IMG/VR virus record: IMGVR_UViG_3300025701_000006
Span: 14,328-78,327 of that record
DNA length: 64,000 nt
Reading direction: 5' to 3' (one strand)
Source of the DNA: a virus
Shown: piece after piece, positions 1-64,000 of the stretch
How the letters are laid out: each line of letters starts with the position of its first letter
How positions within the stretch are numbered: the stretch's first letter is position 1
The notes under the pieces: model-generated
The model's database searches: none
Told to the model about the DNA's origin: nothing
The model's input: the letters and a program-made list of their open reading frames with translations, nothing else
Made by a program: the position numbers and the translations under genes

Positions 1-2
1 TA

Positions 3-491
3 CAAAAAATTGAAGCATACAACGAAAAATTTAATGCATACCCAGATACTATCGTATTCGACTCTGTATCTAAAATATTTGACACTATTCATGCTAACTG
101 TAATGAAAAATACAAAGGTTTTGTTATTTACAGTGAACTAGACAAAGAGATTGTAGCATTTACATCTTTTATCGAGAACTCACTGATTGCAAGTAACATG
201 AACGTTGTTCTTATTTCTCACGCATTGTATGACAGCGATACAGCTAAATACAATCTAGTGGGTAAAGGTTCTTTTGCAAAACGTGGTGGTTTCTTAGCAG
301 AAGTAGATGAAGCTATATTTATTGAAGTTAAAAGCAATAAAAGAACAGTACATCTTCGATCTACTAAACTACCTGCACGTTCTCTGCAAGAAGACTTGCC
401 AGACAATGTAGTAGTTGATGACTTCAACTTACAACAACACATTGAACACTTGGCAAAAAATGCAAGCACTGTCGACGACTTTGCTCTGTAA
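3..491 (+). CDS. P-loop AAA ATPase, Sak4-like (5' truncated by window)
   Basis: Frame is open from base 3 (QKIEAYNEKFNAYPDTIVFDSVSKI...NVVLISHA). Walker-B-like TIVFDS and the VLISH strand are typical of phage Sak4/AAA_24 proteins; followed by an SSB-like gene. Confidence 0.65.
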   Translation, partial: QKIEAYNEKFNAYPDTIVFDSVSKIFDTIHANCNEKYKGFVIYSELDKEIVAFTSFIENSLIASNMNVVLISHALYDSDTAKYNLVGKGSFAKRGGFLAEVDEAIFIEVKSNKRTVHLRSTKLPARSLQEDLPDNVVVDDFNLQQHIEHLAKNASTVDDFAL

Positions 492-548
492 AAACTAGGG
501 GGAATAGTCCCCCGCATTTATTATTAAACAACAAAAGGAAATAACACT

Positions 549-1226
549 GTGAAATTAACGGTATCCAAAAAACAAGACGCTATCAAAGACGGTGGCAACG
601 GCGGCAGCTTAATCAATAAATCTGGTATTTATGATGTTGTCTTAAACTACGTACAAATTGCTGAAACCAAAAATGGTGCATATCAGCTTAACTTTAACGT
701 AACTAATGAAGGCATGAGCCAAACTATTTGGGGTCCAATCCTCTTAAATAAAGACGGTCGTGTTAACGAAATCACCCAAGGCTTGCTAAATCGCTTATGC
801 ATTATTGCAGGCATGGATGATGGTCAAGACATCGAAACAGAAACTCAAGAGTTTCCAGTAGGTCGTGACCAAAAAATGACTGAAATGGAAATTATCCCTG
901 AGCTAATGGACATTCCAGTAAAAATGCGTGTGCAAATGGAATATTCTTTGTATAATGATGCATTGCAAGAAAGAAAAGCAATAAAAGCATTCTATCGCGA
1001 AGATGGAGCAACTGCTGCCGAAGCCGAAAGCGGTGAAAACATCGGTAGTCGTTTAGCTACAGATCAAGAGAAGTATGCGGACAACGTTACTTACAAAGAT
1101 GGCCTAACTGAAGAAGCCGTAGCGGAGCTTATCAAAGAAAAAATTGATGCAGCAAAGTCAGGATCTTCTGCACCAGCAGCAAAGCCTAAAGCTACACAAG
1201 CAAAACGCCCTTTGTTTGGTAAGTAA
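549..1226 (+). CDS. Putative single-stranded DNA-binding protein
   Basis: GTG start after AAGGA. Beta-rich N-terminal region (SGIYDVVL..AETKNGAYQLNF), low-complexity tail ending RPLFGK, position after Sak4-like ATPase. Confidence 0.55.
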   Translation: MKLTVSKKQDAIKDGGNGGSLINKSGIYDVVLNYVQIAETKNGAYQLNFNVTNEGMSQTIWGPILLNKDGRVNEITQGLLNRLCIIAGMDDGQDIETETQEFPVGRDQKMTEMEIIPELMDIPVKMRVQMEYSLYNDALQERKAIKAFYREDGATAAEAESGENIGSRLATDQEKYADNVTYKDGLTEEAVAELIKEKIDAAKSGSSAPAAKPKATQAKRPLFGK

Positions 1227-1258
1227 TAAAATACTAACTTAAACGTAAGGAGCCCAGC

Positions 1259-2407
1259 ATGGCTAAGATAAGTGACAGCGCAATGGTTAAGCTGTGTAAC
1301 AAGTTCTCTTTAGATGTATCTAAAATAGCAGAACAGATAAAGAAAGATTATCCAGGTTACATAGTAAGACCTAACCGCATCGCCAAAAGAATCAACTCGC
1401 TGCGTACCAAAGGTAAGCTACCGTTAGATTCTGGAAACTACGTAAGTAGTGGCGAAGTCCTTAAAGGATCATCTACATTATACGACGATGAAGGCAATGT
1501 TAAACTTCAGTGGGTAAAAACAGATATAGATAAACAAACTGCGATAGATAATATCAAAGAATGGATAGATACGTGTGTTGAAAACCTGCCTAAGTTTAAA
1601 AAGAAAAACTACGAAGTGTCTAACACATCTAGTGACTTACTTGCTATTTATCCTCTTGGCGACCCTCATGTAGGGATGAAAGCGTATAAAGATGAAGCTG
1701 GTGACAATTGGGATTTAAACACCGCACAAGAAGTATTTTGTGGGGTGTTTGACAGGCTTGTAAAGACAGCTCCTCATTGCAAAGAGGCAATCATTGTTAA
1801 TCTAGGTGACTACTTTCATAGAGATAACGTAGCTGGCGTAACAGAGCGCAGTGGACATAAACTGGACTCTGACGGCAACTACCTCATGATGGTAGACACT
1901 GGCATAAAGATTATGATTCAAATGATTAATTCCGCACTTGAGCATCACGAAGTGGTCAAAGTAATTACTATTATAGGTAATCACGATGATACTGGAGCTA
2001 TGTTCTTGCAAGCAGCGTTAAAACATATGTATGCAAACGAACCACGAGTAAATATTGAGTGTACTGCTTCAGTATTCCAGTATTTCCAACATGGTAAGTG
2101 CTTCTTTGGAGTACATCATGGACACACTTGTAAAGCAGACAAGCTACCACTAGTTATGGCAACAGATAGACCAAAAGAGTGGGGAAATTCCTCATTCCGT
2201 TACTGGCTAACTGGGCATATCCATCATGACAGCAAAAAAGAATACTCTGGATGTTCCGTGGAATCATTCAGGACTCTCGCAGCTAAAGATGCTTATGCAT
2301 ATAACGGTGGCTATAGAGCTGGACAAGACAGTAAAGCCTTGGTAATACACAAAGAGTTTGGTGAAATTGAAAGACACACTATCAATATAGCCCAAGTACT
2401 ACCATAA
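1259..2407 (+). CDS. Calcineurin-like metallophosphoesterase
   Basis: Complete motif set GDPH, GDYFH, GNHD, HHGH, GHIHH. Confidence 0.85.
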   Translation: MAKISDSAMVKLCNKFSLDVSKIAEQIKKDYPGYIVRPNRIAKRINSLRTKGKLPLDSGNYVSSGEVLKGSSTLYDDEGNVKLQWVKTDIDKQTAIDNIKEWIDTCVENLPKFKKKNYEVSNTSSDLLAIYPLGDPHVGMKAYKDEAGDNWDLNTAQEVFCGVFDRLVKTAPHCKEAIIVNLGDYFHRDNVAGVTERSGHKLDSDGNYLMMVDTGIKIMIQMINSALEHHEVVKVITIIGNHDDTGAMFLQAALKHMYANEPRVNIECTASVFQYFQHGKCFFGVHHGHTCKADKLPLVMATDRPKEWGNSSFRYWLTGHIHHDSKKEYSGCSVESFRTLAAKDAYAYNGGYRAGQDSKALVIHKEFGEIERHTINIAQVLP

Positions 2408-2425
2408 GTTTTAACTTCCCTGTGT

Positions 2426-2449
2426 AAAGCCCTCTTATGAGGGCTTTTT
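2426..2449 (+). terminator. Intrinsic terminator
   Basis: AAAGCCCTC-TTAT-GAGGGCTTTTT after the phosphoesterase stop. Confidence 0.8.
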
Positions 2450-2458
2450 ACATTATAC

Positions 2459-2485
2459 TAATAATAATAATAATAATAATAATAA
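2459..2485. repeat. (TAA)9 microsatellite
   Basis: Nine perfect TAA units between the terminator and the helicase start. Confidence 0.9.
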
Positions 2486-2500
2486 ATCGGAACTTCTTAA

Positions 2501-3934
2501 ATGAACCTAACTGAAGAACAACAAAACGTAGTAAATTACATTGAAAACATCACAGAGCCAGAACTAGTGCTTATAGACTCTGTTGCAGGCAGCGGCAAGA
2601 CTACGTTACTTACAGCTATAGCAAAAGAAGCCCCATTACCAAACAGCCTGTACCTTGCTTACAATAAAGCTATTGCAACTAGTTCCAAGAAAAAATTTCC
2701 TTCATACGTAGATTGTCGTACTACACATTCTCTTGCGTATGGAAAAGTAGTGCACCCTAAAGACTTAAATGTAGGTTTTTTTGGTCCTAAAATGGTTAAA
2801 GAAAAAATGCCATTCTCTAATAAAGTAATGTTAGCAGAAGACATTAGAGAATTTTGCTTATCTTCTTATCTTACTTACGAAGAATATGCAGAAGCAAACA
2901 ACAGAGTAAACACTGCAATGGCTAAGCGCTATCTAGGGCTAATGGGCAGTGGAGCAATTGAATGTACTCATGACTTCTATCTAAAAGAGTTTCATAAAGA
3001 CCTTGCAAGTGGTAGCATCAAACTAAAACCTTATGGTGTAGTTATGCTAGACGAAGCAGGAGATCTAAACGAAGTCACACTAGAAATATTTAAACTACTA
3101 CCTGCAAGTATTAAAATTGCAGTTGGTGACCCTTACCAAAACATATACTCTTTTAACTACACTATTAACTGTTTTGATAGGTTAAAAGACCAAGGTACTA
3201 CCTTCAAACTGTCTAAGTCTTTTCGTGTGCCAACACACATTGCTTCGGCAGTACAAAACTTCTGTCAAAACTACTTAAATCCTGACATGGAGTTTGAAGG
3301 TATCGAAAGCGACAAGACGGATATTAAAACTAGGGGTTATATCTCTAGGACAAATGCTGGTCTGATCAATAAGATTATAGAACTTAATGATGACAATACC
3401 CCTTATGGGCTAGTAAGAAAAGCTAATATCATATTTAATACGCCTCTTATGGTATCGTCCCTTAAATACCAAGGCAAAGTTACAGACACTGCCTATCTAC
3501 ATCTGCAAGAAGATGTTAATGACTGGTTTGAAAACAAAGATGGTATTAAAACTAGTAATCCAAACATGTTAAACTATTTGCGTAAAAAGTATGATGAAGA
3601 TATCCAGTTAGTGCAGGCTATTAATTTAGTGATTAAGCACGGAAAAAATGGTATTTTTAATGCGTACTACAAAGCTAAAAACCATGAAAACAAAAAACAT
3701 GCTTTTACGCTACTTACAGCACATTCTTCTAAAGGTCTAGAATTTGACGAAGTAACTTTTGCTCCTGATATGAATACTTCAGTAGAAAAAATTATAGAAG
3801 ATATAACAAGAGGACAGATTACAGGTGACAGTGATATTTCTGATCTAACCGTACAAGAAAGAGAATCTTTAAACCTTTACTACGTAGCGGCTACAAGAGC
3901 TCTAGTGAGGCTTAATAACGCAGCTTATTTATAG
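2501..3934 (+). CDS. Superfamily 1 (UvrD/Rep-like) DNA helicase
   Basis: AGSGKTT, DEAGD, GDPYQNIY, LSKSFR, TAHSSKGLEFD, LYYVAATRA. Confidence 0.92.
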   Translation: MNLTEEQQNVVNYIENITEPELVLIDSVAGSGKTTLLTAIAKEAPLPNSLYLAYNKAIATSSKKKFPSYVDCRTTHSLAYGKVVHPKDLNVGFFGPKMVKEKMPFSNKVMLAEDIREFCLSSYLTYEEYAEANNRVNTAMAKRYLGLMGSGAIECTHDFYLKEFHKDLASGSIKLKPYGVVMLDEAGDLNEVTLEIFKLLPASIKIAVGDPYQNIYSFNYTINCFDRLKDQGTTFKLSKSFRVPTHIASAVQNFCQNYLNPDMEFEGIESDKTDIKTRGYISRTNAGLINKIIELNDDNTPYGLVRKANIIFNTPLMVSSLKYQGKVTDTAYLHLQEDVNDWFENKDGIKTSNPNMLNYLRKKYDEDIQLVQAINLVIKHGKNGIFNAYYKAKNHENKKHAFTLLTAHSSKGLEFDEVTFAPDMNTSVEKIIEDITRGQITGDSDISDLTVQERESLNLYYVAATRALVRLNNAAYL

Positions 3935-3944
3935 GTAATTACCA

Positions 3945-4619
3945 ATGGAAACAATAGAGCCTATCCAAGTATCTTATAAACATACTAATGATGCTAAAAC
4001 CGCTAAGGCCTGGCTAGATAGTCTACCAGATCTTTTTGCTGCTGACTTTGAAGCAGCTATTAGGTATACTAAAAAAGATATAGAAGAAGCTAAAGCTATT
4101 GTTGAAGATGAAAGCATACCTAAAATAGAAAGAATAGAAGCTAGTTCAATAGCAACTGCTACAGCATTAGGTCATCCTTACCACTGTACCATTACACATT
4201 GCAGTATTGCGTACACGGAAAAAGACGCTTATGTCTTTATTATCGATGCACAACCTATAGCAGATGTTGTTCTTAACTTTCTAACATCTACTGTAAGAAC
4301 GCAAGTATGGCATAATTACAGCTATGATGGCAGGCTAATAAGGTATTACGCAGACAAAGACGCTATTAATGTTGAAGATAGCCAAATATTTGCAAAAACT
4401 CTAATAAACCATGTAGATACTTTTAAAGCTAAAACAAGACTAAAAGATTTAATGGGGGAGTTCTACGGAGACTGGGCAATATCTGCTGATAACTTTACAT
4501 TAGAACAGCAATATGAAGAACATGTACTGCATTATGCAGCTATAGACGCATGCGCAACGTTTAAACTATGGGAATACCTAAATGATTTCGCAAAAGAAAA
4601 CAAAATACAGTCCGCATGA
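3945..4619 (+). CDS. Stand-alone 3'-5' exonuclease domain of family A DNA polymerase
   Basis: ExoI ADFEA, ExoII HNYSYD, ExoIII YAAID; directly precedes the polymerase domain gene. Confidence 0.85.
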   Translation: METIEPIQVSYKHTNDAKTAKAWLDSLPDLFAADFEAAIRYTKKDIEEAKAIVEDESIPKIERIEASSIATATALGHPYHCTITHCSIAYTEKDAYVFIIDAQPIADVVLNFLTSTVRTQVWHNYSYDGRLIRYYADKDAINVEDSQIFAKTLINHVDTFKAKTRLKDLMGEFYGDWAISADNFTLEQQYEEHVLHYAAIDACATFKLWEYLNDFAKENKIQSA

Positions 4620-6417
4620 CCAGTTACCGGCACCAGAACCTAAAACAATAGAGTATGACGTAGATCACTTCTACAAAAACACTGCTAGATACCTAGTTAA
4701 AGACACTGTGCGGGTTATGGACAACGGTTTAGCCATTGACTTGAACAAAGTTATTGAGCTAGAAGAAGTACTCGTAGAACAGCTTACAGAGGTAGATAAA
4801 GAACTAGCGTCTAATAAGTATATCGAACAGTATTTAAACCAACGCTATGCTACGCAAATAAAAGAGTATAAAAAAGACCGTAAATCTAAAATGCGTAATG
4901 CAGACTACTATTTAAAGGAATTTAAACCTTTTGATATGATGCATAGAAGTTACTTTATGGAAGAGTACGCAAGTGCTAAAGGCTGGAGTAAGCCCGAAGA
5001 AAAGCTTCCTACTGGTGTTAGTAAATGGCCTGCAAACCTTGTTAAAAAGTATGCAGCTACTAATAGGCTATTAAAATCTTTACTAGATAAGACTATACCA
5101 CTAAATACACCAGCAGCTGTTAAAGCTATGGAAAAACTAGCCAAAGACAAAGCTGATATGTACAATCAAAAGTACTTGGATCAGGTAAAGTCTCCTGATG
5201 TAAAATATCCAGTATTTAATCCGGCTTCTTCTACACAAAAACAAGAATTGTTTAAGATGCTAGGCTTTGTGTCACAAAAAGTTTCTAAAAAAACAGGTTT
5301 ACCTTCCTGGGACAGAGACGAAATAGAAAATATTAATAAATCTACTAGAGATGAGGATATAAAATCTTTTACTCAAAGTTTTATAGACCATTCTTTTGCT
5401 GCGATAGTAAAAAACAACTTTATTGCTGCTTTTTACAAATACACAGTACAAGGCAGATTATACGGCCAGTACAAACTTTTAGGTGCTAAAACAGGACGTT
5501 ACACAAGCAGTAACCCTAACATGTTAAACATGCCTTCAACTAAATCTAGGTTTGCTAAACCTGTTAAAAAATGTTTTGTAGCACCAGAAGGTAAAATCAT
5601 ACTAGCTGCAGATTACAGTGCTTTGGAAGACAGAGTAATTGCATCTTTATCTAGGGATGTTAACAAATGTGATATATTCTTAAAGAATCTTGATGGTCAT
5701 TCACTAAATGCACTAGGCTATTTTCTGCCAAGAATTGAAAACCTTATGGATATCACAGGAGATACACCTACTGACGCTATTAATTTTAAAAAACTAGTGG
5801 ACAGTGGTGATTCCGTAGCAGATGCAATTAGACAAGAATCTAAAGGTCCTACCTTTGGCTTGGCGTATGGTGCTTACCCACCTAAAATTGCTGCTACTCT
5901 AAAAATATCTTTAGAAGAAGCACAAGAAATCTTTGATAATTATCACAATGTACTGTATCCTGGTATAACAGATTATAGACAAAACTACGTACTACCTACC
6001 GCAAAAACACAAGGTCAATTACATCTAGGATTAGGGTTTACCCTAAAAACAGACGACCCTGAAAAAGATATACGTACGCTAGCTAACGCTACATGCCAGT
6101 TTTGGTCTATACTCACAGCATTAGTAATAAATAAAATGCATGTACTTATCGATCAGATAGGATACCAAGAAGACGTAAAAGTAATATCAACTATATATGA
6201 TTCAATATATTTTGAAGTTACAAACGACCCTAAAATAATTAAATGGGTTAACGATAATCTCATAGCTACTATGCTAGTAGATTTTATGGAAGATCAGACA
6301 GTTGTAAATGAAGCAGAAAGCGACATAGGTTTTAACTGGGCAGAAATGCTTACTATACCTAATAATGCTACTGTTGAATGTATTGAAGACACTTTAAAGA
6401 AACTACAAGAATTGTAG
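4582..6417 (+). CDS. polA: Family A DNA polymerase, polymerase domain
   Basis: FNPASS, TGRYTSSNPNMLN, motif A ADYSALEDR, motif B RQESKGPTFGLAYG (Phe at the E. coli 762-equivalent), motif C IYDSIYFE. Confidence 0.93.
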   Translation: MISQKKTKYSPHDQLPAPEPKTIEYDVDHFYKNTARYLVKDTVRVMDNGLAIDLNKVIELEEVLVEQLTEVDKELASNKYIEQYLNQRYATQIKEYKKDRKSKMRNADYYLKEFKPFDMMHRSYFMEEYASAKGWSKPEEKLPTGVSKWPANLVKKYAATNRLLKSLLDKTIPLNTPAAVKAMEKLAKDKADMYNQKYLDQVKSPDVKYPVFNPASSTQKQELFKMLGFVSQKVSKKTGLPSWDRDEIENINKSTRDEDIKSFTQSFIDHSFAAIVKNNFIAAFYKYTVQGRLYGQYKLLGAKTGRYTSSNPNMLNMPSTKSRFAKPVKKCFVAPEGKIILAADYSALEDRVIASLSRDVNKCDIFLKNLDGHSLNALGYFLPRIENLMDITGDTPTDAINFKKLVDSGDSVADAIRQESKGPTFGLAYGAYPPKIAATLKISLEEAQEIFDNYHNVLYPGITDYRQNYVLPTAKTQGQLHLGLGFTLKTDDPEKDIRTLANATCQFWSILTALVINKMHVLIDQIGYQEDVKVISTIYDSIYFEVTNDPKIIKWVNDNLIATMLVDFMEDQTVVNEAESDIGFNWAEMLTIPNNATVECIEDTLKKLQEL

Positions 6418-6430
6418 AATTTATTCTAAA

Positions 6431-6631
6431 GAGCAGGGTGCCTTCCTACCTTTTTAGCCTTTCCGGTGGGGTGTGCTCGCTAATCACCGGACTTAATTTA
6501 CCTGGTGGTAACTTAGCAAGGGGGGAGACCTCCTATTAGCCTTACTAATGGGGTGCTAGATAAACATTAGACGAGCAAGGTTCATAATACCTATTCCGCC
6601 TTCCCAGTGGGGTGCTCAATAATCACTGGGA
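6431..6631 (+). ncRNA. Three tandem ~60-nt putative structured RNA units (6431-6491, 6514-6570, 6573-6631)
   Basis: GC-rich intergenic repeats with conserved AGCA..GG/CCT..GCCTT..GGGTGCT..TAA and covarying stems; G-U pairs and a GAGA tetraloop favour the + strand. Confidence 0.7.
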
Positions 6632-6650
6632 CTAATTTAGGAGCTATACC

Positions 6651-7061
6651 ATTAAAATAGAATTACCAATTTACTGGACACAAGAGTTCAAGACTAAAAA
6701 CGACAAAACCGTTTTAGTAGGTATGAACTGGTACCGTAATGCGTTTTACCACGCACAAAACAAAATGAAAAAAGACTTCCAAGAACTAGTATATAAACAG
6801 CTAGGTGACGAAGTTATTAGTGATCAATTTACCTTAGATATAGGTATATATTACAAAAACGCTTCTTGCGATGGTGCTAACATAGCAGCACTAATAGAAA
6901 AATTTACCCTAGATGCGCTTCAAGAGAACAAAACTGTGGTTAACGACAACGTTAAATACCATGTAGGTAGTTCCTGGAAAATATTAGGGCAAGATAAAAA
7001 TAATCCGAGATGCGAAATCTCGATAACAAAAAAATTAACAGAGGAGACTTTAAGTGCTTGA
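6651..7061 (+). CDS. RusA-like Holliday junction resolvase / endonuclease (probable ATT start)
   Basis: DGAN...DALQ..VVNDN and DKNNPRCEI resemble RusA acidic motifs. Frame extends upstream of ATG 6723 to ATT 6651, 7 nt after AGGAG. Confidence 0.7.
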   Translation: MKIELPIYWTQEFKTKNDKTVLVGMNWYRNAFYHAQNKMKKDFQELVYKQLGDEVISDQFTLDIGIYYKNASCDGANIAALIEKFTLDALQENKTVVNDNVKYHVGSSWKILGQDKNNPRCEISITKKLTEETLSA

Positions 7062-8781
7062 TTTTGCAAAAGAGCTACTTAAGAAACATTATTGTAAGCC
7101 CAATGAATCTATTCATGAAGCTTTTAAACGAGCTAGTGACTGCTACGCTACTGACCAAGAGCAAAGTGAACGAATACAAGACTATCTTAAGAAAGAATGG
7201 TTTATGTTTAGTTCGCCTATTCTAAGTAACGCACCAGCAAAAGGTGAAAAAACTAAAGGCTTGCCTATTAGTTGTTTTTTAACCTATGTACCAGACTCTA
7301 TCAAAGGTCTATGCGATCATACTACTGAAGAACGATACTTATCGGTCAAAGGTGGTGGCGTAGGCGGACACTGGTCTGATGTAAGATCTATCTCTGATAA
7401 GACCCCAGGCGTTAATGGCTTTTTGCATACCGTCGATGCAGATATGGTGGCCTATCGTCAAGGTAAAACTCGTAGAGGCAGCTATGCTGCATACTTGGAT
7501 GTTAGTCATCCAGAGATCATCGAGTTTATTAAAATGCGTACTCCTACTGGAGATCTTAACCGTAAGAACCTAAACCTTCATCACGGTGTAAATATTACTG
7601 ACGCTTTTCTTGAAGCAGTCAATGATGATTTAGAATGGTCTCTAATAGATACACATAATGGGGAAGTAGTAGAAACTGTACGTGCTCGTCATATATGGGA
7701 AGAGATTTTAACAACTCGATTCCGTACTGGCGAACCATACATTAACTACCTAGACGAAGCAAATCGCAAAATGCACCCAGCGTTACAGAACCTAGGTCTT
7801 AAGATCCACGGCAGTAACCTGTGTAACGAAATCCATTTACCAACAAACAAAGATCGTTCAGCAGTATGCTGTTTATCATCTGTCAACCTAGCTAAGTTTG
7901 ACGAATGGAAAGACAATCCTGTGTTTATTGGTGACCTTATCGAATTGTTAGACAATGTTTTACAGTTCTTTATTGACCATGCTCCAGACGCTTTAGAAAA
8001 AACACGATACTCCGCTATCCGTGAACGTTCTTTAGGCCTAGGTGCTATGGGTTTCCATGACTATTTAATGCAGCACTCTATTCCTTTTGAAAGTAGTTTA
8101 GCAATATCTATTAACAAAAAGATGTTTAGCAGTATTAAAAAGCAAGCAATAGCGAAGACTAAGGAACTAGCTGTGCTACGTGGCGAAGCTCCAGACGCTG
8201 TAGGTTACGGTGTACGAAACACTCATTTATTAGCTATTGCCCCCAACGCAAATAGCTCAATTATCTTAGGTGTTAGCCCATCTATCGAACCAAGAGCATC
8301 TAACTGCTACACCCACAAAACACGAGTTGGCAGCTTCTTAGTCAAAAACCCTTCACTAATCGCTGTACTAGATACATATAATCGAAATACAGAAGATACG
8401 TGGAAATCTATCATGAAAAGTGATGGCTCTGTACAGCACTTAGACTTTTTATCTGCAGAAGAAAAAGACGTATTTAAAACTGCGTTCGAGATTGACCAAA
8501 ACTGGGTAGTCGAAATGGCTCGTAGCCGTCAAGAATACCTATGCCAAGGACAATCTGTTAATATCTTTTTCCCTGCCGGTGCTACTAAAGGCTATGTAAA
8601 TGCTGTGCACAGACGTGCTTTTAGACCTGCTGATGATGTAGGTGAACCACTGAAAGGTGTGTATTACTTACGTACAGAAGCAAGTAAAAAGACTGAAAAG
8701 ATTAACGTTAAAGTAGAGCGTAATGCTCTTAAAGATGGCGTACAAGGCTCTTTAGACGCCTGTATCGCATGTGAGGGATAA
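7054..8781 (+). CDS. nrdA: Class I ribonucleotide reductase alpha subunit (no ATP cone)
   Basis: ISCF, GGGVG, SNLCNEI, VCCLSS, APNANSS, GVYYLR, C-terminal CIAC. Confidence 0.96.
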   Translation: MLDFAKELLKKHYCKPNESIHEAFKRASDCYATDQEQSERIQDYLKKEWFMFSSPILSNAPAKGEKTKGLPISCFLTYVPDSIKGLCDHTTEERYLSVKGGGVGGHWSDVRSISDKTPGVNGFLHTVDADMVAYRQGKTRRGSYAAYLDVSHPEIIEFIKMRTPTGDLNRKNLNLHHGVNITDAFLEAVNDDLEWSLIDTHNGEVVETVRARHIWEEILTTRFRTGEPYINYLDEANRKMHPALQNLGLKIHGSNLCNEIHLPTNKDRSAVCCLSSVNLAKFDEWKDNPVFIGDLIELLDNVLQFFIDHAPDALEKTRYSAIRERSLGLGAMGFHDYLMQHSIPFESSLAISINKKMFSSIKKQAIAKTKELAVLRGEAPDAVGYGVRNTHLLAIAPNANSSIILGVSPSIEPRASNCYTHKTRVGSFLVKNPSLIAVLDTYNRNTEDTWKSIMKSDGSVQHLDFLSAEEKDVFKTAFEIDQNWVVEMARSRQEYLCQGQSVNIFFPAGATKGYVNAVHRRAFRPADDVGEPLKGVYYLRTEASKKTEKINVKVERNALKDGVQGSLDACIACEG

Positions 8782-8785
8782 GATT

Positions 8786-9715
8786 ATGTTACAAGAATTA
8801 AGCAGAACGTATAAGCCATTACGATATCCACAAGCTGAAGAGTATCGCCTTCAGTCTGAAGACATCCATTGGGTTGTAAAAGAAGTCGAAATGAGTAAAG
8901 ATTTAGAAGATTATAAATCTGCTTCCCCAGAGGAAAAAGAATTTATTAAAAACATTTTATCTATCTTTACACAATCAGACTTTAATGTTGCCGCAAACTA
9001 TTTGCCTTTAATCAATAAGATTAAAAACAATGAAGTACGTGGCATGCTGACTAGTTTTATGGCGCGTGAGTTTATCCACCAAGAAGGTTACGCACACCTT
9101 AACGAATCTTTAGGTTTTCCAGATAGTTACTACTCTGATTTTTTAAAACATCAAGAAACCTTAGAAAAAGACTCTTACATGGCAACTACCACGTTTGAAA
9201 GCTTCGGCTTAAAACTGGCTAAAGGTATTCTGCTTGAAGGTGTTAGCCTCTTTGGTGCTTTTGTATTACTTAAGAACTATGAGCGAGTAGGAAAGTACCT
9301 AGGTACCTGTACAATTAATGAGTGGTCTTTACGTGATGAATCTCTTCACGTTGAAGGCAACGCATGGCTGTTTCGTACCTGGTGCCAAGAAAACCCGAAA
9401 GAAGTGAATGACTCTTTTAAAAAGCACATTTACACGATGGCTCGTGAAATTGTAGAACTTGAAAAAAAGTTTATTGACTTTGCATACGGTGACTATCAAC
9501 CTCCTAAGTTAGACAAAGAAGATGTAAAAAAGTATATCGAGTTTATAACCGATAGACGTTTATTACAACTAGGCCTTAAGCCGAATTTTGGTTGTTCTAC
9601 TAATCCACTACCCTGGATGGATGAATTAAACAACGGAAGTTCGCATGCCAACTTCTTCGAAAAACGTGTAACTGATTACGCAGTTGCAGGGATGGAAGGT
9701 GATTTTACTTACTAA
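8786..9715 (+). CDS. nrdB: Class I ribonucleotide reductase beta subunit
   Basis: Metal ligands FTQSD, EFIH..GY (radical Tyr), LEG, DESLH; C-terminal NFFEKRVTDY. Confidence 0.95.
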   Translation: MLQELSRTYKPLRYPQAEEYRLQSEDIHWVVKEVEMSKDLEDYKSASPEEKEFIKNILSIFTQSDFNVAANYLPLINKIKNNEVRGMLTSFMAREFIHQEGYAHLNESLGFPDSYYSDFLKHQETLEKDSYMATTTFESFGLKLAKGILLEGVSLFGAFVLLKNYERVGKYLGTCTINEWSLRDESLHVEGNAWLFRTWCQENPKEVNDSFKKHIYTMAREIVELEKKFIDFAYGDYQPPKLDKEDVKKYIEFITDRRLLQLGLKPNFGCSTNPLPWMDELNNGSSHANFFEKRVTDYAVAGMEGDFTY

Positions 9716-9732
9716 AGTAAACCACAACAGGT

Positions 9733-9760
9733 AAAGAAGGGGGCATTAGCCTCCTTTTTT
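9733..9760 (+). terminator. Intrinsic terminator after nrdB
   Basis: AAGAAGGGGGC-ATTA-GCCTCCTTTTTT. Confidence 0.75.
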
Positions 9761-9783
9761 GTCTACTTTAGCGGAGAGCTGTA

Positions 9784-10065
9784 ATGACTAACAAATTCCA
9801 TACAAGAGCTAATTTAAGTCAAGCGTTGTACAGTATTATACAACAACACTATACAAGTATGGCTGCTCAAGAACAGATCATACCAAACACACTACCAGGC
9901 TTTGTATCAGAGGCTACACATCTTATGTGCTATGAACTAGCTGGTATAATAAACGATAACCTCTATGACATTAATAGATGGGAAAATATAAAAACATACT
10001 GTGACGAAGTATTAACAGTAATTAACGAAGCAACCAAACAATCAACAAAAACAAAGGAAGAATAA
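9784..10065 (+). CDS. Hypothetical helical protein
   Basis: 93 aa ORF with GGAG RBS; no secure motif. Confidence 0.6.
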   Translation: MTNKFHTRANLSQALYSIIQQHYTSMAAQEQIIPNTLPGFVSEATHLMCYELAGIINDNLYDINRWENIKTYCDEVLTVINEATKQSTKTKEE

Positions 10066-10066
10066 C

Positions 10067-10645
10067 ATGTCAGATTTAGCAATTTTTGAATTACCAAAAG
10101 AACCAACCCGTATTTGGGATTTATCAGTACCTGTAGTAACAAAAGGCAACGTTACGCAAGCATTTTTATCCAGTGCTATCGAAGATCCTAGCGAATACAA
10201 TGAGCTATGCTACTTACTGCGTACAGCAGAAGAAGGTACTACAGTAATGCTTCACTTAAATACCCCTGGAGGTATTATCGATTCAGCATTCATGATTGCC
10301 GATGCAATTATCAACTCAAAAGCACAAGTAGTGGCTAGGTTATCTGGTACTGTAGCGTCTGCAGGTACTATTATAGCTATGGCTTGTGATGATGTAGAAA
10401 CTAGTGCTCATTTATCTTTCATGATTCACAACTACTCCGGTGGTATGGCAGGTAAAGGTCATGAAATGAAAGCTAGGCAGAAGTTTACTGATGACCACTT
10501 GAATGACGCTTTTAAAGACTTTTATGCAGGATTCTTAAACGAAGAAGAAATGGATAAAGTAATTGAAGGTACAGACCTTTGGATGGGCACAGCAGAAGTA
10601 GCCGAACGTTGGGAACAGCGTAAAATCTATTTACAAGGGGAATAG
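10067..10645 (+). CDS. ClpP-like serine protease
   Basis: LNTPGG, catalytic ASAG (Ser) and FMIH (His). Confidence 0.88.
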   Translation: MSDLAIFELPKEPTRIWDLSVPVVTKGNVTQAFLSSAIEDPSEYNELCYLLRTAEEGTTVMLHLNTPGGIIDSAFMIADAIINSKAQVVARLSGTVASAGTIIAMACDDVETSAHLSFMIHNYSGGMAGKGHEMKARQKFTDDHLNDAFKDFYAGFLNEEEMDKVIEGTDLWMGTAEVAERWEQRKIYLQGE

Positions 10646-10646
10646 T

Positions 10647-10871
10647 ATGAATCCAGAAGATTCACAATCAATACTACAAGAGTTTTTAAATCCTCTTACA
10701 GATATGACAAAAGGAGAGGACATAGAACTAATGCCTTCTACAGATGAAACAAAGTACTTTAATACCCGAGACTTGATTATGCGGCACATTGACGGTTTAC
10801 TGCGTCAGCCTAAACTTAGTTCTGGCCAAGTAGAGCTCCTAAAAGCTCTTCTAAGCACTATTAAAGTATAG
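10647..10871 (+). CDS. Hypothetical protein
   Basis: 74 aa, tightly packed in the operon with an RBS. Confidence 0.6.
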   Translation: MNPEDSQSILQEFLNPLTDMTKGEDIELMPSTDETKYFNTRDLIMRHIDGLLRQPKLSSGQVELLKALLSTIKV

Positions 10872-10880
10872 GAGGACGTA

Positions 10881-11228
10881 ATGGACCCTATAGAAGGTAT
10901 TGTACAGTTTAACCTTGATAGAGGCCTTGTAGACTTTTGTCCTAAGGCAGAGTGTAAAATGCTGTTTGAAGAACTCCAAGAGTTCATTACAGCAGCTGCG
11001 CAACATGACACACCTGAGATGGTTGACGCTTTATGTGATGCTGTTGTAGTAGCAGTTGGAGGGCTTAGTAAACTAGGCTACGCTCCTGACACGGCCCTAC
11101 AAGAGACTGTAAAAGAGATAAGAAGCCGTAATGGCTCTTTTAATAGTGATACAGGCAAGTGGGAAAAAGATCGCAACCAAGATCCGTCTACCCTATATAA
11201 AGCAGATTACACAAAAGCTAAGAGGTGA
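10881..11228 (+). CDS. MazG/PRA-PH-like all-alpha NTP pyrophosphohydrolase
   Basis: EELQE ... EMVDALCD acidic helix pair; C-terminal GKWEK. Confidence 0.75.
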   Translation: MDPIEGIVQFNLDRGLVDFCPKAECKMLFEELQEFITAAAQHDTPEMVDALCDAVVVAVGGLSKLGYAPDTALQETVKEIRSRNGSFNSDTGKWEKDRNQDPSTLYKADYTKAKR

Positions 11229-11231
11229 TCT

Positions 11232-11558
11232 ATGGAATTTTTAATAATAGGTATAGTGTCTGCCTTAAACTTGATAGTTATTGTACACAAGTTTAAAAAA
11301 GGCAGAGTAGAAGATGGTATATTTGATTCTATTCTATTTGGGTTAATGGCTACAATGTTTGCAGGATCTTACGGAGGTATGGTAGTTGCAATGGTAGCAT
11401 CATTGATTATTTCAATATACTTATGGGCTAGTCCACCTAAGTTTTTTAAATCTTTTATAAAAAGTGAAGATGTCCAGTCTGTACTAAAAGATATAAAATC
11501 TACTGTACCTACTAGTAACACTAAACATAAAAACATTAAGGACCTAAATTTTGATTAA
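11232..11558 (+). CDS. Small membrane protein
   Basis: Two to three hydrophobic segments in the N-terminal 65 aa. Confidence 0.7.
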   Translation: MEFLIIGIVSALNLIVIVHKFKKGRVEDGIFDSILFGLMATMFAGSYGGMVVAMVASLIISIYLWASPPKFFKSFIKSEDVQSVLKDIKSTVPTSNTKHKNIKDLNFD

Positions 11559-11730
11559 GTCTATCTTCCAGGCTATCGGAATTGTTTTTGTGTGTGTGCT
11601 GTTAGTAGTACTAACTATTGCTACAATGTACTTAAGTTACATACTAGGCATAGGCTTCATGCTTATATGCCTAGTAGGTATTACTTATTACTTGCTAAGA
11701 CTATTTAGTCCCAAAAACATCCATACCTAA
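11551..11730 (+). CDS. 59-aa two-helix membrane protein (absent from ORF track)
   Basis: TTG start after AAGGA: MIKSIFQAIGIVFVCVLLVVLTIATMYLSYILGIGFMLICLVGITYYLLRLFSPKNIHT. Confidence 0.6.
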   Translation: MIKSIFQAIGIVFVCVLLVVLTIATMYLSYILGIGFMLICLVGITYYLLRLFSPKNIHT

Positions 11731-14700
11731 GTTTATAAGTGGGGGCATAGCTACAGTTGTTATTATATCAACAGGTGTGTATATTGGTGTTAATCCAAAC
11801 ACACCGTACTCATCCCCCGCTTTAATTAGCAAAGATTGATCTTGAATCATTTCTAGATCTAACCCAATACCTGCTCCGGCTAGCGTTATGGCAGTCCTGA
11901 CGGCATGCTGACTACCTGCCTGAGTAATTACATGCTGTATACGTTTTACGTATTTAGTAAACATCAACACACCAATCCTATTTAAATACTCCTCGCCTCT
12001 GCTGTTAGGTAAGTTATAATTAACAAAAGAGTTTAAAAGTTGCGTGTGTCTGCTTGTTTTAGCTGTAGCCAAAAATTGCTCTCTTTCTGCTTTACCTAGT
12101 ACCCTTCTTCTATCTGCTTTACCCATCCTATTTATCTGCTTTCTATATGCTAAAGGCAGGTCTCTTTTCCCATCCGCTTGTTGTTCTTCAATTATTTTTT
12201 GCTTTCTATTCATTACATCTCTAGCAATTAAATCAGACATTTGTAACACTTCTTGATTTACTTTATACCATGCAGTCTCTTTACTTAAGTAAAGCCACTG
12301 TAAAGGAGTTTTAATTAAAGAAGGCACCTTACCTAACAACTTGTCCATTCCATCGCTAATCTTATTAGTATCACCCAGCTTATACATATTTACATCTTCT
12401 ATTACAGCTTGGTACATTCCTAAATCAAACAACTCTTTAATATCACTTTCTGACATTTCTTTTTCTATACGTTTAATTTCATTACGTAGGCGAGTAGCCT
12501 TATCGTTATAGTCACTAATTTCTTCATTATTTTTAAATCTAGTAGTGCTGTACTCTGCCACCAAAGCGTTTAGTTCTACCTTTTTAGCTTCTACTTGTTT
12601 TTGTTTTTTCATAAATTTACGAACGTCTTTAAAGCTATTAGCATAAGCTCCAACAATTTCTGTTAAACCCATTCCTGTATTTAAGGCATACAAAACATTA
12701 GAAATTATGTTTACTATTAGTATCACAGGCATCTTAAGAAGTATGTTACCTTTAGCTACCTTAACAAGATCTACAAAGTAAGCTTCAAAAATATTTATAA
12801 TACGTTTAATAGTACTAGGTAACTTGTTTACTCCATAAGCATCTGTAAATCTGGCATGCGAGTAGCCAAAATATTGGTCCATCAACATACTAGGGATAGG
12901 TAAGCTTTTATCTTCCCTGCTGTTAATAAACCTTTGAAAGGAACTAGGTAGCTGATTAAACAGTTTACGCATTTCTGGATCTGAAGATTCCGCACTTATT
13001 AGGCTATACTCCATTAAGTTATTTTTGCTGTTAGGATTATCGTAAACATCTCGTAGGTTTTGTTTAATAAGCTTTAACGCATTGTCATTTTGTTTTTCTC
13101 TAGCAACTTTGTCTATTAATGTACCTGAAGTCTTTGAAAGTACATCGACTATACTTTTATTTTGCTTTAAAAACTTATTTTTATCTTGTTTGTTCATCAT
13201 GTTTCGGTAATCTACTACATTACCTAGGGCGTCTAAAACAGGTACAGATCCTTTTGGTATATCTTTAAAAGACTTACCGTTATAAAGTTCTTCATTTATG
13301 CGTATTGCTTTAGCATTTAACTGGTTTCTATCAGCTTCAAACCACGCTTGTGCATGTTTTTTAGAATCTTGAAATTGTGCATACCTTGCTTCTCTTAGAG
13401 TCATACCACGACTACCAGGATTTCCTAGACCTACAACACCACTTTGTCTTTCAGGCCTGCTATAGGTATCACTAATGTAAAACCCTATAGGTTCTGCACC
13501 TGATATATCGTTACCATCAAACACTGATGCTAGCTTAAATCCTTGCTTTTCAAGCTCTTCTTGCTCTGATACTAAAGCGTATTTAGTCTCTATGCCATCA
13601 TCAAACAACTGCTTTATGTAGCCTTCTATCATGTGCGATGAATCATTTTTAAACAGTGCCTTTTCTGAGCCTTGTTTAAACGCTTCATATAGATTAACTA
13701 CAGTCCTTACACCAGATTCTTCATTATTAATAAGGTCTACTACTAGTTGCTTGCTAAGGCCTTTTTGTTCTTCTAAAGCACTTAAAGAAGCCATTTCTTC
13801 TATTAACGCTTCTAATTCTTTATTTGTAGGTAAAATGTCGCTAGTCAAATATCCTTTTGCTATATTTCTACTACTAGTATTTTGTGCTTCATGTCCTTCA
13901 CCCGTGACCATAAACTCGCCTAATCCTTTAGCTTGTGCTACTAGCCAATTACCTCTTTTAGGATCTAGTTTTTTTATTCTTTTCTCTAGACGGTTTATTG
14001 CTTTAACTCTATACGCATGATCACCTATTAGTTTACTTACCTGATCAGTTGAATAACCCTTACCGTAGTTTTTGTTTTTATCAAACAGACTACTGGCATT
14101 TGACTCTAATAGTATTTCTGTTAAAGCTATCTTTTGAGGGTCGTTAAGCTCCTTACTAAACGCGTTTGTTATAGCTGTAGCTACGTTACCTACATGAGTG
14201 TTTCTGTATAAATCAATGTTATTAGTTTTTAAACCTAGGAGTTCTACAGGTCCTGATATCTCTTCTGTTACTTTAGGAAGAATACTTCTAACAATTTCTC
14301 TTATAGAGTTATCTGGCTTAATACCGTAACCAGTAAAAAAAGCTCCTGCAGCATCTCGGTAGTAGTTGTTGTATATAGCCTTAGCAAAAAACTTACTAAA
14401 GAAAAGAACCTTCTGTATATGGTTCATATTTTGCGGTATTTCTACTTTATTTTCTGTATCAAATACTTTTGATGCTGCACCATCTAGGAACTCTTCAATT
14501 CTGCCGTCTGTACGGTCTATTAAATCGCTTACTTGTGTAAGTAAGTTAGGATTGTCAGTCAGTTCTTTATCTGCAGTATTGTTTATTTCCGCTAACTTAA
14601 ACGCTAAAGTATGTACTTCTTTTCTAAGGCTTTCGTTTTTGTTTTTAAAAGTATAGTTACCCATAACTGCATTTATTACGTCTGAAAAGAATGTTTTAAT

Positions 14701-15939
14701 GGCCTCAAACATACCTGTTTTTGTTTTATCTTTTAGTTTTACCCCTTCAAGTAGCCCCATAAACCCGGGATTAGTTAAAGAGTACGCTATAAACTCATCA
14801 TTAGACGTTTCGCTATTAAATATGTAATCGTATCTGTCTTTAGCTTCCTTTGACGTTAGAGCAGGCTCTGCACGTTTTATGTCTTGCCATGTGATGTTTT
14901 TACGTGCCTGTGCCATCAAAAAGTTAAGGCGCTCTTTTAACGACGTAGCCTCTCTGCCTTCACTTCTAAGAGCCCAAGCTGTCATTGTATGTACAGTTTC
15001 ATGCATATACACTTCAGCGTTGCTCATATTAGAGCTAGTGAGTTTACTGGTGTTTAACAACATATGCTCTTTGTCTATATCAACCCATCCAGCAGCATGT
15101 TCTTGATTTTCATTAATAAAAATATTCATTCTTCTAAAGAAATGCTCATGCATGTTATCTAGTAAGCTGTTATACCAATAATACATCTTGTCAGTAGTAG
15201 GTTTACCTCCTATAGCGTGTAGATCTGCTAGCATATTCTTCATATCTTCTACACTACCATGTACGTAATTTTTCTTTAGGCTGCTTTTTTCATACCTAAA
15301 AGTTCCCTCATCAAACTGCTCGCTCGATTTTAAGATGTCCTCTGCACTAGCATCACTTTCTACAATTTTTCTCATACTAGCTAAATGACTGTTGGCACTC
15401 GTAGCTAGCTCTTCTCTACGCAGCTCTCTACTGACCCCTGAAGTAGTGCTGGCTATAACGGACCCAATACTTTTAAACTGAGGTATATACATTTTTATTT
15501 GACGTTCTTTAGATGCCCTAGATTCGTTTCTATCTAAATCAAAAGTATAAGTCTGTATATTTTCTTTACCTTTCCTAGTAACTTTAAGTTCTATTACTTC
15601 TATATTATTGGCATCTTTAGTTACTAAAGCGGACTTAACTACGTAATCAGCTCTTTCAGTACCTTCAGTAGGGCGTTTGCTTACAGCAGCCTTAAACACT
15701 TGCCCTAGCTGTTGCTTAGCTAGAACAGTACTTACGTCGTTAGTAAGCTCTGCTCGTGCAAACTCGTCTAACGCTGTAAAATCTTTTTCATTTAACAATT
15801 TAAGGGCTTTTTTATTTCTAGCTATAGACTCAGATAGTACTTCACCTTCTTTAGTGACTAGCATAGTTTTTTCTAGCTTTTCAGCTCTTGTTATACTAGC
15901 CTTAAAGGCTTTTTCTACTGTATTTATATCACAAACCAT
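11701..15939 (-). CDS. Separately encoded C-terminal part of N4-type virion RNA polymerase, with zincin motif
   Basis: HETVH plus downstream DEFIAY. FVNYNLP..EYLNRIGVLMFTKY..RI and AK.NILLK.PV...NII resemble the N4 gp50 C-terminal region as recalled. TAATG coupling to the polymerase gene. Confidence 0.75.
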   Translation of the reverse strand: MVCDINTVEKAFKASITRAEKLEKTMLVTKEGEVLSESIARNKKALKLLNEKDFTALDEFARAELTNDVSTVLAKQQLGQVFKAAVSKRPTEGTERADYVVKSALVTKDANNIEVIELKVTRKGKENIQTYTFDLDRNESRASKERQIKMYIPQFKSIGSVIASTTSGVSRELRREELATSANSHLASMRKIVESDASAEDILKSSEQFDEGTFRYEKSSLKKNYVHGSVEDMKNMLADLHAIGGKPTTDKMYYWYNSLLDNMHEHFFRRMNIFINENQEHAAGWVDIDKEHMLLNTSKLTSSNMSNAEVYMHETVHTMTAWALRSEGREATSLKERLNFLMAQARKNITWQDIKRAEPALTSKEAKDRYDYIFNSETSNDEFIAYSLTNPGFMGLLEGVKLKDKTKTGMFEAIKTFFSDVINAVMGNYTFKNKNESLRKEVHTLAFKLAEINNTADKELTDNPNLLTQVSDLIDRTDGRIEEFLDGAASKVFDTENKVEIPQNMNHIQKVLFFSKFFAKAIYNNYYRDAAGAFFTGYGIKPDNSIREIVRSILPKVTEEISGPVELLGLKTNNIDLYRNTHVGNVATAITNAFSKELNDPQKIALTEILLESNASSLFDKNKNYGKGYSTDQVSKLIGDHAYRVKAINRLEKRIKKLDPKRGNWLVAQAKGLGEFMVTGEGHEAQNTSSRNIAKGYLTSDILPTNKELEALIEEMASLSALEEQKGLSKQLVVDLINNEESGVRTVVNLYEAFKQGSEKALFKNDSSHMIEGYIKQLFDDGIETKYALVSEQEELEKQGFKLASVFDGNDISGAEPIGFYISDTYSRPERQSGVVGLGNPGSRGMTLREARYAQFQDSKKHAQAWFEADRNQLNAKAIRINEELYNGKSFKDIPKGSVPVLDALGNVVDYRNMMNKQDKNKFLKQNKSIVDVLSKTSGTLIDKVAREKQNDNALKLIKQNLRDVYDNPNSKNNLMEYSLISAESSDPEMRKLFNQLPSSFQRFINSREDKSLPIPSMLMDQYFGYSHARFTDAYGVNKLPSTIKRIINIFEAYFVDLVKVAKGNILLKMPVILIVNIISNVLYALNTGMGLTEIVGAYANSFKDVRKFMKKQKQVEAKKVELNALVAEYSTTRFKNNEEISDYNDKATRLRNEIKRIEKEMSESDIKELFDLGMYQAVIEDVNMYKLGDTNKISDGMDKLLGKVPSLIKTPLQWLYLSKETAWYKVNQEVLQMSDLIARDVMNRKQKIIEEQQADGKRDLPLAYRKQINRMGKADRRRVLGKAEREQFLATAKTSRHTQLLNSFVNYNLPNSRGEEYLNRIGVLMFTKYVKRIQHVITQAGSQHAVRTAITLAGAGIGLDLEMIQDQSLLIKAGDEYGVFGLTPIYTPVDIITTVAMPPLINLGMDVFGTK

Positions 15940-18900
15940 TATTTACACCCTTCAATTTTTTCTAATGCACTAACTAGGCTATCTACGTCCGAGACACTAG
16001 ATAACTCATCTACAATCTTACTCTGTACTGATGATTTTACCATAGATAACCCATCAATTACTTTATTAATAGCTTCAACTACTGTTTTATTTGTTATTTT
16101 TGTTTTTCTATTGTTGTAGTATGCTATTAACTTATCAGCTTTTTCAGGGTTTTGAATAATATCCTCTATAACATTATCTGCGTTTACATTATCTACACCT
16201 AAACGTTTATTTAGTTCTTTAAGCAGGGCCCTAGGAGCGGCCTCAAACACTTTTTTTAGTTCTGCAGCTTTTTCTGCAGACCTATCTACAGGTACGTCTA
16301 ATTTAACGGCTTTGTACATATTCTTAAGCGCGTTTTTGTAGCTAAGATCAGCAGAAGTCATACCTTTTTGGTACACCGCTCCAGGTGTTCCAACTAGATT
16401 TCCGTAGTAAGCACCTTCCATTAAACCATTTTCCCCATACCATAATTCCCTAGCTTTTTTAATGCCGGAAATTTCGGTTTTTAGGTTGCCTAATACACTT
16501 TTAGCCAAAGCAGGAAATGCTTCTTTAACCTTAGGGTCTGCGGCTTTTAGTCCTAATGCTGTAACTTTTTCAAAATCTTTACTAAAGGTCGTACTACTTA
16601 TTGTTTTTTCTAACCTATTTGCAAACTCCTGCAGCGCCTCTGCTAGTACATAGTTTTTCTTGCTGTTAATATCGCTAGGGTTACCTTCAGAGTTAATGGT
16701 TTCCATACCTTTTTGGTAAGCAAACCCTGCGTTGTCAGACTGGTTTAAAGGAGCAATTATTGCATCGTGTATTAAAGTTAAAGCACGTAACTGCAAATCG
16801 TTCATCATTAAGCTTATCTCAGCGCCATCAATAGCATGAAACGGTAATACAGAACCAGAACTTATTGCTTCTTCTAGGTACCTAACTAAAGGCGTTACAG
16901 TCCTAGTTTTAGTATTTTTGCCTTCTCCAAGCATAGTCTGTGGTTTTTTACGGCTTAGCTCAATCTCATTAGGAGATCTAGTGGACGTAGTGACTACAGC
17001 TATGACTGCTTTTTTCTCTTTAGCACCGGTAAGCGGGCCTACAAGGTATGGAAAGTCGTCCCATAACTCTTCTAGTACTTTTGCATGATCTTCTAAAGTA
17101 ACTACGTTATTAGGGTTTCTTTTTTGAATATCCTTAAGCTTGTCTACACGTTTTTTATCAAAAATACGAAATGCTACTTTAAACCCATCGTTAATAGCGT
17201 TTTGTACTTTAATAAAAGGCTTAAAGTTTGTTTCAAAAACAGTTTTTACGGCTTCTCCGTATGTAGCACTTACAGTAAACTCTAACAGCTGCTCTAAATT
17301 TCTAGCAGTATTAGTGCCTTTACGTGTTTGCGAAATAACCAATGGTACTTTAAGTTTAATATCTTTTAGTCTAAAGTCTTTTAGGGCTTGCTGGAGCTCT
17401 AATATATTTTTTATCTTTTTATCGCTTTTTGGGTATAAAAACTCTCCTCCTGCTGCCAGTAACTTTTCCGCTGTTTCTTTTGCAGTTAAGTCATTTTCAA
17501 AATCACTAGTCGCAATACCTTTTGCTATATCTTTAGCAACAGAAATACTTAAGTTTTTGACTATTCTTCCTACGCTAGCACTGTAGTTGAATATCATAAA
17601 CGGGTCTTTAAATAACGCACGTAATTTTTTGTCTATACTACTAGCAACACCTGAAGATCCAATAGTTTCACCTCCAGGGAGTAACTGTTTAATAGCTTCA
17701 AAGACTTTACTTCCAGACCTGCCTTCACCTCTTGATACCGTCAAAGAAGTACTGCCCGACGTTACTTCTTCATTAACTAGGGTGATAGTGTCCGTAGCCA
17801 TATTCTCATATGAATCTAAAAATCCTATCTCTCCTTTTTTTCCTGCAGCTAAAATATCCGCTGCAGACATACCTTGTGAAGGGTCAAATGGAATACCATC
17901 CCCTTTAAAACTAGACTGCAGTAGTACATCTTGATACGATTTAGTAATAATACCTACTCGGGCAAAATGAGAATGCATATCATCAAGTATAGGCATCTGT
18001 TGTATTTTATTGGCAAAACCACTAGTTAATGAGTCAAACTCTAACGACAGTGCAGAAGTAACTTTACCATTACCAGTAAGGGCATCTTGTACTTTTTCTA
18101 AAAAATCTAGTGCTTGTAATGCGTGGGAAAGATGTTCCGCTTCAAGTTCATACTCAATACCTTTCATATCAGCAGGATCTGCATCACTGCTACTGTCTGT
18201 ATTAGCGTCACCAGTAACTTCGGTATTTAAGGTTTCAATTGTAAACTTGCCTGTAGACATAATAGACTTTTTAGCTTCTGCTATTTCTGCTTTATTCATA
18301 CTAAGCACAGCATTACCATAGTCTATAATATCTTTAACATCCATCTTATCTACGCCCTTACCTAGGGCTTGTCCTAGAGCTAATCTCACAGTAAAGCTTT
18401 GATCTGCGTCCAAGGGGTCACTTACACCTTCTACGTTAAACTCTAAACCACCTTCTGTATTTGTATTTACATCATAAGTAAGTCTATGCAGTTTAGGTAC
18501 GATAAAAAATCTATGCAGTTTATCTGTTTGAGGTTGTGTAGTATTTGAATCTAGCATAAACCTATTGTTACTTGCATAAAAGTAAGGATAGTGCATAGAT
18601 GGATCTAAGTTACCTACTCTATCCATTTTTTCTCTAAGTAATCTAAGCTCATCAATGCTTTTTTCTATGTCTCTATTTTTAGCTTCTTGTACTTCTTTCT
18701 CATCGTAAAACAGGCTATCAAATTTATCACTTGTTAAATCAATAAAGCCTAGTAACGTTTTGATGTTGCTTTCATCTGCATCTACTGCTTCTAAGAACTC
18801 GTCAACAAGGTTAACATCGATACCATACTCGGTTTCCATAGCAAGCTTCATAGTCTCTTTAGCTTCCTCAGGAACAGTTATACCTGCTATATCGTTACGA

Positions 18901-21900
18901 ACCTCACTAACAGCTTTGTTGATACGATCTTTTGTAAGAGGAGAAAAAGAAGGCTCTTTACGCTCTGTAGTAGCCTCAGGAAACCCTTTTACTGCTCCTT
19001 CGTACTTTTCTACAAAAGCAGTTACTTCTTCTGTAAGAGCGTTATTAGTAAAGTTACCCTGACGTACCGGTCTATCTTTCAGATGAATAAAGAAAGTTTT
19101 AGTTTCAATTTCTCTAACTTCTCCATCTTTAAATAACCTAGCTATGTCATTTGAACTAGGGCTAGTACTGTCCAATATTCCTTGTTCTTGTGCTATTAAT
19201 ACTGCCATGTTGCCAAGGTCAGCAAGTAATGCCTCGTACTCTGCTGAAGATGTAGTGCTGTTTTTCTTTTTAGACAGACCAAGTTGCTTTAAGGTAGCTT
19301 TGCCCAAAGAGTTAGCTACAGTTTTAAGAAGTGCTCCGTTATCCCTAGCAAAATCACGCATTTCTTTAGTTACTTCATGTGGCTGGAGGCCTAGCATGGT
19401 AGCTATATCTTCGTCAGACTTATAACCTCTAGACACCTTTGCTTTATCATTAGCAGCCATTTCGCCTATAGCTAGGTACATAGCAGCTAAAACTTCTTTG
19501 TTAGGTTTGCCTTTGTTGTTAAACACTAAACCTCTAGCAGGGGAGTTATGCAAAAACAAGTTACCAGGTAAGAATTTACCATTTACTCTTATATCAGTTT
19601 GGTCTGATAGCTCTGCTTCACTAACTTTTGCTAAACTTTTATCTGCTGCAGTTACAAATTTATTTGCTGCTGTTTTTATGGCGTAAGGTAAGTTATCAAA
19701 AGATAGAGAATTAAGCACAGTAGTTTTGTCTGCTTTTACAAGCTTACCTGCATCCTGAACTACTTTTCTTGTACCTAAGAATATATGTTCATTACCGTAG
19801 AATATAGTACCTCTACCTTTATTAGCGGCTTCATATCCTTCTATTGCTTTATCAGACAAAGGATCCCTAGATAGTTTTACTACAACTTCACCAGTCTTGG
19901 ATTTTAAAAATAGTATCTCATACAGATCTTTTTTGTTTTTAGAAAAGGACTTCTCACCTAGTATACTGTTAATAACCGATTTACTTGTATTGCCTATACT
20001 TTCTAATAACCTACTAACAGCTTTTTCTTTTTTATCAAAAGAAAGGTCTTGATCTATTATACCTTGCCAATCTTTTAAAGCTTGCTTACCTGCTTTTCCT
20101 TTTTCCTCTTGAGCTTCAATGTACTTGGTTACACCGGCCTCTAGCGCTTTATCTTTAAATGCGATTGGGTCTGGATCTGTAGCTCCAAGAACTGCTTCTG
20201 CTTCATTTTTTACATCGTCTATAAAACGACGTTCTAAAAAAGATGTTAGCCTATCACTTTTACTACTAAAGCTGTTGTCTTTTACTGTATCGAATAAAGT
20301 AGAATACTCTTTTTTAGCAGCAGCTTTGGCTTCATCAGTAAGGGCTTCGCCTGTAACAGAGTCGATAGATGTCTCTATAGATCTATAAAGAGTCACCAAT
20401 GCCTCTTTGTTATCCTCACGAAACTGCGCAGCAGTATTGCTTTTCTCTAGTTTTTCTTTGTAATTACGTAAAGCTTTTTTATTATCCGCAGTTTCTTTAA
20501 TTAAGATATGGCGAGACTTATCTTTTAGAATAGCGTAACCTTTATCCTTTATTTTTTTAAGCAACGCTTCTTTACCTAGTGCTACTTCTTTGGTAAGTTT
20601 TCCTTGAACTAGGTCAGAGTCTAGTACAATAGTTGCTCCTGCTTCCATAGCAGCCACTAAGGAAGCTTCACCTTCTACACCTAAGTCAGGAACTTTAAAA
20701 CCTTTTTTAATACTTTTAGTACCTACACTATTTATAAGTACTACGTCATCAGCAGAAAACTCTTCATTATTTATTAAAAAACTATTAGATTTATAATAGT
20801 CACCTTTAAGAGCCCATTTAGCTGTAGTATCTTTTCCTAATATTACTTTGTTTACTTCAGATACTTTTTTGTTTAGGTCATTAAGAACTTTACTAACGCT
20901 ACTTAAGTAACTGGTGTCTGCTTTACGTGCAGTTTTACTGCGTCCTTCTTTTACAGGTATAGTAATACTTCCAGACATAACAGAAATATCATCAGTTTTA
21001 AAACTAGCATTGCTGCTGATAGTCTGCATTTCTCTTTTTATATCTTTTAAGTATACAGATTTCCTAGCTATTAAATCTTTAGCACCCTTAATGTTAGGTA
21101 CCATTTTACCGTTTTTAAACTCGACAGTAATTAGATAAGGGTCATCATACTTTTTAGTCTTATTATTGTACTTGTTGTACTCAGTTTTGACATATTGGGT
21201 TTTTTTAGACGTTAACGGTTTTTTATTTAAATCTGCTGCTACCCTTTTAGCTTCTTCTATACCTCTATTTAAAGATGTAACTGAAGCGCTAACAGAACTA
21301 TTAATCCTAGATAAAGCTACCATTTCACTGTTTATAGCTTTTTTGTTGGGATTAGAGCTTTCTAGTAGCCCTTTAAGCCTAGATATCCTAGCTGCGTAGC
21401 CAGTACTTCCTTTAGTAGCTTCATCTTCGACCGTAGTATAACTTTTTACTAAACTGTCATAACGCTCTACACTTACATTGTTACGGGTAGCGAAGCTTTT
21501 CATTGTAGTAGTAAATGCTTCATCGTAAGACCTGCCACTACCTAGTAGTGTATTAACTATGCGCTCCGCGTCTACACTACGAGTGTAATCTGTGTATTCC
21601 TTTTGCTCTTCATCAAGGTTAGGAGCTGACCCTAATACATTTCCACTTGTAGTAGTGCTATTTTCTACCGCAGTAAAATTCTCTATACTATTATTTCTAA
21701 CAAAATCTTGAATAACATCATAAGTCTCTTCTAATGTCTGACTTGTTTTTCCGGTAAGTGCAGACTCTAAAGCAACTAATTCAGGAGCAACCGAATTTGG
21801 CTCTATAGAACTATTGCTGTAACTTCCTGATTTAAACGTTGATACTATGCTATCAAAAGCTTTTTCTGCGGTAACATCATTACCGTCACCTAACACTTTT

Positions 21901-24227
21901 CCTAAATCTGTAATTGCGCTTTTAACGTTAGCAGGGACAGAATTAATAGTGTCTGCTTTAGTCTTTTCTTCTAGAGACTGTCGTATCGACTTACGAACTA
22001 TTTTACCTGTAAGTTGGGTATTTTTGTTTTCACGAACAAACTGTTCAAGTCCGTCTAAAATTCTGTTGTATACAGCTTCTCCAGCCTCTTTTTGTTCTTT
22101 AGGTGAAGAGTCAATAACGTATTTAGTAGCGTTAATTTCATCTATATCATCTAGTAAAGCACCTACATTGTTTGCGGTAACCCCTTCTTTAGCAGTAGTA
22201 TTTGCCACTCTAGTTAATAAAGCTTTGTAAGCATTTTTGTCTGATACTATAGTATCTTCTGATAACGTTTCGTTAACGTCAGTATTAGGCAGTGTGCCTG
22301 GTACATTACCTTTAGCGGTGTTGCCAGTAATAGGCTGATTACCTTGCCCAAACATACCAAACCCAGTACGTAAAGAACCTACAGCCTCAAACTGCCCAGC
22401 ACCACCTGCACCTAGTAAAGCAGCAATACCTGCTTCTGTTGTGTTTCTCTCATCTGTAATAAAGTCAGTAAACGTTTCAACATCTTTAAATAGTTCTGTA
22501 CCAAACCTAGTGTTAAATAGCTCCATCATTGTTTGTGAGTATTCTTGAGCAGCTTCTACTGTGGCTAATGCACCTGACTTAATTACTCCTTTACCCATCA
22601 TAAGAGTAGCATTTGCAAATTGTTTATTGGTTAGGTCTTTTATAGCAGGGGCTATAGAGGTAAGGATCCCTGGATTCTTTATTATATTTATATTAACAAA
22701 TTTATCTAGGTTCTGATTAAGCAGTTGTACACCTAAACTTCTTGCAAAGTAACTAGCTTTATCCTCACTATTTAATTCATTCCCATTATTATTCTTTACA
22801 AACTGTTCGTACTGATTGTTTACGTTACCTATAGCTGCTGTTAATTGTCCAGACTGGCTTACTAAAAGACTTTTAGCTCCATCTGTACTAGCCAGAGCTT
22901 TTAATTTTTCTGCTCTGCCTTGTCCCTTGGTGATTTTATTAGTATTTACAGCTTCTTCAATACTTTTAACAGTTTTACTATATTTTGTACCTGCACCTAG
23001 CAGGTTTAAAAACTTACCTGGACTAATCCAAGCTAAAAGAGCACCTAGGCTAGTCCCAAGCAATTCTGGGGTAGTGTAAATTTCTCCTAGTGCGCTAAAC
23101 GCAGCACCTACTTTGTCTATCGTAGATGCTTCTTTATCTACCAATACGTCGTAGTAACCACCAACACTTTCGACGGTTTCTTGTAGATTTTTTGGGTCAT
23201 AACCAAAGAAACTGTTTACAGCAGAAGCTTTACTTTCTTGGTCACCAAGGTCATAAAGCCCTGTAAAGTCACCTAAAGCATCTAAAGGATTTACCGCTAG
23301 TTCAGACACAAAAGTAGCGCCAAAGCCTGAAAAAGCATTGCCAACTCTGTTTATGGCCTCTACAACCTTGTTTGTTTCCATAGTAGGTTCATAGTAACTA
23401 GGTTGCTTAAGGTCTGAAGCGTCTGTACTTTCTACAGGTTCAGCACCTCCTCCTTTAACTATTGCCATAGCTTTATTAAAACCAGCAATGACTTTTTCTT
23501 TATCTACTTTTTCAATATCATACGACTGGTTAGCCAAAGATTCTCTATTTATGTAGTACTCACTAGAGCCACTACCAAACAGTGCATCTTTTTCTTCTTT
23601 GGTTATTGTACGAATACCTTGAGGAGAGTTATAATCGTATAGACCATCTTTTCTGCCTCTAATAACTCTGTTATTAAAGTTATTTAAATTTGTGTGGTTT
23701 AAGCTTTCAAAAGCCTGTGCGGCGTATTTTTGAAGGTTGTCATCATACCTTTTATCATTTACATCAACACCAGCGGTACCTGAGCTCCACCCTTGTTCTT
23801 TTCCTGCTCTGATTAAGCCTTCTTCTTCCGCTTTCCCAGGAATGTAACGATAGTCAGATGAATTAAACCTGCCAGAAGATAAGCCAAGCTTTACAGGATC
23901 GTAGTTTTCTGGAGTAAAAGCCTGCGCAGGATCTATTGCTTTGCCTTCTTCTTTTACACCGTACATATAAGATCTACGGTCATTTCGACTAGAGTCTGGT
24001 AAAGAATACCCTTCCCTAACTAAGTCATTTAAAAACCCCATTTCATCTTTAGACCAGTCTTCAGAAATACCCCAAATCTTGTTCCCATTATTTTCTATGT
24101 ACCCATCACCTAGGTCCGTGTAAGTACTAGAATCAAGAGACTCAGAGGCATAACTACGCTCTGATAGATTTGCAATTTTTTCTTCTTTGCTCTTAGAAAT
24201 ACGGGAGAGTTTATCGGTAAATGACAT
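15939..24227 (-). CDS. Virion-encapsidated single-subunit RNA polymerase (N4 gp50-like), 2762 aa
   Basis: T7-family motifs: NNRF..PQTDKLHR, motif A EFDSLTSG, motif B RALFKDPFMIFNY, motif C IHDAI. ATG at 24227 after AAGGA. Confidence 0.9.
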   Translation of the reverse strand: MSFTDKLSRISKSKEEKIANLSERSYASESLDSSTYTDLGDGYIENNGNKIWGISEDWSKDEMGFLNDLVREGYSLPDSSRNDRRSYMYGVKEEGKAIDPAQAFTPENYDPVKLGLSSGRFNSSDYRYIPGKAEEEGLIRAGKEQGWSSGTAGVDVNDKRYDDNLQKYAAQAFESLNHTNLNNFNNRVIRGRKDGLYDYNSPQGIRTITKEEKDALFGSGSSEYYINRESLANQSYDIEKVDKEKVIAGFNKAMAIVKGGGAEPVESTDASDLKQPSYYEPTMETNKVVEAINRVGNAFSGFGATFVSELAVNPLDALGDFTGLYDLGDQESKASAVNSFFGYDPKNLQETVESVGGYYDVLVDKEASTIDKVGAAFSALGEIYTTPELLGTSLGALLAWISPGKFLNLLGAGTKYSKTVKSIEEAVNTNKITKGQGRAEKLKALASTDGAKSLLVSQSGQLTAAIGNVNNQYEQFVKNNNGNELNSEDKASYFARSLGVQLLNQNLDKFVNINIIKNPGILTSIAPAIKDLTNKQFANATLMMGKGVIKSGALATVEAAQEYSQTMMELFNTRFGTELFKDVETFTDFITDERNTTEAGIAALLGAGGAGQFEAVGSLRTGFGMFGQGNQPITGNTAKGNVPGTLPNTDVNETLSEDTIVSDKNAYKALLTRVANTTAKEGVTANNVGALLDDIDEINATKYVIDSSPKEQKEAGEAVYNRILDGLEQFVRENKNTQLTGKIVRKSIRQSLEEKTKADTINSVPANVKSAITDLGKVLGDGNDVTAEKAFDSIVSTFKSGSYSNSSIEPNSVAPELVALESALTGKTSQTLEETYDVIQDFVRNNSIENFTAVENSTTTSGNVLGSAPNLDEEQKEYTDYTRSVDAERIVNTLLGSGRSYDEAFTTTMKSFATRNNVSVERYDSLVKSYTTVEDEATKGSTGYAARISRLKGLLESSNPNKKAINSEMVALSRINSSVSASVTSLNRGIEEAKRVAADLNKKPLTSKKTQYVKTEYNKYNNKTKKYDDPYLITVEFKNGKMVPNIKGAKDLIARKSVYLKDIKREMQTISSNASFKTDDISVMSGSITIPVKEGRSKTARKADTSYLSSVSKVLNDLNKKVSEVNKVILGKDTTAKWALKGDYYKSNSFLINNEEFSADDVVLINSVGTKSIKKGFKVPDLGVEGEASLVAAMEAGATIVLDSDLVQGKLTKEVALGKEALLKKIKDKGYAILKDKSRHILIKETADNKKALRNYKEKLEKSNTAAQFREDNKEALVTLYRSIETSIDSVTGEALTDEAKAAAKKEYSTLFDTVKDNSFSSKSDRLTSFLERRFIDDVKNEAEAVLGATDPDPIAFKDKALEAGVTKYIEAQEEKGKAGKQALKDWQGIIDQDLSFDKKEKAVSRLLESIGNTSKSVINSILGEKSFSKNKKDLYEILFLKSKTGEVVVKLSRDPLSDKAIEGYEAANKGRGTIFYGNEHIFLGTRKVVQDAGKLVKADKTTVLNSLSFDNLPYAIKTAANKFVTAADKSLAKVSEAELSDQTDIRVNGKFLPGNLFLHNSPARGLVFNNKGKPNKEVLAAMYLAIGEMAANDKAKVSRGYKSDEDIATMLGLQPHEVTKEMRDFARDNGALLKTVANSLGKATLKQLGLSKKKNSTTSSAEYEALLADLGNMAVLIAQEQGILDSTSPSSNDIARLFKDGEVREIETKTFFIHLKDRPVRQGNFTNNALTEEVTAFVEKYEGAVKGFPEATTERKEPSFSPLTKDRINKAVSEVRNDIAGITVPEEAKETMKLAMETEYGIDVNLVDEFLEAVDADESNIKTLLGFIDLTSDKFDSLFYDEKEVQEAKNRDIEKSIDELRLLREKMDRVGNLDPSMHYPYFYASNNRFMLDSNTTQPQTDKLHRFFIVPKLHRLTYDVNTNTEGGLEFNVEGVSDPLDADQSFTVRLALGQALGKGVDKMDVKDIIDYGNAVLSMNKAEIAEAKKSIMSTGKFTIETLNTEVTGDANTDSSSDADPADMKGIEYELEAEHLSHALQALDFLEKVQDALTGNGKVTSALSLEFDSLTSGFANKIQQMPILDDMHSHFARVGIITKSYQDVLLQSSFKGDGIPFDPSQGMSAADILAAGKKGEIGFLDSYENMATDTITLVNEEVTSGSTSLTVSRGEGRSGSKVFEAIKQLLPGGETIGSSGVASSIDKKLRALFKDPFMIFNYSASVGRIVKNLSISVAKDIAKGIATSDFENDLTAKETAEKLLAAGGEFLYPKSDKKIKNILELQQALKDFRLKDIKLKVPLVISQTRKGTNTARNLEQLLEFTVSATYGEAVKTVFETNFKPFIKVQNAINDGFKVAFRIFDKKRVDKLKDIQKRNPNNVVTLEDHAKVLEELWDDFPYLVGPLTGAKEKKAVIAVVTTSTRSPNEIELSRKKPQTMLGEGKNTKTRTVTPLVRYLEEAISSGSVLPFHAIDGAEISLMMNDLQLRALTLIHDAIIAPLNQSDNAGFAYQKGMETINSEGNPSDINSKKNYVLAEALQEFANRLEKTISSTTFSKDFEKVTALGLKAADPKVKEAFPALAKSVLGNLKTEISGIKKARELWYGENGLMEGAYYGNLVGTPGAVYQKGMTSADLSYKNALKNMYKAVKLDVPVDRSAEKAAELKKVFEAAPRALLKELNKRLGVDNVNADNVIEDIIQNPEKADKLIAYYNNRKTKITNKTVVEAINKVIDGLSMVKSSVQSKIVDELSSVSDVDSLVSALEKIEGCK

Positions 24228-24257
24228 TAAAAAATCCTTAGTAGGTAATCTACAGGT

Positions 24258-24266
24258 ATTATAACA
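24258..24266 (-). promoter_or_regulatory. Extended -10 promoter for the vRNAP gene
   Basis: TGTTATAAT about 30 nt upstream of the ATG. Confidence 0.6.
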
Positions 24267-24305
24267 CAAAAACCCCCTAGTTCCATATAGAGACTAAGGG
24301 GTTTA
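24267..24305 (-). terminator. Intrinsic terminator after the gp51-like gene
   Basis: AAACCCCTTAGT...ACTAGGGGGTTTTT on the - strand. Confidence 0.7.
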
Positions 24306-24322
24306 GCAAACAGCAAATTTAG

Positions 24323-26386
24323 TTACCTAATATTACCGGACGCTAAAGACTGTGCACGAGTAGGAGGACCAACAATAGGACTAGCATTAGAAGTCCTACG
24401 GACTAGTGCAGGTATCTCAAAAGTGGCCTCTTGCTGACGGGCTGTTCTAGCCGCTGCTTGTGCCGGAGTAGGAGGTCCGTAAGTATTACCCCCCTTAGCC
24501 CCTGTTCTATTAAACGCTCTATTACGACTAGCAGTATTTAGTTTAGCCCGTAACCCACCAATAAAACTACTAATAGCCGCAGGATTTTTAAAACCGTTAT
24601 AAAGGCCCATAAAACCGTTAAATGCTTTACGACCCCCATATACGTTCATAATGGGAGTACTCAGAACTAATGCTTGTTCCTCTTCTGTAGGAAGTGTAAG
24701 TTCATATCTACTTCCATCAGCGAAAACAGGATCAATATTACCTGATTGTACATCAGCTACTATTTTTTCAATTCTGTCTTTAGTTAATGGCTGTTCAGTA
24801 CCATATGTCATGTTTAAAGCATCTATATTTTCTTTAACTGATAAATCTGTACTTCCGGCAACATTGGCAAACTCGTATAGATTAGCTAAAGCGTCTCTAT
24901 CAGAATTAGGTCTGATGCTTAAATCACTTAAAGTTGTAAGATTATTAGGTTTTGTCGGTTTTACGTTTGAAAGTATCTGTTTAAGCTCTAAAGCGTTAAC
25001 TACAGCAGTATCAGGATTTTTTCCTTGTTGTACTGCTTCTTGGCGTGTTTTAGTGATTTCCGCTGGAGTAAGAACTGCCTCCCTGTTTTTAGGAGTAGGT
25101 AAAGAAGCATCCACAGTAGATGAACCACTATCAGTAGATTCTGAAGTTGTAGGCACTCTTATAGGAAATCCTAGTGCTTGAGGCATTAAGTCTCTTAAAC
25201 CACCAGTAAACGCAGCCCTATTAGTGTTTACGTAATCAGGTGCAGCTACTACCTCAGGCATAAAACTATCAACAAGCTCTTCACGAGTAAGCTCACCGTT
25301 TGAATTTTCTAGTTTTTGTATGCCTTTAGCAAAAGATGTAAAAGCATCCGAGCTGCCTTTCGGACTCTTAAAAAAGCCTACTGAAACAAAGTCTTTTAAA
25401 GAATTTTTTGCAATAGATGGGTTTACGCCTGCGTTTACAGCGTCTTTATACATGTTTAAAAGTGTAATATCATCAAGAGGACCTGCATCAATTTCTTCTG
25501 CAATGTAATTACTTACATCTAGTTCACTTGTTTTTTTATCTCCAAATTTATTTTCTTTTGATTTATTAGCATTCCATACTTTAAAAGATATATCTGCAAG
25601 CTTATTAGCTTGCGTTTGTTGAGCCTTTTGCGCAGCAACAGCTAGTTTTGTCAAATTTGCCGTACTTTCATACCCCATAGACAATTTATCAGCAGTAGTA
25701 CTGGCTACTTGAGGAGATACCCCTTTAGAAAGTAAATCGTTATAGATTCTAATATTTTCATTTTCACGATACACAGGCTTATTTGATACTACGTAGTTAT
25801 CAAACTCTTTATTAAAATTAGCTAGTTGCTCATTAAAACTGGTATAGTCTTCTTTTGATATTTCACCGTTTTTGTAGTAATCCTGAATAGCTGCTAACGG
25901 ATCTTCAGGCAAGTCTGCTTGAGTAGGAGAAAAATCTTCTCCATCATCTCCAAACATGCCGCGTATTGCCTTTAATTCATTACTATTGTTAATCTGATTA
26001 ATAAAGAAGTTGTTTGCAAGAGTTTTTGCACCTTCAGCTCTACCTTGTTCAAGAATAGTTTTAAGCTCAATGTCATTATCTATTGCTGCATTTGCCGCAC
26101 TTTTTCTGTCAAACATGCTCAGGTTACTAAGTGCTGCTCTTTCTGCTTGTTCTCCAGCTAGTTTAGCATTGTACATGTCAGTTTGTCGCTTATCTAAACG
26201 CTTTTGTCTAGCTATTTCATCATTATACCTAGTAGTTTGACGCTGTTCTAAAAGGTTTTGACGGCTAAGTTGGTCTTGATACCGTTTTTCGTCAGCTTCT
26301 CTGTCTTTTCTTTGGTTGCCTTGCTTCCTATAACCACTAGCTATATCACTAAGAAGGCGACTGGTCGATTCAAAAGGGTCTATCAT
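24323..26386 (-). CDS. Internal virion/ejection protein (N4 gp51 position)
   Basis: 687 aa, helical, no Cys seen, immediately upstream of vRNAP. Confidence 0.6.
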   Translation of the reverse strand: MIDPFESTSRLLSDIASGYRKQGNQRKDREADEKRYQDQLSRQNLLEQRQTTRYNDEIARQKRLDKRQTDMYNAKLAGEQAERAALSNLSMFDRKSAANAAIDNDIELKTILEQGRAEGAKTLANNFFINQINNSNELKAIRGMFGDDGEDFSPTQADLPEDPLAAIQDYYKNGEISKEDYTSFNEQLANFNKEFDNYVVSNKPVYRENENIRIYNDLLSKGVSPQVASTTADKLSMGYESTANLTKLAVAAQKAQQTQANKLADISFKVWNANKSKENKFGDKKTSELDVSNYIAEEIDAGPLDDITLLNMYKDAVNAGVNPSIAKNSLKDFVSVGFFKSPKGSSDAFTSFAKGIQKLENSNGELTREELVDSFMPEVVAAPDYVNTNRAAFTGGLRDLMPQALGFPIRVPTTSESTDSGSSTVDASLPTPKNREAVLTPAEITKTRQEAVQQGKNPDTAVVNALELKQILSNVKPTKPNNLTTLSDLSIRPNSDRDALANLYEFANVAGSTDLSVKENIDALNMTYGTEQPLTKDRIEKIVADVQSGNIDPVFADGSRYELTLPTEEEQALVLSTPIMNVYGGRKAFNGFMGLYNGFKNPAAISSFIGGLRAKLNTASRNRAFNRTGAKGGNTYGPPTPAQAAARTARQQEATFEIPALVRRTSNASPIVGPPTRAQSLASGNIR

Positions 26387-26424
26387 AAAAATACCTTAAT
26401 AGTTAATAACTAATAAATTGCGCT

Positions 26425-26865
26425 TTAAATGTTACGTGGTTTGTTTAGGTTAGCTCTTTTGTCAGAGAGAAACTTACGATTGTCTTGAGCATTAGCTAAA
26501 TTAACTTTCCCTAAGGCTAGTTGTTGTTCCATAGCTTTTTTCCTATCACCGTACCCAAGAAGGTTAAGGGCTAAACCACCAATAGTCGCCATGTTGCTGA
26601 TAGCAAACTCGTCTTTAAGCAAATTACCAAAATAGCTATCTTCACCTGGAGGAGCAATTTCCGTACCACCCGTAATTCTTTTTGTATTAGGATCTACTTT
26701 CAGGCCATCCAAAGCGTATGTTTTTCCTCCCATCCCCTCTAAAAGACTATTATCACCATAAGTTACCGCTTGTGCAGGTGTTACGGTACTGGGCTGATAG
26801 TTCATACCTTGCGTAAATGCACTAACCCCAACTGGTTTAGTAAAAAAATCATATTCGTCGTTCAT
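26425..26865 (-). CDS. Small ejection protein (N4 gp52 position)
   Basis: 146 aa, Gly-rich hydrophobic helix followed by coiled coil; synteny. Confidence 0.55.
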   Translation of the reverse strand: MNDEYDFFTKPVGVSAFTQGMNYQPSTVTPAQAVTYGDNSLLEGMGGKTYALDGLKVDPNTKRITGGTEIAPPGEDSYFGNLLKDEFAISNMATIGGLALNLLGYGDRKKAMEQQLALGKVNLANAQDNRKFLSDKRANLNKPRNI

Positions 26866-26908
26866 TTTATTTCCATTATTATAATACTATCAATTATGTT
26901 ACATTATA

Positions 26909-28846
26909 CTATATTATGAATATACCCGCAAATGCTGGGTCATCGTAGTTAGCTTTTCGCATAGCTTGTTTGGTAGTTCTTTGAATATTCCCTATAGCTA
27001 AATTACCACCACCCCTTTCATACGGAAAGTCAAAAACAGCGGCATATATAGACCAATCAGCAGTAGCTGGTTTTGCCTGTATATTTAAATAAGATCGAAA
27101 TAGATCACTTTCTTGTGCAGTATCTTTCATTAAGTCTTCATACTCCGCCTGGACATCTTTAAGCTTGTCGTTAAGAGACTCTAGTTTCATATTTTGTAGC
27201 TTAGTTGTAGTATTAGCCACGGCGCTAACAAACGTAGCTGAAGCATTTGTATTAAAAGTCCCACTAAAGACGTCTTTGGCCCCTTCTATTATATTGTCTA
27301 CAAAACCCTCAGCCGATGATAGTACCATTTCTGCAAGTACTTCACCTATTGTAGCTTCTACCCCTTCCGCTATAACGTCCCCTGCTGCATTTTTAATAGG
27401 TGCTTCTAGGGCCGTTTTTGCGGTCTCGTATGCGTCCAAAAAACCTGTTACGGCAATAACAATTTGGGCGACAATAACTAAAGGTTCTAATGTCTTATTC
27501 GCTTCCACTAGAGCTGAGGCCCATTCTTCAGATCCTACAGAAGAAAGAATAGCAGCTAGTAAATTACTTGCTAATGACACGTACAAAATAGTTTTAGCTA
27601 TAAATATTAAAAGTTTAGCGCCTTTTAAGCCTTTACCTAAAGTAACTACTGTTATAACTATGGCCAATATAATTAAAGCAACAGCTATAGCTTTTTTATA
27701 CCAAGGTACTTTTTTCTTTCTAAAGTCACCATCAATTAACTTGCCCAGGTACGGGCTTAGCTCTTTAAAAGTAAACCCATAAGACCTAGGGGATATAAAC
27801 GGTGCAGTCTTTAGGTAATAAACACCACCATGTGATAACCATAAGGTGTCGAACCTAGAGCTCACTTCTTCAGCAATATCCTCCCATAGCGTGTAAGACC
27901 TAGTTATTACCGCACTATTTGCCTCTAAATCAGTAGAGTCCATAGAAACTATAGCTTTTTTTGTAAGATACCTATTATCTTTTTCTTTGCCTCTATCAGA
28001 GTAAACTCTAGTAAGGTCATTTGCTATATACTCAACTACATTACTTGTAGGTGTAAAATTTTTGTAAGGTATTTCTATGTCTAATACAAAGGTAGTCGAT
28101 GTGTTATCGGCTCGTCCTTCATTTACAGACTCAAAATACGTGTGAGTAGCCATACCTATAATTAATTCTTTAACAGTACAGTCGACATTAGCTATGTCTC
28201 TTAACGCATTTCTCATTAGTGCAGCTAACCAAGGATCATCAGGAGTCAGATCATCGACGTCAGGTATATCGACGTTATGTTCACTATCATGAATAACGCC
28301 TTTATACACTTCTCCTATACCTTCATGCGTTATAGTAACCATGTCCCATAATTCTTCGTAATTATCTATTATGGACTGTATAGCTACGTCTTTTTGCATC
28401 TCTATGTTAATTATTTCTCTAAATCTTTCAGGGTTTTTGTTAGCAAAAGCGTAAGAGTCTATAATTATACTAGATGTAATGGTAAGCCCATCAGGTATTT
28501 CACCATCTTCAGAATTCCACCAAAGCTTATTTAGATTTTCAGAGACAAAATCTACATGTAGACCAGGTATTTCTGTACCATTATTTTTATTAAGGTACAA
28601 CCACGCATCTTCTACACCTTCGTACTGTCCCTCTGTAACCCCGTAATAGGCCCCTATAAATCTAAATAGATTTTCAAAGTTGTCTTCTCTTTGTGCTTCA
28701 GGGTAATAGTACTGACGCCTTTTAAAGACTTCAGTACCATTTACTATTTCAGTGCCCCAACGATTTCTTATTCCATTACAGGTTTTTAAGTTTCCTATAT
28801 ACTCATTTCTAAGAAATTCATTAATGTTAGGTTGGGGCCTTTTCAT
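26909..28846 (-). CDS. Virion protein with transmembrane helices (N4 gp53 position)
   Basis: KKKVPWYKK followed by hydrophobic helices and coiled coil; synteny. Confidence 0.6.
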   Translation of the reverse strand: MKRPQPNINEFLRNEYIGNLKTCNGIRNRWGTEIVNGTEVFKRRQYYYPEAQREDNFENLFRFIGAYYGVTEGQYEGVEDAWLYLNKNNGTEIPGLHVDFVSENLNKLWWNSEDGEIPDGLTITSSIIIDSYAFANKNPERFREIINIEMQKDVAIQSIIDNYEELWDMVTITHEGIGEVYKGVIHDSEHNVDIPDVDDLTPDDPWLAALMRNALRDIANVDCTVKELIIGMATHTYFESVNEGRADNTSTTFVLDIEIPYKNFTPTSNVVEYIANDLTRVYSDRGKEKDNRYLTKKAIVSMDSTDLEANSAVITRSYTLWEDIAEEVSSRFDTLWLSHGGVYYLKTAPFISPRSYGFTFKELSPYLGKLIDGDFRKKKVPWYKKAIAVALIILAIVITVVTLGKGLKGAKLLIFIAKTILYVSLASNLLAAILSSVGSEEWASALVEANKTLEPLVIVAQIVIAVTGFLDAYETAKTALEAPIKNAAGDVIAEGVEATIGEVLAEMVLSSAEGFVDNIIEGAKDVFSGTFNTNASATFVSAVANTTTKLQNMKLESLNDKLKDVQAEYEDLMKDTAQESDLFRSYLNIQAKPATADWSIYAAVFDFPYERGGGNLAIGNIQRTTKQAMRKANYDDPAFAGIFII

Positions 28847-28860
28847 GTAATATTACCTTA

Positions 28861-29718
28861 TTAATTAGAAGTAGTTGCGTTCTGCAGCTGTCCAACTAAC
28901 TCTTTTACGGATGTAAGTAACTCTTTTTCTACAGACCCATCATTAAATAGTAAGACTTCAGAAGCAAGTGCTGTACCTACCATAGAAGAAGCTCCAGTAA
29001 GTGCGTTAGCCCATGCGTTATACGTATAACCTTTAGCCTGTTCTATAGCAATATCTTGTTGACTATCACTAAGAGTTTTATGAGTAGGGTCACCCCTAGT
29101 TACTGTAGTGATACCAGAACTAGATACGCCGCCATAGGTATAATGCCCGTAATTAGTGTAAGTATCCGCAACAATTTTATGTACTGCTGCATGAGATTCT
29201 GTAATTTTCTGATTTAAAAGTAAATCTTCTGTTGTGGCTTTAGCTATTTGTTTATCAGTAAGCTCTATATCTTTAGCTACCTTACCGTCATCTAATAGAG
29301 ACAGCAAGTTATCTTCGGTGTCAAATACAGCAGTACCGTACACTCTTTTAGACTCTACTTTAGCCAGACGTGTAGCATTAGATATTTGCTCTCCTTGAGC
29401 AGCTTTTACACTTATCTCTTCTTCTAGTATATCTAGTTGTTTTGCTAGCTCTAGTTTCTTAAGTGCTACTTCTTTTTCCGCATTAGCCCAAGACATAGCA
29501 GTGCTCATACTAGAACTCGTGATATTGTTAATAATACCACCCACTACACTACTAATAATTTCTGCTTTTTGCGCTTCATCAATAGCGCCACTAGTAACTA
29601 GGTCCTCAATGGTTTCTTTTGCACGTATGTAAGCAGAATTGCCTGCTAGAGATTGCTGTACGAGAATTTCGTACTTCTCAGCTACGTCTAAATCGTTTGT
29701 AACAGTTATAGTTGCCAT
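28861..29718 (-). CDS. Structural protein (N4 gp54-like)
   Basis: Helical, coiled-coil; resembles the adjacent 237-aa protein; synteny. Confidence 0.55.
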   Translation of the reverse strand: MATITVTNDLDVAEKYEILVQQSLAGNSAYIRAKETIEDLVTSGAIDEAQKAEIISSVVGGIINNITSSSMSTAMSWANAEKEVALKKLELAKQLDILEEEISVKAAQGEQISNATRLAKVESKRVYGTAVFDTEDNLLSLLDDGKVAKDIELTDKQIAKATTEDLLLNQKITESHAAVHKIVADTYTNYGHYTYGGVSSSGITTVTRGDPTHKTLSDSQQDIAIEQAKGYTYNAWANALTGASSMVGTALASEVLLFNDGSVEKELLTSVKELVGQLQNATTSN

Positions 29719-29727
29719 TTGGTTATC

Positions 29728-30441
29728 CTATGGTTCGTATCTAGGTGTGTAAAGAGAGTTAGGGTTGCTTTGTCTTTCTGCTTCGGCAAGTTTTGTAGAG
29801 TTATCTAGGCCTAACTTAGTAGCTTGTTTGTCTTTTAATACTCTATCTACATAAGCTGTTTTAAGCTGTGCGTCAGCAAGCAACTGCTGTTTATCAGCCG
29901 TTTCTTTTTCTTCGTCTAAAAGAATACGCTGCTTAGCCGTAGTTTCTAGCTTATCAGTTAGTTCGGTATCATTACGAACAGTAGCTGCTAATATTTCTGT
30001 TTTTTGTGCAGTTTTTATTTCTTCTTCTGTATCTAGTAAGATACGTTGTTTGGTTCCTGTAGCCTCTTGCTCTAACATACCACGCTCAGTTACATCAATG
30101 TCTTTTGTAAGTTTATCTCTTTGAAGAGGTAAAATACTTGCTACTTCAAAAGTCTTAGCCAACAACTCTTGCTGTGCTATATCTAGTTGCTTTGCTTTTA
30201 GGGCGTTGTCTGCAATTACACCGTCTACCTGAGCCTCTGTAAGCTCTTCTTGCATAGCAAACTGAATACTCTGAGATAGTGCAGCCTGTAAGCTACCTAA
30301 GTACACTGTGGCGTAGTCAGAGCCTGTAATTCTATTGCTAAGGTACTGAGTTTCGATCTGACCATTAATGCTTTCCATTAACTTATCAAAAACTCCGGTA
30401 CCTCCAGAATTAGTTATATCATCTACATTAATGTCAGCCAT
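29728..30441 (-). CDS. Structural protein (N4 gp67/gp54 family)
   Basis: GTGVFDKLM...RITGSDYATVYLG N-terminal signature as recalled for this family. Confidence 0.7.
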   Translation of the reverse strand: MADINVDDITNSGGTGVFDKLMESINGQIETQYLSNRITGSDYATVYLGSLQAALSQSIQFAMQEELTEAQVDGVIADNALKAKQLDIAQQELLAKTFEVASILPLQRDKLTKDIDVTERGMLEQEATGTKQRILLDTEEEIKTAQKTEILAATVRNDTELTDKLETTAKQRILLDEEKETADKQQLLADAQLKTAYVDRVLKDKQATKLGLDNSTKLAEAERQSNPNSLYTPRYEP

Positions 30442-30508
30442 CTGGTTTTCCCTTAAAAATATGTATACATTAAAACGTTTTTATTATACTACATTACTAG
30501 TTTTTAAT

Positions 30509-30955
30509 CTACGGAACAGTAGGCCAGGCTATATCGTCTAAAGACCTTTCTTTTCCTGTAAAAGTACTAGGTAAGTCTCTTAGTAGTTGTCTATAGGTTG
30601 CCCATTCCGCTTTTACTTCAGCATTTAAAGGAGAATCCGCTACTTGCGTCCAATCACTAATAGATAGGTAGCTGTCTCGTGCTGTTCTAAATGCTTTATC
30701 AAACTTTTCTTGTCTAAATTTCCAATTTGTAACTTCCCACTCATAAAAGTCGTTAGGTTTTTCTGGCATATCTACAAAAGCAAATCCGTTCCAACGTTTG
30801 TTTGCGATGGCTTCGGAGCTAGTGATACTATCAGGCAGAATTTTTACTAAAAGCCCGTCTGCAATGCTACCATCTTTGTACATAGCAGTATCTGAAGGAC
30901 TGACAGTAAAATTAACAGTACCGTCAATAGGGTTTATAAAAGCATATGTAATCAT
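30509..30955 (-). CDS. Tail fibre assembly chaperone
   Basis: R..RD.YL..SDWTQ..DSPL...WATYRQ.LRDLP...WP signature. Confidence 0.85.
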   Translation of the reverse strand: MITYAFINPIDGTVNFTVSPSDTAMYKDGSIADGLLVKILPDSITSSEAIANKRWNGFAFVDMPEKPNDFYEWEVTNWKFRQEKFDKAFRTARDSYLSISDWTQVADSPLNAEVKAEWATYRQLLRDLPSTFTGKERSLDDIAWPTVP

Positions 30956-30958
30956 TAT

Positions 30959-31651
30959 TTAAGCTCCAAATATTATAGTTCTAGCAGCTGTATTAGTGTC
31001 AGCAGAACGGTCATAAGTAGTACCGCCACCTGCTTGAGTATACGCTCTCATCAAATCTTCTGTTATACTTATAGAAGAAGTACCATCAAACTTAAGCATT
31101 CTTCCTTCCGTACGTATAAAAAACAACTGACCATTTTGTGTAGATGTTGTGCGATTAGGGACTTGAAACAAAGAAGCATAAATATTTTTTCCTGTTTCTG
31201 AGTAAGTAGCCCCATTACCTTCCAGTATAGCCCTTACTTTAGTAGTAAAATAGTCACCAGTAAACAGTAAAATACCTTCTTGTGAGTATATCTCAAAACC
31301 ATATCCAGTACCTGCAGGTGTTTTATCTGAAGACTGCTCGAAAATTAAATATTCAAATTCGATGTTTCCAGGCATAGAATATATAAGAAATCCATCACCA
31401 TTATTTATAGGAGTGCCGTACACATTAACATCTCCTGTATAATCTTTAGGTTTTACAAAAACTAGAATCTCACCGCCAGCACCTATACCGCTAACACTAG
31501 CGCTGCCAAAAGTAACTATATTAGTAGTATTAGTACTAGTTCCTGTAGTAACTGTTCCAGAAGATCTTAATAAGTAAGTAATTCTACTTGCATCATCTGA
31601 GTTAAGTATTAAATCGCCAGCAGCGTTAAAAGTTTTTATTCCGAAGCTCAT
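30959..31651 (-). CDS. Tail tip accessory protein
   Basis: Two [FY]G[IF].[TI][FY]...G.L repeats, also present at the C-terminus of the 1203-aa neighbour. Confidence 0.6.
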   Translation of the reverse strand: MSFGIKTFNAAGDLILNSDDASRITYLLRSSGTVTTGTSTNTTNIVTFGSASVSGIGAGGEILVFVKPKDYTGDVNVYGTPINNGDGFLIYSMPGNIEFEYLIFEQSSDKTPAGTGYGFEIYSQEGILLFTGDYFTTKVRAILEGNGATYSETGKNIYASLFQVPNRTTSTQNGQLFFIRTEGRMLKFDGTSSISITEDLMRAYTQAGGGTTYDRSADTNTAARTIIFGA

Positions 31652-31652
31652 G

Positions 31653-34600
31653 CTATATTCCTAGTACTAATACTTTATAAGGGATACTCGTAGTAGAAGC
31701 ACTGCTTCTGGCTATAGTAAGGCTGGTACTTGTTAAAGTAAAGTCCAAACTAGGGAGTGCTAATGACACAGGAGGATTTAACCATATAATATTAGTAGGG
31801 TTTCCTGTTAGGGGTATAACTACTGAGTTAGTACCTGCATTTAGCGTACCATCTACCATAGTATTAAAAATTGTTAATCTATCAGTAATACTTAGGTATA
31901 CTTCACCATTTGGTCCGTACACTTCTAACCCGTAGCTACTACCAGAAGGAGGTACTACAGTATTCTCTTCTGTTGTAGTTACTACCACATCTTGGTTAGC
32001 CACTCCTCCATCACTATCTGTAACGGTAACTCTAAAAACTAGGGTGCCATTCTCGTCTGGAGCAGTAAACGACGCAGATGCTGTAGCATTATTAGTGTCA
32101 ATTCCTGTATTACTTGTAGTACTTAGGCTAACTGTAGTTCCAGACATTTGACTAATAACTGCACTTGCTATAGTACCATCAGTATCACTTAACCCTGTTG
32201 CATAAAGTGTAACAGCTTGCAGGCCTACCGTAGAGCTAGGGCTTGCTATAAAAGAGCCTATACTAGGGCCCTGGTTTACGAATTGTATTGTATAAGTTTG
32301 GGTATCTGTAGTAGTTCTTCCAAGAGAATCAGTAACTGTTACCGTCACACTAGCTGCACTATTCGTACTAACATCACCAAAGTACACAATAGGGCTTTGC
32401 GTAGTAGTAGAGCTAAGACTTAAAGCACCTGTTGTAGTCCAAGCGTAAGAGGATATACTAACATCAGGATCTGTAGCGACAGTAGCTGTAACCTGATCTG
32501 ATGTGTTTTCATTAGGAGTAGTGTCCCCTACAGACGTAATATCTACAGTAGTTGCAGTTGCGGCGCTTTCTGTAACTGCGAGAACGCTGCTGGTAACAAC
32601 ACCAGCAACATTGTCACTAGCTTGAGTTCTGTACCAGACAGTACGGCTACTACCAGAAATATGCGCTGTAGTTGCATATGTAACTGTTTTGGCGTCAGAC
32701 GTACCAGTGGCTACTGTAGAAAACCCTGTAGTAGAGCTAGTGGTACTTCTTTGTAGCGTAGTAGTGATGGTCTGTCCAGCATCATCAGGATCACTAGAAG
32801 TAGCAGTTATCTCGTAGTCATCACCAGCCGGTATTGTATTACCCTGATTGCTTGTAGGGATATTAGCTACTGGAGGCTGGTTAACAAAGCCTATAGTAAA
32901 AGCCTGAGACTTAGTAATAGTCGCACCAAGGCTGTCAGTACATGTTACAGAAACAGTGCCTGTAGTATCTGCAGTGACGTTACCAAAAGAAGCAGTAATA
33001 TCTCTAGTGGTAGTATCTGATAAGGATATTGCAGAACTGTCATCAGACCAAGCGTAACTTGTTATTGTTACGCCGTCATAGGTAGTATAATCAGCGGTTA
33101 AGTCTTGACTAGTATTTTCGTTAGGCGCTGTAGTAGTAACACCCGTCAATGTTAACGTAGACGCTCTAGGGTCTACTGTAAGGCTTACTGCACTACTTAC
33201 TGTAGTATTTACAGAACTAGTGGCCCTAGCCCAGTAATAGTTTGTGGTGTTTCTAGTCTGCGTAAATACGCTGCTTGATTGCCATCCTGTCGTAGGAGCA
33301 ACGTTAGTAGCAGTTTGTGCGTAGCTGGTAGTACCACCCGTAACACTCACATCAGACAGAGTTACTGTCACTGTTCCTGCGTTTGCGTCGTCATGTGAAG
33401 CGGTAGGGGTAGCTATATTGGCTATCTGCCTACCTACAGTAAACGTATCATTTGTAGCATCATACAGTCCATCACCACCAGAAGCGGTACTTCTAGCAGC
33501 AAATATCTCGTAAGTAGTAATAGTACCGGCACTAGGTAAGCTATCAGTAAAACTAACATCGCCATTATCTACTACTGTACCTAAATTATCAGTACCATTA
33601 TTGACACGTACAGCATAAGTATCGTTACTGCTTCCACCGGCTATTGTAGTAGATGTAGTAGTTGCAGTGTTACTTATAGTACTAGAAGTAGCTGTAACGC
33701 TTGTATCAGGTAACAAATATCCTACATATAGTGATTTACTTGCAGCTGTTCGTGATATCGTACCGTTTATATTACTGGCCCAGTAGTACTTCGTAGTACC
33801 TCTTGCTTGAGAAAAGGTAGCACCAGTTTGCCATCCAGTAGTAGGTACAATGTTAGTACTTGTCTGCGCGTAATGTAAAGTTCCATTAGACCCGCCAGAA
33901 GATGCTACTGTTACTGTTACACTGTCCTCAGCAACATCGTCAGAAACTGCAGTAGGACTGTTAGGTGCAGTTACTATTTGTGTAGTCGTGTTTGCTGCTG
34001 CAGATGAGCCATTATCGTTTTCGCTTACATCTAGAGAAAACTCTACGGAAGAAGAGCTAGGGGCAGTGATACTTCCCGATACGCTTCCGCCTATAGTGTT
34101 AAAATTGCCCTGGCTTACTATTGCGTTAGTGTCGAGGCGTTTAATAACCCAAGATGCAACCTCTTGATCTTGTCCTGCCCAAGATACCGACCCACTTATG
34201 GATATAGTATCTCCATTACCTACTAAGGATGTAGATGTAAAAGACGTAATACTTATAGAATTAAGAGGGCGAGCTCTTTGAGTAGATGTACCTACTGTAA
34301 ATACTCGTGCATACCCGTTTCTAGTAACAGTACGGAGCACACTAGCAGTTCTTACGCTAGAAGTGGTGTTATTGCTCCAAGTAACAGCACCTGTACTACT
34401 GTTTATAGTAGCTCCGGTACCAGAAATAGACCATGTACCTTCTGTTCCTGTAAATACTGGAGACCCAGTAGGAGATGTAGTGCCTCCAGTATAACCTTCT
34501 TGTGCATAACTATACGTACCGGAAACACCAGGACCGCCTAATCTAGACACTGTATAGTTTTCTGAGTACGTGCCTTCCGCGTTAGTAGCAGTAGCAGTTA

Positions 34601-35264
34601 CTGTAGTAGATTGTGTAGAAGTACTACTATTTGCGTAAATCCAGGTAACAGCACCAGTATTACTATTAATAGTTATGTTAGAGGCGCTTTCTGAAAAACT
34701 ATAAGCTATAGGAGCAGTACCATTTGCAACAGGAGACGTACTAATACTACTTATAGAGGAAGCCTCAGCACTAGCTACTGTCCAGACTGGGTTAGTAGTA
34801 AAATCAACAGGGGCATCAAAACCACCATTATCAGTTAGATAAACAGTATGAGAAGTCCCACTTGTCGATACAGCAGATTGCGACGCAGTATTCCAGCGGT
34901 AGCTGTGACCTCCTGTTATAGTATACTTTGTAGCGTCTACTCGTTTATAACTAGCTGTTTGATTTGATGAATTTTTAAGTTTTAGATCATACCATGAAGC
35001 AGAATCATTACTAATCTGAAAATGCAGGAAGTTGTCAGCACTGTTACTACGCTTATAGTTATACAGTCCTATTAGATTAGTATTTAATGAACTAATATAG
35101 TCTTGAGAAGTACTTCCGTCTATTGTACCAATATTACTACCAGGGTTAGTAGTAGAAGAAACAAATCCTGTTAAATCTATAACATATTGAAGACCTCCAT
35201 AACTATCGTATATGGATGTACTACTAAACCCTGTTACTAACGCACTTTCATATATAGTTGCCAT
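31653..35264 (-). CDS. Ser/Thr-rich tail adhesin with tandem Ig/PKD-like domains
   Basis: Repeats such as ITSYAWS/ISSYAWT, VNQPP/VNQGP, TDSLG.T.T, YAQT.TN..PTTGWQ. Confidence 0.75.
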   Translation of the reverse strand: MATIYESALVTGFSSTSIYDSYGGLQYVIDLTGFVSSTTNPGSNIGTIDGSTSQDYISSLNTNLIGLYNYKRSNSADNFLHFQISNDSASWYDLKLKNSSNQTASYKRVDATKYTITGGHSYRWNTASQSAVSTSGTSHTVYLTDNGGFDAPVDFTTNPVWTVASAEASSISSISTSPVANGTAPIAYSFSESASNITINSNTGAVTWIYANSSTSTQSTTVTATATNAEGTYSENYTVSRLGGPGVSGTYSYAQEGYTGGTTSPTGSPVFTGTEGTWSISGTGATINSSTGAVTWSNNTTSSVRTASVLRTVTRNGYARVFTVGTSTQRARPLNSISITSFTSTSLVGNGDTISISGSVSWAGQDQEVASWVIKRLDTNAIVSQGNFNTIGGSVSGSITAPSSSSVEFSLDVSENDNGSSAAANTTTQIVTAPNSPTAVSDDVAEDSVTVTVASSGGSNGTLHYAQTSTNIVPTTGWQTGATFSQARGTTKYYWASNINGTISRTAASKSLYVGYLLPDTSVTATSSTISNTATTTSTTIAGGSSNDTYAVRVNNGTDNLGTVVDNGDVSFTDSLPSAGTITTYEIFAARSTASGGDGLYDATNDTFTVGRQIANIATPTASHDDANAGTVTVTLSDVSVTGGTTSYAQTATNVAPTTGWQSSSVFTQTRNTTNYYWARATSSVNTTVSSAVSLTVDPRASTLTLTGVTTTAPNENTSQDLTADYTTYDGVTITSYAWSDDSSAISLSDTTTRDITASFGNVTADTTGTVSVTCTDSLGATITKSQAFTIGFVNQPPVANIPTSNQGNTIPAGDDYEITATSSDPDDAGQTITTTLQRSTTSSTTGFSTVATGTSDAKTVTYATTAHISGSSRTVWYRTQASDNVAGVVTSSVLAVTESAATATTVDITSVGDTTPNENTSDQVTATVATDPDVSISSYAWTTTGALSLSSTTTQSPIVYFGDVSTNSAASVTVTVTDSLGRTTTDTQTYTIQFVNQGPSIGSFIASPSSTVGLQAVTLYATGLSDTDGTIASAVISQMSGTTVSLSTTSNTGIDTNNATASASFTAPDENGTLVFRVTVTDSDGGVANQDVVVTTTEENTVVPPSGSSYGLEVYGPNGEVYLSITDRLTIFNTMVDGTLNAGTNSVVIPLTGNPTNIIWLNPPVSLALPSLDFTLTSTSLTIARSSASTTSIPYKVLVLGI

Positions 35265-35615
35265 TTACCAAGGAACCCCAATCCCTCTAGTTCTGATAGG
35301 ATCTTTTTCTAAGCACATAAGGTAAGCTTCATGCTGTAATTTATCTACAAGTGTCATTCCAGTTGTATTATCTCTAGGCTCTATATCTAATAAAGTTTGT
35401 TTTGTCCATCCTATTACATCTTCTTCCGTAAGAGCATCAAAAGGTATAAATTCTTCTATATTATCTACTTCTAGTTGTACATTTCCCCAAGTGTAGCCTT
35501 TGTAGCCTTCTTCATCTACACATTCAACCCAAAAGTGTACATTTCTTATCACTTTTGAATTACTATTGAGTTCTTCAATCCATTCTATATTTAGTACTTT
35601 CCAACTAAAATTCAT
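35265..35615 (-). CDS. Tail-fibre-associated small protein
   Basis: FIPFDALTEEDVIGW..., ends GVPW; typical neighbour of fibre genes. Confidence 0.6.
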   Translation of the reverse strand: MNFSWKVLNIEWIEELNSNSKVIRNVHFWVECVDEEGYKGYTWGNVQLEVDNIEEFIPFDALTEEDVIGWTKQTLLDIEPRDNTTGMTLVDKLQHEAYLMCLEKDPIRTRGIGVPW

Positions 35616-36367
35616 TTTTCTACCTTAATTACTTCTTCTGTAAAATTTAAATAGATGTTATCTAAGGCGTCAAACTTTTTTATATCTGCTTGGCCTTCAG
35701 TATTTATCTCTTTCCAAGGCTTATCTAGCCAAGTACTTTCTGTGCAGTCTATATTTCTGCTATTGTTTACTGCTGAGCTATAAACTTCGTACACTTTGTA
35801 GCCCTTAGAAAGCGCTCGTTTAGGAAAATTTACGTCTTCTCCGTAAACTAATCCTCTTGAAGGATGGGTAATAAAGTTTGTATTAAAAAACAATTCCTCA
35901 TTATACCGTTTTCTAAAGTTTTTTACTATAAAGCATCCAGTAATTATATGATTTGTAGTTTTAACTCTATGGTAAGTACTTAGATGATAAGGAGCGTAGC
36001 AAAGATTTCCATGTGTTACAGTTAATACATCCCCTATGTCTTTTTTTCTAAGTGTATCTATTAAATCGTCACCTTTTGCTATCCATGTATCATCATCAAG
36101 TATTAAGCAGTAGTCATCATCCGTACTATAAAAATGGTTAAGTGCGATATTACGAGCATGCGCAGGAGGCATTCTAAAATCAGAACGTATCCATTTAACC
36201 TCAGAAAATTTTTTATAGGCCTCTTCAGGCCACTCCATTGCTATAATGCAAGGAACTAGGTCCTTACTTTTGCACCATTCTATGGATTGTTTAATAAGGT
36301 CTAGTCTCTGCTCTATAGTTTTTGAGTTACCTAACCAAGATATTATGTACGCAGTATTAAGTATCAG
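35612..36367 (-). CDS. GT-A fold (GT2-like) glycosyltransferase, probable CTG/ATA start
   Basis: ARNIAL, YCLILDDD (DxD), YGED. Frame is open 129 nt upstream of the first ATG (ILNTAYIISWLG...). Confidence 0.75.
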   Translation of the reverse strand: MILNTAYIISWLGNSKTIEQRLDLIKQSIEWCKSKDLVPCIIAMEWPEEAYKKFSEVKWIRSDFRMPPAHARNIALNHFYSTDDDYCLILDDDTWIAKGDDLIDTLRKKDIGDVLTVTHGNLCYAPYHLSTYHRVKTTNHIITGCFIVKNFRKRYNEELFFNTNFITHPSRGLVYGEDVNFPKRALSKGYKVYEVYSSAVNNSRNIDCTESTWLDKPWKEINTEGQADIKKFDALDNIYLNFTEEVIKVEK

Positions 36368-39300
36368 GAGATAAATCCCCTAGTCTTACTCTAATCTGCC
36401 CATTGTTGTACACAGATACTCCCTTAGTATCCATAATAGTTCCCGTATAGTCATTAGCTACAACAGGACGAGTACCAGACAGTGATGTACTTCTAAAACT
36501 ACCTGATCCTATCGCTTCTGCAGCTAGTGTGCCGTTTATGACTTGATTACCATTAACCGTAAAAGTACTAGTTGCTGCCCAGACTGTTCCAGAGTACTCG
36601 TATATGTGAGTCCATCCAGCAGCAGTGTCGGTGTTATTAAGTATAAGGGTATCGCCAGTTATTTCACCAGCATAGGCAGCAGGGGCAGCAGTATCCCAGT
36701 AACCAGCAATTTTAGCTATAGTGCCTGCGTCTCCAGGCTCTGCATCACCTAAATCGCTAGCATTATGTGTAAGAGTAGCCGTACCTCTAGGACCTGTAAC
36801 ACTAGTTCCTTTATCACCTGTAAGTTTTACAGGGGTATTCCAAACAGTGTCACTACTAGTCCAATTACCTGTGCTGTCTATCTGTTTAATAGTTAAAGAG
36901 CTTCTCCATGTAAACTCTCCAGATGCTAAAGTTTGAGGGCTTACATACCATCCATCAGTACTTACTGCATTACCGCTAGTTGAAAAAGACCCGCTTACTC
37001 CAGGTACTGTAGGGGTACTTGTTGCATTTTTATATAAAAATATTTCTTTATATGAAGTAGCACTATTGCCATCGATACCGGTTATAGCAACAGGCCCATT
37101 CCAGTTGTCATCTATAGCAGACCAGTTGCCGTCATTATCGACTTGACGCATTGTTATGTTTATTCTGTATATTTTTTGTGTAGCGGTAGTAGGTGCTATA
37201 GAACTTACTGTCCAATCACCAAACGCTATTGCATTACCTGAAGAAGCAGTAAATCCTTGTAACTTAGTAGGAAATACTGTGGGTACAGCAGCTGCAGTCT
37301 GATATAAGAATATTTCTTTATAATTATCTGCAGCAGTACCTGTACTACCTTTTTCAAAAAATTTAGCTGGAGTGCTCCAATCACTTCCTGTCCAAGTAGT
37401 ACTTGCTGACCCATTAGACAGTGTTTGTGTATAAACTCTTTTTGATACCCAAGTAATACTATCCGATGCTACTACAGGATCATCTGACCATGTTCTAGTA
37501 ACCTCACTAACGACTGTAGTAGGCATAGTCTCAGAAGTACCGTTGTAAGAACCGCCCGTAGGGACTCCAGGAGCTGCAGTATGCGTAAGGAATACGTAAC
37601 TTACATAACTACCAACGCCATCGTTGTAGTCTGTACCTTTTACAGGAGTAGTACCATTTTCACCTCTAGCTCTAGACCACGCGTAGTCTTCTTTGTTTGT
37701 AGGAGCAGTATTACTAGTGCCTACGTATATACCTACATAAACCTTATCGCCTGGAACATCATTAAAGCCAGTACCATCTGCGACATCGCTATAACGTATA
37801 TGAAAATGCTGTTCAGAAGCCTCTAGACTAGCTAAAAACTCTGCTTCAGTTCCTGTATTGTCTGCAGCTACCCACAATTCGTACGCACTGCTTCCATTAG
37901 TCCCGTCTATACGCTGGGCATATACAGATGGAGTAGACCATTTATCCTCTAGTGAAACAGATGTTTCTGTGATGTTGCCTGAAGCTAGGGCTGTAATTCT
38001 GTATACTTTCTTGTTGTCAGGTACATCGCTAGGAAAGCTAGTACTCCATGAAGTATGATTTTCTGTTATAGTGTTAGTAGAAAAGTTATATGTAACTTCC
38101 GTAGTAGGTACAGCAGGTGCAGAGTCGACAGCAGCAGAATAAAGAACTACTTCTCTAACTATATCTGCTTCTATTACTCTTTTATCGGAATACTCTACAG
38201 TACTTCCGTTATTAGTAGTTTTCTTTTTGATAGACCAAAGCTTGCCGCCACCTTCAGGCACTACAACGCTATTTACATCGGTGTACCAATTACCATCAGC
38301 GCCGCCAGGATCTTGAGGAACATCATCTTTTCTGATGAATAAAAAGTCAGTAAAGTCGCCTGTGATGCCTTGAATACCTTTAGCACCTACAAACGCTACT
38401 TTTACTTCGTTAATACTTCCACCATCTCCTGTGGAAGACCACAACGCTATAGTGTTAGTACCAGTAACTAGGTTGTCTGCACCAAACTCATACCATCTGA
38501 CTTGATTGTTATTTCCTGATAATGAGCCTAGGACTTCTCCGTTTAGAGCTACTTGAAGACCGCCTTCTGCATCAGTAGCATTAACTCTAAGGAAAGCGTT
38601 CCCTGCAAAAGCAGAGTCAAAAGTAAAAGTATGTGCACCGCCTATACCAGTAGACGTAGGCCATGACACGCTTCCTGCCCATTCAAATAATAAGGCACTT
38701 AAACCATCTTTAGCAGTAATCTGTACAGGTTCCGCCCATGAATACGTACCAGTACCGTTGGTTTGCTTGCCTAAGGATTGCCAAAGAGTATTATTAATGG
38801 TTGAAGGTATATCATCAACCCACCCTGTGTGAGCATCGTCAGTAGGAGCACTAGGTTTAGTTAGATTATCTTTATACACATATTTATAAACATCTGCATC
38901 AATACCGTCTTGTCTAAATGCGTATACAGCAGGCTCAGACCAACTAATATCAACACTGGTTTGTGTATTATTACCTGTGACTAAAGCAGTGCTTACATAT
39001 ATTTTGTGGTTATTAGTAGTAATACCAGGAACAAACTTGTTCCAGTCATCACTGTCAATGGTTAAAGTATCAGTACTAAGGTTGTATGTACTAGTTGTTG
39101 GAGCCGTTACTGCACCAGTAGTAGGATCACTGTATATAGTTAGCTCTCTAATCATAGGAGCTTCAATGATACGTTTATCAGTATACGTAGCTATTACTTC
39201 TCCAGCGTTTGTGACTTTTTTAATAGACCACAAGTCACCTTCACCAGTAGCATCAACAGCGTTTGTTTCCCAATCTTCATTTGCAGGAGGATCGGTAGGA

Positions 39301-42110
39301 ACGCCGACAGATCTGATAAACAGGAAATCAGTAGTTCCACCTGATAGCCCACTAGCACCAGAAAAAGCTACTTCAATCTTTTTAATAGAACCGCCATCAT
39401 CAGATGTAGACCATATTTTTATTGAATTATCACCAGCAATTAAGTTATCAAAACTAAACTCATACCACTCTTCCGTGTTGTCTGCTAGTGATCTAGAGAA
39501 GGGTATAGCACTACCATCGTTTAGAGATAGTCTTACTCCGCCTTCTGCGTCATAGGCCAACACACGTATGATAGCATTACCGGCAAAAGAAGATGTAAAC
39601 GTATGCTCATCTGCACTAGCAGAAGTAGTGTTTACAGGCCATGTATCAGTTCCTTCAAATTCGTACAATAAAGGAGATGTACCTTGTGCAGCAAGTAATT
39701 GCCATTTAGTGTCGTCACTGCCTGGAGTTACGCCTGTAACAGTCACACGAGCTACGTAACTAGAGTTATTAAAAGTTACTATATCGCCTTCAACATACTC
39801 TACTAACGCTGCATAAGAGCCTCTAGGCCTGTTTCTAGTAGCTTCTGTATGCTCTAGTCCTAAACTTATACCTGTGGCTGTTACTTGGAACACTGCTTCT
39901 ATTTCTGGATAGCTAGGGCTTTTTAATACAAACCTTTCTGCGTTTACGTAAAACTCACTATCAAAAGCAGAATCTTCAGATTCTCCTGTAGGAGGATTGG
40001 TCTCGTTTTGTGCAACACCAACAGTGTTCATACCAAAGCCAGACTTGTAGTACGCCCCATTAAGGTATATCACACTTTCATATTCAAACTTGTTTGTAAC
40101 ACCTGTAACAGCAGTATCTGTATAAGCTTCACTATCAATACGTAAGTCTACAAGTCCTTGAGCTACGCCATTAGGCCCTCTTACCGCAGTGTCTAGATCT
40201 AGGAAATAACTACTTTGCGATATAATACCGGTAGGGCCTGTGCGTTCCCATGCAGTACCATTGTAGGAGTAATTAGAAATGTCTCCATCAGTAGGGTCGA
40301 ATACAGTTACTATATCGCCTTCTGCTGCATATGCATTTCCTGTGCCGGCAGCAGTAGGTACTGCAGTCCATTCTGTTGATGGTTTATAATATAAAATACC
40401 GTCTGTTTTATACCAATATAAAAAGTTATCTGCAGATACAGTAACTTGATCTTCTACAGGATCTGAAGGGTTTCTTACGTAATCTGCAGGAGCAGCAGTA
40501 CCACCCCAGGCATAAAATTGTGATACTTTACCGTCTGCAGCGCCTTGGGCTGTTGCAGCATCTTGTAACGCTTGATACATAGACGTATCTGTCACAGTTA
40601 GCCAGGCAGGAGTGCTTGCTTGATACCAGTAAGCATTAGTAGTATCTTTAAAGTAAACTATATTACCGTTCGCAGCGTCTTTTAGTTCTGGAGTACTCCA
40701 AGTATTATCTATTATGTCTAAAGCATCAGCCTCATTAATAGCTTCTACTTCGCTAACATCAAGTACATCAGCAAAAGTATCATAGAAATAGTACTCTATT
40801 TTACCGTCTAGCTGTCTATGTATAGCAGCGCTATCAGGGGTATATGTATTATCTATAAAATATTGAGCTTGTTCGTCCGCAACTGCCCAATCTCCTGCGT
40901 TATACGTATTTGCTCTTGCTGTAGTAGCTACTTTAACTACACTAGGGGATGTACTGTTATCTACCCAAAGGTCACCTTCGTCATAAGGAGCAAAAGGAAT
41001 AGCTACAAATACTCTTCTTTTTTGGTCTGCTAAGTCTGCCGCATTAAGTGCTGCTACGTAAGCAGATTGTGAATCCGTGTCTGTTACTAGCGCCCAAGTA
41101 TACCCTTGCGGGTCTGTAGCAAAAGGAGAAGTTGTATCTTGAGCAGTTTTTATAAACTTGTAGGATTTTACGTAATTACCGGTGCTTGCATCGTATTGGA
41201 TATACACGTCACCTACGTGAGCAGAGCGTTCTGCTTCATCATTATTAGTAGTATCTGTAGCTATCCAAGTAGCGTAAGGCTCCGCTGCAACATCTAGCTC
41301 ATCGTCATCTAGGTTGGAATCCCCAGGGCTTACACCTGTCATTACATCGTACGTACCTGTAGTGTACTCTATAACCCCATCATTTTGGTTTTCTAGTACT
41401 TGGACACGCGCTAGCATCCCTGTACCGTTAGGATCGTTAAAGGCTGTCAAACCTACATAGGTACGTAATCCATCTATTGCATCTGATGTACCCGCTAACT
41501 CGCCGTCTTGACTAACTACTTTACCGGTAAGAACATCGATACGTTGTCCTAAAGCAGTATCAGCAGAAGTATAACCAGATGTTATATTGGTAAAACGGCT
41601 TTCGTTATTGTCAAATTCTGCTCTAAGATCGCTTACCCTAGCAGTAACAGCTTCACTTGCGGTAGCCCTTACGGTGTCTATATCTACAATACTACTAGAC
41701 ACAGCCCCAACAGTGGCGTTAAGACTTTGAAACGTACTGCCTACAACACCTTCTACAGAAGTTGAAAAATCGACTTTTTTTACAAAAGTATTTTTTGCTA
41801 TATCAATAGAATCTACAGCACTTCTAACATCCCCCACCAGCTCTGTGTAATTCTCAAATCGTTCTCTTGTACTATTTTCTACTACGGTATCAATTATAGA
41901 AACAAGCCACTGTGGAGCTTCATCGGCCCCGATAGAAGCATACAGACCATCTCCTACTATAGAGTATTCTTTTTTAATACCTGTAATAGTAGGGCTGTCT
42001 TCGATTTCTACACAATGCGTATTGGTACCAACTAGGTCTTTAGTAACGCTAGGGGTTATCTCTGTAGTGTCTGGAGTTACTTCTATAGTGGTAGTAGTTT
42101 TAATCGACAT
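36357..42110 (-). CDS. Large host-specificity / central tail fibre protein (about 1917 aa)
   Basis: Coiled-coil N-terminus, PYDEGDLW, CBM5/12-like YVEGDIVTFNNSSY..PGSD..KW, duplicated beta modules, short Gly-X-Y linkers, C-terminal VYNNGQIRVRLG. Confidence 0.75.
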   Translation of the reverse strand: MSIKTTTTIEVTPDTTEITPSVTKDLVGTNTHCVEIEDSPTITGIKKEYSIVGDGLYASIGADEAPQWLVSIIDTVVENSTRERFENYTELVGDVRSAVDSIDIAKNTFVKKVDFSTSVEGVVGSTFQSLNATVGAVSSSIVDIDTVRATASEAVTARVSDLRAEFDNNESRFTNITSGYTSADTALGQRIDVLTGKVVSQDGELAGTSDAIDGLRTYVGLTAFNDPNGTGMLARVQVLENQNDGVIEYTTGTYDVMTGVSPGDSNLDDDELDVAAEPYATWIATDTTNNDEAERSAHVGDVYIQYDASTGNYVKSYKFIKTAQDTTSPFATDPQGYTWALVTDTDSQSAYVAALNAADLADQKRRVFVAIPFAPYDEGDLWVDNSTSPSVVKVATTARANTYNAGDWAVADEQAQYFIDNTYTPDSAAIHRQLDGKIEYYFYDTFADVLDVSEVEAINEADALDIIDNTWSTPELKDAANGNIVYFKDTTNAYWYQASTPAWLTVTDTSMYQALQDAATAQGAADGKVSQFYAWGGTAAPADYVRNPSDPVEDQVTVSADNFLYWYKTDGILYYKPSTEWTAVPTAAGTGNAYAAEGDIVTVFDPTDGDISNYSYNGTAWERTGPTGIISQSSYFLDLDTAVRGPNGVAQGLVDLRIDSEAYTDTAVTGVTNKFEYESVIYLNGAYYKSGFGMNTVGVAQNETNPPTGESEDSAFDSEFYVNAERFVLKSPSYPEIEAVFQVTATGISLGLEHTEATRNRPRGSYAALVEYVEGDIVTFNNSSYVARVTVTGVTPGSDDTKWQLLAAQGTSPLLYEFEGTDTWPVNTTSASADEHTFTSSFAGNAIIRVLAYDAEGGVRLSLNDGSAIPFSRSLADNTEEWYEFSFDNLIAGDNSIKIWSTSDDGGSIKKIEVAFSGASGLSGGTTDFLFIRSVGVPTDPPANEDWETNAVDATGEGDLWSIKKVTNAGEVIATYTDKRIIEAPMIRELTIYSDPTTGAVTAPTTSTYNLSTDTLTIDSDDWNKFVPGITTNNHKIYVSTALVTGNNTQTSVDISWSEPAVYAFRQDGIDADVYKYVYKDNLTKPSAPTDDAHTGWVDDIPSTINNTLWQSLGKQTNGTGTYSWAEPVQITAKDGLSALLFEWAGSVSWPTSTGIGGAHTFTFDSAFAGNAFLRVNATDAEGGLQVALNGEVLGSLSGNNNQVRWYEFGADNLVTGTNTIALWSSTGDGGSINEVKVAFVGAKGIQGITGDFTDFLFIRKDDVPQDPGGADGNWYTDVNSVVVPEGGGKLWSIKKKTTNNGSTVEYSDKRVIEADIVREVVLYSAAVDSAPAVPTTEVTYNFSTNTITENHTSWSTSFPSDVPDNKKVYRITALASGNITETSVSLEDKWSTPSVYAQRIDGTNGSSAYELWVAADNTGTEAEFLASLEASEQHFHIRYSDVADGTGFNDVPGDKVYVGIYVGTSNTAPTNKEDYAWSRARGENGTTPVKGTDYNDGVGSYVSYVFLTHTAAPGVPTGGSYNGTSETMPTTVVSEVTRTWSDDPVVASDSITWVSKRVYTQTLSNGSASTTWTGSDWSTPAKFFEKGSTGTAADNYKEIFLYQTAAAVPTVFPTKLQGFTASSGNAIAFGDWTVSSIAPTTATQKIYRINITMRQVDNDGNWSAIDDNWNGPVAITGIDGNSATSYKEIFLYKNATSTPTVPGVSGSFSTSGNAVSTDGWYVSPQTLASGEFTWRSSLTIKQIDSTGNWTSSDTVWNTPVKLTGDKGTSVTGPRGTATLTHNASDLGDAEPGDAGTIAKIAGYWDTAAPAAYAGEITGDTLILNNTDTAAGWTHIYEYSGTVWAATSTFTVNGNQVINGTLAAEAIGSGSFRSTSLSGTRPVVANDYTGTIMDTKGVSVYNNGQIRVRLGDLSPDT

Positions 42111-42474
42111 AGACTTCTGGCACCTTAGCAATAAAATTACCGTTATTTGCAGTATTACACTCAATAATCAGTCTGTACGTAGGACGTAAGTAATAACGAT
42201 CCGTTTTCGCACCTTTATCACTTACTAAGGCAAGAGTAGAACTTTCTGGAATATCTAAAGTAACCTTACCAGAAAGTAGGTTACTAGGTAGTGTTAATGG
42301 GACAGCAGAAAGACCTGTAGTAGTATCTTCAGGGTCTAGAGGAACTAGGTCAGCAACAAACGTATCTGTTCCTGTAATTTCCATAGGAAGAGTAGAGCCG
42401 TCAGCTTTAATGGTGAAAAGGAAGGTATTATCTACCCCTTTAGTGATAGTAAATTTAGCTACTGAGCAGCTCAT
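42100..42474 (-). CDS. Virion accessory beta-sandwich protein
   Basis: 124 aa beta-rich, AAGGA RBS, directly upstream of the fibre gene. Confidence 0.55.
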   Translation of the reverse strand: MSCSVAKFTITKGVDNTFLFTIKADGSTLPMEITGTDTFVADLVPLDPEDTTTGLSAVPLTLPSNLLSGKVTLDIPESSTLALVSDKGAKTDRYYLRPTYRLIIECNTANNGNFIAKVPEVYVD

Positions 42475-42502
42475 AGTCTAATCCTTCATTATGTATAAAT
42501 GT

Positions 42503-42525
42503 AAAAGGGCCCGTAGGCCCCTTTA
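42503..42525 (-). terminator. Intrinsic terminator
   Basis: AAAGGGGCC-TACG-GGCCCTTTT on the - strand. Confidence 0.75.
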
Positions 42526-43020
42526 TTAAACGTTTTCGTATGAAATCGAATAACGGGGACGCATCTTAACCATAGACAGTCCTGATTTGTTATCACGTAC
42601 ATGCAGCGGAATTTTTACTTCTGCCAGTGTACGGATATGACCCATAGATACTTCAATCTTTTCGTTTAAAGGTAAAATTCTAGTACCTAGGTCGAAATAA
42701 GAGTTTGAGCAGTTAACTACGCAAGTCGTAGTCTGGTTATTAACTCGTTGATCATTATCAATAATAGTAACAATCTTAGTTTCTCGTGCAGCTTTTTCAC
42801 GAGCAATACGCTTAGCTACTTTTGGATCTTGTGCATTGTCAGCCTTTTTAGGTGCTGCTTTTTCTTTTTCTGCAACTACTGCTTCTAAAGCAGGTCCAGA
42901 AGTTTCTCCAGCTTCGTAAAAAGCTTCAATCTTTTCAGCAAGTTTACTGGCACCAATGTTTTTGTTGTACGTTAGGCCAAGCTCATCTGCTTCTTGTTTC
43001 ATTTCTTGTAATGTAGACAT
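42526..43020 (-). CDS. N4 gp55-like protein
   Basis: LQEMKQEADELGLTY..NIG..KL.EKI N-terminal helical motif; follows the capsid gene. Confidence 0.7.
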   Translation of the reverse strand: MSTLQEMKQEADELGLTYNKNIGASKLAEKIEAFYEAGETSGPALEAVVAEKEKAAPKKADNAQDPKVAKRIAREKAARETKIVTIIDNDQRVNNQTTTCVVNCSNSYFDLGTRILPLNEKIEVSMGHIRTLAEVKIPLHVRDNKSGLSMVKMRPRYSISYENV

Positions 43021-43074
43021 TTTCTAAGTCCTTACTAGGTTATTTAGAGGTTAAAAGGTTATTCTTGCTTGTCT

Positions 43075-43103
43075 ATTATATAAAATACTGCAAATAATGT
43101 AAA
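43075..43103 (-). promoter_or_regulatory. Sigma70-type promoter
   Basis: TTTACA-17 nt-TATAAT. Confidence 0.75.
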
Positions 43104-43107
43104 GCTA

Positions 43108-43136
43108 TAAAAAAACCCCGCCGAAGCGAGGTTTTT
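43108..43136 (-). terminator. Intrinsic terminator after the major capsid gene
   Basis: AAAAACCTCGC-TTCG-GCGGGGTTTTTTT with a C(UUCG)G loop. Confidence 0.9.
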
Positions 43137-43161
43137 ACTTAGTGTCTTAAAAGACTAGTTA

Positions 43162-44304
43162 TTATGCAGAAGCAGAAACTAGGATCTTAAGCAACTTCTC
43201 TTCTTCAAGGATAATACCTGCGTAGAAGAAGTTGTAAGAGAAGAAACCGTTAGTACCGTACGGGTTAGCATTCTCTACAGACTCTGGAGACTTAGAGTTA
43301 AACTTGATTTTGCCCTGACCTTTAAGACCAACAGTTGCAAAACAACCTTGAGTTGGGAATAAGATAGGGAACACATCGAAGTTACTACCAGTAGTAGATA
43401 AACCACCAGTGTGACCAGTAGAATCTGCGCCTTGACCTGCATATACAACTGCAGACTCAGACTCGATGAAACGCACTTCGTGCATTGCACCAACTTCACC
43501 TTCAGCTAAAGTAGTAGCAGAACCATACTTGTGTGCTGGGATGTAGACAAACTCAGTTGCACCGTTGTCAGCAACAGTACCACGAGTAAGAGTTTCTAAA
43601 TCGCCTTTAACATTAGCGCCGATAACAGCGTAGAACGCTTTAGCTACTGTGTTAGTATCGATTTTAGTAGAACCAGTTACTAGTTGAGTGTTTTTCTGTG
43701 CACGGTTGCGAACTAGTTTACGAACAGCCTTACGGATAAGGTCATAAGAAACAGTAGAGTCAGCATCGATCTCACCAATTGCAGTTGCATCACCAGCGTA
43801 CATTACGGTAGGAGTAGCAAGCATGTCTAATTGAAGTAAATCTTCCATACGAGAGTTTGCTAATTCACCTAACTCTTCACGGTAGCGTACTTGGATAGCA
43901 TCTTCAGAGAATAACTCTACTTCATCAGTATAGTCAATCATCTCGCCGTAACGAGCTAAAGAAGTTTCCATTGTAACTTTCTGTAAAGATTTTTTGTTAA
44001 CCGCACCAGCGCCTTCAGCTAAAGTAGCAGAAGTTAACGCAGTGTTTACATCGTCGATGTCACGAGCTGATAAAAAGCCTTTTTCAGCGAACGCGGCATC
44101 AGAGATAGCACGGTCATACATGTGTAAGAACTTAGAGATCTTAAAAGTCTTACCCATTTTAGTAGGCATAGATTTGCGATCTGCGAATTGACCGTAGACG
44201 TTAGTGCGGTTAGCCGCTTTAACACCTGCACGATCATAAAAATGAACGATAGTATTAGCACCCGCTGTGCTATTTGTACCGTTACCATAAACATTAGTAG
44301 CCAT
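43162..44304 (-). CDS. Major capsid protein (N4 gp56 family)
   Basis: MPTKMGKT, LAEGAG.VN, YG..IDYTD, EGEVG....RFIE, NPYGTNGF; strongly biased codons; GAGGA RBS before ATG 44304. Confidence 0.92.
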   Translation of the reverse strand: MATNVYGNGTNSTAGANTIVHFYDRAGVKAANRTNVYGQFADRKSMPTKMGKTFKISKFLHMYDRAISDAAFAEKGFLSARDIDDVNTALTSATLAEGAGAVNKKSLQKVTMETSLARYGEMIDYTDEVELFSEDAIQVRYREELGELANSRMEDLLQLDMLATPTVMYAGDATAIGEIDADSTVSYDLIRKAVRKLVRNRAQKNTQLVTGSTKIDTNTVAKAFYAVIGANVKGDLETLTRGTVADNGATEFVYIPAHKYGSATTLAEGEVGAMHEVRFIESESAVVYAGQGADSTGHTGGLSTTGSNFDVFPILFPTQGCFATVGLKGQGKIKFNSKSPESVENANPYGTNGFFSYNFFYAGIILEEEKLLKILVSASA

Positions 44305-44362
44305 TGTAGTTGTCCTCAATATAAGCTATTAAGGGGATTTTACTCCCCAAACAAAAAGATAG

Positions 44363-45574
44363 TTAAATATCGTTCTGTAGTTTTGTATACCACTCATCAA
44401 AGTCAACATCTGACGCATCTAAGTAATCAACTACATCCCGACTTGCTACTGCATTCTTTGTAGGTGCAGCGGCTTTGCGCTTTGCAGAGGCTTTAGTTGT
44501 AGCTGTACGCTGTTGCGACTTAGCTTTTACGTGAGCTAGGCGGGCTTGTTCTGCCTCCCTGGTCTCTAGTTCCGCTTGTCTTGCAGCTCTACGCTCCGAT
44601 AAAGCATCTTGCTCTGCGACTTGAGTAAAGTGCTGTTGCGCAGCCTCTTTATAATAATCTAAATCAGATTTTTTACCGCCATCATAGACTTTTAGCTTTT
44701 CTGCTACTGGCTGTAACGTTTGAAACATGCCAGATTTAACGTCTGTGTGTAGTAACCTAATCATCTCAGGGTTCTGTGTCATGGTTCCCCATGAAGCATC
44801 ATCCCATTCTTTAGATAGAATATTATGAGTCGTTGCATACTCTTGGTCTCGGCTAATATCGTCAACGATATCTTTAATTGCCAAGGCACTGTCATCGCGA
44901 CCATAATCCTTAGCTACATAGGGGTCATTGTCATCTGCATCTAAGTCGAGGGTATCAGTACCTGTTCGCTTTAATACTTCTGCAATTGCGCCTTTGTCGC
45001 CCTTCAGTACATCAATCATTAGACTCACGTCTTCATGCTTTAAGTCTGCACCTTCTATAGCATCAATAGTCTTACGCCAAGGTTTGATGGTTTGCATCTT
45101 TTTGGTGTAGTCCATTGCTTGACCAAAGATTTTAGGGAATTGATCTACGATCTCTTCACTAGAAAACTCATAGTCTTTGCCGTTGGCTTTAAACTTATAG
45201 TTTTGTACTGGTTGCTCTTCCTCGTCTTCATCTTCAGCGTCATCAGAACTAAATTCTTCATCTTCATCAGAGTCCTCGTCAGGAGCCTCGTCATCAGTTT
45301 CGGAATCGTCTTCTTCTTCAGCTTCGTCTGTGTCAGATTCGTCGCTAGTATCATGGCCGGAGTCCTCAAGGTCATCTTCAGGTTGCTCAGGACCATCGTC
45401 AAATTCTTCTTCAGCAGGTTCCTCTTCATAAAGGTCTGCATCTTCATTAAATTCTTCTTCAGGCATTTCTGCCTCTAAATCTGTATCTGGGGATTCTTGA
45501 TTTGCTTGCGCTTCTTTAAAAGCTGCTTCAAGCTCATCATCAGACATATCCCATAAATCTGCTTCGCTACTCAT
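44363..45574 (-). CDS. Scaffold-like protein (N4 gp57 family)
   Basis: Very acidic N-terminus, FKANGK, MDYTKKMQ.IKPWRK; upstream of the capsid gene. Confidence 0.8.
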   Translation of the reverse strand: MSSEADLWDMSDDELEAAFKEAQANQESPDTDLEAEMPEEEFNEDADLYEEEPAEEEFDDGPEQPEDDLEDSGHDTSDESDTDEAEEEDDSETDDEAPDEDSDEDEEFSSDDAEDEDEEEQPVQNYKFKANGKDYEFSSEEIVDQFPKIFGQAMDYTKKMQTIKPWRKTIDAIEGADLKHEDVSLMIDVLKGDKGAIAEVLKRTGTDTLDLDADDNDPYVAKDYGRDDSALAIKDIVDDISRDQEYATTHNILSKEWDDASWGTMTQNPEMIRLLHTDVKSGMFQTLQPVAEKLKVYDGGKKSDLDYYKEAAQQHFTQVAEQDALSERRAARQAELETREAEQARLAHVKAKSQQRTATTKASAKRKAAAPTKNAVASRDVVDYLDASDVDFDEWYTKLQNDI

Positions 45575-45589
45575 GGTCTACCCCTCCAG

Positions 45590-45889
45590 TTATTCGACGT
45601 CGTCGTCTTCATCTGTAGGCATAGTACCTAAATTTTCAATAGTGACAAAAAAGTCTTCTAAGCTAGATATGGCGATTAGGTCTTCCATAACAGCAGTTCT
45701 GTGGCCACCTGCAACAATTGCATCTTGTGCCAATAAACTAACGCCGTTAACAGCCTTATCTTTAAAGTAACCTTCTAGAACTACTCGCTGAAAATCTTTA
45801 TTTTCTTTTAAGCGTTCTAAAGAACTCCACATATCCGCCCAATAACGGTTTTCTACTTCTAAAAGTTGCTGATCATTAAGGTTGTTCAT
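45590..45889 (-). CDS. N4 gp58-like protein
   Basis: LERL..NKDF..VVLEGYF signature; synteny. Confidence 0.75.
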   Translation of the reverse strand: MNNLNDQQLLEVENRYWADMWSSLERLKENKDFQRVVLEGYFKDKAVNGVSLLAQDAIVAGGHRTAVMEDLIAISSLEDFFVTIENLGTMPTDEDDDVE

Positions 45890-45975
45890 AAATGAATCCT
45901 TTTGGTTGTGTTAATATAAAGTAAATTTACTAGTATTAGCGCACTGTAGTGATAGCTAGTACTAACCTATTCGGT

Positions 45976-46005
45976 ATTATACAACAAATCAGTTACTTAG
46001 CGCAA
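45976..46005 (-). promoter_or_regulatory. Sigma70-type promoter for gp58-scaffold-capsid
   Basis: TTGCGC-18 nt-TATAAT. Confidence 0.55.
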
Positions 46006-46166
46006 CCCCCGGAACACCCGCATTTCTTTTTCTTTCTTGGGGTACCAGGAGATTTACTAGAACATCCGCAACTAGAAGCTTTCTTTTTCTTGCCTGCATA
46101 ATAGTGTTTAGTGTTTTGGCCTTGGCCATCCCCATACACCATTTGCTGTGCTAGTCCTTGTTCCAT
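45993..46166 (-). CDS. 57-aa basic Cys-rich peptide (absent from ORF track)
   Basis: MEQGLAQQMVYGDGQGQNTKHYYAGKKKKASSCGCSSKSPGTPRKKKKCGCSGGCAK; AAGGA RBS. Confidence 0.7.
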   Translation of the reverse strand: MEQGLAQQMVYGDGQGQNTKHYYAGKKKKASSCGCSSKSPGTPRKKKKCGCSGGCAK

Positions 46167-46168
46167 TA

Positions 46169-46600
46169 CTATTGTCCTTTAAGATATGTAGCTAAACCTG
46201 CATCTACTGGTTTACTTGGCTGTGAAGCCCTATCTATTAAAATTCTTTCTAAATTATCGGCTGTATTACGTTCAGGTGCAGGTATTTTATACACTTCTTC
46301 ACCTTTTCCCCAAAAAGGGCTTTTACCTTGAGCTATGCGCTCTCTAGCGTGCAGTATAGCTTTTTTTACTATAGTGTTTGATGGATCATTACCACTTCGT
46401 AAATAATCTAATTCTACTCTAGTTAGCGTAGGTACTACTGAAGGTATTTCCACTTCTCCTGAGCCAAGATCTACACCCACAGAAAATTCTGTCATGTCTC
46501 TATTGGTTCCGTCTAAAGTCTTAAAGGCCCCAAAAAACCCTGTAGACTTAGAAGTACCATTTTTTCTTAAGCTATTGTCTTTAGCTTTAGATTGTTCCAT
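46169..46600 (-). CDS. Hypothetical protein
   Basis: 143 aa; MTEFSVG..EIPS.VPTL..KSPF; ends AGLATYLKGQ. Confidence 0.7.
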   Translation of the reverse strand: MEQSKAKDNSLRKNGTSKSTGFFGAFKTLDGTNRDMTEFSVGVDLGSGEVEIPSVVPTLTRVELDYLRSGNDPSNTIVKKAILHARERIAQGKSPFWGKGEEVYKIPAPERNTADNLERILIDRASQPSKPVDAGLATYLKGQ

Positions 46601-46602
46601 TA

Positions 46603-46731
46603 CTAGTAACCACCGCCACTAGGAGAAGTCTTAGCTACTTCTTTTTTAGCCATAGGTTTCTTATCCTTAGCTAGGCATCTACCTTTTTGGATACACGCTT
46701 TAACAGTTTTACAGCCTTTACATGGAGTCAT
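46603..46731 (-). CDS. 42-aa basic four-Cys peptide (absent from ORF track)
   Basis: MTPCKGCKTVKACIQKGRCLAKDKKPMAKKEVAKTSPSGGGY; AGGA RBS. Confidence 0.65.
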   Translation of the reverse strand: MTPCKGCKTVKACIQKGRCLAKDKKPMAKKEVAKTSPSGGGY

Positions 46732-46758
46732 TTTACTTTCCTATATTTAAAGTTATTG

Positions 46759-47487
46759 TTAACGGCCTTTACGCATTAAAGGGCCATATCTATCTACAGG
46801 TTTTTTAGTCTTAGGTACTTCACTAATACTTTCTGCTAATCCCGGCTCACTAGGTAAATCAGTAATTGTGACTCTTCCTGAAGGGACTCTACTTTTGGTT
46901 ATATCTTCTGTAGTCGGTTTAGGTGCTTTTGCTTTTTTACTTACATCAGGCCCTTTTACATTTTTATCTGTATTTTTATTAACCGCTCTAGAAGCTTTCT
47001 TATCATTAGTATCAAACTCTCCTGAAGAAAGCTCTTTTTTACTGATACTTTTATAAGGATTTTTATTGTTTCCTTTACCGATAGAGATCTTCTGTCCTGC
47101 TTTAATATCATTGGAGTTGCTGATACCTGTATTCATTTCCATTATCGTATTAACAGATGTACCAAAACGTTTAGCAACTTCAGATAATGTATCGCCACTT
47201 TTTATGGTATATGGTTTAGTAGAACTAGGTTTTTTAGCTGCAGGCTCTTTTTTCTTTTTCTTAGGCATCATTCTACGAGGAGTAGAGTTAGGGTTTCTAG
47301 CAGCTACTACTCTTTTTTCTTTCTTCTTTTCTTCTTTTTCAGGGGCTGATAGGTTAAGCACAGCACCTATACGTATTTTATCAGGGTTAGTGATACTAGG
47401 GTTCATAGAAAGCAAAGCTTTTAAACTAAGACCTTTTCTTTTAGCAATTTGCGACAATGTGTCGCCTTTTTTGATTGTATAACGCAT
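46759..47487 (-). CDS. Basic protein with two LysM domains
   Basis: YTIKKGDTLSQIA..NP.I.NPDKI.IG and YTIKSGDTLSEVA..N..I.NSNDI.AG. Confidence 0.9.
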   Translation of the reverse strand: MRYTIKKGDTLSQIAKRKGLSLKALLSMNPSITNPDKIRIGAVLNLSAPEKEEKKKEKRVVAARNPNSTPRRMMPKKKKKEPAAKKPSSTKPYTIKSGDTLSEVAKRFGTSVNTIMEMNTGISNSNDIKAGQKISIGKGNNKNPYKSISKKELSSGEFDTNDKKASRAVNKNTDKNVKGPDVSKKAKAPKPTTEDITKSRVPSGRVTITDLPSEPGLAESISEVPKTKKPVDRYGPLMRKGR

Positions 47488-47507
47488 TTTAATACCTTAA
47501 ATATTAG

Positions 47508-47753
47508 TTAGGATTCTCTAGTTACTTTTGCTTTCTTAGTGTTACTTACAAACTGTTCTTTGCCGCCTTTAGCACCAGCTTTTTTCTTTTTAGCTGTAGC
47601 AGCTCTTTCAGACTTGCTGAGGCTCTCTGCTTTCTTTCTAGGTAAGCATCTATCAGGGTTCTTCTTGTTTTTAGATGTACCACAAGCTCCTGCAATGTTT
47701 CCACTGGAGTTAATGCGTACCCAATCTTCAGACAACCATGCAGCTAGGCTCAT
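47508..47753 (-). CDS. Small Lys-rich protein
   Basis: 81 aa; W..EDWV...CG...RCLP.KKA pattern. Confidence 0.75.
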   Translation of the reverse strand: MSLAAWLSEDWVRINSSGNIAGACGTSKNKKNPDRCLPRKKAESLSKSERAATAKKKKAGAKGGKEQFVSNTKKAKVTRES

Positions 47754-47935
47754 TTTGTTTTCTTCCCTTTACTGCCTTTGGCGTAGTTTGGATCTTTACA
47801 ATACTTAGAAGCCGCTAGGTTTGCATACGCACTAGGGTACTTATCAAAAGTACGCTTAGCCCAAGATATACCAGCAGCACAAATCTTGTTGCTTTTTTCT
47901 TTTTTGCCAATAGTTTCTGCTAGACCTTTAGCCAT
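47750..47935 (-). CDS. Small basic protein
   Basis: C..G..WAK..F..YPSAYAN..ASKYCK; TAATG coupling. Confidence 0.75.
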   Translation of the reverse strand: MAKGLAETIGKKEKSNKICAAGISWAKRTFDKYPSAYANLAASKYCKDPNYAKGSKGKKTK

Positions 47936-48201
47936 TACCATTTCGCCTTGTCAGCCCAGTACGCTGCAGACATCTTGCCTTTCGCAATATTCTTAGCGTG
48001 GCGTGCTTTAAAAGATTTTCTACGTTTACGTGCAGCCTCTGACTCGCCATCTTTTTTAGGTGAGCCACTAACACCTTGTTGTCCAAAACGTATAGTTTTT
48101 TTCTTGCCGCCTTCACACGCTTTAACTACGTGTGATTTAGTCTTATGGCTAGGTGTACGTTTTGGTGAGTTACACGCTAGTTCTTCAGCTAGTCCAGACA
48201 T
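47935..48201 (-). CDS. Small basic protein
   Basis: PKRTP.H.TKSH.V..IRFGQQG..SFKARH..SAAYWA; AAGGAG RBS. Confidence 0.8.
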   Translation of the reverse strand: MSGLAEELACNSPKRTPSHKTKSHVVKACEGGKKKTIRFGQQGVSGSPKKDGESEAARKRRKSFKARHAKNIAKGKMSAAYWADKAKW

Positions 48202-48210
48202 ACCTACTCC

Positions 48211-48384
48211 TTATTTCATTTTTGCTTTACCTACGTTTAACGCAAGTAAATCAACAATTTTGTAAAGTTTAGCTACAACTTTGTCATCTTTTGGTGTATC
48301 TGTAAGAGAAGCAATTGTAGAAGCAATAGCCACTGCTAAAGTGACATAATTTACCCAGTCCAGTACTGTACTAATAATATCCAT
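48211..48384 (-). CDS. 57-aa membrane peptide (absent from ORF track)
   Basis: MDIISTVLDWVNYVTLAVAIASTIASLTDTPKDDKVVAKLYKIVDLLALNVGKAKMK. Confidence 0.7.
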   Translation of the reverse strand: MDIISTVLDWVNYVTLAVAIASTIASLTDTPKDDKVVAKLYKIVDLLALNVGKAKMK

Positions 48385-48393
48385 AACTAGGTG

Positions 48394-48666
48394 CTACATC
48401 ATAGATTGCGCTAAGCCTTGAGGGGCTTGCTGCATAGGTTGTGCTGCTTGTTGTTGACCTTGAGCTGCTAGTTGTTGCTCTAGCATATCAATAGCCGCCA
48501 TAATAAGTTCAGGGGGTATGCCTTGCTGGATTAGCTCTTCTGGGTCAACTCCTTGCATAAGCATTGCAATAATCTGTTCGATCATAGCCATCTGTTCTTG
48601 ACCACCACCTTGTGGGGCCATTTGTTGTGCAGGAGCACCTGCCATTTGTTGTGCTAAGCCTTCCAT
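48394..48666 (-). CDS. Gln/Met-rich small protein
   Basis: 90 aa; QGVDPEEL.QQGIPPEL helical hairpin; GLAQ at both ends. Confidence 0.75.
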   Translation of the reverse strand: MEGLAQQMAGAPAQQMAPQGGGQEQMAMIEQIIAMLMQGVDPEELIQQGIPPELIMAAIDMLEQQLAAQGQQQAAQPMQQAPQGLAQSMM

Positions 48667-49139
48667 TATTTGTATCCTTGTAGAGTTCTGTCCGCTTCTT
48701 GAGCTGCCTTGTTTACTTTATCTTGTTCTGCTAAGAGCTCTCTTTCAGCAAATGCAGATAGTTTCGGTGTTTCTTTTGAAGGGGCAAACAGGTTACCTAC
48801 AAGCCCTTTTACTTTATCGTAAATACCAGGGCCAGTATTTTGATTCTTCAAAGATTGTGAGTAGTTTGCAGCAGCCATGTCTGCATCCGTAGCCCCGCCG
48901 TCAGCCATATACCTAGTTTCCTGCAAGAACTCAGCACTATCAATTCCTGTGTAAGGGCTGTAAGGAGTTCTAGCCCTATCACGAAGTAAACTGTCAATAA
49001 CAGCTTGATTGCGCGCTCTTTCTTCTAAAGCAGCTGCGTTAGTTAAAGCTGCTATAGTATCATCTGCCTGCCGGGCTCGAAAAGCTTTTAGCTCTTCTTT
49101 ATCCATAGCATTCTGCTTAGAACGTTCAATATAACTCAT
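48666..49139 (-). CDS. Hypothetical protein downstream of the portal
   Basis: 157 aa, TAATG-coupled on both sides. Confidence 0.7.
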   Translation of the reverse strand: MSYIERSKQNAMDKEELKAFRARQADDTIAALTNAAALEERARNQAVIDSLLRDRARTPYSPYTGIDSAEFLQETRYMADGGATDADMAAANYSQSLKNQNTGPGIYDKVKGLVGNLFAPSKETPKLSAFAERELLAEQDKVNKAAQEADRTLQGYK

Positions 49140-51130
49140 TACATAACTCCAATATTTTTATCGCCAGCTAGTCGCTGAGCCATCATTTGTTCAAGGTTAG
49201 CACGATGCTTAGCCATTTCTGCTTCCATCTTTTGTGCATGCTTAAGGTCTTCAATCTCTACTTTTTCTAGATGTGAAAATCCTTCGTCTTCTTTAATAAA
49301 CCTAAGGTCAGTCATATCAGCTTCACTAGTTAGCTTACGTGCTTTAGCTGCTTCTACTGCTGCTTTGTTACGTTTAAGCTCTGCATCAATAGTATTCTCT
49401 TGAGCACGGGCATTCTTATCAGCAATGTCAGCTTTAAGTTTTTCGTTCTCTAGCACTAAACGCTCTAGTTCTAGCTGCTTAAGCTGTTCTTGTACAGGAT
49501 CTTGCGGTGCCTGGTAATCACGAATACGCTTAGCTTGATCCGGCATACGCATAAGTTCCATAATATCTGCCATAAGAGTACGACGAATTACAGGATCTTC
49601 ATTAGGACCTAAGGTCTGTAACAAAAACGATAACTCTTGCGACTTAGCCGCATTGTCTTCTGCAGTAGAAATAGTAATATCTAGGTCTACTTTACCATCT
49701 AAGTCATCACGACGAATAGGTACAAACTTTTCATTAGTTACACGTACAACTTCTTCGTCTTCTAAAAACTCAGAGTTGTATGACATCCACTTACGTATAA
49801 GCGGCTTAATAAGGTTCTCAGCAACGTTACGTACAATGTTCATGCGTCTGGTAGCAGTAGCGTCTAAAGCGCCTCTAGCACCTGTTGCGGTTGCTCCTAG
49901 TGCGCCTGCATTGATACCACCACTAAAAGATTTAGTACCAGTGATAGATTCAATCTCATTATTCATAAGACCAATCATGTCAAACGCAGAACCAGGAATG
50001 TTATTGTAACTACCTTGCCAAAAGTCACCAGGACTACCGTTAAACTCGAAGTTTTGTCCAGCTAAGAATTTTTTACGGTTAATTTGATCTAGTGCGCCTT
50101 TACGTATAGCAACTTGTCCATTGTTAGACTGTGCCATATTATCGATAATACCACGTACAATAGCTGTCTTAACTTTTTGATTATCACCAATAAGCTCTGC
50201 ATTCGCTTCGCCATGAATCTTAAAGGGTACACTATTAAAAGGTACTACGATAAAGGGAGCTTTACCATCTGGATAAGGGTTTGATTGAAGACGTATAATT
50301 ACATCGTTAACCCAAGCACATACGATAGGTTCTGCAATGCCATCATTATTGACATCGTAGTTACCCCAGTACTCATACACAACTAGCTTCTTACGAGGCT
50401 CATCAGAAAACTTAAACTCTGTTTCGTCAGGTGGATCGTAGTCAAAATCTTCACGGTGGAAACGTGCTACTTTATCTAGGTTTTTGTAACGACCATCTTT
50501 CTTTAAAGAAGATAGGTCTGTCTCATAACGATAAATAACAAACTGTGCGTTGTCTAGATTATCTTGGCATGTAGGATCAATATATATATCTTCATTACGA
50601 CATACTTTTGCGGTAGGTTGGTTTTTCTTTACTATAGTCTCAGTAACTTCCTGCTCTACTATAATCTCTCTACCAGTTTCTTCGTCTATAACTACCATTT
50701 CTGCCATAGTAGTTACTTCTTCGTCTTCATAGTCCCAGCCTGTTTGTACAACTAGGGTGCCTTCACGGTCTAGCACTTTAACTGCTTTAGACATAAAATT
50801 AAAACGGTCAAACTTACGACAAAATTGCGTATTAAGAAGTAATTCGTTCTGACGAGCAGACTCTTCATCTTCCCAGGTAATTGGAACACATTTAATTACG
50901 TCTGAAGTACTAACAAACGGGTCTACGATAGTAGCATGTTGCCATTCAGACTGCTTTTTAATATCTCTAGATACAATAGCAGACTTACCCTTTTTTTCGT
51001 TACCGTAAGGGTCGCCATTGTACTCGGCCTTCCATTTAGACATAATAGCATCTTGATCTCTTTTAAGTAGATCAGCTGCTTTTAAATCTGCTTTTAAGGC
51101 ACTAAGCAATTCAGCTTTTTTAATATTCAT
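49139..51130 (-). CDS. Portal protein (N4 gp59 family)
   Basis: GKS.IVSRDIKKQ.EW, IYIDPTC, VYEYWG.YD..DGI..PIV, NPYPD.K.PF, C-terminal coiled coil. Confidence 0.92.
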   Translation of the reverse strand: MNIKKAELLSALKADLKAADLLKRDQDAIMSKWKAEYNGDPYGNEKKGKSAIVSRDIKKQSEWQHATIVDPFVSTSDVIKCVPITWEDEESARQNELLLNTQFCRKFDRFNFMSKAVKVLDREGTLVVQTGWDYEDEEVTTMAEMVVIDEETGREIIVEQEVTETIVKKNQPTAKVCRNEDIYIDPTCQDNLDNAQFVIYRYETDLSSLKKDGRYKNLDKVARFHREDFDYDPPDETEFKFSDEPRKKLVVYEYWGNYDVNNDGIAEPIVCAWVNDVIIRLQSNPYPDGKAPFIVVPFNSVPFKIHGEANAELIGDNQKVKTAIVRGIIDNMAQSNNGQVAIRKGALDQINRKKFLAGQNFEFNGSPGDFWQGSYNNIPGSAFDMIGLMNNEIESITGTKSFSGGINAGALGATATGARGALDATATRRMNIVRNVAENLIKPLIRKWMSYNSEFLEDEEVVRVTNEKFVPIRRDDLDGKVDLDITISTAEDNAAKSQELSFLLQTLGPNEDPVIRRTLMADIMELMRMPDQAKRIRDYQAPQDPVQEQLKQLELERLVLENEKLKADIADKNARAQENTIDAELKRNKAAVEAAKARKLTSEADMTDLRFIKEDEGFSHLEKVEIEDLKHAQKMEAEMAKHRANLEQMMAQRLAGDKNIGVM

Positions 51131-51163
51131 GAGTTCCTTCAATATTTATCTGGACAATGTAGT

Positions 51164-51191
51164 ACTATACCAAAGAACTAGCCTTTAGCAA
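51164..51191 (-). promoter_or_regulatory. Sigma70-type promoter for the portal gene
   Basis: TTGCTA-16 nt-TATAGT with an extended TG. Confidence 0.5.
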
Positions 51192-51504
51192 GCCACCAAA
51201 GAAAAGACCCAGCACCTGCTATTAGTGCAGCCCAAAATATTTCTATTTTACTAATCACATAAGTATTTTGTGCTTGCGCTTTTTCTAGTACCAAGTGCTT
51301 TTTCTCTAGCATTTGAATGTGTTGTTCATGTTTGTCAATCTTATTGACTAATGTACTCACATCTTTTCTTACACCTAACATTTCAAAACGCATATCACTA
51401 AGTTTAGTTATGGCATCAGCCATAGAGACCATAGAATCAGACATTGCCTCCATCTTAACCTCTAATTTTATAACTGCATCTCTGATTTGCTGCTGTTCAT
51501 TCAT
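51178..51504 (-). CDS. Coiled-coil protein with C-terminal transmembrane helix (XhlA-like architecture)
   Basis: Heptad-rich body, then IFWAALIAGAGSFLWWL. Confidence 0.65.
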   Translation of the reverse strand: MNEQQQIRDAVIKLEVKMEAMSDSMVSMADAITKLSDMRFEMLGVRKDVSTLVNKIDKHEQHIQMLEKKHLVLEKAQAQNTYVISKIEIFWAALIAGAGSFLWWLAKG

Positions 51505-51565
51505 AGGGAAACCTTCGGATAATTTTTAAACAGCACTAACATGCCTTTTATGTACAATTACTTGT

Positions 51566-51574
51566 ATTATATCA
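51566..51574 (-). promoter_or_regulatory. Extended -10 promoter
   Basis: TGATATAAT in an AT-rich gap. Confidence 0.5.
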
Positions 51575-51597
51575 TAAATAATTTTTGTTGTTTACTT

Positions 51598-52104
51598 TTA
51601 GTTTGCTAGTGGATTATCTAGTGCTCTTTGTAGCTTTTCTGTTACTCGTTGCTCTAGTTCTTTTAGCTCTCTATCATTACTATCTCGCAGCCTCTGTAAC
51701 TGGCTGTCATAATTTGCTTGTAGCTGGTTACGCTTATTTTCAAAACGTTCGTTTGCTTTATCAATCATCTTACGTACATCTTCTTCTGTCTCGCGTACCA
51801 TATCTTCAACTCTATCTGCTTGTTTCTCGATAGAAATTATATCATCCCGTAGACCAGACTTGATGTCTCGTGTGTATTCTATTGCTTCATCTAGTTTGGT
51901 TATCACTAGAGTATTCTGTGCTTTGATTTCATCCACATCAATATTCTGGACTATCTCCTTCATGTCCATGTAGTCAGCGTAGAATTCAAACGCACCCCAT
52001 GATGCACCGCCTAGGGTAGAAAGGGCTGTAAGAAAAGCAAACGCTTTCCCACCAGTAAAGGACATTCCGCCAAACTCAATAGTAGTTTTCTCTTCTTCAG
52101 CCAT
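51598..52104 (-). CDS. Membrane-anchored coiled-coil protein
   Basis: N-terminal hydrophobic segment AFAFLTALSTLGGASWGAF followed by a long coiled coil. Confidence 0.7.
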   Translation of the reverse strand: MAEEEKTTIEFGGMSFTGGKAFAFLTALSTLGGASWGAFEFYADYMDMKEIVQNIDVDEIKAQNTLVITKLDEAIEYTRDIKSGLRDDIISIEKQADRVEDMVRETEEDVRKMIDKANERFENKRNQLQANYDSQLQRLRDSNDRELKELEQRVTEKLQRALDNPLAN

Positions 52105-52112
52105 AGTATTTC

Positions 52113-52451
52113 CTATTTAGTTCTGCCTTTTAAAGCGTCTGCACCAAAAAACGCAGATACTAATACAGCAATAGAAGCAAAATACGTAGGAGCAATATCT
52201 GCAATAAGCTCTGCGGCTTTGTCTAGGCCTAGTAAAGATGTAATAGCTATACCGATTGGGTAAACTAGTAACCCTATTAAAGAGAACCATGCCATTTTAC
52301 GAATAGCATCTCTTTGTGCATCATTATCCTCAAGTTCTTTACGTTTAAACTCTAAATGCATATCCATTTCTTCTTTAGAAACGTGACCATCACCATTAAC
52401 ATCAGCGCCGTGTACTGCAGCAGAATCAATAGTTAGTTTGTTATCTTCCAT
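52113..52451 (-). CDS. Holin-like two-TM protein with an EF-hand loop
   Basis: DVNGDGHVSKEE, then two hydrophobic helices ending AFFG. Confidence 0.6.
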   Translation of the reverse strand: MEDNKLTIDSAAVHGADVNGDGHVSKEEMDMHLEFKRKELEDNDAQRDAIRKMAWFSLIGLLVYPIGIAITSLLGLDKAAELIADIAPTYFASIAVLVSAFFGADALKGRTK

Positions 52452-52459
52452 TATTACCT

Positions 52460-52867
52460 CTAGTTTACAAAGTTGTTTTGTGAGTTCATACGCTTAAGCG
52501 CATCTAGTTCTTGCTGTAGTTTTAGTACTTCAAGTCGTTTTATACGAAGTTCTAACTGGTACAAAGAGTTACAGTTAATTCGTTCTTTAGGCTTGTCCAG
52601 GGGGATAATAATCCTAGCGTAAACACCCACGTCTTTTGCACTACCTATGTCAGAGTTGCTTCCTAGTACAGAAGCGTTATTTATTATACCAGTAACCCCA
52701 AATTCTAACTGTGTAGCACCCCCAATAGCATTTTTACAGTCTAGGTTTCCTGCTCTAATACTATCTTGTCCGTACGTGCTAGGGCTGGACGGTAGTGCAA
52801 GATTTAATGAACTAGAGTCTGCCATTGCTGATCCACAAACAAATAAAAATAGTATTAGTTTTTTCAT
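52460..52867 (-). CDS. Secreted protein: Cys-flanked amphipathic beta-hairpin plus coiled coil
   Basis: Signal peptide (AMA|D); DC..QLEFGVTGI..DVGVYARIIIPL..NC; Leu heptads. Confidence 0.7.
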   Translation of the reverse strand: MKKLILFLFVCGSAMADSSSLNLALPSSPSTYGQDSIRAGNLDCKNAIGGATQLEFGVTGIINNASVLGSNSDIGSAKDVGVYARIIIPLDKPKERINCNSLYQLELRIKRLEVLKLQQELDALKRMNSQNNFVN

Positions 52868-52868
52868 G

Positions 52869-53255
52869 CTATTTAGCCTTAGAACAAATACGAGAAGATA
52901 CTGCAGTCAGTCTCTTAACGCTTTTTCTTAGTTTAGATTTAGAGCATATGTAAACAACTTTGTTGACTGTATCGGCCTTAAAGTACACATCTATGTTTAC
53001 TTTAGTTAGATAATCTATCTTTACTATCTTATACAAAGAAGTAAAAGGTACAGAATTAAATTCTGCATCAAAAACACCTATTTCGTAATACTGTACATCT
53101 TCCCTTCTGTTATACACAGTCACCTTAGTCTTATAGATAGTATCTATATGAGAAGGCTTTGCTTTAAAATAAGTAGGGGTCATCTCATGGGCCAAAGAGT
53201 TTGTAAAAAACCCTAAGCCCATAATAAAAATAATACCAGTTATTAGCCTAGACAT
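52869..53255 (-). CDS. Secreted single-Ig-domain protein resembling a pilus chaperone N-domain
   Basis: Signal peptide (SLA|H); MTPTY..VTVYN..YYEI.V..PF..IVKI..IDVY; two C-terminal Cys. Confidence 0.5.
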   Translation of the reverse strand: MSRLITGIIFIMGLGFFTNSLAHEMTPTYFKAKPSHIDTIYKTKVTVYNRREDVQYYEIGVFDAEFNSVPFTSLYKIVKIDYLTKVNIDVYFKADTVNKVVYICSKSKLRKSVKRLTAVSSRICSKAK

Positions 53256-53758
53256 TACTTAGCAATACATTCTGCTAAAACTAAAGCAGTATAATCCCCA
53301 CCTGGGAATGCTTTATCCCCACCTAGGGTTACTTTAGAAGATGTCTCAAACCAAGTAGATCCAGTAGCTAGTAAGTCGTAACGGTCTAGCATCCCTAGTT
53401 CCAGTTTACTTGACTCATACTGCCCCATACCTGTAGCATCTGATACCGTTTTTACAGTAGTATTGCCTTGCCATGTAAGCACATCGTCAATAATAGGACT
53501 AGTAGAAAACTCTTGAGGTGCAGTAATTTCTGCGTAGTAAGAATCTGCTAATGACACATCGTAACGTATAACCACAGGATCTCCACCATCAGAAGCATCA
53601 GTAGATAACGTATAGGCGTTTGGATTGCCATATGTACCTGCTGTGTCTGTTTGAATAATACAACGAGACTCAACAAAACCATGAATAGGTGCTGTTTCCC
53701 CTAAAACATTCATACTAGCTATAATACCTAGTGCTGTAAAACCTAACTTTTTAAACAT
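53255..53758 (-). CDS. Secreted chaperone-usher-pilin-like protein
   Basis: Signal peptide; N-terminal PIHGFVESRC; C-terminal PGGDYTALVLAEC. Confidence 0.55.
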   Translation of the reverse strand: MFKKLGFTALGIIASMNVLGETAPIHGFVESRCIIQTDTAGTYGNPNAYTLSTDASDGGDPVVIRYDVSLADSYYAEITAPQEFSTSPIIDDVLTWQGNTTVKTVSDATGMGQYESSKLELGMLDRYDLLATGSTWFETSSKVTLGGDKAFPGGDYTALVLAECIAK

Positions 53759-53775
53759 GTGGTGCTCCTATAGGA

Positions 53776-54684
53776 CTAGTTGCCGTATTGCATACTAATC
53801 ATTTTTTCGTGTAATACCTGCTGCGCTAAACCGTTTCTAAGGCCTTTATAACTATCAGGTAGTTGTTTGTCATTAATAGACACTTCTTCTTTATAAACGC
53901 CACCAGGTATAGACACACCGTAGTAAGTACCTATACCAGTAGCAGAATTAACAGACTCTAATACTTGAGATTGTGCAAAAGCGTTAGTAAATAACAGATT
54001 TGTACCTACAACAGATAAGGCTTTTTCTAACCGCTCTCTACTATCTAGGTCCTCATCTGATTCCCTTCTCTCTTTATCTTCTTTTGTCTCTAGATCATCA
54101 TCTTCATATACCGTATCATCAGGATTGTACTGGCTATTGTCTACATCCTCACCCGCATCGTAGACGTCATAACTAACTTGTACAACTTCTGGTACAGGTT
54201 GTTTGTATCCTGGACAGTTAGGGTCGTACTGCGGGTTATAGCAAGGATCTACCTTATAGGTATAAATCACATTAGCATTTTCTACTAACCCGTTTCCGTT
54301 TACCTCAATAGATCCTTTACCCCATAACTCTTTAGGCAAGTTACCTACAGGAACTGCTTTGCTAATCTGTGTGTTGTCTAGAGAGCCCGGTAACCAACTA
54401 TCAACCTCTCTGAACACATATCCTTGACCTAATGCATTTTCGTTCTGTACAGCGACGTCTACACGGTCTTCTGTAGCCTTACGAATGTTATAAGAGTAAA
54501 TAACGTTCTGTACTGTAAGTCCTGGAGGGCTAGGGAATACATTTCCCATAGTCCACTGTAAACTACTGTCCGCTACAGCGTTACCTGTAGAGCCATAGTA
54601 TGGCGTTATAGAATTAGAGTAAGAGTAGCAAGGCAGCAAGAGCACCAACGCTAATAGCACCTTTTTCTGTTTTACTAAGTTCAT
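53776..54684 (-). CDS. Secreted beta-domain protein with Cys motif and acidic linker
   Basis: Signal peptide (SYS|N); DPCYNPQYDPNCPGY; Asp/Glu-rich linker. Confidence 0.7.
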   Translation of the reverse strand: MNLVKQKKVLLALVLLLPCYSYSNSITPYYGSTGNAVADSSLQWTMGNVFPSPPGLTVQNVIYSYNIRKATEDRVDVAVQNENALGQGYVFREVDSWLPGSLDNTQISKAVPVGNLPKELWGKGSIEVNGNGLVENANVIYTYKVDPCYNPQYDPNCPGYKQPVPEVVQVSYDVYDAGEDVDNSQYNPDDTVYEDDDLETKEDKERRESDEDLDSRERLEKALSVVGTNLLFTNAFAQSQVLESVNSATGIGTYYGVSIPGGVYKEEVSINDKQLPDSYKGLRNGLAQQVLHEKMISMQYGN

Positions 54685-55168
54685 CAGACTTCTTTAACTC
54701 TTCTTTGGTTTGTTCTACGTGAGTTTCCCAAGCTAGTTGTGCTTCAGGTCCTATCATACCCATGTAAGGACAAGGAGTTCCAGCATGCATCATAGCATCA
54801 AAAACTTTTGTATCTTGGCACATTACTGATACTGCAGCTACTTTCATGCCCATGTCGTATAACGTCTTGGCGTTTTTAAGCCTCACACAGTTATCTTCTG
54901 TAAATGTAGTACCTGCACTAATACCTAGTATTTGTGTCTGTACTGCGCCTGCTACACCGATAGTGCACAAGTCACTATTAGAATTGCTACCTATCTGAGG
55001 GGCAATAGCAGAGGGAGGTGGCTGCTTGATAGTAGTAGTCATCTGCCCCTGCGTAGTAATAGTACTGTCATTCTTAGAATCTGTACGGATAACATCCGTA
55101 TCTTCTTGTGCTAGTACTGTACTGCTAAACACTGTTAGTAGAACTAGGGTGGTAATACGTGCCCACAT
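54614..55168 (-). CDS. Secreted four-Cys protein with beta-hairpin and C-terminal hydrophobic tail
   Basis: Signal peptide (VLA|Q); PPPSAIAP..C.IGVAGAVQTQILGISAG..C; ends GALAALLLLL. Confidence 0.7.
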   Translation of the reverse strand: MWARITTLVLLTVFSSTVLAQEDTDVIRTDSKNDSTITTQGQMTTTIKQPPPSAIAPQIGSNSNSDLCTIGVAGAVQTQILGISAGTTFTEDNCVRLKNAKTLYDMGMKVAAVSVMCQDTKVFDAMMHAGTPCPYMGMIGPEAQLAWETHVEQTKEELKKSDELSKTEKGAISVGALAALLLLL

Positions 55169-55183
55169 GCTGCTCTCCTTAGA

Positions 55184-55627
55184 CTAGATATTTTCTAGCC
55201 TAGTCATTAATCGTTCCGCACGGTTACCTACTTGACGGTACCAGATACTATCTCTGCCTTCTGGAGCTGCTTCTGCGTATTTACCAGCCACTAGTTTAGC
55301 ATTAAAGTTTTTAAACTTGCTTAAGCGAGGACGTCCAAGATTGAAGAGCATGTTGACCAAGATCTCTTGTACTTCTCCAGGAAAAACTTCCCATGCTTCT
55401 TTGTATAGCACAGAGCATTCACTGATGGCGGTTTGTAAGTCTTTTTCAAAGCATTCACGTACTCGCTCTTCACTGACTGGTGTCCCGACTGGTTCTCCGT
55501 GCTCAGGATCCGATTCAAGTACCAAATGCCCGACTCCGAAAGTTGCATATCCAAGATGGTCTTCGTAGATCTCATATACTACACCTTCATCAATCTTTAA
55601 CTGCTCGTACACTGCTTGTTTGTTCAT
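55184..55627 (-). CDS. Endolysin, T4-type lysozyme (GH24)
   Basis: Catalytic E-x8-D-x5-T (DEGVVYEIYEDHLGYATFGVGH); NMLFNLG; S.WY.QV.NRA.RL. Confidence 0.93.
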   Translation of the reverse strand: MNKQAVYEQLKIDEGVVYEIYEDHLGYATFGVGHLVLESDPEHGEPVGTPVSEERVRECFEKDLQTAISECSVLYKEAWEVFPGEVQEILVNMLFNLGRPRLSKFKNFNAKLVAGKYAEAAPEGRDSIWYRQVGNRAERLMTRLENI

Positions 55628-55982
55628 TGGTTGTTACCTTTCTGTAGTAAATAACTACTTGTTGTACTTCACGGATATAACGTTTAATTTCTTGCATGTT
55701 ATATGACATAAGCTCGTAATCAGGAACAGACATAGCAAAAAATACTACCTGTCCTTCTTTCTTTTCTAAATCTTTTATAAACGTATCTAGGTTTTTATTA
55801 GACACTACATACCAGTGCGGATCTTTTAAATCAATCGCTCTTGGCATTATTGGTTGTACTATCTTCCTTTCCACCGGCTTTGTTACTATCTGTACCTCCA
55901 CCGGCTTCTTTGGCATCAAGCTGCAACCCGTCATCAAGAGAGTCAATAGTACGGCTATCATCTTCAATACTGTCGAAAACAT
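55590..55982 (-). CDS. o-spanin (Rz1-like lipoprotein); start may be ATG 55961
   Basis: Lipobox LMTG|C, Pro-rich segment, overlaps the 3' end of the i-spanin gene. Confidence 0.8.
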   Translation of the reverse strand: MFSTVLKMIAVLLTLLMTGCSLMPKKPVEVQIVTKPVERKIVQPIMPRAIDLKDPHWYVVSNKNLDTFIKDLEKKEGQVVFFAMSVPDYELMSYNMQEIKRYIREVQQVVIYYRKVTTNEQTSSVRAVKD

Positions 55983-56307
55983 TTTTAGTTCCTTTGTTAG
56001 CTCTTGTTTCTATTAAACTAGGCTTTGCAGCAGCTAGTTTAGTTAAGTTATGACGTTTAAAGATATCTAGGTACCTATTCATGTCTTCTTGTATCTCTTG
56101 GTTTCTTACCTGTAACTCGACTAGGCCCTGGGTCTGTAAATCAAAGTCGTTCTGCAATGACGTTATAGCGGCTTCTTGTTCAGTAAACTTAAGTCCATAC
56201 GCCTGATTTAACGCTGTAAGCTCTTTAATTTCCGCTTGGGTACTTGTATAATAAAAATAGCCTGCTACACTTCCTGCAAGTATTATCCCAGCTAGTAGTT
56301 GGTTCAT
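55831..56307 (-). CDS. i-spanin (Rz-like)
   Basis: N-terminal TM helix plus coiled coil; KPSLIE.R.NKGT. Confidence 0.8.
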   Translation of the reverse strand: MNQLLAGIILAGSVAGYFYYTSTQAEIKELTALNQAYGLKFTEQEAAITSLQNDFDLQTQGLVELQVRNQEIQEDMNRYLDIFKRHNLTKLAAAKPSLIETRANKGTKNVFDSIEDDSRTIDSLDDGLQLDAKEAGGGTDSNKAGGKEDSTTNNAKSD

Positions 56308-56334
56308 AAAAACTCTCGAATGTTTAATTAGTAC

Positions 56335-56380
56335 TTGACCATAATGCTACTATTATATACAATTATTCTTATAATTTAAA
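56335..56380. promoter_or_regulatory. Overlapping divergent sigma70-type promoters
   Basis: + strand TTGACC-17-TACAAT (56335-56363); - strand TTTAAA-17-TATAAT (56380-56352). Confidence 0.6.
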
Positions 56381-56407
56381 CCCCCTTAACTTCAAGGAAC
56401 CATATAT

Positions 56408-56632
56408 ATGGAAAACCAAGAAAAAGCAACAATCACTTTAGACGACAAAACTTACACAGTTGAAGACCTTTCCCAAGCAGCACAATACTGCTTAGGCCAG
56501 ATTCAAGACCTACAACAGCAGGGCCAAATTGCTCGTGCACGAGTAGATCAACTAGGTATGGCAGAACAAGGTTTTATGCAGGCTCTTAAAGAAGAGATTG
56601 CAAAAAGTGAAGAAAAAGTTTTAGAAGATTAA
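56408..56632 (+). CDS. Small coiled-coil protein; the only credible + strand gene in the virion region
   Basis: AAGGA RBS, own promoter and terminator; ITLDDKTY..EDLS..AQ N-terminus. Confidence 0.8.
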   Translation: MENQEKATITLDDKTYTVEDLSQAAQYCLGQIQDLQQQGQIARARVDQLGMAEQGFMQALKEEIAKSEEKVLED

Positions 56633-56648
56633 TTCTTTTTTGTCTAAT

Positions 56649-56679
56649 AAAAAGCCCTAGCAAATGTTAGGGCTTTTTT
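56649..56679. terminator. Bidirectional intrinsic terminator
   Basis: AAAAAGCCCTAGC-AAAT-GTTAGGGCTTTTTT between convergent genes. Confidence 0.85.
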
Positions 56680-56696
56680 CTTTCTTGTTTAGAATT

Positions 56697-56981
56697 TTAC
56701 GCTGCAGGGCTTATGACGCCACAAGCAATTTTGTGACCTACTCCGTTAGCTACTTCTTGTACACGCTCAAGGGTTAGCTCTTCATCATAGACACCGTCTA
56801 CAAATACAACGTTAACACTTCGTTCATGTACACACCCAGAGTCTTCGCAAGTAAACCTTACTTGCACATCACGGACATTACTGTCTGTAACCTCAAGAGT
56901 TTCACCCTCGTTCTCCGGATCTGGCATTTCGTTAGTACGACTGCCTGTAAATTCTTCTAATAGTTCAAATGTAATAGACAT
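56697..56981 (-). CDS. Acidic tail-fibre-associated protein
   Basis: 94 aa, AAGGAG RBS, directly after the fibre gene. Confidence 0.6.
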   Translation of the reverse strand: MSITFELLEEFTGSRTNEMPDPENEGETLEVTDSNVRDVQVRFTCEDSGCVHERSVNVVFVDGVYDEELTLERVQEVANGVGHKIACGVISPAA

Positions 56982-56990
56982 AATATCTCC

Positions 56991-59654
56991 TTAGTTTTCT
57001 AGTGCATTAATTCGCAATTCAAGTTGTTCAATTTTTGTTATGGCTTCTTGTAAAGCCGCTGTTAATAGTGGTACTATTTTACTCTGATCAATACCTTGAT
57101 GTACAGGATTACCTTCTTCATCAATTTCATTATACTCCCCTACAACTGCTTCAGGCACTACAGCCGCAACTTCGTGCGCTATAAAACCATCTACGGTTCT
57201 TTCAGGATGCTCAATAAAATTAAAACGTTTAACTGAAAGCTCCTGAACCCTGCCTAGGGCACTAGTCAAAGGTACCACATTCTCTTTAAGTCTGTAATCA
57301 GAAGATGTAGCGTATGTTGTAGTTGAATATGCGCGATAAATTCTTCCATACCTAGTGCCATTAGTGCCGCTTACAAAGTCTACAAACGTAGCCCCAGAAC
57401 CTCCTGTGCTTTCGTGTATAGTAATACAACCGTCTGCTGTAGTCCTTACGTCTAAACGTCCTGCTGTAGTAATAGACATTACATTAGAAGCAGCACCTGA
57501 GGGTCTAAACTGCAAAGCTCCTGATAGGTCATTTTCCTTAGTAGCAATGTCCCACTTAGTTGAAGTACCGTTCTTAAGCCTTAAGTACTTCCAGTAGTTA
57601 GTATTAGCGTCAATATCCATATGGTTGTGGGATGCGGTATCAGAAAGTTCCATTGTACCTGCTGCGGTAGACTTAAAATGGGTACCGTTGTCATAAAACA
57701 GGCCTGTATTATTAGCAAGGTGTATCCAATTTTCTACGTATAAATAACCGTTGGTATTGTATTGCGCAATTCTATTAGCTCCCCCTGTTTTAGAAGGTTG
57801 TTGCCCATGTAGTAAGTCAGCATCTAATCCAGAGCCTGAACCATCATTGCCCGAAGTCCATATTTTGTCCCAACCGTATTCTGTACCAGTTTCCGTTCTA
57901 CGTACATAAAACCCTGAGTTGTTCCAGAAATTATGTGCAAGTTGAAAAGAATACTCACCTGAGTCACCCCAAGAGTTGCCCCTACAAGTAATCCAGTTGT
58001 ACCACTCCGCAGTAGGCGCGTTTGTAGCTGCACTGTAAAAATGAAAGCCTGAAACGTTATTATGAAAAGTACTAGTAGACCTGGATTTGTAGTTTCCGTC
58101 ACCGTAAACAATGCGACTAGCTTGAATACCATCAACTGTATCAGCATCTAAGCCAGAACCTGAACCGTCATTAGCACTATCCCAAAAAGTAGCCCAACCG
58201 CCCCAAGCTGCATCAGAAGTAGCGGTTCTATGCTTAACATTAGTCCCTGTGTAAGCTACTTGTTCTTGCCTATGACTGGCGTCGTAACTAGACCATTTAG
58301 CAATAGTGTTTACTACGTGCCAGCTATCCCCTCCTGCTCCAGTATTAGTGTTTTGCTGAAAATCCCAAGAGGCATAACGGTCAGGGTAATAACTAGGTGC
58401 TCTAGAAGCCCCACGAGTATCTGGAATATACACTTGTGAGTGGTAATGACTATCACTAGCTACGGTAGCTGTAATGCTAGCGTTAGCCGAGCCATCCCAT
58501 GACACTGAGCCTGTAACATCACCTGATAACGTAATAGTCCTAGCTGTCTGCCATTTGGTTGCTGAACTAGCATTACCTGATAACGCCCCTACAAAAGTAG
58601 CTGCCTGAACACTTGCGTTATTAGTGCCACCATCAGAATCAAAGTGGTATCTACCAACTCCGTTTGCATCGTCATACCTAATGTAATCATTATTAGCAAA
58701 CTTTATCTTATTACCGCTACCAATAGTTAGGTTTGGCACTGTGAGTGTGCCAGTCATAGTATCGCCAGTAACATTTACAAAACGACTATCTGACTCTGTT
58801 TCAGTATAGTATCTACCATCATGCGTATGACTGTCGTTAGCAACCGTAGCTGTTAATGTAGCATTCCCTAGATTAGTAAAAGTCGCAGAACCTGTAACAT
58901 CTCCCGTAAGAGTTAATGTAGGATCAGCAGTAGCTGTGGTAGAAATACTAATATTGCTTGAACCATCAAAGTTTGCACTACCTGTTACAGCCCCTGTTAA
59001 AGCTATACTTCTTGTAGTAGTTAGTTTATCTGCGTTAGGATGATAGTTATCATTAAATATACTATACTCCGTAGCCCCATAAACAGCTTTTGGATGATCG
59101 CCAGGCTTTAAACGTAAGGTGCGAACTTGGTCTGCAGTAGTATCAAAATTTTGGTAAAGCTCAGTATATTTAAACGAACTAGACCAGCTAGTACGTACAC
59201 TACCCGTTAATTTATCATCAGAGTTGTAAAAATCAATGCTATTACCACTAATACTAGTGTTAGTATTTTTTAGTTTAATTTTACTACTAAAAGCTGATTC
59301 AATATATAATGGATGTTGAGATACATCACTTACTAATTGCATCTTATGGGAGTTTGAATCTACATTCGTGCCAACCAGTACATTACCACCAAACTCTGCA
59401 AGAGTCACAGTACCATCATCTTCTACTTCAATAGAAGGAATACCTGATACATCATTTACAGAAAATATAGTGCCTGTTAAAGAATCAGATATAGAAAATA
59501 GCTGACCTGCCGAGCCTGAAAATGACAGTGTTCCGTCATCTAGGGTAGTTAATGTTACTGTATTATTATCACCACCAGTAAATTCAATCTTCGGGTCTGC
59601 CGTAGTTGATCCTCTGTTGGGTGTAATTAATATATTTTTATCTGCGTCTGCCAT
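56991..59654 (-). CDS. Tail fibre with C-terminal intramolecular chaperone (peptidase S74)
   Basis: SDYRLKEN..GFIAHEV...PEAV; NDGSGSGLDAD twice; L[TS]G[AD]VTGS repeats; DSH.H motifs. Confidence 0.92.
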   Translation of the reverse strand: MADADKNILITPNRGSTTADPKIEFTGGDNNTVTLTTLDDGTLSFSGSAGQLFSISDSLTGTIFSVNDVSGIPSIEVEDDGTVTLAEFGGNVLVGTNVDSNSHKMQLVSDVSQHPLYIESAFSSKIKLKNTNTSISGNSIDFYNSDDKLTGSVRTSWSSSFKYTELYQNFDTTADQVRTLRLKPGDHPKAVYGATEYSIFNDNYHPNADKLTTTRSIALTGAVTGSANFDGSSNISISTTATADPTLTLTGDVTGSATFTNLGNATLTATVANDSHTHDGRYYTETESDSRFVNVTGDTMTGTLTVPNLTIGSGNKIKFANNDYIRYDDANGVGRYHFDSDGGTNNASVQAATFVGALSGNASSATKWQTARTITLSGDVTGSVSWDGSANASITATVASDSHYHSQVYIPDTRGASRAPSYYPDRYASWDFQQNTNTGAGGDSWHVVNTIAKWSSYDASHRQEQVAYTGTNVKHRTATSDAAWGGWATFWDSANDGSGSGLDADTVDGIQASRIVYGDGNYKSRSTSTFHNNVSGFHFYSAATNAPTAEWYNWITCRGNSWGDSGEYSFQLAHNFWNNSGFYVRRTETGTEYGWDKIWTSGNDGSGSGLDADLLHGQQPSKTGGANRIAQYNTNGYLYVENWIHLANNTGLFYDNGTHFKSTAAGTMELSDTASHNHMDIDANTNYWKYLRLKNGTSTKWDIATKENDLSGALQFRPSGAASNVMSITTAGRLDVRTTADGCITIHESTGGSGATFVDFVSGTNGTRYGRIYRAYSTTTYATSSDYRLKENVVPLTSALGRVQELSVKRFNFIEHPERTVDGFIAHEVAAVVPEAVVGEYNEIDEEGNPVHQGIDQSKIVPLLTAALQEAITKIEQLELRINALEN

Positions 59655-59668
59655 TGTGTTCTCAGTAT

Positions 59669-59848
59669 CTATATAGTTAGTTCATTATACTCTGAAGCAG
59701 TTAATTCATAAATAACTGGTTCACCATTAGGGTCTAATTCGTTGCTGTCAACAGCTAAGTAAAACGTAAGCCCTGTTTTAGGATCTGCAATTAATTCTGT
59801 CTCCACTCCTGGTAAAACTGTTTGATTCGTACTATTCCCTTGAGCCAT
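59669..59848 (-). CDS. 59-aa acidic peptide (absent from ORF track)
   Basis: AGGAG RBS; MAQGNSTNQTVLPGVETELIADPKTGLTFYLAVDSNELDPNGEPVIYELTASEYNELTI. Confidence 0.6.
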   Translation of the reverse strand: MAQGNSTNQTVLPGVETELIADPKTGLTFYLAVDSNELDPNGEPVIYELTASEYNELTI

Positions 59849-60768
59849 TTTATTTTTCTCCTGTTAAAAAAGGTTGATTTAATTTCTGTGTGGCTGGAAG
59901 ACTTACTAGGCTTTGCTTGTACAAGCATTACGTTATCTATTAAGTACCTAGCAGCTTCTCCTCCGGACTCACTTCTATAGTTGTAGTTTCTAAGATTTAA
60001 GAACTTTATGTATTTAGTGCCGTACCTAAAAGGTGTACCAGAATTTCTATTTTCACCTGTAAACGGTGCTGTTGTATAAGTAGTCCATGTTTCCGGATAA
60101 TTAGGCGAACCATGACAATAGTTATACGTTCCACCAGCAGCACCCCTAGATATTGGAGTTCCTACAGGCAAAGTTCCTCCAAAATCCGGCAAAGCCCTAT
60201 CAAGAGTCATCATCCAATCACCATTAGAATGGGAAACAAGACCAGTATACCTAACGTAGTTAAACCTTGTGTATTCATGAGGCTTTCCATAGTCTGGGTG
60301 TGACGCAGGAAAAAACAGTACGTGCCTAAAAATACCATTATTGTTGGTAACATCTGATCCTGTGTACCAACCTGATCCAGATTGTAAGTATATGACCGTA
60401 TCTCCAGGAGCCGCAGCTCTTGACAAATATGTGTTTCCTACGCCTCCACAATTCCTAAGATCGATAAAGTTCTTGTTTTTGTCATAGCAGGCAAAACCTA
60501 AATGACCTGAACCTAGTCTATTATTATAACTTCTTTGGTATGTTTTTACAGATACAGAATGGTAATAGTACTTAGAGGTATCTACAGGTACAAACTCTTC
60601 ACCTAAAAGTCCTGAACCCCTAACATTGTAGTCTACAGCGAAACAACCATCTCCTGATAGCTTGTCAGCAGTATACCAATTATACCCTGTAAAATTTTCA
60701 TCAGTACCAGACTCTCCACACCCATTTCTGTAAAGACCCATTCCTGCTTTTCCGCTATGCGCTGCCAT
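59791..60768 (-). CDS. Beta-rich tail-associated (possibly carbohydrate-binding) protein
   Basis: Aromatic/Gly-rich; FVPVDTSKYY..GFACYDKNKNFI..FRYGTKYIKF. Confidence 0.55.
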   Translation of the reverse strand: MAAHSGKAGMGLYRNGCGESGTDENFTGYNWYTADKLSGDGCFAVDYNVRGSGLLGEEFVPVDTSKYYYHSVSVKTYQRSYNNRLGSGHLGFACYDKNKNFIDLRNCGGVGNTYLSRAAAPGDTVIYLQSGSGWYTGSDVTNNNGIFRHVLFFPASHPDYGKPHEYTRFNYVRYTGLVSHSNGDWMMTLDRALPDFGGTLPVGTPISRGAAGGTYNYCHGSPNYPETWTTYTTAPFTGENRNSGTPFRYGTKYIKFLNLRNYNYRSESGGEAARYLIDNVMLVQAKPSKSSSHTEIKSTFFNRRKIKWLKGIVRIKQFYQEWRQN

Positions 60769-61946
60769 TAGATTCCATACCTCGCTCTGTGTGCTTCAAA
60801 GTTTTGTTTTACTTCTTGGTCTGTAAGTGCTTTGTTATGACAATACAAAACAGGGATATCTCCGTTAAAGTACGACTGCTCTCCTCCTTGAGGGGTGTAT
60901 CCAACGTAGCCATATAAACTTCCATAGTTGACAGTACCTGATCTAGATACACTAAACTCTTGTGTACCATTTATATAACCTGACCATGTGTTAGCTTCTC
61001 CGTTCCACACCATACAAAAATGATACCAAGTATCGCTGCTTAAAACAGTCGTGCCATTTTGAAATAGCCAACCACTAGATGGTAGGATATTAAACCGTAC
61101 TCTGGAATTAGAAATTCGCATAAAATACGGACCGTTCATAGATACTATGTTTTGTGTCTGCGCAATATTGTTAGATCTAACCCAAGCACTCCAAGAAAAA
61201 TTATTATTAATCGGTATACTATTAGAAATATCTAATCTTTGAGTGCCAGCATTAAAGGTAAATTGCCCTTCAGGAGTATATGAAGGACTTGACGCAGTGA
61301 TGGTTGCATTGCCTGTTAAGTCTTTTATAGCTTCTGTGTTAGAACGAGTACCATCCACAAAAGGAGCGTCTACATTTGAATATATTATCTGGAAGTTGTC
61401 CAAGTAAAATTCTACCTCCTGACTATTAGAATTTTGACCAAATCGCCACCAAGTATTTCCGGCAGCAGTAATTGTGACTTTTCCAGACCAACGTTTCCAA
61501 CCGTCAGGAAGCTCTGTTATACTCACATCCGAAAGAGTTCCAGCAGAAGCAGAGCTAGGGTTTTTATAACCATTGGCATAAGTCGATACGCCAGAAGGGT
61601 CGCTACCACCTTTTACGTTTATATACTCAAACGATATCCAATACACATCGCCTACTTGACTTCCTCCGCTACGTGAAACTTGAAAACCATAATCAGCGTA
61701 TGGGTTTGATGTAGTAGGTGTGATTGTGCCTTTTATGACGTCCTTTCTTTTGCCATAACTTACACCAGCTTGGTATGAATAACTTTGAACATGGGCAGAC
61801 ATCCTAGCTAACCCAGAAGAGCAGGTTCTTTGACCTGCTGCTACTAAATTTTCTACGGGCTTACCTTTCCACGACTTTTTATTTGCCATATCAAACATAA
61901 ACGCAAGACTATCTGTTACTATTTTTGCTCCGTGTCCTAGACTCAT
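60768..61946 (-). CDS. LamG / concanavalin-A-like lectin domain virion protein
   Basis: FSWSAWV, WYHFCMVW, YING, FNGDI, NKALTDQEVKQNF; likely start MSLGHG at 61946. Confidence 0.85.
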   Translation of the reverse strand: MSLGHGAKIVTDSLAFMFDMANKKSWKGKPVENLVAAGQRTCSSGLARMSAHVQSYSYQAGVSYGKRKDVIKGTITPTTSNPYADYGFQVSRSGGSQVGDVYWISFEYINVKGGSDPSGVSTYANGYKNPSSASAGTLSDVSITELPDGWKRWSGKVTITAAGNTWWRFGQNSNSQEVEFYLDNFQIIYSNVDAPFVDGTRSNTEAIKDLTGNATITASSPSYTPEGQFTFNAGTQRLDISNSIPINNNFSWSAWVRSNNIAQTQNIVSMNGPYFMRISNSRVRFNILPSSGWLFQNGTTVLSSDTWYHFCMVWNGEANTWSGYINGTQEFSVSRSGTVNYGSLYGYVGYTPQGGEQSYFNGDIPVLYCHNKALTDQEVKQNFEAHRARYGI

Positions 61947-62503
61947 TCTTCTCTCCAAACAACAATGTCGCTTATTATGCAAGTGCCGCCTGAAGTACAA
62001 GCAAAACCTGCTGCAGGTCCCGCTGGATTAGTACCATTTCTCCTCCGCTTCATTCTCCATTCTCTGAAACTACCTGTAGCGTGACTTTGGTGAACAAAGT
62101 TATCGGAGTTGTTATCACAAGTAAACATTTTAACGGCATACTGGCTCAGTTCAAAACAGTTTAAAGGCTTAGAAATGACATCTCCTTGGGAAGGATCCCA
62201 CGGCATTATGTTATGAGTCCCATTACCATAGCCACTATTATTTTCAGCAAAGTCCCAACAAGAAGATCTAAACTCTATTCTAGTTTTCCAAGCGATGTGC
62301 GTCCACACAAACGGTATCTTAGAATCGTCTATTATGATGTTAAACCCAGTAGAACTACAAGAAACATTATTCATTGTACAAGTCCATTGGCCAAACATAT
62401 CAGGTTTAGTCTTGTAGGAATTTAATGAGCAACTTGTTAAGTTTACAGAAGATACTTGGGCGCTCGATACTCTGTAACCAGTTTGTCCGTACCCCAATCC
62501 CAT
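61943..62503 (-). CDS. Cys-rich beta protein in the tail block
   Basis: Likely start MGLGYG, TAATG-coupled. Confidence 0.6.
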   Translation of the reverse strand: MGLGYGQTGYRVSSAQVSSVNLTSCSLNSYKTKPDMFGQWTCTMNNVSCSSTGFNIIIDDSKIPFVWTHIAWKTRIEFRSSCWDFAENNSGYGNGTHNIMPWDPSQGDVISKPLNCFELSQYAVKMFTCDNNSDNFVHQSHATGSFREWRMKRRRNGTNPAGPAAGFACTSGGTCIISDIVVWREE

Positions 62504-62685
62504 TACCAATTCCCCTCTGGGCAAGTGTCAGAAGCATATAATTTTTTACGTTCGATTAAGCAACCACAAGAAGTACATGTATCGTCGTTTTTATTATATA
62601 AAGGGCAGTTGTCACACAACTGCTGCCTTCTTTGCTGTTCTTCTACGGTTGCTTTAATCTCATCTTCTACTATATTAATTTTCAT
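62503..62685 (-). CDS. Small Cys-rich protein
   Basis: CxxC-x8-CxxCGC-x12-CPxGxW. Confidence 0.75.
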   Translation of the reverse strand: MKINIVEDEIKATVEEQQRRQQLCDNCPLYNKNDDTCTSCGCLIERKKLYASDTCPEGNW

Positions 62686-63998
62686 TCTACAAACTCCGTT
62701 ACAAGCTTATCAACATCTTTACGCTCGCCGTACACTACGTAGAAGCAGTTAACAGTTTCGCCATCAGTGCCTATTGTAACAGAACTAGAGGAAAAGTCTT
62801 CTACCCATGTGTGCTGTTTTCCGATAGAAGTAACATCTACAGTAATAGAGTCTTCATGCACTAGTTCTGACCAGTACTCTGGAAGTTCGATAGTGTTGTC
62901 GTCTTTTAGTCTGCCACGTACATATACACCGTTTTCTGGGCCTTCTAAAGATCCGTAACGAAGTTTATGTCCTTCTTTGGTTGGGTGATCGATAGTAAAT
63001 GATTTTTGCGTTGCTGTTAGAAGTCCTGTTACGCTAACACCAGTAAGAGTAGTCTCTAGTTTAGTTGCACCGTTATACCGAAGGTCGACATGACCTCCTA
63101 AAGTTCCATATATAAGCCAATTGTTAGAAACGTCATTGTATAAACCAAAGCCAATATTATGGTCATGCATTAATACAACTCGGCCGTTGATAGAGTATCC
63201 GCCCCAACCATCACGAATAGTATCTGTCTGTACAGTACCAAAATTTCCTGTCACAGCATCACGTCCTACTCTAAACTCCATAGTAGAATTGTCAGTATAG
63301 AAATAAGTACCGTTGTTGTTTTGGTGACGCATTGCCCATGAACCGCCTGCATCTAATAATCCGACATTGTTCGCGTTATCGGCGTATAGACTGCCACGGG
63401 CAGTACTATTGGTATCTAATATCAATCGAACAGTAGATGCGTCGCCACCACGGAATATCAAGTCAGAATCGTTACCGTTATCGACGAAACGAACGTTGTC
63501 GTTAAAATGAAGTTGGCTAACGTAATCAATACTATGATTATTCATATGGACACTTCCGCCCATATTTAAGCGGTATGAGTCAGTACGAGGTTCTGCATTT
63601 ACACCTAGGTTGCTAGACACTCTCATATTCTGATCAGAGTAAGTAGTGCCAGAAGTAATTCTTAATCTAGCTGTAGTAGATTGAGCGCGCATTAGATGCA
63701 AGTCTTCGTTATAGGATCCTATTAAACCTGTGTCAACACGTATTTCTTTATTGATATAGAAGTTACTTCTATCTGTTTCGATGTGACAGTGAGAAGTATT
63801 CATCGGACCTATAGATAAGACCCCATCATTTGTTTTAATTTTAAGGTGGTTAAACCTATCTTGTGTAGCAGAGTTAAGCTCGCCAATAGTTAATACTTTA
63901 TTTGGACCATCATACTCCAGGCCCATGCCCCCATAACCGTATTGGTGGAATTGTATCTGTGGTTTACGTGTATTGGTTCCGTTTGTACCTGACTGTAT
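62682..63998 (-). CDS. Tail fibre, C-terminal part (5' end outside window)
   Basis: Frame is open to the window edge; LRYNGATKLETT.TGV.VTG; C-terminal KSFTIDHP..LRYGSLEGPE.GVYVRG..GERKD. Confidence 0.85.
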   Translation of the reverse strand: MQSGTNGTNTRKPQIQFHQYGYGGMGLEYDGPNKVLTIGELNSATQDRFNHLKIKTNDGVLSIGPMNTSHCHIETDRSNFYINKEIRVDTGLIGSYNEDLHLMRAQSTTARLRITSGTTYSDQNMRVSSNLGVNAEPRTDSYRLNMGGSVHMNNHSIDYVSQLHFNDNVRFVDNGNDSDLIFRGGDASTVRLILDTNSTARGSLYADNANNVGLLDAGGSWAMRHQNNNGTYFYTDNSTMEFRVGRDAVTGNFGTVQTDTIRDGWGGYSINGRVVLMHDHNIGFGLYNDVSNNWLIYGTLGGHVDLRYNGATKLETTLTGVSVTGLLTATQKSFTIDHPTKEGHKLRYGSLEGPENGVYVRGRLKDDNTIELPEYWSELVHEDSITVDVTSIGKQHTWVEDFSSSSVTIGTDGETVNCFYVVYGERKDVDKLVTEFVE

Positions 63999-64000
63999 TT

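Follow-up and report, generated by a model that had tools for sequence, protein, structure and literature searches.

A clade-specific pseudoknotted RNA unit in the replication-gene operon of AD45-like phages

Here we describe a new structured RNA from the coding strand of a small clade of marine AD45-like (N4-related) phages, to which it is restricted, and we regard its existence as nearly certain. Three tandem copies occupy the spacer between the DNA polymerase gene polA and the resolvase gene rusA in the window, by which we mean the whole 64,000-nucleotide stretch of viral DNA that was analysed. The unit probably acts on its carrier transcript rather than sensing nucleotides, and we tentatively propose that it may be a cis-acting element controlling the fate of the replication-gene operon transcript, most likely as a processive antitermination site comparable to put, EAR or nut.

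Results

Three RNA units fill the spacer between polA and rusA

The polA–rusA spacer measures 233 nt, is by far the largest gap of its gene string and houses three units, U1 to U3, that can be read from the sequence of the + strand (Table 1). The polA stop codon (TAG, 6415-6417) lies 13 nt 5′ of U1, and the homologue of polA in AD45-P1 carries the annotation DNA polymerase. The apparent start codon of rusA is AUU at 6651, where alignments of its homologues begin, and rusA of AD45-P1 has an ATG one codon earlier. Beyond nrdB, a strong intrinsic terminator that is conserved in AD45-P1 (L001 7325-7350) precedes a co-directional ORF starting at 9784, which leaves no space for a promoter; in all, five co-directional ORFs lie beyond this terminator in the window. 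The window belongs to a viral contig of 78 kb; among cultured phages, its closest relatives are the Alteromonas podoviruses vB_AmaP_AD45-P1 to P4, with genomes of 100-104 kb.

Table 1. Genes, RNA units and signals around the polA–rusA spacer (positions in the window; J2/3, segment between P2 and P3; L1, single nucleotide after the P3 5′ strand)
Feature	Position	Strand	Details
UvrD-type helicase	2501-3934	+	
3′-5′ exonuclease ORF	3945-4619	+	
DNA polymerase A, polymerase domain ORF (polA)	4582-6417	+	Pfam DNA_pol_A, E 1.4e-34
U1	6431-6491	+	P1 6431-6435/6474-6478; P2 6436-6440/6447-6451, loop CCUUCC; J2/3 6452-6457; P3 6458-6460/6469-6471; L1 U6461; extra UG 6472-6473; pseudoknot 6462-6468/6485-6491; linker GCUAAU 6479-6484
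Spacer U1-U2	6492-6513	+	contains AU-rich tail CUUAAUUUA, recurrent 3′ of most units
U2	6514-6571	+	P1 6514-6518/6554-6558 (UAGCA/UGCUA); P2 6519-6524/6529-6534, GAGA loop; J2/3 6535-6539; P3 6540-6542/6551-6553; L1 U6543; pseudoknot 6545-6550/6565-6570 (6 bp); linker GAUAAA 6559-6564
U3	6573-6630	+	P1 6573-6577/6613-6617; P2 6578-6581/6589-6592, loop UCAUAAU; J2/3 6593-6598; P3 6599-6601/6610-6612; L1 U6602; pseudoknot 6603-6609/6624-6630; linker AAUAAU 6618-6623
AU-rich tail ACUAAUUU, Shine-Dalgarno AGGAG (6639-6643) and 7-nt spacer	6631-6650	+	
RusA-like Holliday junction resolvase gene (rusA)	6651-7061	+	PHROG 1682, E 3.8e-32
nrdA	7054-8781	+	Pfam Ribonuc_red_lgC, E 9e-100
nrdB	8771-9715	+	Pfam Ribonuc_red_sm, E 4e-61
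Strong intrinsic terminator 3′ of nrdB	9734-9760	+	terminator scan

Each unit is ~60 nt long and forms a three-way junction of helices P1, P2 and P3 in which the P3 loop pairs with the 3′ tail. In order, the 5′ half is composed of the P1 5′ strand, the P2 hairpin, a J2/3 segment (4-6 nt, often GUUGAG), CCU and one U (or A), followed by a 7-nt pseudoknot strand, GGG, the P1 3′ strand, RNUAAW, the pseudoknot 3′ strand and an AU-rich tail. P1 comprises 5 bp and P3 comprises 3 bp closing a loop of 8 nt, and the pseudoknot is of the H-type with 6-7 bp. The original prediction of three ~60-nt units, with stems A/A′ and B/B′ interleaved in the A-B-A′-B′ order of a pseudoknot, is borne out by these coordinates.

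P1 occurs as GAGCA/UGCUC, UAGCA/UGCUA, UGGCA/UGCCA, GGGCA/UGCCC, GGGCG/UGCCC and GAGUA/UACUC, and the pseudoknot occurs in at least 10 different complementary versions. P2, the inner hairpin that had been described as variable, starts directly after P1, ranges from 3 to 8 bp and covaries (AGGU/ACCU, AGGC/GCCU, AGGUG/CACCU, AGGGUA/UACCCU, GGGU/ACCC and others). Pyrimidines make up 80% of the P2 loops and G 4%, UCC is present in 16 of 21 units, and the GNRA loop noted at the outset is a feature of U2 only. Among the linkers first taken to be invariant, UAA between A′ and B′ is indeed invariant, whereas GCC(TT) and GGG pair with each other as helix P3. This helix is CCU/GGG with an invariant U·G pair, except that unit 2 of locus L006 alone carries a compensatory CGU/GCG. 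GGG directly abuts the P1 3′ strand in 19/21 units, and J2/3 is variable in length and sequence with no invariant C. The AU-rich tail, CYUAWUUU, recurs 3′ of most of the 21 units; AT-rich words like it occur elsewhere with no clear pattern. A continuous 15-nt strand formed by the pseudoknot strand, GGG and the P1 3′ strand pairs with three separate segments, and we infer that pseudoknot, P3 and P1 may form a quasi-continuous stack. The UAA linker is predicted to occupy the minor groove where P3 and the upper part of P1 are conserved in sequence, an arrangement that would make the unit a triplex-type H-pseudoknot with an inserted hairpin.

Covariation across 21 units supports the fold

Units were collected from RusA- and polA-anchored IMG/VR loci, from pattern scans of viral, metagenome and genome contigs, and from the AD45-P1 record. 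The strict core pattern has 2 matches in the window compared to 0.00 expected (100 shuffles), and the homologue search proposed with the original prediction recovered 18 further distinct units at the corresponding locus of related phage contigs, giving 21 distinct units from ~18 phage contigs. Covariance models separate true from chance matches: model R1 scores true units at 46-81 bits (47 bits for U2) and chance pattern matches at ≤21 bits, and model R2, built from the 18 non-window units only, detects U1 (E 3.8e-14), U3 (E 1e-11) and U2 (E 2.2e-8) and nothing besides these three over both strands of the 64 kb.

In the 21-unit alignment, 97.1% of P1, P3 and pseudoknot cells are paired and 10 of 15 pairs show both-sided changes, values that 0 of 500 shuffles reach; controls in which the partner strand was slid drop to 31-55% pairing. 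The compensatory changes first noticed among the three window units therefore hold over all 21, stem A (P1) included. Across all helices there are 39 G·U or U·G pairs and 2 A·C pairs, and because of this imbalance the fold can be assigned to the + strand, in gene sense, as had been proposed.

We rejected two competing pairings and one competing motif. RNAalifold offers ARGGN:GCCUU instead of P2/P3, which gives a G:G mismatch in L006 unit 2, a unit that retains P3 through a double change while breaking ARGGN:GCCUU. Pairing of J2/3 (GUUGAG) with the tail (CCUAAU), checked by eye, is inconsistent across units. The third candidate, a boxA (UGCUCUUUAACA-like; NusB/NusE, lambda-type nut), fails in that the resembling stretch UGCUC..UAA includes the helical P1 3′ strand, where UGCUC covaries with its partner as UGCUA, UGCCA, UGCCC or UACUC.

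The unit belongs to no catalogued family of RNA, in agreement with the first reading of the array. An Rfam 15 covariance scan of the 64 kb at the gathering threshold gave 0 matches, a search of 6350-6720 at E up to 10 gave one 14.5-bit chance match to CRISPR-DR6 outside the units, an Rfam scan of locus L013 gave noise only, and ARAGORN found nothing. Plain minimum-free-energy folding of the whole spacer gave z values of -1.24 (+ strand) and -0.38 (- strand), which are uninformative as pseudoknots are not modelled. RNA-library contigs from two seawater metatranscriptome runs cover 6255-6418 and 6575-6761, the latter identical to the window and spanning U3 into the rusA start; these contigs are assembled at low depth, may reflect DNA carry-over, do not allow RNA ends to be read and leave the U1-U2 gap uninformative.

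The unit is confined to one locus of one phage clade

Our scans covered IMG/VR twice by pattern and metagenome and genome contigs once each, along with 52 polA-anchored loci. All true matches belong to the AD45-like clade (polA C-terminus ≥60% identical), with a single locus per genome that carries 1-3 copies in tandem; the true matches of the wider scans likewise fall in this clade and locus, and all other pattern matches score ≤21 bits. A strict-pattern scan of 185,579 prokaryotic species genomes found none beyond one contig. That contig is filed as a 'Sulfolobales MAG', yet encodes the polA–unit–rusA arrangement. More distant N4-like phages, including Alteromonas phage PT11-V19, have no unit after polA, and there other genes succeed polA.

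U1 of the window has its orthologue in the single unit of locus L003; U3 is similar to unit 2 of both L004 and L006. U1 and the unit of L028 are identical in both pseudoknot strands and a 22-nt 3′ segment, though their polA sequences are 60% identical. Comparison of U1, U2 and U3 shows differences in P1, in P2 and at every paired position of the pseudoknot. Judged by sequence comparison, the tandem units are old, diverged paralogues with no recent expansion.

This history bears on an analogy drawn in the original prediction. Type III antitoxins (ToxI, CptI, TenpI) consist of near-identical 34-48 nt repeats followed by an endoribonuclease toxin gene, and phage pseudo-ToxI arrays demonstrate that tandem pseudoknotted units may occupy phage intergenic DNA. 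The present array shares with both the tandem arrangement of pseudoknotted units in variable number, but its ~60-nt units have diverged strongly, with compensatory changes, a RusA-like ORF comes next downstream, and a PADLOC scan of 10 neighbouring ORFs found no defence toxin. The antitoxin analogy does not hold for these old, divergent paralogues.

The fold persists in five gene neighbourhoods

The unit always lies on the coding strand 3′ of a stop codon, usually 0-50 nt away, and what surrounds it varies. Nine loci are rusA-adjacent, with 17-26 nt between the end of the unit and the rusA start. Moron-bearing loci (L007/L021, L012/L018, L013/L016, L022, L084 and L096) have a sigma70-type promoter directly 3′ of the unit, followed by a DUF5856 gene; TATAAT in this promoter is perfectly conserved, and three loci also have TTGCTT or TTGATT, spaced by 16-17 nt. 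A strong conserved terminator (7-bp GC stem and U7, with a compensatory stem change in L022) then ends ~20-25 nt before rusA in 4/4 complete moron-bearing loci. In AD45-P1, a terminator hairpin lies 14 nt 3′ of the unit and 25 nt 5′ of rusA. An Endonuclease VII-type (HNH-type) gene separates unit and rusA in L023, and two ORFs separate polA and unit in L028. The start codon of rusA is AUU in the window and L003 and UUG in L007 and L028.

The fold, including compensatory pseudoknot changes, is kept in all five neighbourhood types. Its function therefore needs neither an adjacent rusA ribosome-binding site nor the polA stop codon, which argues against a rusA operator and a nucleotide-gene riboswitch and for a self-contained module that acts on, or is released from, a long transcript.

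Antitermination as a tentative function

Were the unit an antitermination site, the nascent transcript would fold and bind to host RNA polymerase during elongation, with or without the help of a phage factor, and the modified polymerase would read through downstream intrinsic terminators into rusA-nrdAB and later genes. Polymerases started at the moron promoter, 3′ of the unit, would halt at the moron terminator, and tandem copies would increase the share of modified polymerases. As the moron terminator ends so close before rusA in every complete locus, rusA-nrdAB depend on read-through there. Every sufficiently long locus has at least one strong terminator 3′ of the unit with genes almost immediately after it and no promoter room. 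Unit and terminator are separated by 14 nt in AD45-P1, by ~0.5-0.6 kb where a moron is present and by 3.1 kb in the window; the next gene follows within 20-25 nt in all three cases. In the moron-bearing loci the genes so placed are rusA-nrdAB, in the window they are those 3′ of nrdB, which begin within 24 nt of the terminator, and AD45-P1 shows both situations, with the same 24-nt limit beyond nrdB. Upstream of the unit, we found no strong + strand terminator in ~5.9 kb of the window or ~6 kb of L008. A promoter-gene-terminator moron within an operon is the classic layout of antiterminated phage operons. Host RNA polymerase probably transcribes the region, since N4 RNAPII genes are reportedly missing from the AD45 clade (PMC3821669); a PF00940 search of three genomes gave no match, and the search's own controls likewise gave none anywhere.

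Two RNA-only processive antiterminators are known, put and EAR (PMC9378689, PMC8191782). An RNA triplex is part of HK022 put, whose action in cis extends over long distances (PMC9378689), and Bacillus EAR sits within or upstream of its operon (PMC8191782). Like both, the unit is a short (~60-70 nt), highly structured nascent coding-strand RNA of narrow phylogenetic range that lies inside a transcription unit, upstream of terminators needing read-through. Unlike put, which is built of two stem-loops (~70 nt, V shape; PMC9378689) and lies near its promoter, the unit combines a junction with a pseudoknot and is not promoter-proximal, and its activity is a proposal. Several observations argue against antitermination: there is no sequence or structure similarity to put or EAR, neither of which the Rfam scans detect; the unit lies ~4 kb into the operon, away from any promoter; put, EAR and nut lack tandem copies; a strong + strand terminator is also present ~15 kb upstream of the unit; and antitermination gives no specific explanation for the conserved AU-rich tail or the pyrimidine-rich P2 loop. 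Phage terminators are also often leaky (LUZ7, PMC9163698), so that antitermination is perhaps unneeded.

Alternative functions

A rather unlikely alternative is that the unit is a nuclease or helicase barrier and processing 'punctuation' mark, a compact triplex-like pseudoknot that would stop 3′-to-5′ exonucleases or RNase E scanning after an endonucleolytic cut in the AU-rich tail and stabilise polA or downstream message. By analogy with flavivirus xrRNA1/2, tandem copies would serve as back-up barriers. RNase E prefers RN/WUU, and the tail CYUAWUUU resembles RNase E sites; the position directly after a stop codon on the coding strand also suits a barrier, and a 1-nt L1 with the invariant UAA linker would fit a very stable H-type pseudoknot. 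The topology equals that of class 1a xrRNAs, with a P1/P2/P3 junction, a pseudoknot between P3 loop and 3′ tail, and tandem copies (PMC8571300). Against a barrier, a canonical downstream terminator supplies a natural 3′ end in AD45-P1 and the moron-bearing loci and makes the unit redundant as a 3′ cap, the J3/1 segment is 0 nt and so leaves no equivalent of xrRNA PK1, Rfam xrRNA models have no match, and simple hairpins are normally enough for such a role. Alteromonas-type hosts are not known to have RNase J or Xrn1-like enzymes, which also counts against a barrier.

We consider it quite unlikely that the unit is, more specifically, the DNA-phage counterpart of viral xrRNAs, a convergent fold that would mechanically halt a bacterial exonuclease, RNase E scanning or Rho. 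In flavivirus class 1a xrRNAs, a P1/P2/P3 junction is joined by PK2, a pairing of 2-7 bp between P3 loop and 3′ flank (PMC8571300). The unit has the same helix order (P1 5′ strand, P2, P3, P1 3′ strand, short linker and the strand pairing with the P3 loop), a comparable size of ~60-70 nt and tandem diverged copies (PMC8571300). However, it lacks PK1 (J3/1 being absent) and the conserved J2/3 cytosine, its P3 is only 3 bp, and it resides between genes of a DNA phage rather than in a genomic 3′ UTR.

An unlikely alternative is a small RNA that is processed and acts in trans as a decoy for a putative partner protein of host or phage, released by cleavage in its AU-rich flanks and dosed by copy number. 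Its independence of neighbouring genes, the strong conservation of its core (window U1 compared to L028), the exposed, pyrimidine-rich P2 loops with their recurrent UCC and the varying copy number are consistent with titration. But the unit lacks both a promoter and a terminator that would serve it alone, its tandem copies go back to old duplications rather than recent expansions, and the strict-pattern scan found no homologue in bacterial genomes, which argues against host-RNA mimicry by descent.

Translational control of rusA is improbable. As operator or insulator, the pseudoknot would nucleate a protein (RusA, SSB or another) that occludes the ribosome-binding site, or the fold would keep that site free. 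The T4 gene 32 operator is an H-type pseudoknot 5′ of an unstructured AU-rich ribosome-binding site in a replication-gene transcript, and the unit likewise stands immediately before an AU-rich ribosome-binding region: in the nine rusA-adjacent loci its end is followed by an unstructured AU-rich stretch with a Shine-Dalgarno sequence, and the AUU and UUG starts of rusA are weak. The T4 element precedes the gene of its binding protein, whereas here the gene is rusA and adjacency is often lost, and the unit has an additional junction and hairpin. The fold is equally conserved where rusA lies 0.5-0.7 kb away behind a promoter, gene and terminator or an endonuclease gene, and internal units of arrays are distant from any ribosome-binding site.

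The original prediction favoured a tandem riboswitch for nucleotide genes, and ligand-sensing aptamers such as a nucleotide sensor for nrdAB now appear highly improbable. The compact conserved fold with invariant nucleotides near the junction would suit an aptamer, AD45-P1 shows the classic order of aptamer then terminator, and tandem aptamers are known in other riboswitch classes. The glnA riboswitch of marine cyanobacteria and phages is a ~60-nt three-stem junction with a pseudoknot, often in tandem; the unit resembles it in size, architecture, marine setting and tandem occurrence, but has other conserved nucleotides, no 5′ UTR context and no match to the Rfam glnA or Downstream-peptide models. 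Neither a conserved alternative pairing nor an expression platform exists, and the pseudoknot 3′ strand never overlaps the Shine-Dalgarno sequence or a terminator. The idea that GAGC at the Shine-Dalgarno sequence competes for A′ applies to the window and L003 and not to other rusA-adjacent units. Relatives place a promoter-DUF5856-terminator cassette, an endonuclease gene or a terminator before rusA, two ORFs split unit from polA in L028, six loci have a promoter between unit and next gene, and a terminator adjoins the unit in AD45-P1 only. J2/3 varies in sequence and length, and the unit is confined to one phage clade with pattern-level absence from the 185,579 prokaryotic species genomes.

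A self-cleaving ribozyme that processes polycistronic RNA is a very remote prospect. The unit is small, pseudoknotted, phage-borne and tandem, and its 3-bp P3, ~8-nt loop and ensuing P1 3′ strand recall part of the HDV-like fold. Nevertheless, no Rfam ribozyme model matches it at a threshold as loose as E 10, conserved unpaired nucleotides are few, HDV-type P2 and P4 and a G·U first pair are missing, and the RNA-library contig 6575-6761 runs through U3, a weak point given possible DNA carry-over.

Action at the DNA level, as hairpin-type promoter (N4 early, LUZ7 middle) or replication origin, is scarcely credible. In its favour, DNA hairpins serve as promoters in N4-like phages, a GC-rich hairpin sits ~15 bp 5′ of the start in LUZ7 middle promoters (PMC9163698) and an AT-rich stretch lies 3′ of the unit. 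Against it, the excess of G·T-type over A·C pairs (39 vs 2) restricts the fold to the + (non-template) strand, duplex DNA is an implausible setting for four interlocked helices, one of them a pseudoknot, and the loops measure 7-16 nt rather than 3-4 nt. N4 RNAPII promoters are AT-rich from -7 to +2 (PMC4496689), and we also rejected the tail as such a promoter as the clade appears to lack RNAPII (PMC3821669).

Discussion

These results define a well-supported structured-RNA family with four covarying helices and 21 distinct sequences, drawn from marine phages that are uncultured apart from one system, Alteromonas phage AD45-P1 to P4. The structural part of the original prediction is confirmed and refined, most of its functional reading finds no support, and nothing observed points specifically to the self-cleavage or decoy role that it also offered. 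As a small, modular and portable unit that keeps its fold in five neighbourhoods, it is easy to test and a potential genetic part. If the nuclease-barrier reading were true, the xrRNA principle would extend to bacteria, and a true xrRNA counterpart would imply protected RNA ends inside a phage operon, the first in a virus of prokaryotes. If antitermination is its function, the unit would join just two or three known RNA-based elements for processive antitermination, none of them from a lytic N4-related phage, and it would help to explain how these phages express their replication genes on host polymerase after loss of the N4 RNAPII.

Gene organization around the RNA units

In the window, the family A DNA polymerase is split over two overlapping ORFs (3945–4619 and 4582–6417), one carrying the 3′–5′ exonuclease domain and the other the polymerase domain, that overlap by 38 nt and lie in different frames. 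Alteromonas phage AD45-P1 shares this two-ORF layout, with the exonuclease ORF annotated there as hypothetical. Downstream, the window rusA frame is shut on its 5′ side by an in-frame TAA at 6633–6635, and the first ATG, GTG or TTG in the region 6636–6725 occurs only at 6723. The codon from which rusA homologues align is an AUU at 6651, preceded 7 nt upstream by an AGGAG; elsewhere, rusA starts with ATT in one related locus (L003), TTG in two (L007 and L028) and ATG in the remaining homologues.

A terminator following nrdB is common to the window (9734–9760) and AD45-P1 (7325–7350 of locus L001). The next window ORF begins 24 nt after this terminator, and genes past nrdB therefore depend on read-through. 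The gap between two plus-strand ORFs contains, at window 498–513, a 6-bp GC hairpin with perfect pairing (GGGGGA-AUAG-UCCCCC), whose U-tract is better on the minus strand than on the plus strand. In a search without a positive control, Pfam RNA_pol (PF00940) matched nothing in the whole records of three clade genomes (G000, AD45-P1 and G001), in agreement with the reported absence of N4 RNAPII genes from AD45 phages (PMC3821669).

The 26.6 kb contig CALIBI010000067.1 (L081), labelled as a Sulfolobales archaeon MAG, carries the polA and rusA genes of the AD45-like phage clade together with its RNA unit. The contig is almost certainly of phage origin and was placed in the archaeal MAG by a binning error.

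Elements and insertions in the polA–rusA spacer

Some phages with a DUF5856 moron contain an additional conserved structured element between the polA stop codon and the unit. Across four sequences, the outer stem of this element has double changes in 10 of 13 predicted pairs and surrounds a conserved core, UAAAYCUGMGAGAG..UA...AACAGUU; the element had no match in Rfam. The moron, whose gene is assigned to DUF5856 by a weak Pfam match (26 bits), is equipped with a promoter of its own, with a conserved TATAAT, and with a strong intrinsic terminator that is likewise conserved. The polA–rusA spacer is an insertion hot spot, with other genes found downstream of the unit in L023 and upstream of it in L028.

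Features of the polA–rusA spacer in related phage loci (L numbers)
Feature	Locus:positions	Description
Second structured element	L013:7790-7858; L022:2096-2165; L084:3470-3533; L096:3475-3537	covarying stem and conserved core
DUF5856 moron	L021:2171-2720; L018:2190-2700; L016:2233-2760; L022:2226-2760	between unit and rusA
Endonuclease VII-type (homing endonuclease-like) gene	L023:2331-2966	downstream of unit
Unknown ORF and GP88-family ORF	L028:2100-3123	upstream of unit

Follow-up and report, generated by a model that had tools for sequence, protein, structure and literature searches.

How is a 3500-residue enzyme packed in a phage capsid and passed through a channel of ~35 Å? This puzzle, raised anew by a 2026 paper on the structure of phage N4, concerns the virion RNA polymerase (vRNAP), and split vRNAPs amount to a natural experiment on how giant cargo is packed and ejected. 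One of them lies in the window, the whole 64,000-nucleotide stretch of viral DNA analysed here (IMG/VR record IMGVR_UViG_3300025701_000006). Its vRNAP-like locus is not a single ~3500-aa polypeptide; it is two ORFs (2762 and 1412 aa) parted by a real TAA. What, then, keeps the two products together in the virion? The features of the junction are these:

15939..24227, (-) strand: N piece of the split virion RNA polymerase (P0001), 2762 aa plus TAA, with an N-terminal region and a T7-like single-subunit RNAP domain
11701..15939, (-) strand: C piece (P0002), 1412 aa plus stop, homologue of the N4 gp50 C-terminal domain
15937..15941, (-) strand: TAATG stop/start overlap coupling the N-piece and C-piece genes; an AAGGG run resembling a Shine-Dalgarno site precedes it by a few bases
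15945..15947, (-) strand: TGT codon, Cys2761 of the N piece; sole Cys, penultimate residue, invariant column in N-piece alignment A2
15931..15933, (-) strand: TGT codon, Cys3 of the C piece; sole Cys, invariant column in C-piece alignments A1 and A3

The N-piece translation terminates ...KIEGCK and the C-piece translation opens MVCDIN, so that coordinates and translations bear out the two TAATG-coupled ORFs with these ends read in the first-pass annotation. The two TGT codons (15947-15945 and 15933-15931) do lie 11 nt apart, as it had noted. It had also seen no further Cys in about 4170 residues; counted over the translations, there is one in P0001 (residue 2761) and one in P0002 (residue 3). 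At the mean Cys content of the window's ORFs (0.55%, 109/19770 residues), about 23 would be expected per 4174 residues, against the 2 present. The virion genes neighbouring the split vRNAP in the window are Cys-poor too, and depletion alone is therefore ordinary. The unusual feature is where the two Cys sit, not their scarcity. A longer, TTG-started ORF call (24269; P0035) would bring two extra Cys into the N piece; we favour the ATG at 24227 as its start because a 90%-identical homologue (P0036) begins MSFTDKLS.

The identity of the C piece is readily established. It matches the vRNAP C-terminal domain (phrog_2206 positions 2292-3379 of 3406, E 3e-115), and its profile (A1) matches the N4 gp50 structures 9PNR/9PNT over residues 2456-3378 (E 8e-39). 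A fold search (Foldseek) with a model of the C-piece head returned N4 vRNAP 9PNT as its top match, with a probability of 0.99 for a model whose mean pLDDT is only 62. PHROG, profile and fold matches all agree with the resemblance to the N4 C-terminal domain proposed at first pass. Direct sequence searches with the N piece against Pfam, PHROG and PDB gave no match. Aligned by hhalign, the N-piece profile A2 pairs P0001 1602-2353 with gp50 1169-1871 (probability 97%), a region covering the RNAP motif A Asp and the motif B R/K/Y, and by tblastn P0001 residues 1606-2070 match annotated vRNAPs. Further on, HDA at 2487-2489 is what we take to be motif C, from established knowledge of T7-like RNAPs. 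The motifs and the neighbouring genes are placed as follows:

18033..18035, (-) strand: Asp2065, the RNAP motif A aspartate (EFDSLTSGF), aligned with N4 gp50 EADGVTNG and invariant in A2
17583..17621, (-) strand: RNAP motif B, R2203...K2207...Y2215, RALFKDPFMIFNYSAS, aligned with N4 RGIAKNPLTITIYGSG
16764..16769, (-) strand: His2487-Asp2488, presumed RNAP motif C (IHDA); H2487, D2488 and A2489 invariant in A2
14989..15003, (-) strand: HExxH motif (H313 E314 T V H317) of the C-piece head, invariant in A1
24323..26386, (-) strand: 687-aa protein in the position of N4 gp51 (644 aa), 0 Cys; candidate co-ejected protein by position and size
26425..26865, (-) strand: 146-aa protein in the position of N4 gp52 (150 aa), 0 Cys; candidate co-ejected protein by position and size

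The chain is broken after RNAP motif C and before the HExxH motif of the C-terminal domain. The same interval in N4 holds a disordered linker between RNAP and C-terminal domain, residues 2102-2123 (PMC13434306). The C-piece HExxH aligns weakly with IHELVH near residue 2227 of N4 gp50, and the DEV paper describes a putative zinc-binding motif in the corresponding domain (PMC11445570).

Thus, the locus shares with N4 gp50 and other Schitoviridae vRNAPs (e.g. Pseudomonas phage DEV gp71) its domain order of N-terminal domain, T7-like RNAP and large C-terminal domain. The neighbourhood is shared as well: the window's two vRNAP genes sit in a structural module with genes for major head, portal and tail, syntenic with N4 gp50-52, a setting that bears on their presumed packaging and ejection, and they adjoin genes sized like gp51 and gp52, which follow at higher coordinates. 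A PHROG search of the 687-aa and 146-aa proteins gave no match, which makes their correspondence to gp51/gp52 positional only, and ejection is putative. In both phages the body of the protein is kept free of Cys. The difference is at the break: N4 gp50 counts 3500 aa and 0 Cys in a single chain, just as the first-pass annotation had stated, whereas the window has two chains with one Cys per broken end.

Could the split be unreal, an assembly error, or two ORFs fused by programmed readthrough, frameshifting or protein splicing, with the Cys a by-product? RefSeq does tag the locus of a comparable cultured group, Alteromonas phages vB_AmaP_AD45-P1 to P4 (ORF127/ORF126), as a 'potential frameshift'. 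However, the 701-base junction of the window is identical (0 substitutions, 0 gaps) in contigs from 4 marine/seawater metagenome runs, which date from 2017 and 2024 at depths of 10-592x, although one of them may be the window's own source. In addition, more than 150 diverged homologues have a stop and restart, which upholds the gene split read at first pass. Their geometry varies: the junction gap runs from -11 to +26 nt, any of the three stop codons is used, and the Cys codon is TGT or TGC. Conservation of the Cys must therefore operate at the protein level. For AltAD45, the account of the locus by Garcia-Heredia et al. 2013 has the stop codon confirmed by PCR resequencing, proposes a fission event and reports the polypeptides as two separate gel bands of 270 and 175 kDa (PMC3821669). 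The sequencing error that the first-pass annotation had held out against its own reading is excluded by these junctions. As to protein splicing, there is no intein-like domain and the junction Cys are at the very termini. Split inteins require Cys about 100 and 35 residues inside. Altogether, we give an unreal split practically no chance.

The Cys at the break are not a peculiarity of one phage. Every one of 48 N-piece homologues (48/48; 25-100% identity, 128,830 residues) has a Cys 1-12 residues from its C-terminus, and only 2 other Cys occur: the first comes from a start call placed too far upstream, and the second is itself a junction Cys at an N-terminus. Stand-alone C pieces mirror this: 142/153 have exactly one Cys, inside the first 10 residues, and just 4 non-terminal Cys occur in 216,000 residues. 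The exceptions include 8 without Cys, at least 3 of which are clearly N-terminally truncated compared with their sisters, and 1 with its Cys elsewhere. Where both sides of a junction are present in IMG/VR loci, the Cys are paired across it in 18/18 cases. By comparison, 43/53 one-piece relatives have 0 Cys, N4 gp50 included. The first-pass annotation had proposed to look for terminal Cys pairs in split vRNAPs and none in unsplit ones, and would have given up its reading had the terminal Cys not been conserved; the counts bear it out on both scores.

Unusual splits follow the same rule. One locus (L008) is split three ways, 2497 | 408 | 1356 aa, and its middle piece has two Cys, at residue 3 and second-last; the middle piece is also the one that bears the HExxH motif. 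Another middle piece (P0061, 1734 aa) likewise has two Cys, one per end. In L041 the chain is split at a different site, between N-terminal domain and RNAP: a 974-aa piece ending ...ILNCFNGK is followed by a 2544-aa RNAP and C-terminal-domain piece with Cys10. In no split set examined do the outer chain ends have a Cys, and there are as many Cys as facing ends.

This arithmetic bears on the notion that each terminal Cys is bound to a third partner, be it portal, capsid, another ejection protein, lipid or DNA. Two loci lend it some colour: L070, a 2438-aa piece with an N-terminal Cys and no partner found within 16 kb, and L069, a one-piece vRNAP ending ...WSCDC; a terminal Cys can thus exist where no other vRNAP piece adjoins. 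A third partner does not explain why Cys are confined to facing ends in numbers set by the junctions. Moreover, the window's proteins in the gp51 and gp52 positions are Cys-free, and no conserved terminal Cys that would match turns up in the other virion proteins. We consider such a partner very improbable.

The rule also follows the split through evolution. On a tree of C-terminal domains, at least 8 switches between split and one-piece states fall on well-supported branches, and the N-terminal Cys follows the split state in 7-8 of 8 phylogenetically independent pairs, with the opposite in none (p about 0.008); the window's pieces belong to a fully split clade of 86 representatives. Among these predicted proteins, the Cys rule is real and conserved, and it evolved repeatedly. 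The split is more than a bare cut of a one-piece chain: in at least one sister pair, the split form carries ~200 extra residues around the junction, without counterpart in its one-piece sister.

What do the paired Cys do? We propose, in line with the first-pass annotation, that the two vRNAP halves are probably tied tail-to-head by an intermolecular disulfide in the virion, restoring one chain that can be packaged and ejected. The closest precedent comes from an unrelated quarter. In cyanopodophage A4 (Anabaena phage A-4L), a disulfide between gp27 Cys1715 and gp26 Cys5 was seen by cryo-EM in the virion pre-ejectosome (PNAS 2025, PMC12002296). Like the window's pair, gp27 (1717 aa) and gp26 (1114 aa) are encoded by adjacent genes and have a single Cys each, third-last in gp27, the upstream product, and at residue 5 in gp26, the downstream product; both are large, mostly helical ejection proteins. 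Unlike it, A4 is a 41.7 kb member of Saffermanviridae with no RNAP domain reported, and the bond was presented as a feature that helps to stabilise a pentameric ring and not as a means of rejoining a split protein (PMC12002296). In hmmsearch --max, N- and C-piece profiles scored gp26/gp27 at best E 0.05-0.3 with negative bit scores, and no A4 chain ranked among the 50 best Foldseek matches for the C-piece head model, with its mean pLDDT of only 62. The precedent is therefore an analogy, since gp26/gp27 have no detectable sequence or fold relation to the vRNAP pieces.

The AltAD45 phages are the sole cultured ones with this split in the collection searched. Their pieces (2481-2495 and 1409 aa, 27-32% identical to the window's proteins) have one facing-end Cys each, with AD45-P1 reading ...SKHCKQ, stop, MTICTNP. 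The window shows the same pattern of adjacent N and C pieces, a split between motif C and HExxH and one Cys per facing terminus. Two gel bands are what reducing SDS-PAGE would give, and as evidence for a disulfide they are neutral at best. In their discussion of ORF127, the AltAD45 authors took its Cys as a sign that it is NOT injected, with the terminal, facing positions left unremarked (PMC3821669). The rule reverses this inference that a Cys-bearing polymerase piece cannot be injected.

The disulfide that we favour would act as follows. The window encodes two translationally coupled proteins of 2762 aa (N-terminal domain with RNAP) and 1412 aa (C-terminal domain), and selection purges all Cys from them save one per facing end (Cys2761 and Cys3). 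In the assembled extracellular virion the two thiols would join as one disulfide, giving a covalently continuous, nearly unbranched chain. This chain could be packaged and could thread the narrow tail as the one-piece N4 enzyme does, and the reducing cytoplasm would separate the pieces after ejection. While the split, the identity of both pieces and the Cys rule are shown, we infer bond type, presence in the virion, single-thread ejection and release by reduction. The habitat of the split-vRNAP phage, oxic seawater judging by the metagenome runs that carry the junction, counts in favour of a disulfide.

Phage assembly takes place in the reducing cytoplasm, so the bond would have to arise later, within the filled capsid or once the cell has lysed. 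The same circumstance speaks for pieces held non-covalently, their terminal Cys serving as a transient assembly checkpoint, a redox sensor or the site of a disulfide made in the periplasm alone, by host Dsb enzymes during ejection. The RNAP and C-terminal domains of N4 touch (PMC13434306), so split pieces might hold without a covalent bond, and the extra residues flanking the junction in some split forms could be a docking module. Yet a non-covalent interface needs no Cys, nor extreme termini, nor exactly one Cys per facing end, middle pieces included, and in A4 virions the disulfide forms before ejection (PMC12002296). We regard non-covalent holding as unlikely.

Could the two thiols instead hold a metal ion (e.g. 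Zn, Cu or Fe) jointly, bridging the pieces with no disulfide? The first-pass annotation had raised a shared metal site as an option; acidic neighbours are frequent (E-G-C, D-C and E-C in N pieces, C-D in many C pieces), and the C piece does contain an HExxH motif. However, each junction offers two thiols only, and adjacent Asp, Glu or His are not invariant. The HExxH lies ~310 residues off and is present in the Cys-free, one-piece N4 gp50, and the one solved pair of this kind, that of A4, is a disulfide (PMC12002296). A metal bridge thus strikes us as quite unlikely.

To return to the disulfide, the great majority of pieces have their Cys at most 5 residues from the terminus. So extreme a position suggests that a linear chain is needed, not simply a clasp at an interface. 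By the rule, a genetic break would be tolerated if capped by a matched Cys pair at the very termini, which speaks for packaging or ejection depending on a cargo that is covalently continuous and linear. Cys avoidance in ejected Schitoviridae proteins is on record and has been ascribed to passage through tail and periplasm (PMC11445570; PMC3821669). The facing pairs would turn this avoidance into a positive design rule, with Cys only where a bond is wanted.

A bolder version, possible but doubtful, is that the disulfide is a redox-triggered coupling: the oxidised virion would hold one linear thread, cut on entering the reducing cytoplasm. The single thread would fix the order in which the pieces are packaged and ejected. 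Reduction would then release the RNAP piece from its C-terminal partner; in N4, this C-terminal domain regulates the polymerase allosterically and may remain at the envelope. If such coupling exists, we envision facing terminal Cys as a general, portable route to ejected 'polyproteins' built from separately encoded modules. The A4 pair, though unrelated, and the L008 middle piece with its HExxH would then be further examples.

There is also a use for annotation. Two loci that look split, L047 (frameshifts) and L024 (an in-frame stop inside the RNAP domain), are false splits and have no Cys pair. A facing terminal Cys pair is thus a marker that tells genuine vRNAP splits from sequencing errors, and 'frameshifted' vRNAP loci are better called as two or three genes.

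The virion RNA polymerase (vRNAP) of this marine N4-like phage is encoded in two pieces, by genes that overlap through a TAATG stop/start. The features that matter here are the following.

15939-24227, minus strand: ORF of the N piece (P0001), 2762 aa with its ATG at 24227, ending ...KIEGCK
11701-15939, minus strand: ORF of the C piece (P0002), 1412 aa, beginning MVCDIN
15945-15947, minus strand: TGT codon of the sole Cys of the N piece (residue 2761), by count
15931-15933, minus strand: TGT codon of the sole Cys of the C piece (residue 3), by count
24228-24269, minus strand: TTG-started extension of the N piece in one database entry (P0035), adding 14 residues, 2 Cys among them
14989-15003, minus strand: HExxH motif (MHETVHTM) in the head of the C piece, invariant across all C pieces

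The first-pass annotation had claimed a single Cys per piece, both at the junction, and counting bears this out: there is exactly one in each, at residues 2761 and 3. Cys depletion of the two pieces is unremarkable alone because the whole virion module is Cys-poor; the mean Cys content of the ORFs in the window is 0.55%. What stands out is Cys placement, not Cys scarcity. The single-Cys pattern can be masked by gene callers, since P0035 over-extends relative to homologues that start at the ATG. The homologue P0036, 90% identical and from a different assembly, likewise begins MSFTDKLS, as from the ATG at 24227, which supports this start for the N piece.

The smaller protein, of 1412 aa, constitutes the C-terminal domain (CTD) of an N4-type vRNAP. 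It matches phrog_2206 over profile positions 2292-3379 of 3406 (E 3e-115), a profile of 20 C-piece homologues matches the structures of coliphage N4 gp50 (9PNR, 9PNT) over residues 2456-3378 (E 8e-39), and the AlphaFold model of residues 1-700 (mean pLDDT 62) has 9PNT as its top fold match, with probability 0.99. Thus, the resemblance to this domain noticed on first reading holds by profile and by fold. The N piece, used as a direct query against Pfam, PHROG and PDB sequences, gave no match; tblastn links its residues 1606-2070 to annotated vRNAPs, and in hhalign its residues 1602-2353 align, through a profile of 19 homologues, with N4 gp50 1169-1871 at 97% probability, the motif A aspartate and the motif B R/K/Y being in register. 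The HDA of motif C is invariant among N-piece homologues. When a profile of the last 1300 N-piece residues was compared with N4 gp50, hmmsearch found no match and hhalign alone gave one. The neighbouring genes of the window, for major head, portal and tail proteins, form a structural module of the phage. The two genes directly upstream encode no Cys and agree in position and size with N4 gp51 and gp52, of which they are candidate counterparts; searched against PHROG, their products had no match. N4 gp50 itself (3500 aa) has 0 Cys, as do N4 gp51 and gp52. Elsewhere in the window, a 124-aa protein (42100-42474, minus strand), whose gene overlaps the start of that of a 1917-aa tail protein, begins MSCSVAKF and has Cys3 and Cys106; it has an MxC start in common with the C pieces, and no facing partner was seen.

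The split is real and not a sequencing error. A 701-base stretch across the junction recurs without one difference in contigs of four marine or seawater metagenome runs (2017, 2024; depth 10-592x), one of which may be the window's own source. For this stretch no RNA data set was found, which has no bearing on its expression. More than 150 diverged homologues are broken at the same place. For AltAD45-P1 to P4, Alteromonas phages in culture, the 2013 report describes re-amplification and resequencing of the stop codon, and both polypeptides on gels, at 270 and 175 kDa (PMC3821669). The diversity of the junctions, this resequencing and the two AltAD45 bands exclude recoding, splicing and artefact. 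A split intein was rejected as well, the Cys positions being wrong and an intein domain missing, and so was lipidation of the MxC N-terminus, for which signal peptide and lipobox are both absent. RefSeq presents the AltAD45-P1 vRNAP (NC_021532, 1564-13288; our locus L001) as a misc_feature, 'potential frameshift', and not as two CDS.

We then asked how far the Cys pattern extends among relatives, where split vRNAPs were expected to have terminal Cys pairs and unsplit ones none; this is largely what the counts give. A Cys lies 1-12 residues from the C-terminus in 48/48 N-piece homologues (25-100% identity; 128,830 residues), and within the last four residues in 46 of them. These 48 hold only two other Cys, one in an over-extended start and one at residue 3 of P0061, a middle piece. 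C pieces were pooled from a word-indexed search, a HMMER scan of 1.84 billion representatives (best 150 of 996 matches examined) and unsplit relatives, a stand-alone C piece being counted from 1100 aa upwards. In this pool, which includes those best 150 of 996, 142/153 have exactly one Cys, in the first 10 residues and mostly at residue 3 or 4. The remainder comprises two with the terminal Cys plus extras, eight without Cys, at least three of which lack 120-195 N-terminal residues that their sisters have, and one with Cys elsewhere; only four non-terminal Cys occur in 216,000 C-piece residues. One-piece relatives have 0 Cys in 43/53 cases and a few scattered ones in the rest. Both sides of the junction are present in 18 of 79 IMG/VR loci, and there the Cys are paired in 18/18. 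The AD45-P1 pieces (2495 and 1409 aa, 27-32% identical to those of the window) follow suit with one Cys each, ...SKHCKQ* facing MTICTNP.

The rule also follows the number of breaks. Locus L008 is split three ways (2497 / 408 / 1356 aa), and its middle piece has two Cys and no more, at residue 3 and at the penultimate position; P0061 (1734 aa) similarly has Cys at both ends. Locus L041 is broken at another site, into a 974-aa N-terminal domain (...ILNCFNGK*) and a 2544-aa RNAP+CTD piece with Cys10, and P0100, P0238 and P0244 are long pieces resembling those of L041, with an N-terminal Cys. False splits have no such pair: L047 is disrupted by frameshifts and L024 by an in-frame stop within the RNAP domain, while the genuine junction of L024, further on in the locus, has the normal pair. 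That stop (1105-1107) stands between ...PIHFIDGA and MGSIITELNGNLTAIHDAI, with no Cys flanking; a sequencing error, a pseudogene or stop-codon recoding might each account for it. In L041, the two pieces are separated by about 1.7 kb (3970-5725) in which there are two small ORFs (162 and 196 aa), both with Cys; this may be inserted DNA that either caused the split or took advantage of it.

Split and one-piece states have interchanged repeatedly. On a FastTree phylogeny of the C-terminal domain (206 rows), at least eight changes are needed on well-supported branches, and in eight independent contrasts the N-terminal Cys tracks the split state in 7-8 and opposes it in none (p about 0.008). One-piece L018 (0 Cys) and split P0181/L023 (Cys3), for example, are sisters with 55% identity in this domain. 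Conservation of the junction as nucleotide sequence was considered and rejected: gaps range from -11 to +26 nt and all three stop codons and both Cys codons are used, so selection acts on the residues. The break is sometimes more than a bare nick. Compared with L018, L023 has 39 more residues in a helical tail that ends in Cys, and a head of 158 residues, starting MNC, that L018 lacks; further sister pairs show merely about 20-70 unmatched N-terminal residues. One-piece forms that branch within split groups may therefore, in some cases, have arisen secondarily, when loss of the junction fused the pieces.

RNAP motif C precedes the junction, and the HExxH motif of the C-terminal domain follows it. 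The matching interval in N4, about 1948-2227, includes the RNAP-CTD linker, which is disordered in gp50 (residues 2102-2123; PMC13434306), and the junction falls in N4 numbering only imprecisely, at about residue 2140 by one alignment and 2220 by another. For the C-piece HExxH, the counterpart in the Cys-free N4 gp50, by a weak alignment, is IHELVH near residue 2227, and by this alignment split forms have up to ~300 extra residues in the interval. The best-modelled part of the C-piece fold (residues 230-400, pLDDT 75-89) matches zincin peptidases (MATCAP, lethal factor, M61) weakly, and a putative zinc-binding motif has been described in the corresponding domain of Pseudomonas phage DEV (PMC11445570). 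The 408-aa middle piece of L008 (8265-9491) repeats the HExxH module (as THEMIH), with Cys at each end and 30% identity to residues 150-452 of the L075 C piece; the vRNAP chain can apparently be extended by modules with genes of their own.

What do these cysteines do? A tail-to-head disulfide joining the N and C pieces is the best-supported answer, because the number and placement of Cys equal the facing ends exactly and the outer ends have none. The rest of each piece being Cys-free would prevent wrong pairings. Since only a few residues separate the Cys from the termini, the linked product presumably must remain essentially linear, in agreement with cargo that is thought to traverse a ~35 Å tail unfolded or as beads on a string (PMC13434306). 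A bridging metal site at the two Cys is possible, as is a purely non-covalent complex in which they have another role; both rivals fit Cys parity and placement less well. The same poorer fit applies to links with third partners, also possible. A complex prediction of the last 250 N-piece and first 700 C-piece residues, from the window sequences alone, scored 0.00 with an uncertain partner fold and speaks neither for nor against binding. Two loci are of interest on that point. L070 has a 2438-aa RNAP+CTD piece (5888-13204) starting MSTDAC, and no ORF upstream of it within the 16 kb examined has a C-terminal Cys; the partner gene may lie elsewhere, or the Cys may have a different partner. L069 has a one-piece vRNAP of 3419 aa (1874-12133) whose sole Cys are two at the extreme C-terminus (...WSCDC), which may link it to another virion protein. 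Returning to the disulfide, we infer that it exists in this phage, that the pieces are ejected as a single thread and that cytoplasmic reduction frees them; when the bond would form is likewise inferred, assembly being cytoplasmic and the habitat oxic seawater.

Such a bond has been seen elsewhere. Cryo-EM of virions of cyanophage A4, an unrelated podophage, revealed a disulfide between gp27 Cys1715 and gp26 Cys5, the C-terminal helix of gp27 sitting in a cleft of gp26 (PMC12002296). In the A4 genome we counted a sole Cys in each, third from the end of gp27 (1717 aa) and at residue 5 of gp26 (1114 aa), from genes 5 nt apart: a single facing terminal pair, as in the pieces of the window. Neither HMM nor fold comparison found homology between gp26/gp27 and the vRNAP pieces, so the A4 pair is an analogy or a convergence. 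Published too are the fission of the AltAD45 vRNAP (2013; PMC3821669), the suppression of Cys in Schitoviridae ejection proteins (0.00075% Cys in homologues of gp71, the DEV vRNAP; PMC11445570) and, in 2025, the A4 disulfide between ejection proteins (PMC12002296). A statement that matched terminal cysteines cap the genuine breaks of split vRNAPs was not found in our literature search, which had most subscription journals outside it. In their report, the AltAD45 authors concluded from the cysteines that ORF127, their polymerase piece, is not injected (PMC3821669); our reading of the cysteines is the opposite.

Several relatives, N pieces and one-piece vRNAPs alike (P0054, P0056, P0060, P0069, P0090), have cell-wall hydrolase domains in their N-terminal regions: phage lysozyme (PF00959), VgrG3-like C-terminal (PF21277), SLT (PF01464) and glucosaminidase (PF01832). 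The N piece of the window showed none. Such domains would fit an envelope-crossing role of the vRNAP N-terminal domain.

Follow-up and report, generated by a model that had tools for sequence, protein, structure and literature searches.

An uncultured marine N4-like phage has seven minus-strand genes for predicted envelope-directed proteins packed tightly behind its spanin and endolysin genes, and a conserved gene order of this block recurs across unrelated phage types. The block is interpreted as a late envelope cassette built of two modules, of which module 2 (s167, s128 and s135) would be an usher-less donor-strand system; the two parts of this interpretation are taken jointly, and we put its chances at about even. 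The window analysed was the whole stretch of 64,000 nucleotides taken from IMG/VR record IMGVR_UViG_3300025701_000006, a 78-kb record that is 75% complete. Coordinates are given in Table 1. No published description of the cassette was found.

Table 1. Spanin, endolysin and cassette genes in the window, in order of transcription.
Feature	Length (aa)	Module	Position	Strand	Remarks
i-spanin	158		55831..56307	-	heads the gene run containing the cassette; homologue (L003) matches phrog_739, Rz-like spanin, E 1.2e-13
o-spanin lipoprotein	130		55590..55982	-	phrog_812, Rz-like spanin, E 1.5e-16; overlaps the i-spanin gene
endolysin, phage lysozyme family	147		55184..55627	-	PF00959, E 1.9e-8; also endolysin and tail-lysozyme PHROGs
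s184	184	1	54614..55168	-	15 nt past endolysin; predicted exported, Cys-rich, hydrophobic C-terminal tail
s302	302	1	53776..54684	-	71-nt overlap with s184; predicted exported
s167	167	2	53255..53758	-	17-nt gap from s302; predicted exported, Ig-like, pilin-like subunit
s128	128	2	52869..53255	-	1-nt overlap with s167; predicted exported, single-domain PapD-like 'half chaperone'
s135	135	2	52460..52867	-	1-nt gap from s128; predicted exported
m112	112	1	52113..52451	-	small membrane protein, two hydrophobic (TM) helices
m168	168	1	51598..52104	-	weakly hydrophobic N-terminal helix and coiled coil

The hydrophobic N-terminal segment of the o-spanin terminates in TGC. The cassette lies in a late structural region (portal gene downstream, tail fibre gene upstream), and on its far side a small XhlA-like membrane protein follows with almost zero intergenic space. 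As spanins, endolysin and cassette form one tight gene run, co-transcription is likely. A promoter-like site ahead of the i-spanin gene (56380-56352, minus strand) was noted as a consensus match only; the region contains no more sites of this kind than shuffled sequences do.

Relatives of s128 are encoded on 437 IMG/VR viral contigs. The gene order recurred in 39/39 loci found with s167, and six genes were colinear in 46 of the 48 IMG/VR loci that were recovered with s128 and offered enough sequence to either side; this recurrence is far above chance. In the loci from both searches s135 came after s128 without exception. Carriers include N4-like phages and a 328-kb contig, and the cassette spans unrelated phage types and, going by the record annotations, hosts that also differ. 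It is missing from the related isolate AD45-P1, which does carry portal and fibre genes. In 39 non-redundant loci the neighbours were a mixed set that included endonucleases, lipase, PhoH and tail fibres; endolysin or spanin families immediately adjoined the cassette in several loci, and a relative of the window's endolysin lay nearby in only 4 of the 48 s128 loci. The first-pass annotation had taken the genes for a single unit. Their co-occurrence and order held in the survey, but the unit resolved into two modules, with the s167/s128/s135 trio inserted into module 1.

Cultured pelagiphages and roseophages carry module 1 (proteins of 184, 302-like, 112 and 168 aa) with no trio, in some cases near lysis genes, so that part of the question is experimentally accessible now. 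It would represent an older, more widespread phage envelope set spanning inner membrane and periplasm. s184 has four invariant cysteines, a strongly conserved core and a Leu-rich hydrophobic C-terminal tail; it matches phrog_20531 (E 5e-16), and its core domain is present in HTVC115P, HTVC023P, CRP-207 gp75, CRP-810 gp53 and JWAlpha gp25. Alignment of s302, which has zero Pfam matches, shows a beta-rich N-terminal region, then a Cys motif, an acidic linker and, at the C-terminus, a conserved domain ending in LHxxMxxMQY. At type B loci a single exported protein of 560-850 aa replaces s302 to s135 and keeps the Cys motif and C-terminal domain of s302. The two membrane-protein genes noted after the five for exported proteins are m112 and m168. 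m112 has hydrophobic segments at 53-77 and 82-107 and an EF-hand-like loop, for which EF-hand matches were weak and below the Pfam cut-off. Homologues are HTVC008M gp021, Melnitz and CRP-207 gp72; in CRP-810 and CRP-345 the m112 match adjoins annotated holin and spanin genes, and its position relative to the cassette differs among loci. m168, with homologues HTVC115P gp49, CRP-207 gp73 and CRP-810 gp51, has a Gly/Ala/Ser-rich N-terminal helix, coiled-coil-type Pfam noise and a conserved C-terminal DNPLAN, and it closes both cassette types.

These features bear on an alternative in which the whole block is accessory lysis machinery, acting on timing or by weakening the outer membrane or cell wall, and the Ig-like pair forms a periplasmic complex and no fibre. 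Its appeal lies in the position of the cassette, wedged between spanins/endolysin and the XhlA-like membrane protein and in several loci immediately beside endolysin or spanin families, in the annotated holin or spanin genes that adjoin the roseophage module 1 relatives, and in the i-spanin-like topology of m168 and the size and topology of m112, which appears holin-like in form only. The heterogeneous neighbourhoods and the scarcity of relatives of the window's endolysin near other s128 loci count against it, as do the complete canonical spanin pair and endolysin that the phage already owns and the location of the HTVC008M m112 homologue among tail genes. Overall this alternative is judged rather unlikely.

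Signal peptides were judged by sequence heuristics. The N-termini of s184, s302, s167, s128 and s135 are all signal-like (1-3 Lys/Arg in residues 1-12, a hydrophobic stretch of 15-20 residues and a small-x-small site), and among relatives the first ~20 residues are poorly conserved and the remainder highly conserved. On these grounds all five proteins look exported. Predicted mature chains contain four cysteines in s184 (six in some relatives) and two each in s302, s167, s128 and s135 (21-25 homologues each); a conserved lipobox Cys was absent from the homologue alignments of the exported cassette proteins. The description of five coupled genes with signal-like N-termini and even cysteine numbers was thus borne out by ORF layout, heuristics and homologues.

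The AF2 model of s128 had a pLDDT of 74. Comparison by VIA gave FimC domain 1 at Z 8.4 (rmsd 3.1, 94 aligned), SafB 7.8, YadV 7.7, CfaA 7.2, CupB2 7.0, PapD 6.9 and CsuC 6.7, and MSP domains at Z 8.0-8.8. The top 50 of 48,161 chains included eight pilus-chaperone entries as well as MSP domains (Z 6.7-8.8), the latter presumably of the same structural superfamily as PapD. Because unrelated Ig domains score as high (CsxA, Z 9.1), the result shows fold likeness only, and at that level the earlier description of s128 as one PapD-like Ig domain was upheld. Relatives are single-domain (all 161 representative clusters at ~120-135 aa, with one longer protein found), and the mature N-terminus, HEMxPTYP, is conserved. 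s128 matched no Pfam family, and a profile search of PDB sequences returned nothing; PapD_N (PF00345) was absent from the whole 78-kb, 75% complete record. PapD_N was touched by 1 of 21 diverse s128 relatives (E 0.0096), and hhalign against eight archaic-type PapD_N chaperone N-domains gave 3.3% probability.

Relatives of s167 fall into >949 protein clusters (90% identity clusters) at 50-99% identity. Its AF2 model is a beta sandwich (pLDDT 81; 4/5 AF2 models had pLDDT <60). Foldseek gave weak matches to FimF, FimG, CsuA/B, CsuE and the PapG pilin domain (E 6e-3 to 4e-2, TM 0.3-0.5); the best VIA match was to MSCRAMM domains (Z 7.6, within the tool's 'common' range), with the PapG pilin domain, Caf1 and FimI-complex entries at Z 5.3-5.4, so the modelled fold appears generically Ig-like. 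Conserved motifs are P-I-x-G-x-V-x-S-R-C at the N-terminus, where conservation alternates through the stretch 24-35 (I25, G27, V29, S31, C33, I35), and GGxYT...C at the C-terminus. No fimbrial family (PF00419 Fimbrial, PF05229 SCPU or alike) was found in Pfam at E <= 1, and the s167 profile recovered nothing relevant from PDB sequences. Of the proposal that s167 is a chaperone-usher pilin, the conserved end motifs and weak Foldseek pilin matches stand; the fold is generic and kinship to a pilin family was not detected. More widely, Pfam, PDB-sequence profiles and hhalign detected no sequence kinship of the cassette to pilin or chaperone families.

Complex prediction was done with two copies of s167, and the interface reported is that of s128 only. 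s128 docked on s167 with ipSAE 0.70, 0.71 and 0.75 in three runs, against 0.01 for the best of 3 controls; partner pLDDT was >= 82 and >= 92% of contacts were common to the runs. The 128+167 complex anticipated by the first-pass annotation is therefore obtained as a prediction (0.71 vs 0.01). The docking mark is attained by 58/80 solved complexes and 2/110 mismatched pairs, rates that apply only roughly because our own alignments and three chains were used. The last strand of s128 (116-126) is predicted to slot in between two strands of s167, the first (30-37) and the last (157-167), with s167 161-166 paired in parallel with s128 119-124 and s167 33/35 antiparallel to s128 123/121. The conserved mature N-terminus of s128 (23-29) takes part in the predicted interface, and s167 residues 21-29 lie outside the listed s128 interface. 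The predicted geometry is that of chaperone-type donor-strand complementation, parallel to the subunit's last strand; the pass may stem from solved complexes of chaperone and subunit that the model had memorised. The only two cysteines of s167, C33 and C164, flank the inserted strand on either side in the docked model, which makes a mutual disulfide impossible there. In the oxidising periplasm they might alternatively lock the s167 groove shut.

s135, a candidate anchor or pore, consists of two amphipathic strands bracketed by two cysteines, followed by a Leu-heptad helix. Its alignment shows invariant C44 and C99, a PxERINCN motif, the heptad region and a frequent C-terminal FEN, and it matches phrog_37374 (E 4e-9), a PHROG without assigned function.

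Under the two-module, donor-strand interpretation, s128 would cap s167 in the periplasm via its last strand, as in the docking predicted with controls, and the mature N-terminus 23-29 would serve as a second clamp. FGL-type pilus chaperones hold subunits in similar fashion. The conserved stretch at the N-terminus of s167 would then take the place of the s128 strand, such strand exchange would yield oligomers or short fibres, and the hairpin and coiled coil of s135 would anchor or nucleate s167 polymers at the outer envelope. Most likely the product acts within or upon the cell envelope around lysis, and it is probably no classical adhesive fimbria. A surface filament on the infected cell, and the roles first suggested for it (adhesion to new hosts, receptor masking or superinfection exclusion, grazing defence), are purely conjectural.

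A product in the form of a coat or blocker, protecting the infected-cell envelope and its debris against adsorption of other phages or of the phage's own progeny (superinfection exclusion or an anti-adsorption capsule) in the manner of the Caf1 F1 coat, is considered quite improbable. FGL chaperones build amorphous polymer coats, not rods; the predicted s128 clamp resembles them and SafB ranks high among the s128 fold matches. The proteins look exported and would be made late, and the occurrence of the cassette in very different phage types and recorded hosts fits a receptor-independent shield. Against it, no route across the outer membrane was found, and exclusion proteins are usually single early genes.

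The absence of an usher noted for the window was confirmed and extended: a six-frame search of the 78-kb record (75% complete) for PF00577 gave none at E <= 1, with a positive E. coli control, and no usher gene stood beside the cassette in the loci inspected. A true chaperone-usher pilus borrowing a host usher would accord with the docking geometry and with one pilin-like and one chaperone-like fold, but it is very improbable given the uniformly single-domain s128 relatives, which have no second chaperone domain, the lack of sequence kinship to chaperones, and the occurrence of PapD_N in only 6/121 sampled Gammaproteobacteria genomes, which leaves the majority of likely hosts without an usher to offer. 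Ordinary virion or assembly proteins whose signal-like N-termini go unused would suit a cassette among late structural genes, yet this reading is scarcely credible given five N-termini that vary in sequence and not in form, conserved even cysteine counts, a cassette that moves between unrelated phage types, and a related isolate, AD45-P1, that lacks the cassette in spite of its portal and fibre genes.

Chaperone-usher pili (FGL: Caf1M-Caf1, SafB-SafA, DraB; archaic Csu) likewise pair an exported Ig-like subunit with an exported PapD-like protein, and they share the features predicted here of a donor strand between the subunit's first and last strands and a chaperone N-terminus in the interface. 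They differ in having an usher and a two-domain chaperone (PapD_N + PapD_C, about 230 aa) where the cassette has one domain and no usher; sequence kinship is not detectable, and the cassette is located in the late region of lytic-type phages beside lysis genes. In Fim/Pap pilins the Cys pair joins strands A and B; an s167 pair would neither make that joining nor be compatible with the docked model.

An usher-less, chaperone-guided donor-strand pilus, Elr/WxL of Enterococcus faecalis, has just been described in Gram-positives, with a chaperone family reported as sequence-disjoint from classical chaperones (10.64898/2026.10.17.759780); on that account, usher-less donor-strand logic has precedent. 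By its description, the Elr/WxL system differs in being Gram-positive and in its membrane-anchored DUF916/DUF3324 chaperone, WxL subunits and sortase anchoring, none of which is in the cassette. It is possible, but doubtful, that many phage families have in common a self-contained system for usher-less donor-strand assembly, made up of a one-domain chaperone, an Ig-like subunit and a small hairpin/coiled-coil anchor, which builds a polymer in or on the dying host's envelope, is sequence-unrelated to the Gram-negative chaperone-usher pathway and has none of the components named for its Gram-positive WxL counterpart. If true, donor-strand assembly would gain a third lineage, and phages a late function of a new kind.

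Apart from those for lysis and exclusion, lytic phages rarely make Sec-exported proteins late, yet this cassette ranks with the more frequent gene sets of unknown function in aquatic phages. If usher-less donor-strand complementation is true, the pilus-assembly principle exists in minimal, portable form, and infected marine bacteria gain a new envelope structure shortly before bursting, with possible effects on lysis, adsorption of progeny to debris, aggregation and hence carbon flow.

With Rz/Rz1 spanins m168 shares the i-spanin layout (N-terminal anchor, periplasmic coiled coil), and the cassette adjoins real spanins; m168 matched no spanin family, its sole PHROG match being weak (phrog_10785, E 0.0017, without assigned function). 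m168 and an exported partner were considered as a spanin pair and rejected (no spanin PHROG, no conserved lipobox; the real spanins are two upstream genes). The pelagiphage viral curli (type VIII secretion) cassette, which holds CsgG, CsgF and curlin-repeat genes, is thought to alter the infected-cell surface and occurs in more than one family of marine phages (PMC7029224, PMC9599517). It is likewise a multi-gene, order-conserved set of exported proteins in marine phages. No Pfam family matched any cassette protein, and no CsgG/CsgF homologues were found among them. HTVC008M shares only the m112 homologue, which lies ~6.5 kb from an annotated curlin-associated gene, with other genes between.

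Each exported-looking cassette protein (s184, s302, s167, s128 and s135, named by length in amino acids) was aligned with 21-25 non-redundant homologues. All five have a positively charged start, a hydrophobic stretch of 15-20 residues and a small-x-small site, and strong conservation sets in after a poorly conserved first ~20 residues. Cys residues of the mature chain are always even in number (4 or 6 in s184, 2 in each of the others). The first-pass annotation had described five consecutive genes with signal peptides and even Cys counts, and at the level of sequence this was borne out in the homologues of each protein; we infer that the signal peptides are cleaved. The C-terminus of s184 is a conserved Leu-rich hydrophobic tail. 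In s135, two amphipathic strands between the two Cys are followed by a heptad helix, and we conjecture a role as anchor, nucleator or pore. s302 has an entry in the ESM Atlas, with neither a model nor usable neighbours there. Of the two membrane proteins that follow, m168 begins with a helix rich in Gly, Ala and Ser, contains a coiled coil and finishes in a conserved DNPLAN, and m112 has an EF-hand-like loop of canonical appearance (DVNGDGHVSKEE), two hydrophobic transmembrane helices and a basic tail. Homologues of m112 lie among tail genes in pelagiphage HTVC008M and, in roseophages, beside genes annotated as holin or spanin; m112 is a candidate calcium-sensing holin-like protein.

Conservation of the cassette as a unit was confirmed by synteny. 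The order s184-s302-s167-s128-s135 was identical in 39/39 IMG/VR loci found with s167, as far as the contigs reach, and m168 was also present in nearly all of them. The s128 profile matched on 437 viral contigs, and all six genes were colinear in 46 of the 48 s128 loci with room on both sides. Protein-database matches included some on contigs of 100-220 kb. The cassette is real and widespread, and no paper describing it was found in the literature searched. It is not the published pelagiphage curli cassette (PMC7029224, PMC9599517), which differs in gene content; the proteins of the cassette in the window match no Pfam family.

Genome collections scanned with s184 yielded MAG contigs only, assigned to widely differing taxa (archaea and Actinomycetota among them), and no isolate genomes; these contigs are read as mis-binned phage DNA. 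They carry a second architecture, type B, in which s184 is followed by a single exported protein of 560-850 aa, in some cases by m112, and lastly by m168. The large protein contains the s302 C-terminal domain and repeats of the s302 Cys motif. At loci L056-L071 these proteins have 3-6 tandem short motifs resembling DPCYxPxxDPxCPGY, which is single-copy in s302; their N-terminal domains are variable, and the proteins gave no Pfam matches. This trio-less, shorter form was also found in the cultured phages HTVC115P (a pelagiphage, gp54...gp49), CRP-207 (gp75-gp72) and CRP-810 (gp53-gp51), the last two roseophages. No match to s167 was obtained by tblastn against 50,697 phage records, and no cultured phage searched had the complete six-gene cassette. 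Because the trio-less form occurs on MAG contigs and in cultured phages, s184, s302-like, m112 and m168 (module 1) are the older and wider set, and the trio s167-s128-s135 (module 2) is an insert. What had been proposed as one pilin-chaperone module is therefore a conserved unit, but one made of two modules.

CRP-207 gp73 ('putative lysozyme') and CRP-810 gp51 ('lysozyme') are m168 homologues, with E-values of 7e-9 and 2e-8 against the m168 profile and a layout of N-terminal anchor, coiled coil and NPL end. Neither had a Pfam match at E <= 0.01, hence neither has lysozyme-family support, and both labels are probably wrong. The 'OmpA family' labels in these roseophages likewise lacked support from Pfam. 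A small, very basic protein ending in ...FKARHAKNIxKGKxSAAYWADKxKW directly follows module 1 in CRP-207 (gp71) and CRP-810 (gp50); in the window it lies ~3.4 kb off, beyond the portal. In Achromobacter phage JWAlpha (cultured, N4-like) the s184 core domain forms the C-terminal end of gp25, a 304-aa Gly/Asn/Gln-rich exported protein adjoining restriction-alleviation, endonuclease and ATPase genes, with no cassette nearby.

Membership of pilin or chaperone families was not upheld by sequence comparison. The trio had no Pfam hit, and profiles of its proteins had no match among PDB sequences. Relatives of s128 make up a small, closed family. A search of 1.84 billion representatives gave 161 clusters, each of them single-domain, and one longer form was also found; PapD_N was touched by 1 of 21 diverse members (E 0.0096). 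Profile-profile comparison of s128 with eight archaic-type chaperone N-domains from sampled Gammaproteobacteria gave a probability of 3.3%. The s128 profile had no real match in 400 sampled Gammaproteobacteria genomes, the single one having E 0.001 over 33 residues. Re-examination of the window's record for an usher again found none. By these comparisons, the trio falls outside the chaperone-usher families.

Predicted folds agreed in part with the pilin and chaperone folds expected at first pass. s128 (pLDDT 74) repeatedly matched first domains of pilus chaperones and MSP domains (Z 6.7-8.8, top 50 of 48,161 chains), although unrelated Ig domains scored as well. s167 was modelled as an Ig-like sandwich (pLDDT 81 for the best of five models, <60 for the rest) and its matches were generic, though many were adhesins and pilins. 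Searching BFVD with the s128 fold returned unnamed or unrelated viral proteins only.

The expected complex of s167 and s128 was predicted with a score of 0.71 (runs 0.70, 0.71, 0.75), whereas the highest score among three controls was 0.01; the partner had a pLDDT of 82 and 92% of contacts were common to the runs. The docking mark was reached by 58/80 solved complexes and 2/110 mismatched pairs, a calibration that is only rough here, and because such complexes have already been solved a pass indicates likeness rather than proof of binding. In the model, the last strand of s128 is placed between s167 strand 30-37 (antiparallel) and the last s167 strand, 157-167 (parallel); the interface also takes in HEMxPTY, the invariant start of mature s128. 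This arrangement is donor-strand geometry of the chaperone type, with a double clamp like that of FGL chaperones. The idea of a copper site at the invariant N-terminal His came from one Foldseek match to a Cu-only SOD and was set aside; apart from H23, no His of s128 is invariant or close to it, and the N-terminus of s128 is within the predicted interface.

One point does not fit the docked model. s167 has two Cys in all, C33 and C164; both touch s128 I123 and therefore flank the inserted strand. So placed, they could not bond with one another, and if the periplasm is oxidising they might close the s167 groove instead. The controlled prediction is the strongest evidence for the pilin/chaperone reading, and as far as prediction goes s128 and s167 are like a chaperone-subunit pair. 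A 2026 preprint on an enterococcal donor-strand pilus describes a likewise usher-less, chaperone-guided system whose chaperones are disjoint in sequence from classical ones (10.64898/2026.10.17.759780); to that extent an independent usher-less system is plausible in principle.

The source record is 78 kb long, with an estimated completeness of 75%. Among isolates, Alteromonas phage AD45-P1, which is N4-like, comes closest to it (portal identity 81%); in AD45-P1 the cassette is absent between the portal-side small gene and the fibre genes. The analysis places the cassette in one gene run with spanins and endolysin in an N4-like carrier, and connects module 1 with pelagiphages and roseophages that are in culture.

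Features of the cassette region in minus-strand order, followed by related genes at other loci
Feature	Sequence	Coordinates	Strand	Remarks
Tail fibre	window		-	skip joints 57054/57172, 57230/58141, 57850/58129 (within 57054-58145)
Hairpin	window	56649-56678	both	13-bp palindrome, A-runs and T-runs at flanks; terminator-like
Convergent gene	window	56408-56632	+	
Promoter-like site	window	56380-56352	-	
i-spanin, o-spanin	window		-	
Endolysin	window		-	PF00959
s184, s302, s167, s128, s135	window		-	s184/s302 overlap 54614-54684
m112	window	52113-52451	-	
m168	window		-	
Gap	window			93 nt, second promoter-like site
Small membrane protein	window		-	XhlA-like
Portal	window		-	
Small basic protein	window	47935-48201	-	
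Type B large protein	L065	9123-11225		
Type B large protein	L071	10464-12362		
gp73	CRP-207 (L168)	3292-3873		m168 homologue
gp71	CRP-207 (L168)	4228-4506		small basic protein
gp51	CRP-810 (L167)	5213-5635		m168 homologue
gp50	CRP-810 (L167)	5637-5888		small basic protein
gp25	JWAlpha (L169)	3464-4378		s184 core domain

Within the spanin-endolysin-cassette run, genes overlap or are separated by 1-17 nt, so co-transcription of cassette and lysis genes is likely. The frequency of promoter-like sites in the region did not exceed that in shuffled sequence. Three metatranscriptome runs gave contigs that span portions of the cassette and of the adjoining genes; these were not counted as proof of expression because DNA carry-over is possible. 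Direct neighbours in 39 non-redundant loci were mixed (several endolysin families, spanins, tail fibres, nucleases, lipase, PhoH); the window phage and some others do have the cassette linked to lysis genes, but this is not general.

The first 71 nt of s302 overlap the 3' end of s184, in the stretch encoding the hydrophobic tail, and an overlap of about 60 nt recurs at other loci (e.g. L015), which suggests translational coupling. The hairpin separates the fibre-side genes from the convergent gene and, from its sequence, could terminate transcription on both strands. Contigs from a seawater DNA run skip 75-910 nt within the 887-aa tail-fibre gene, where depth falls, and this stretch looks like a strain-variable segment.
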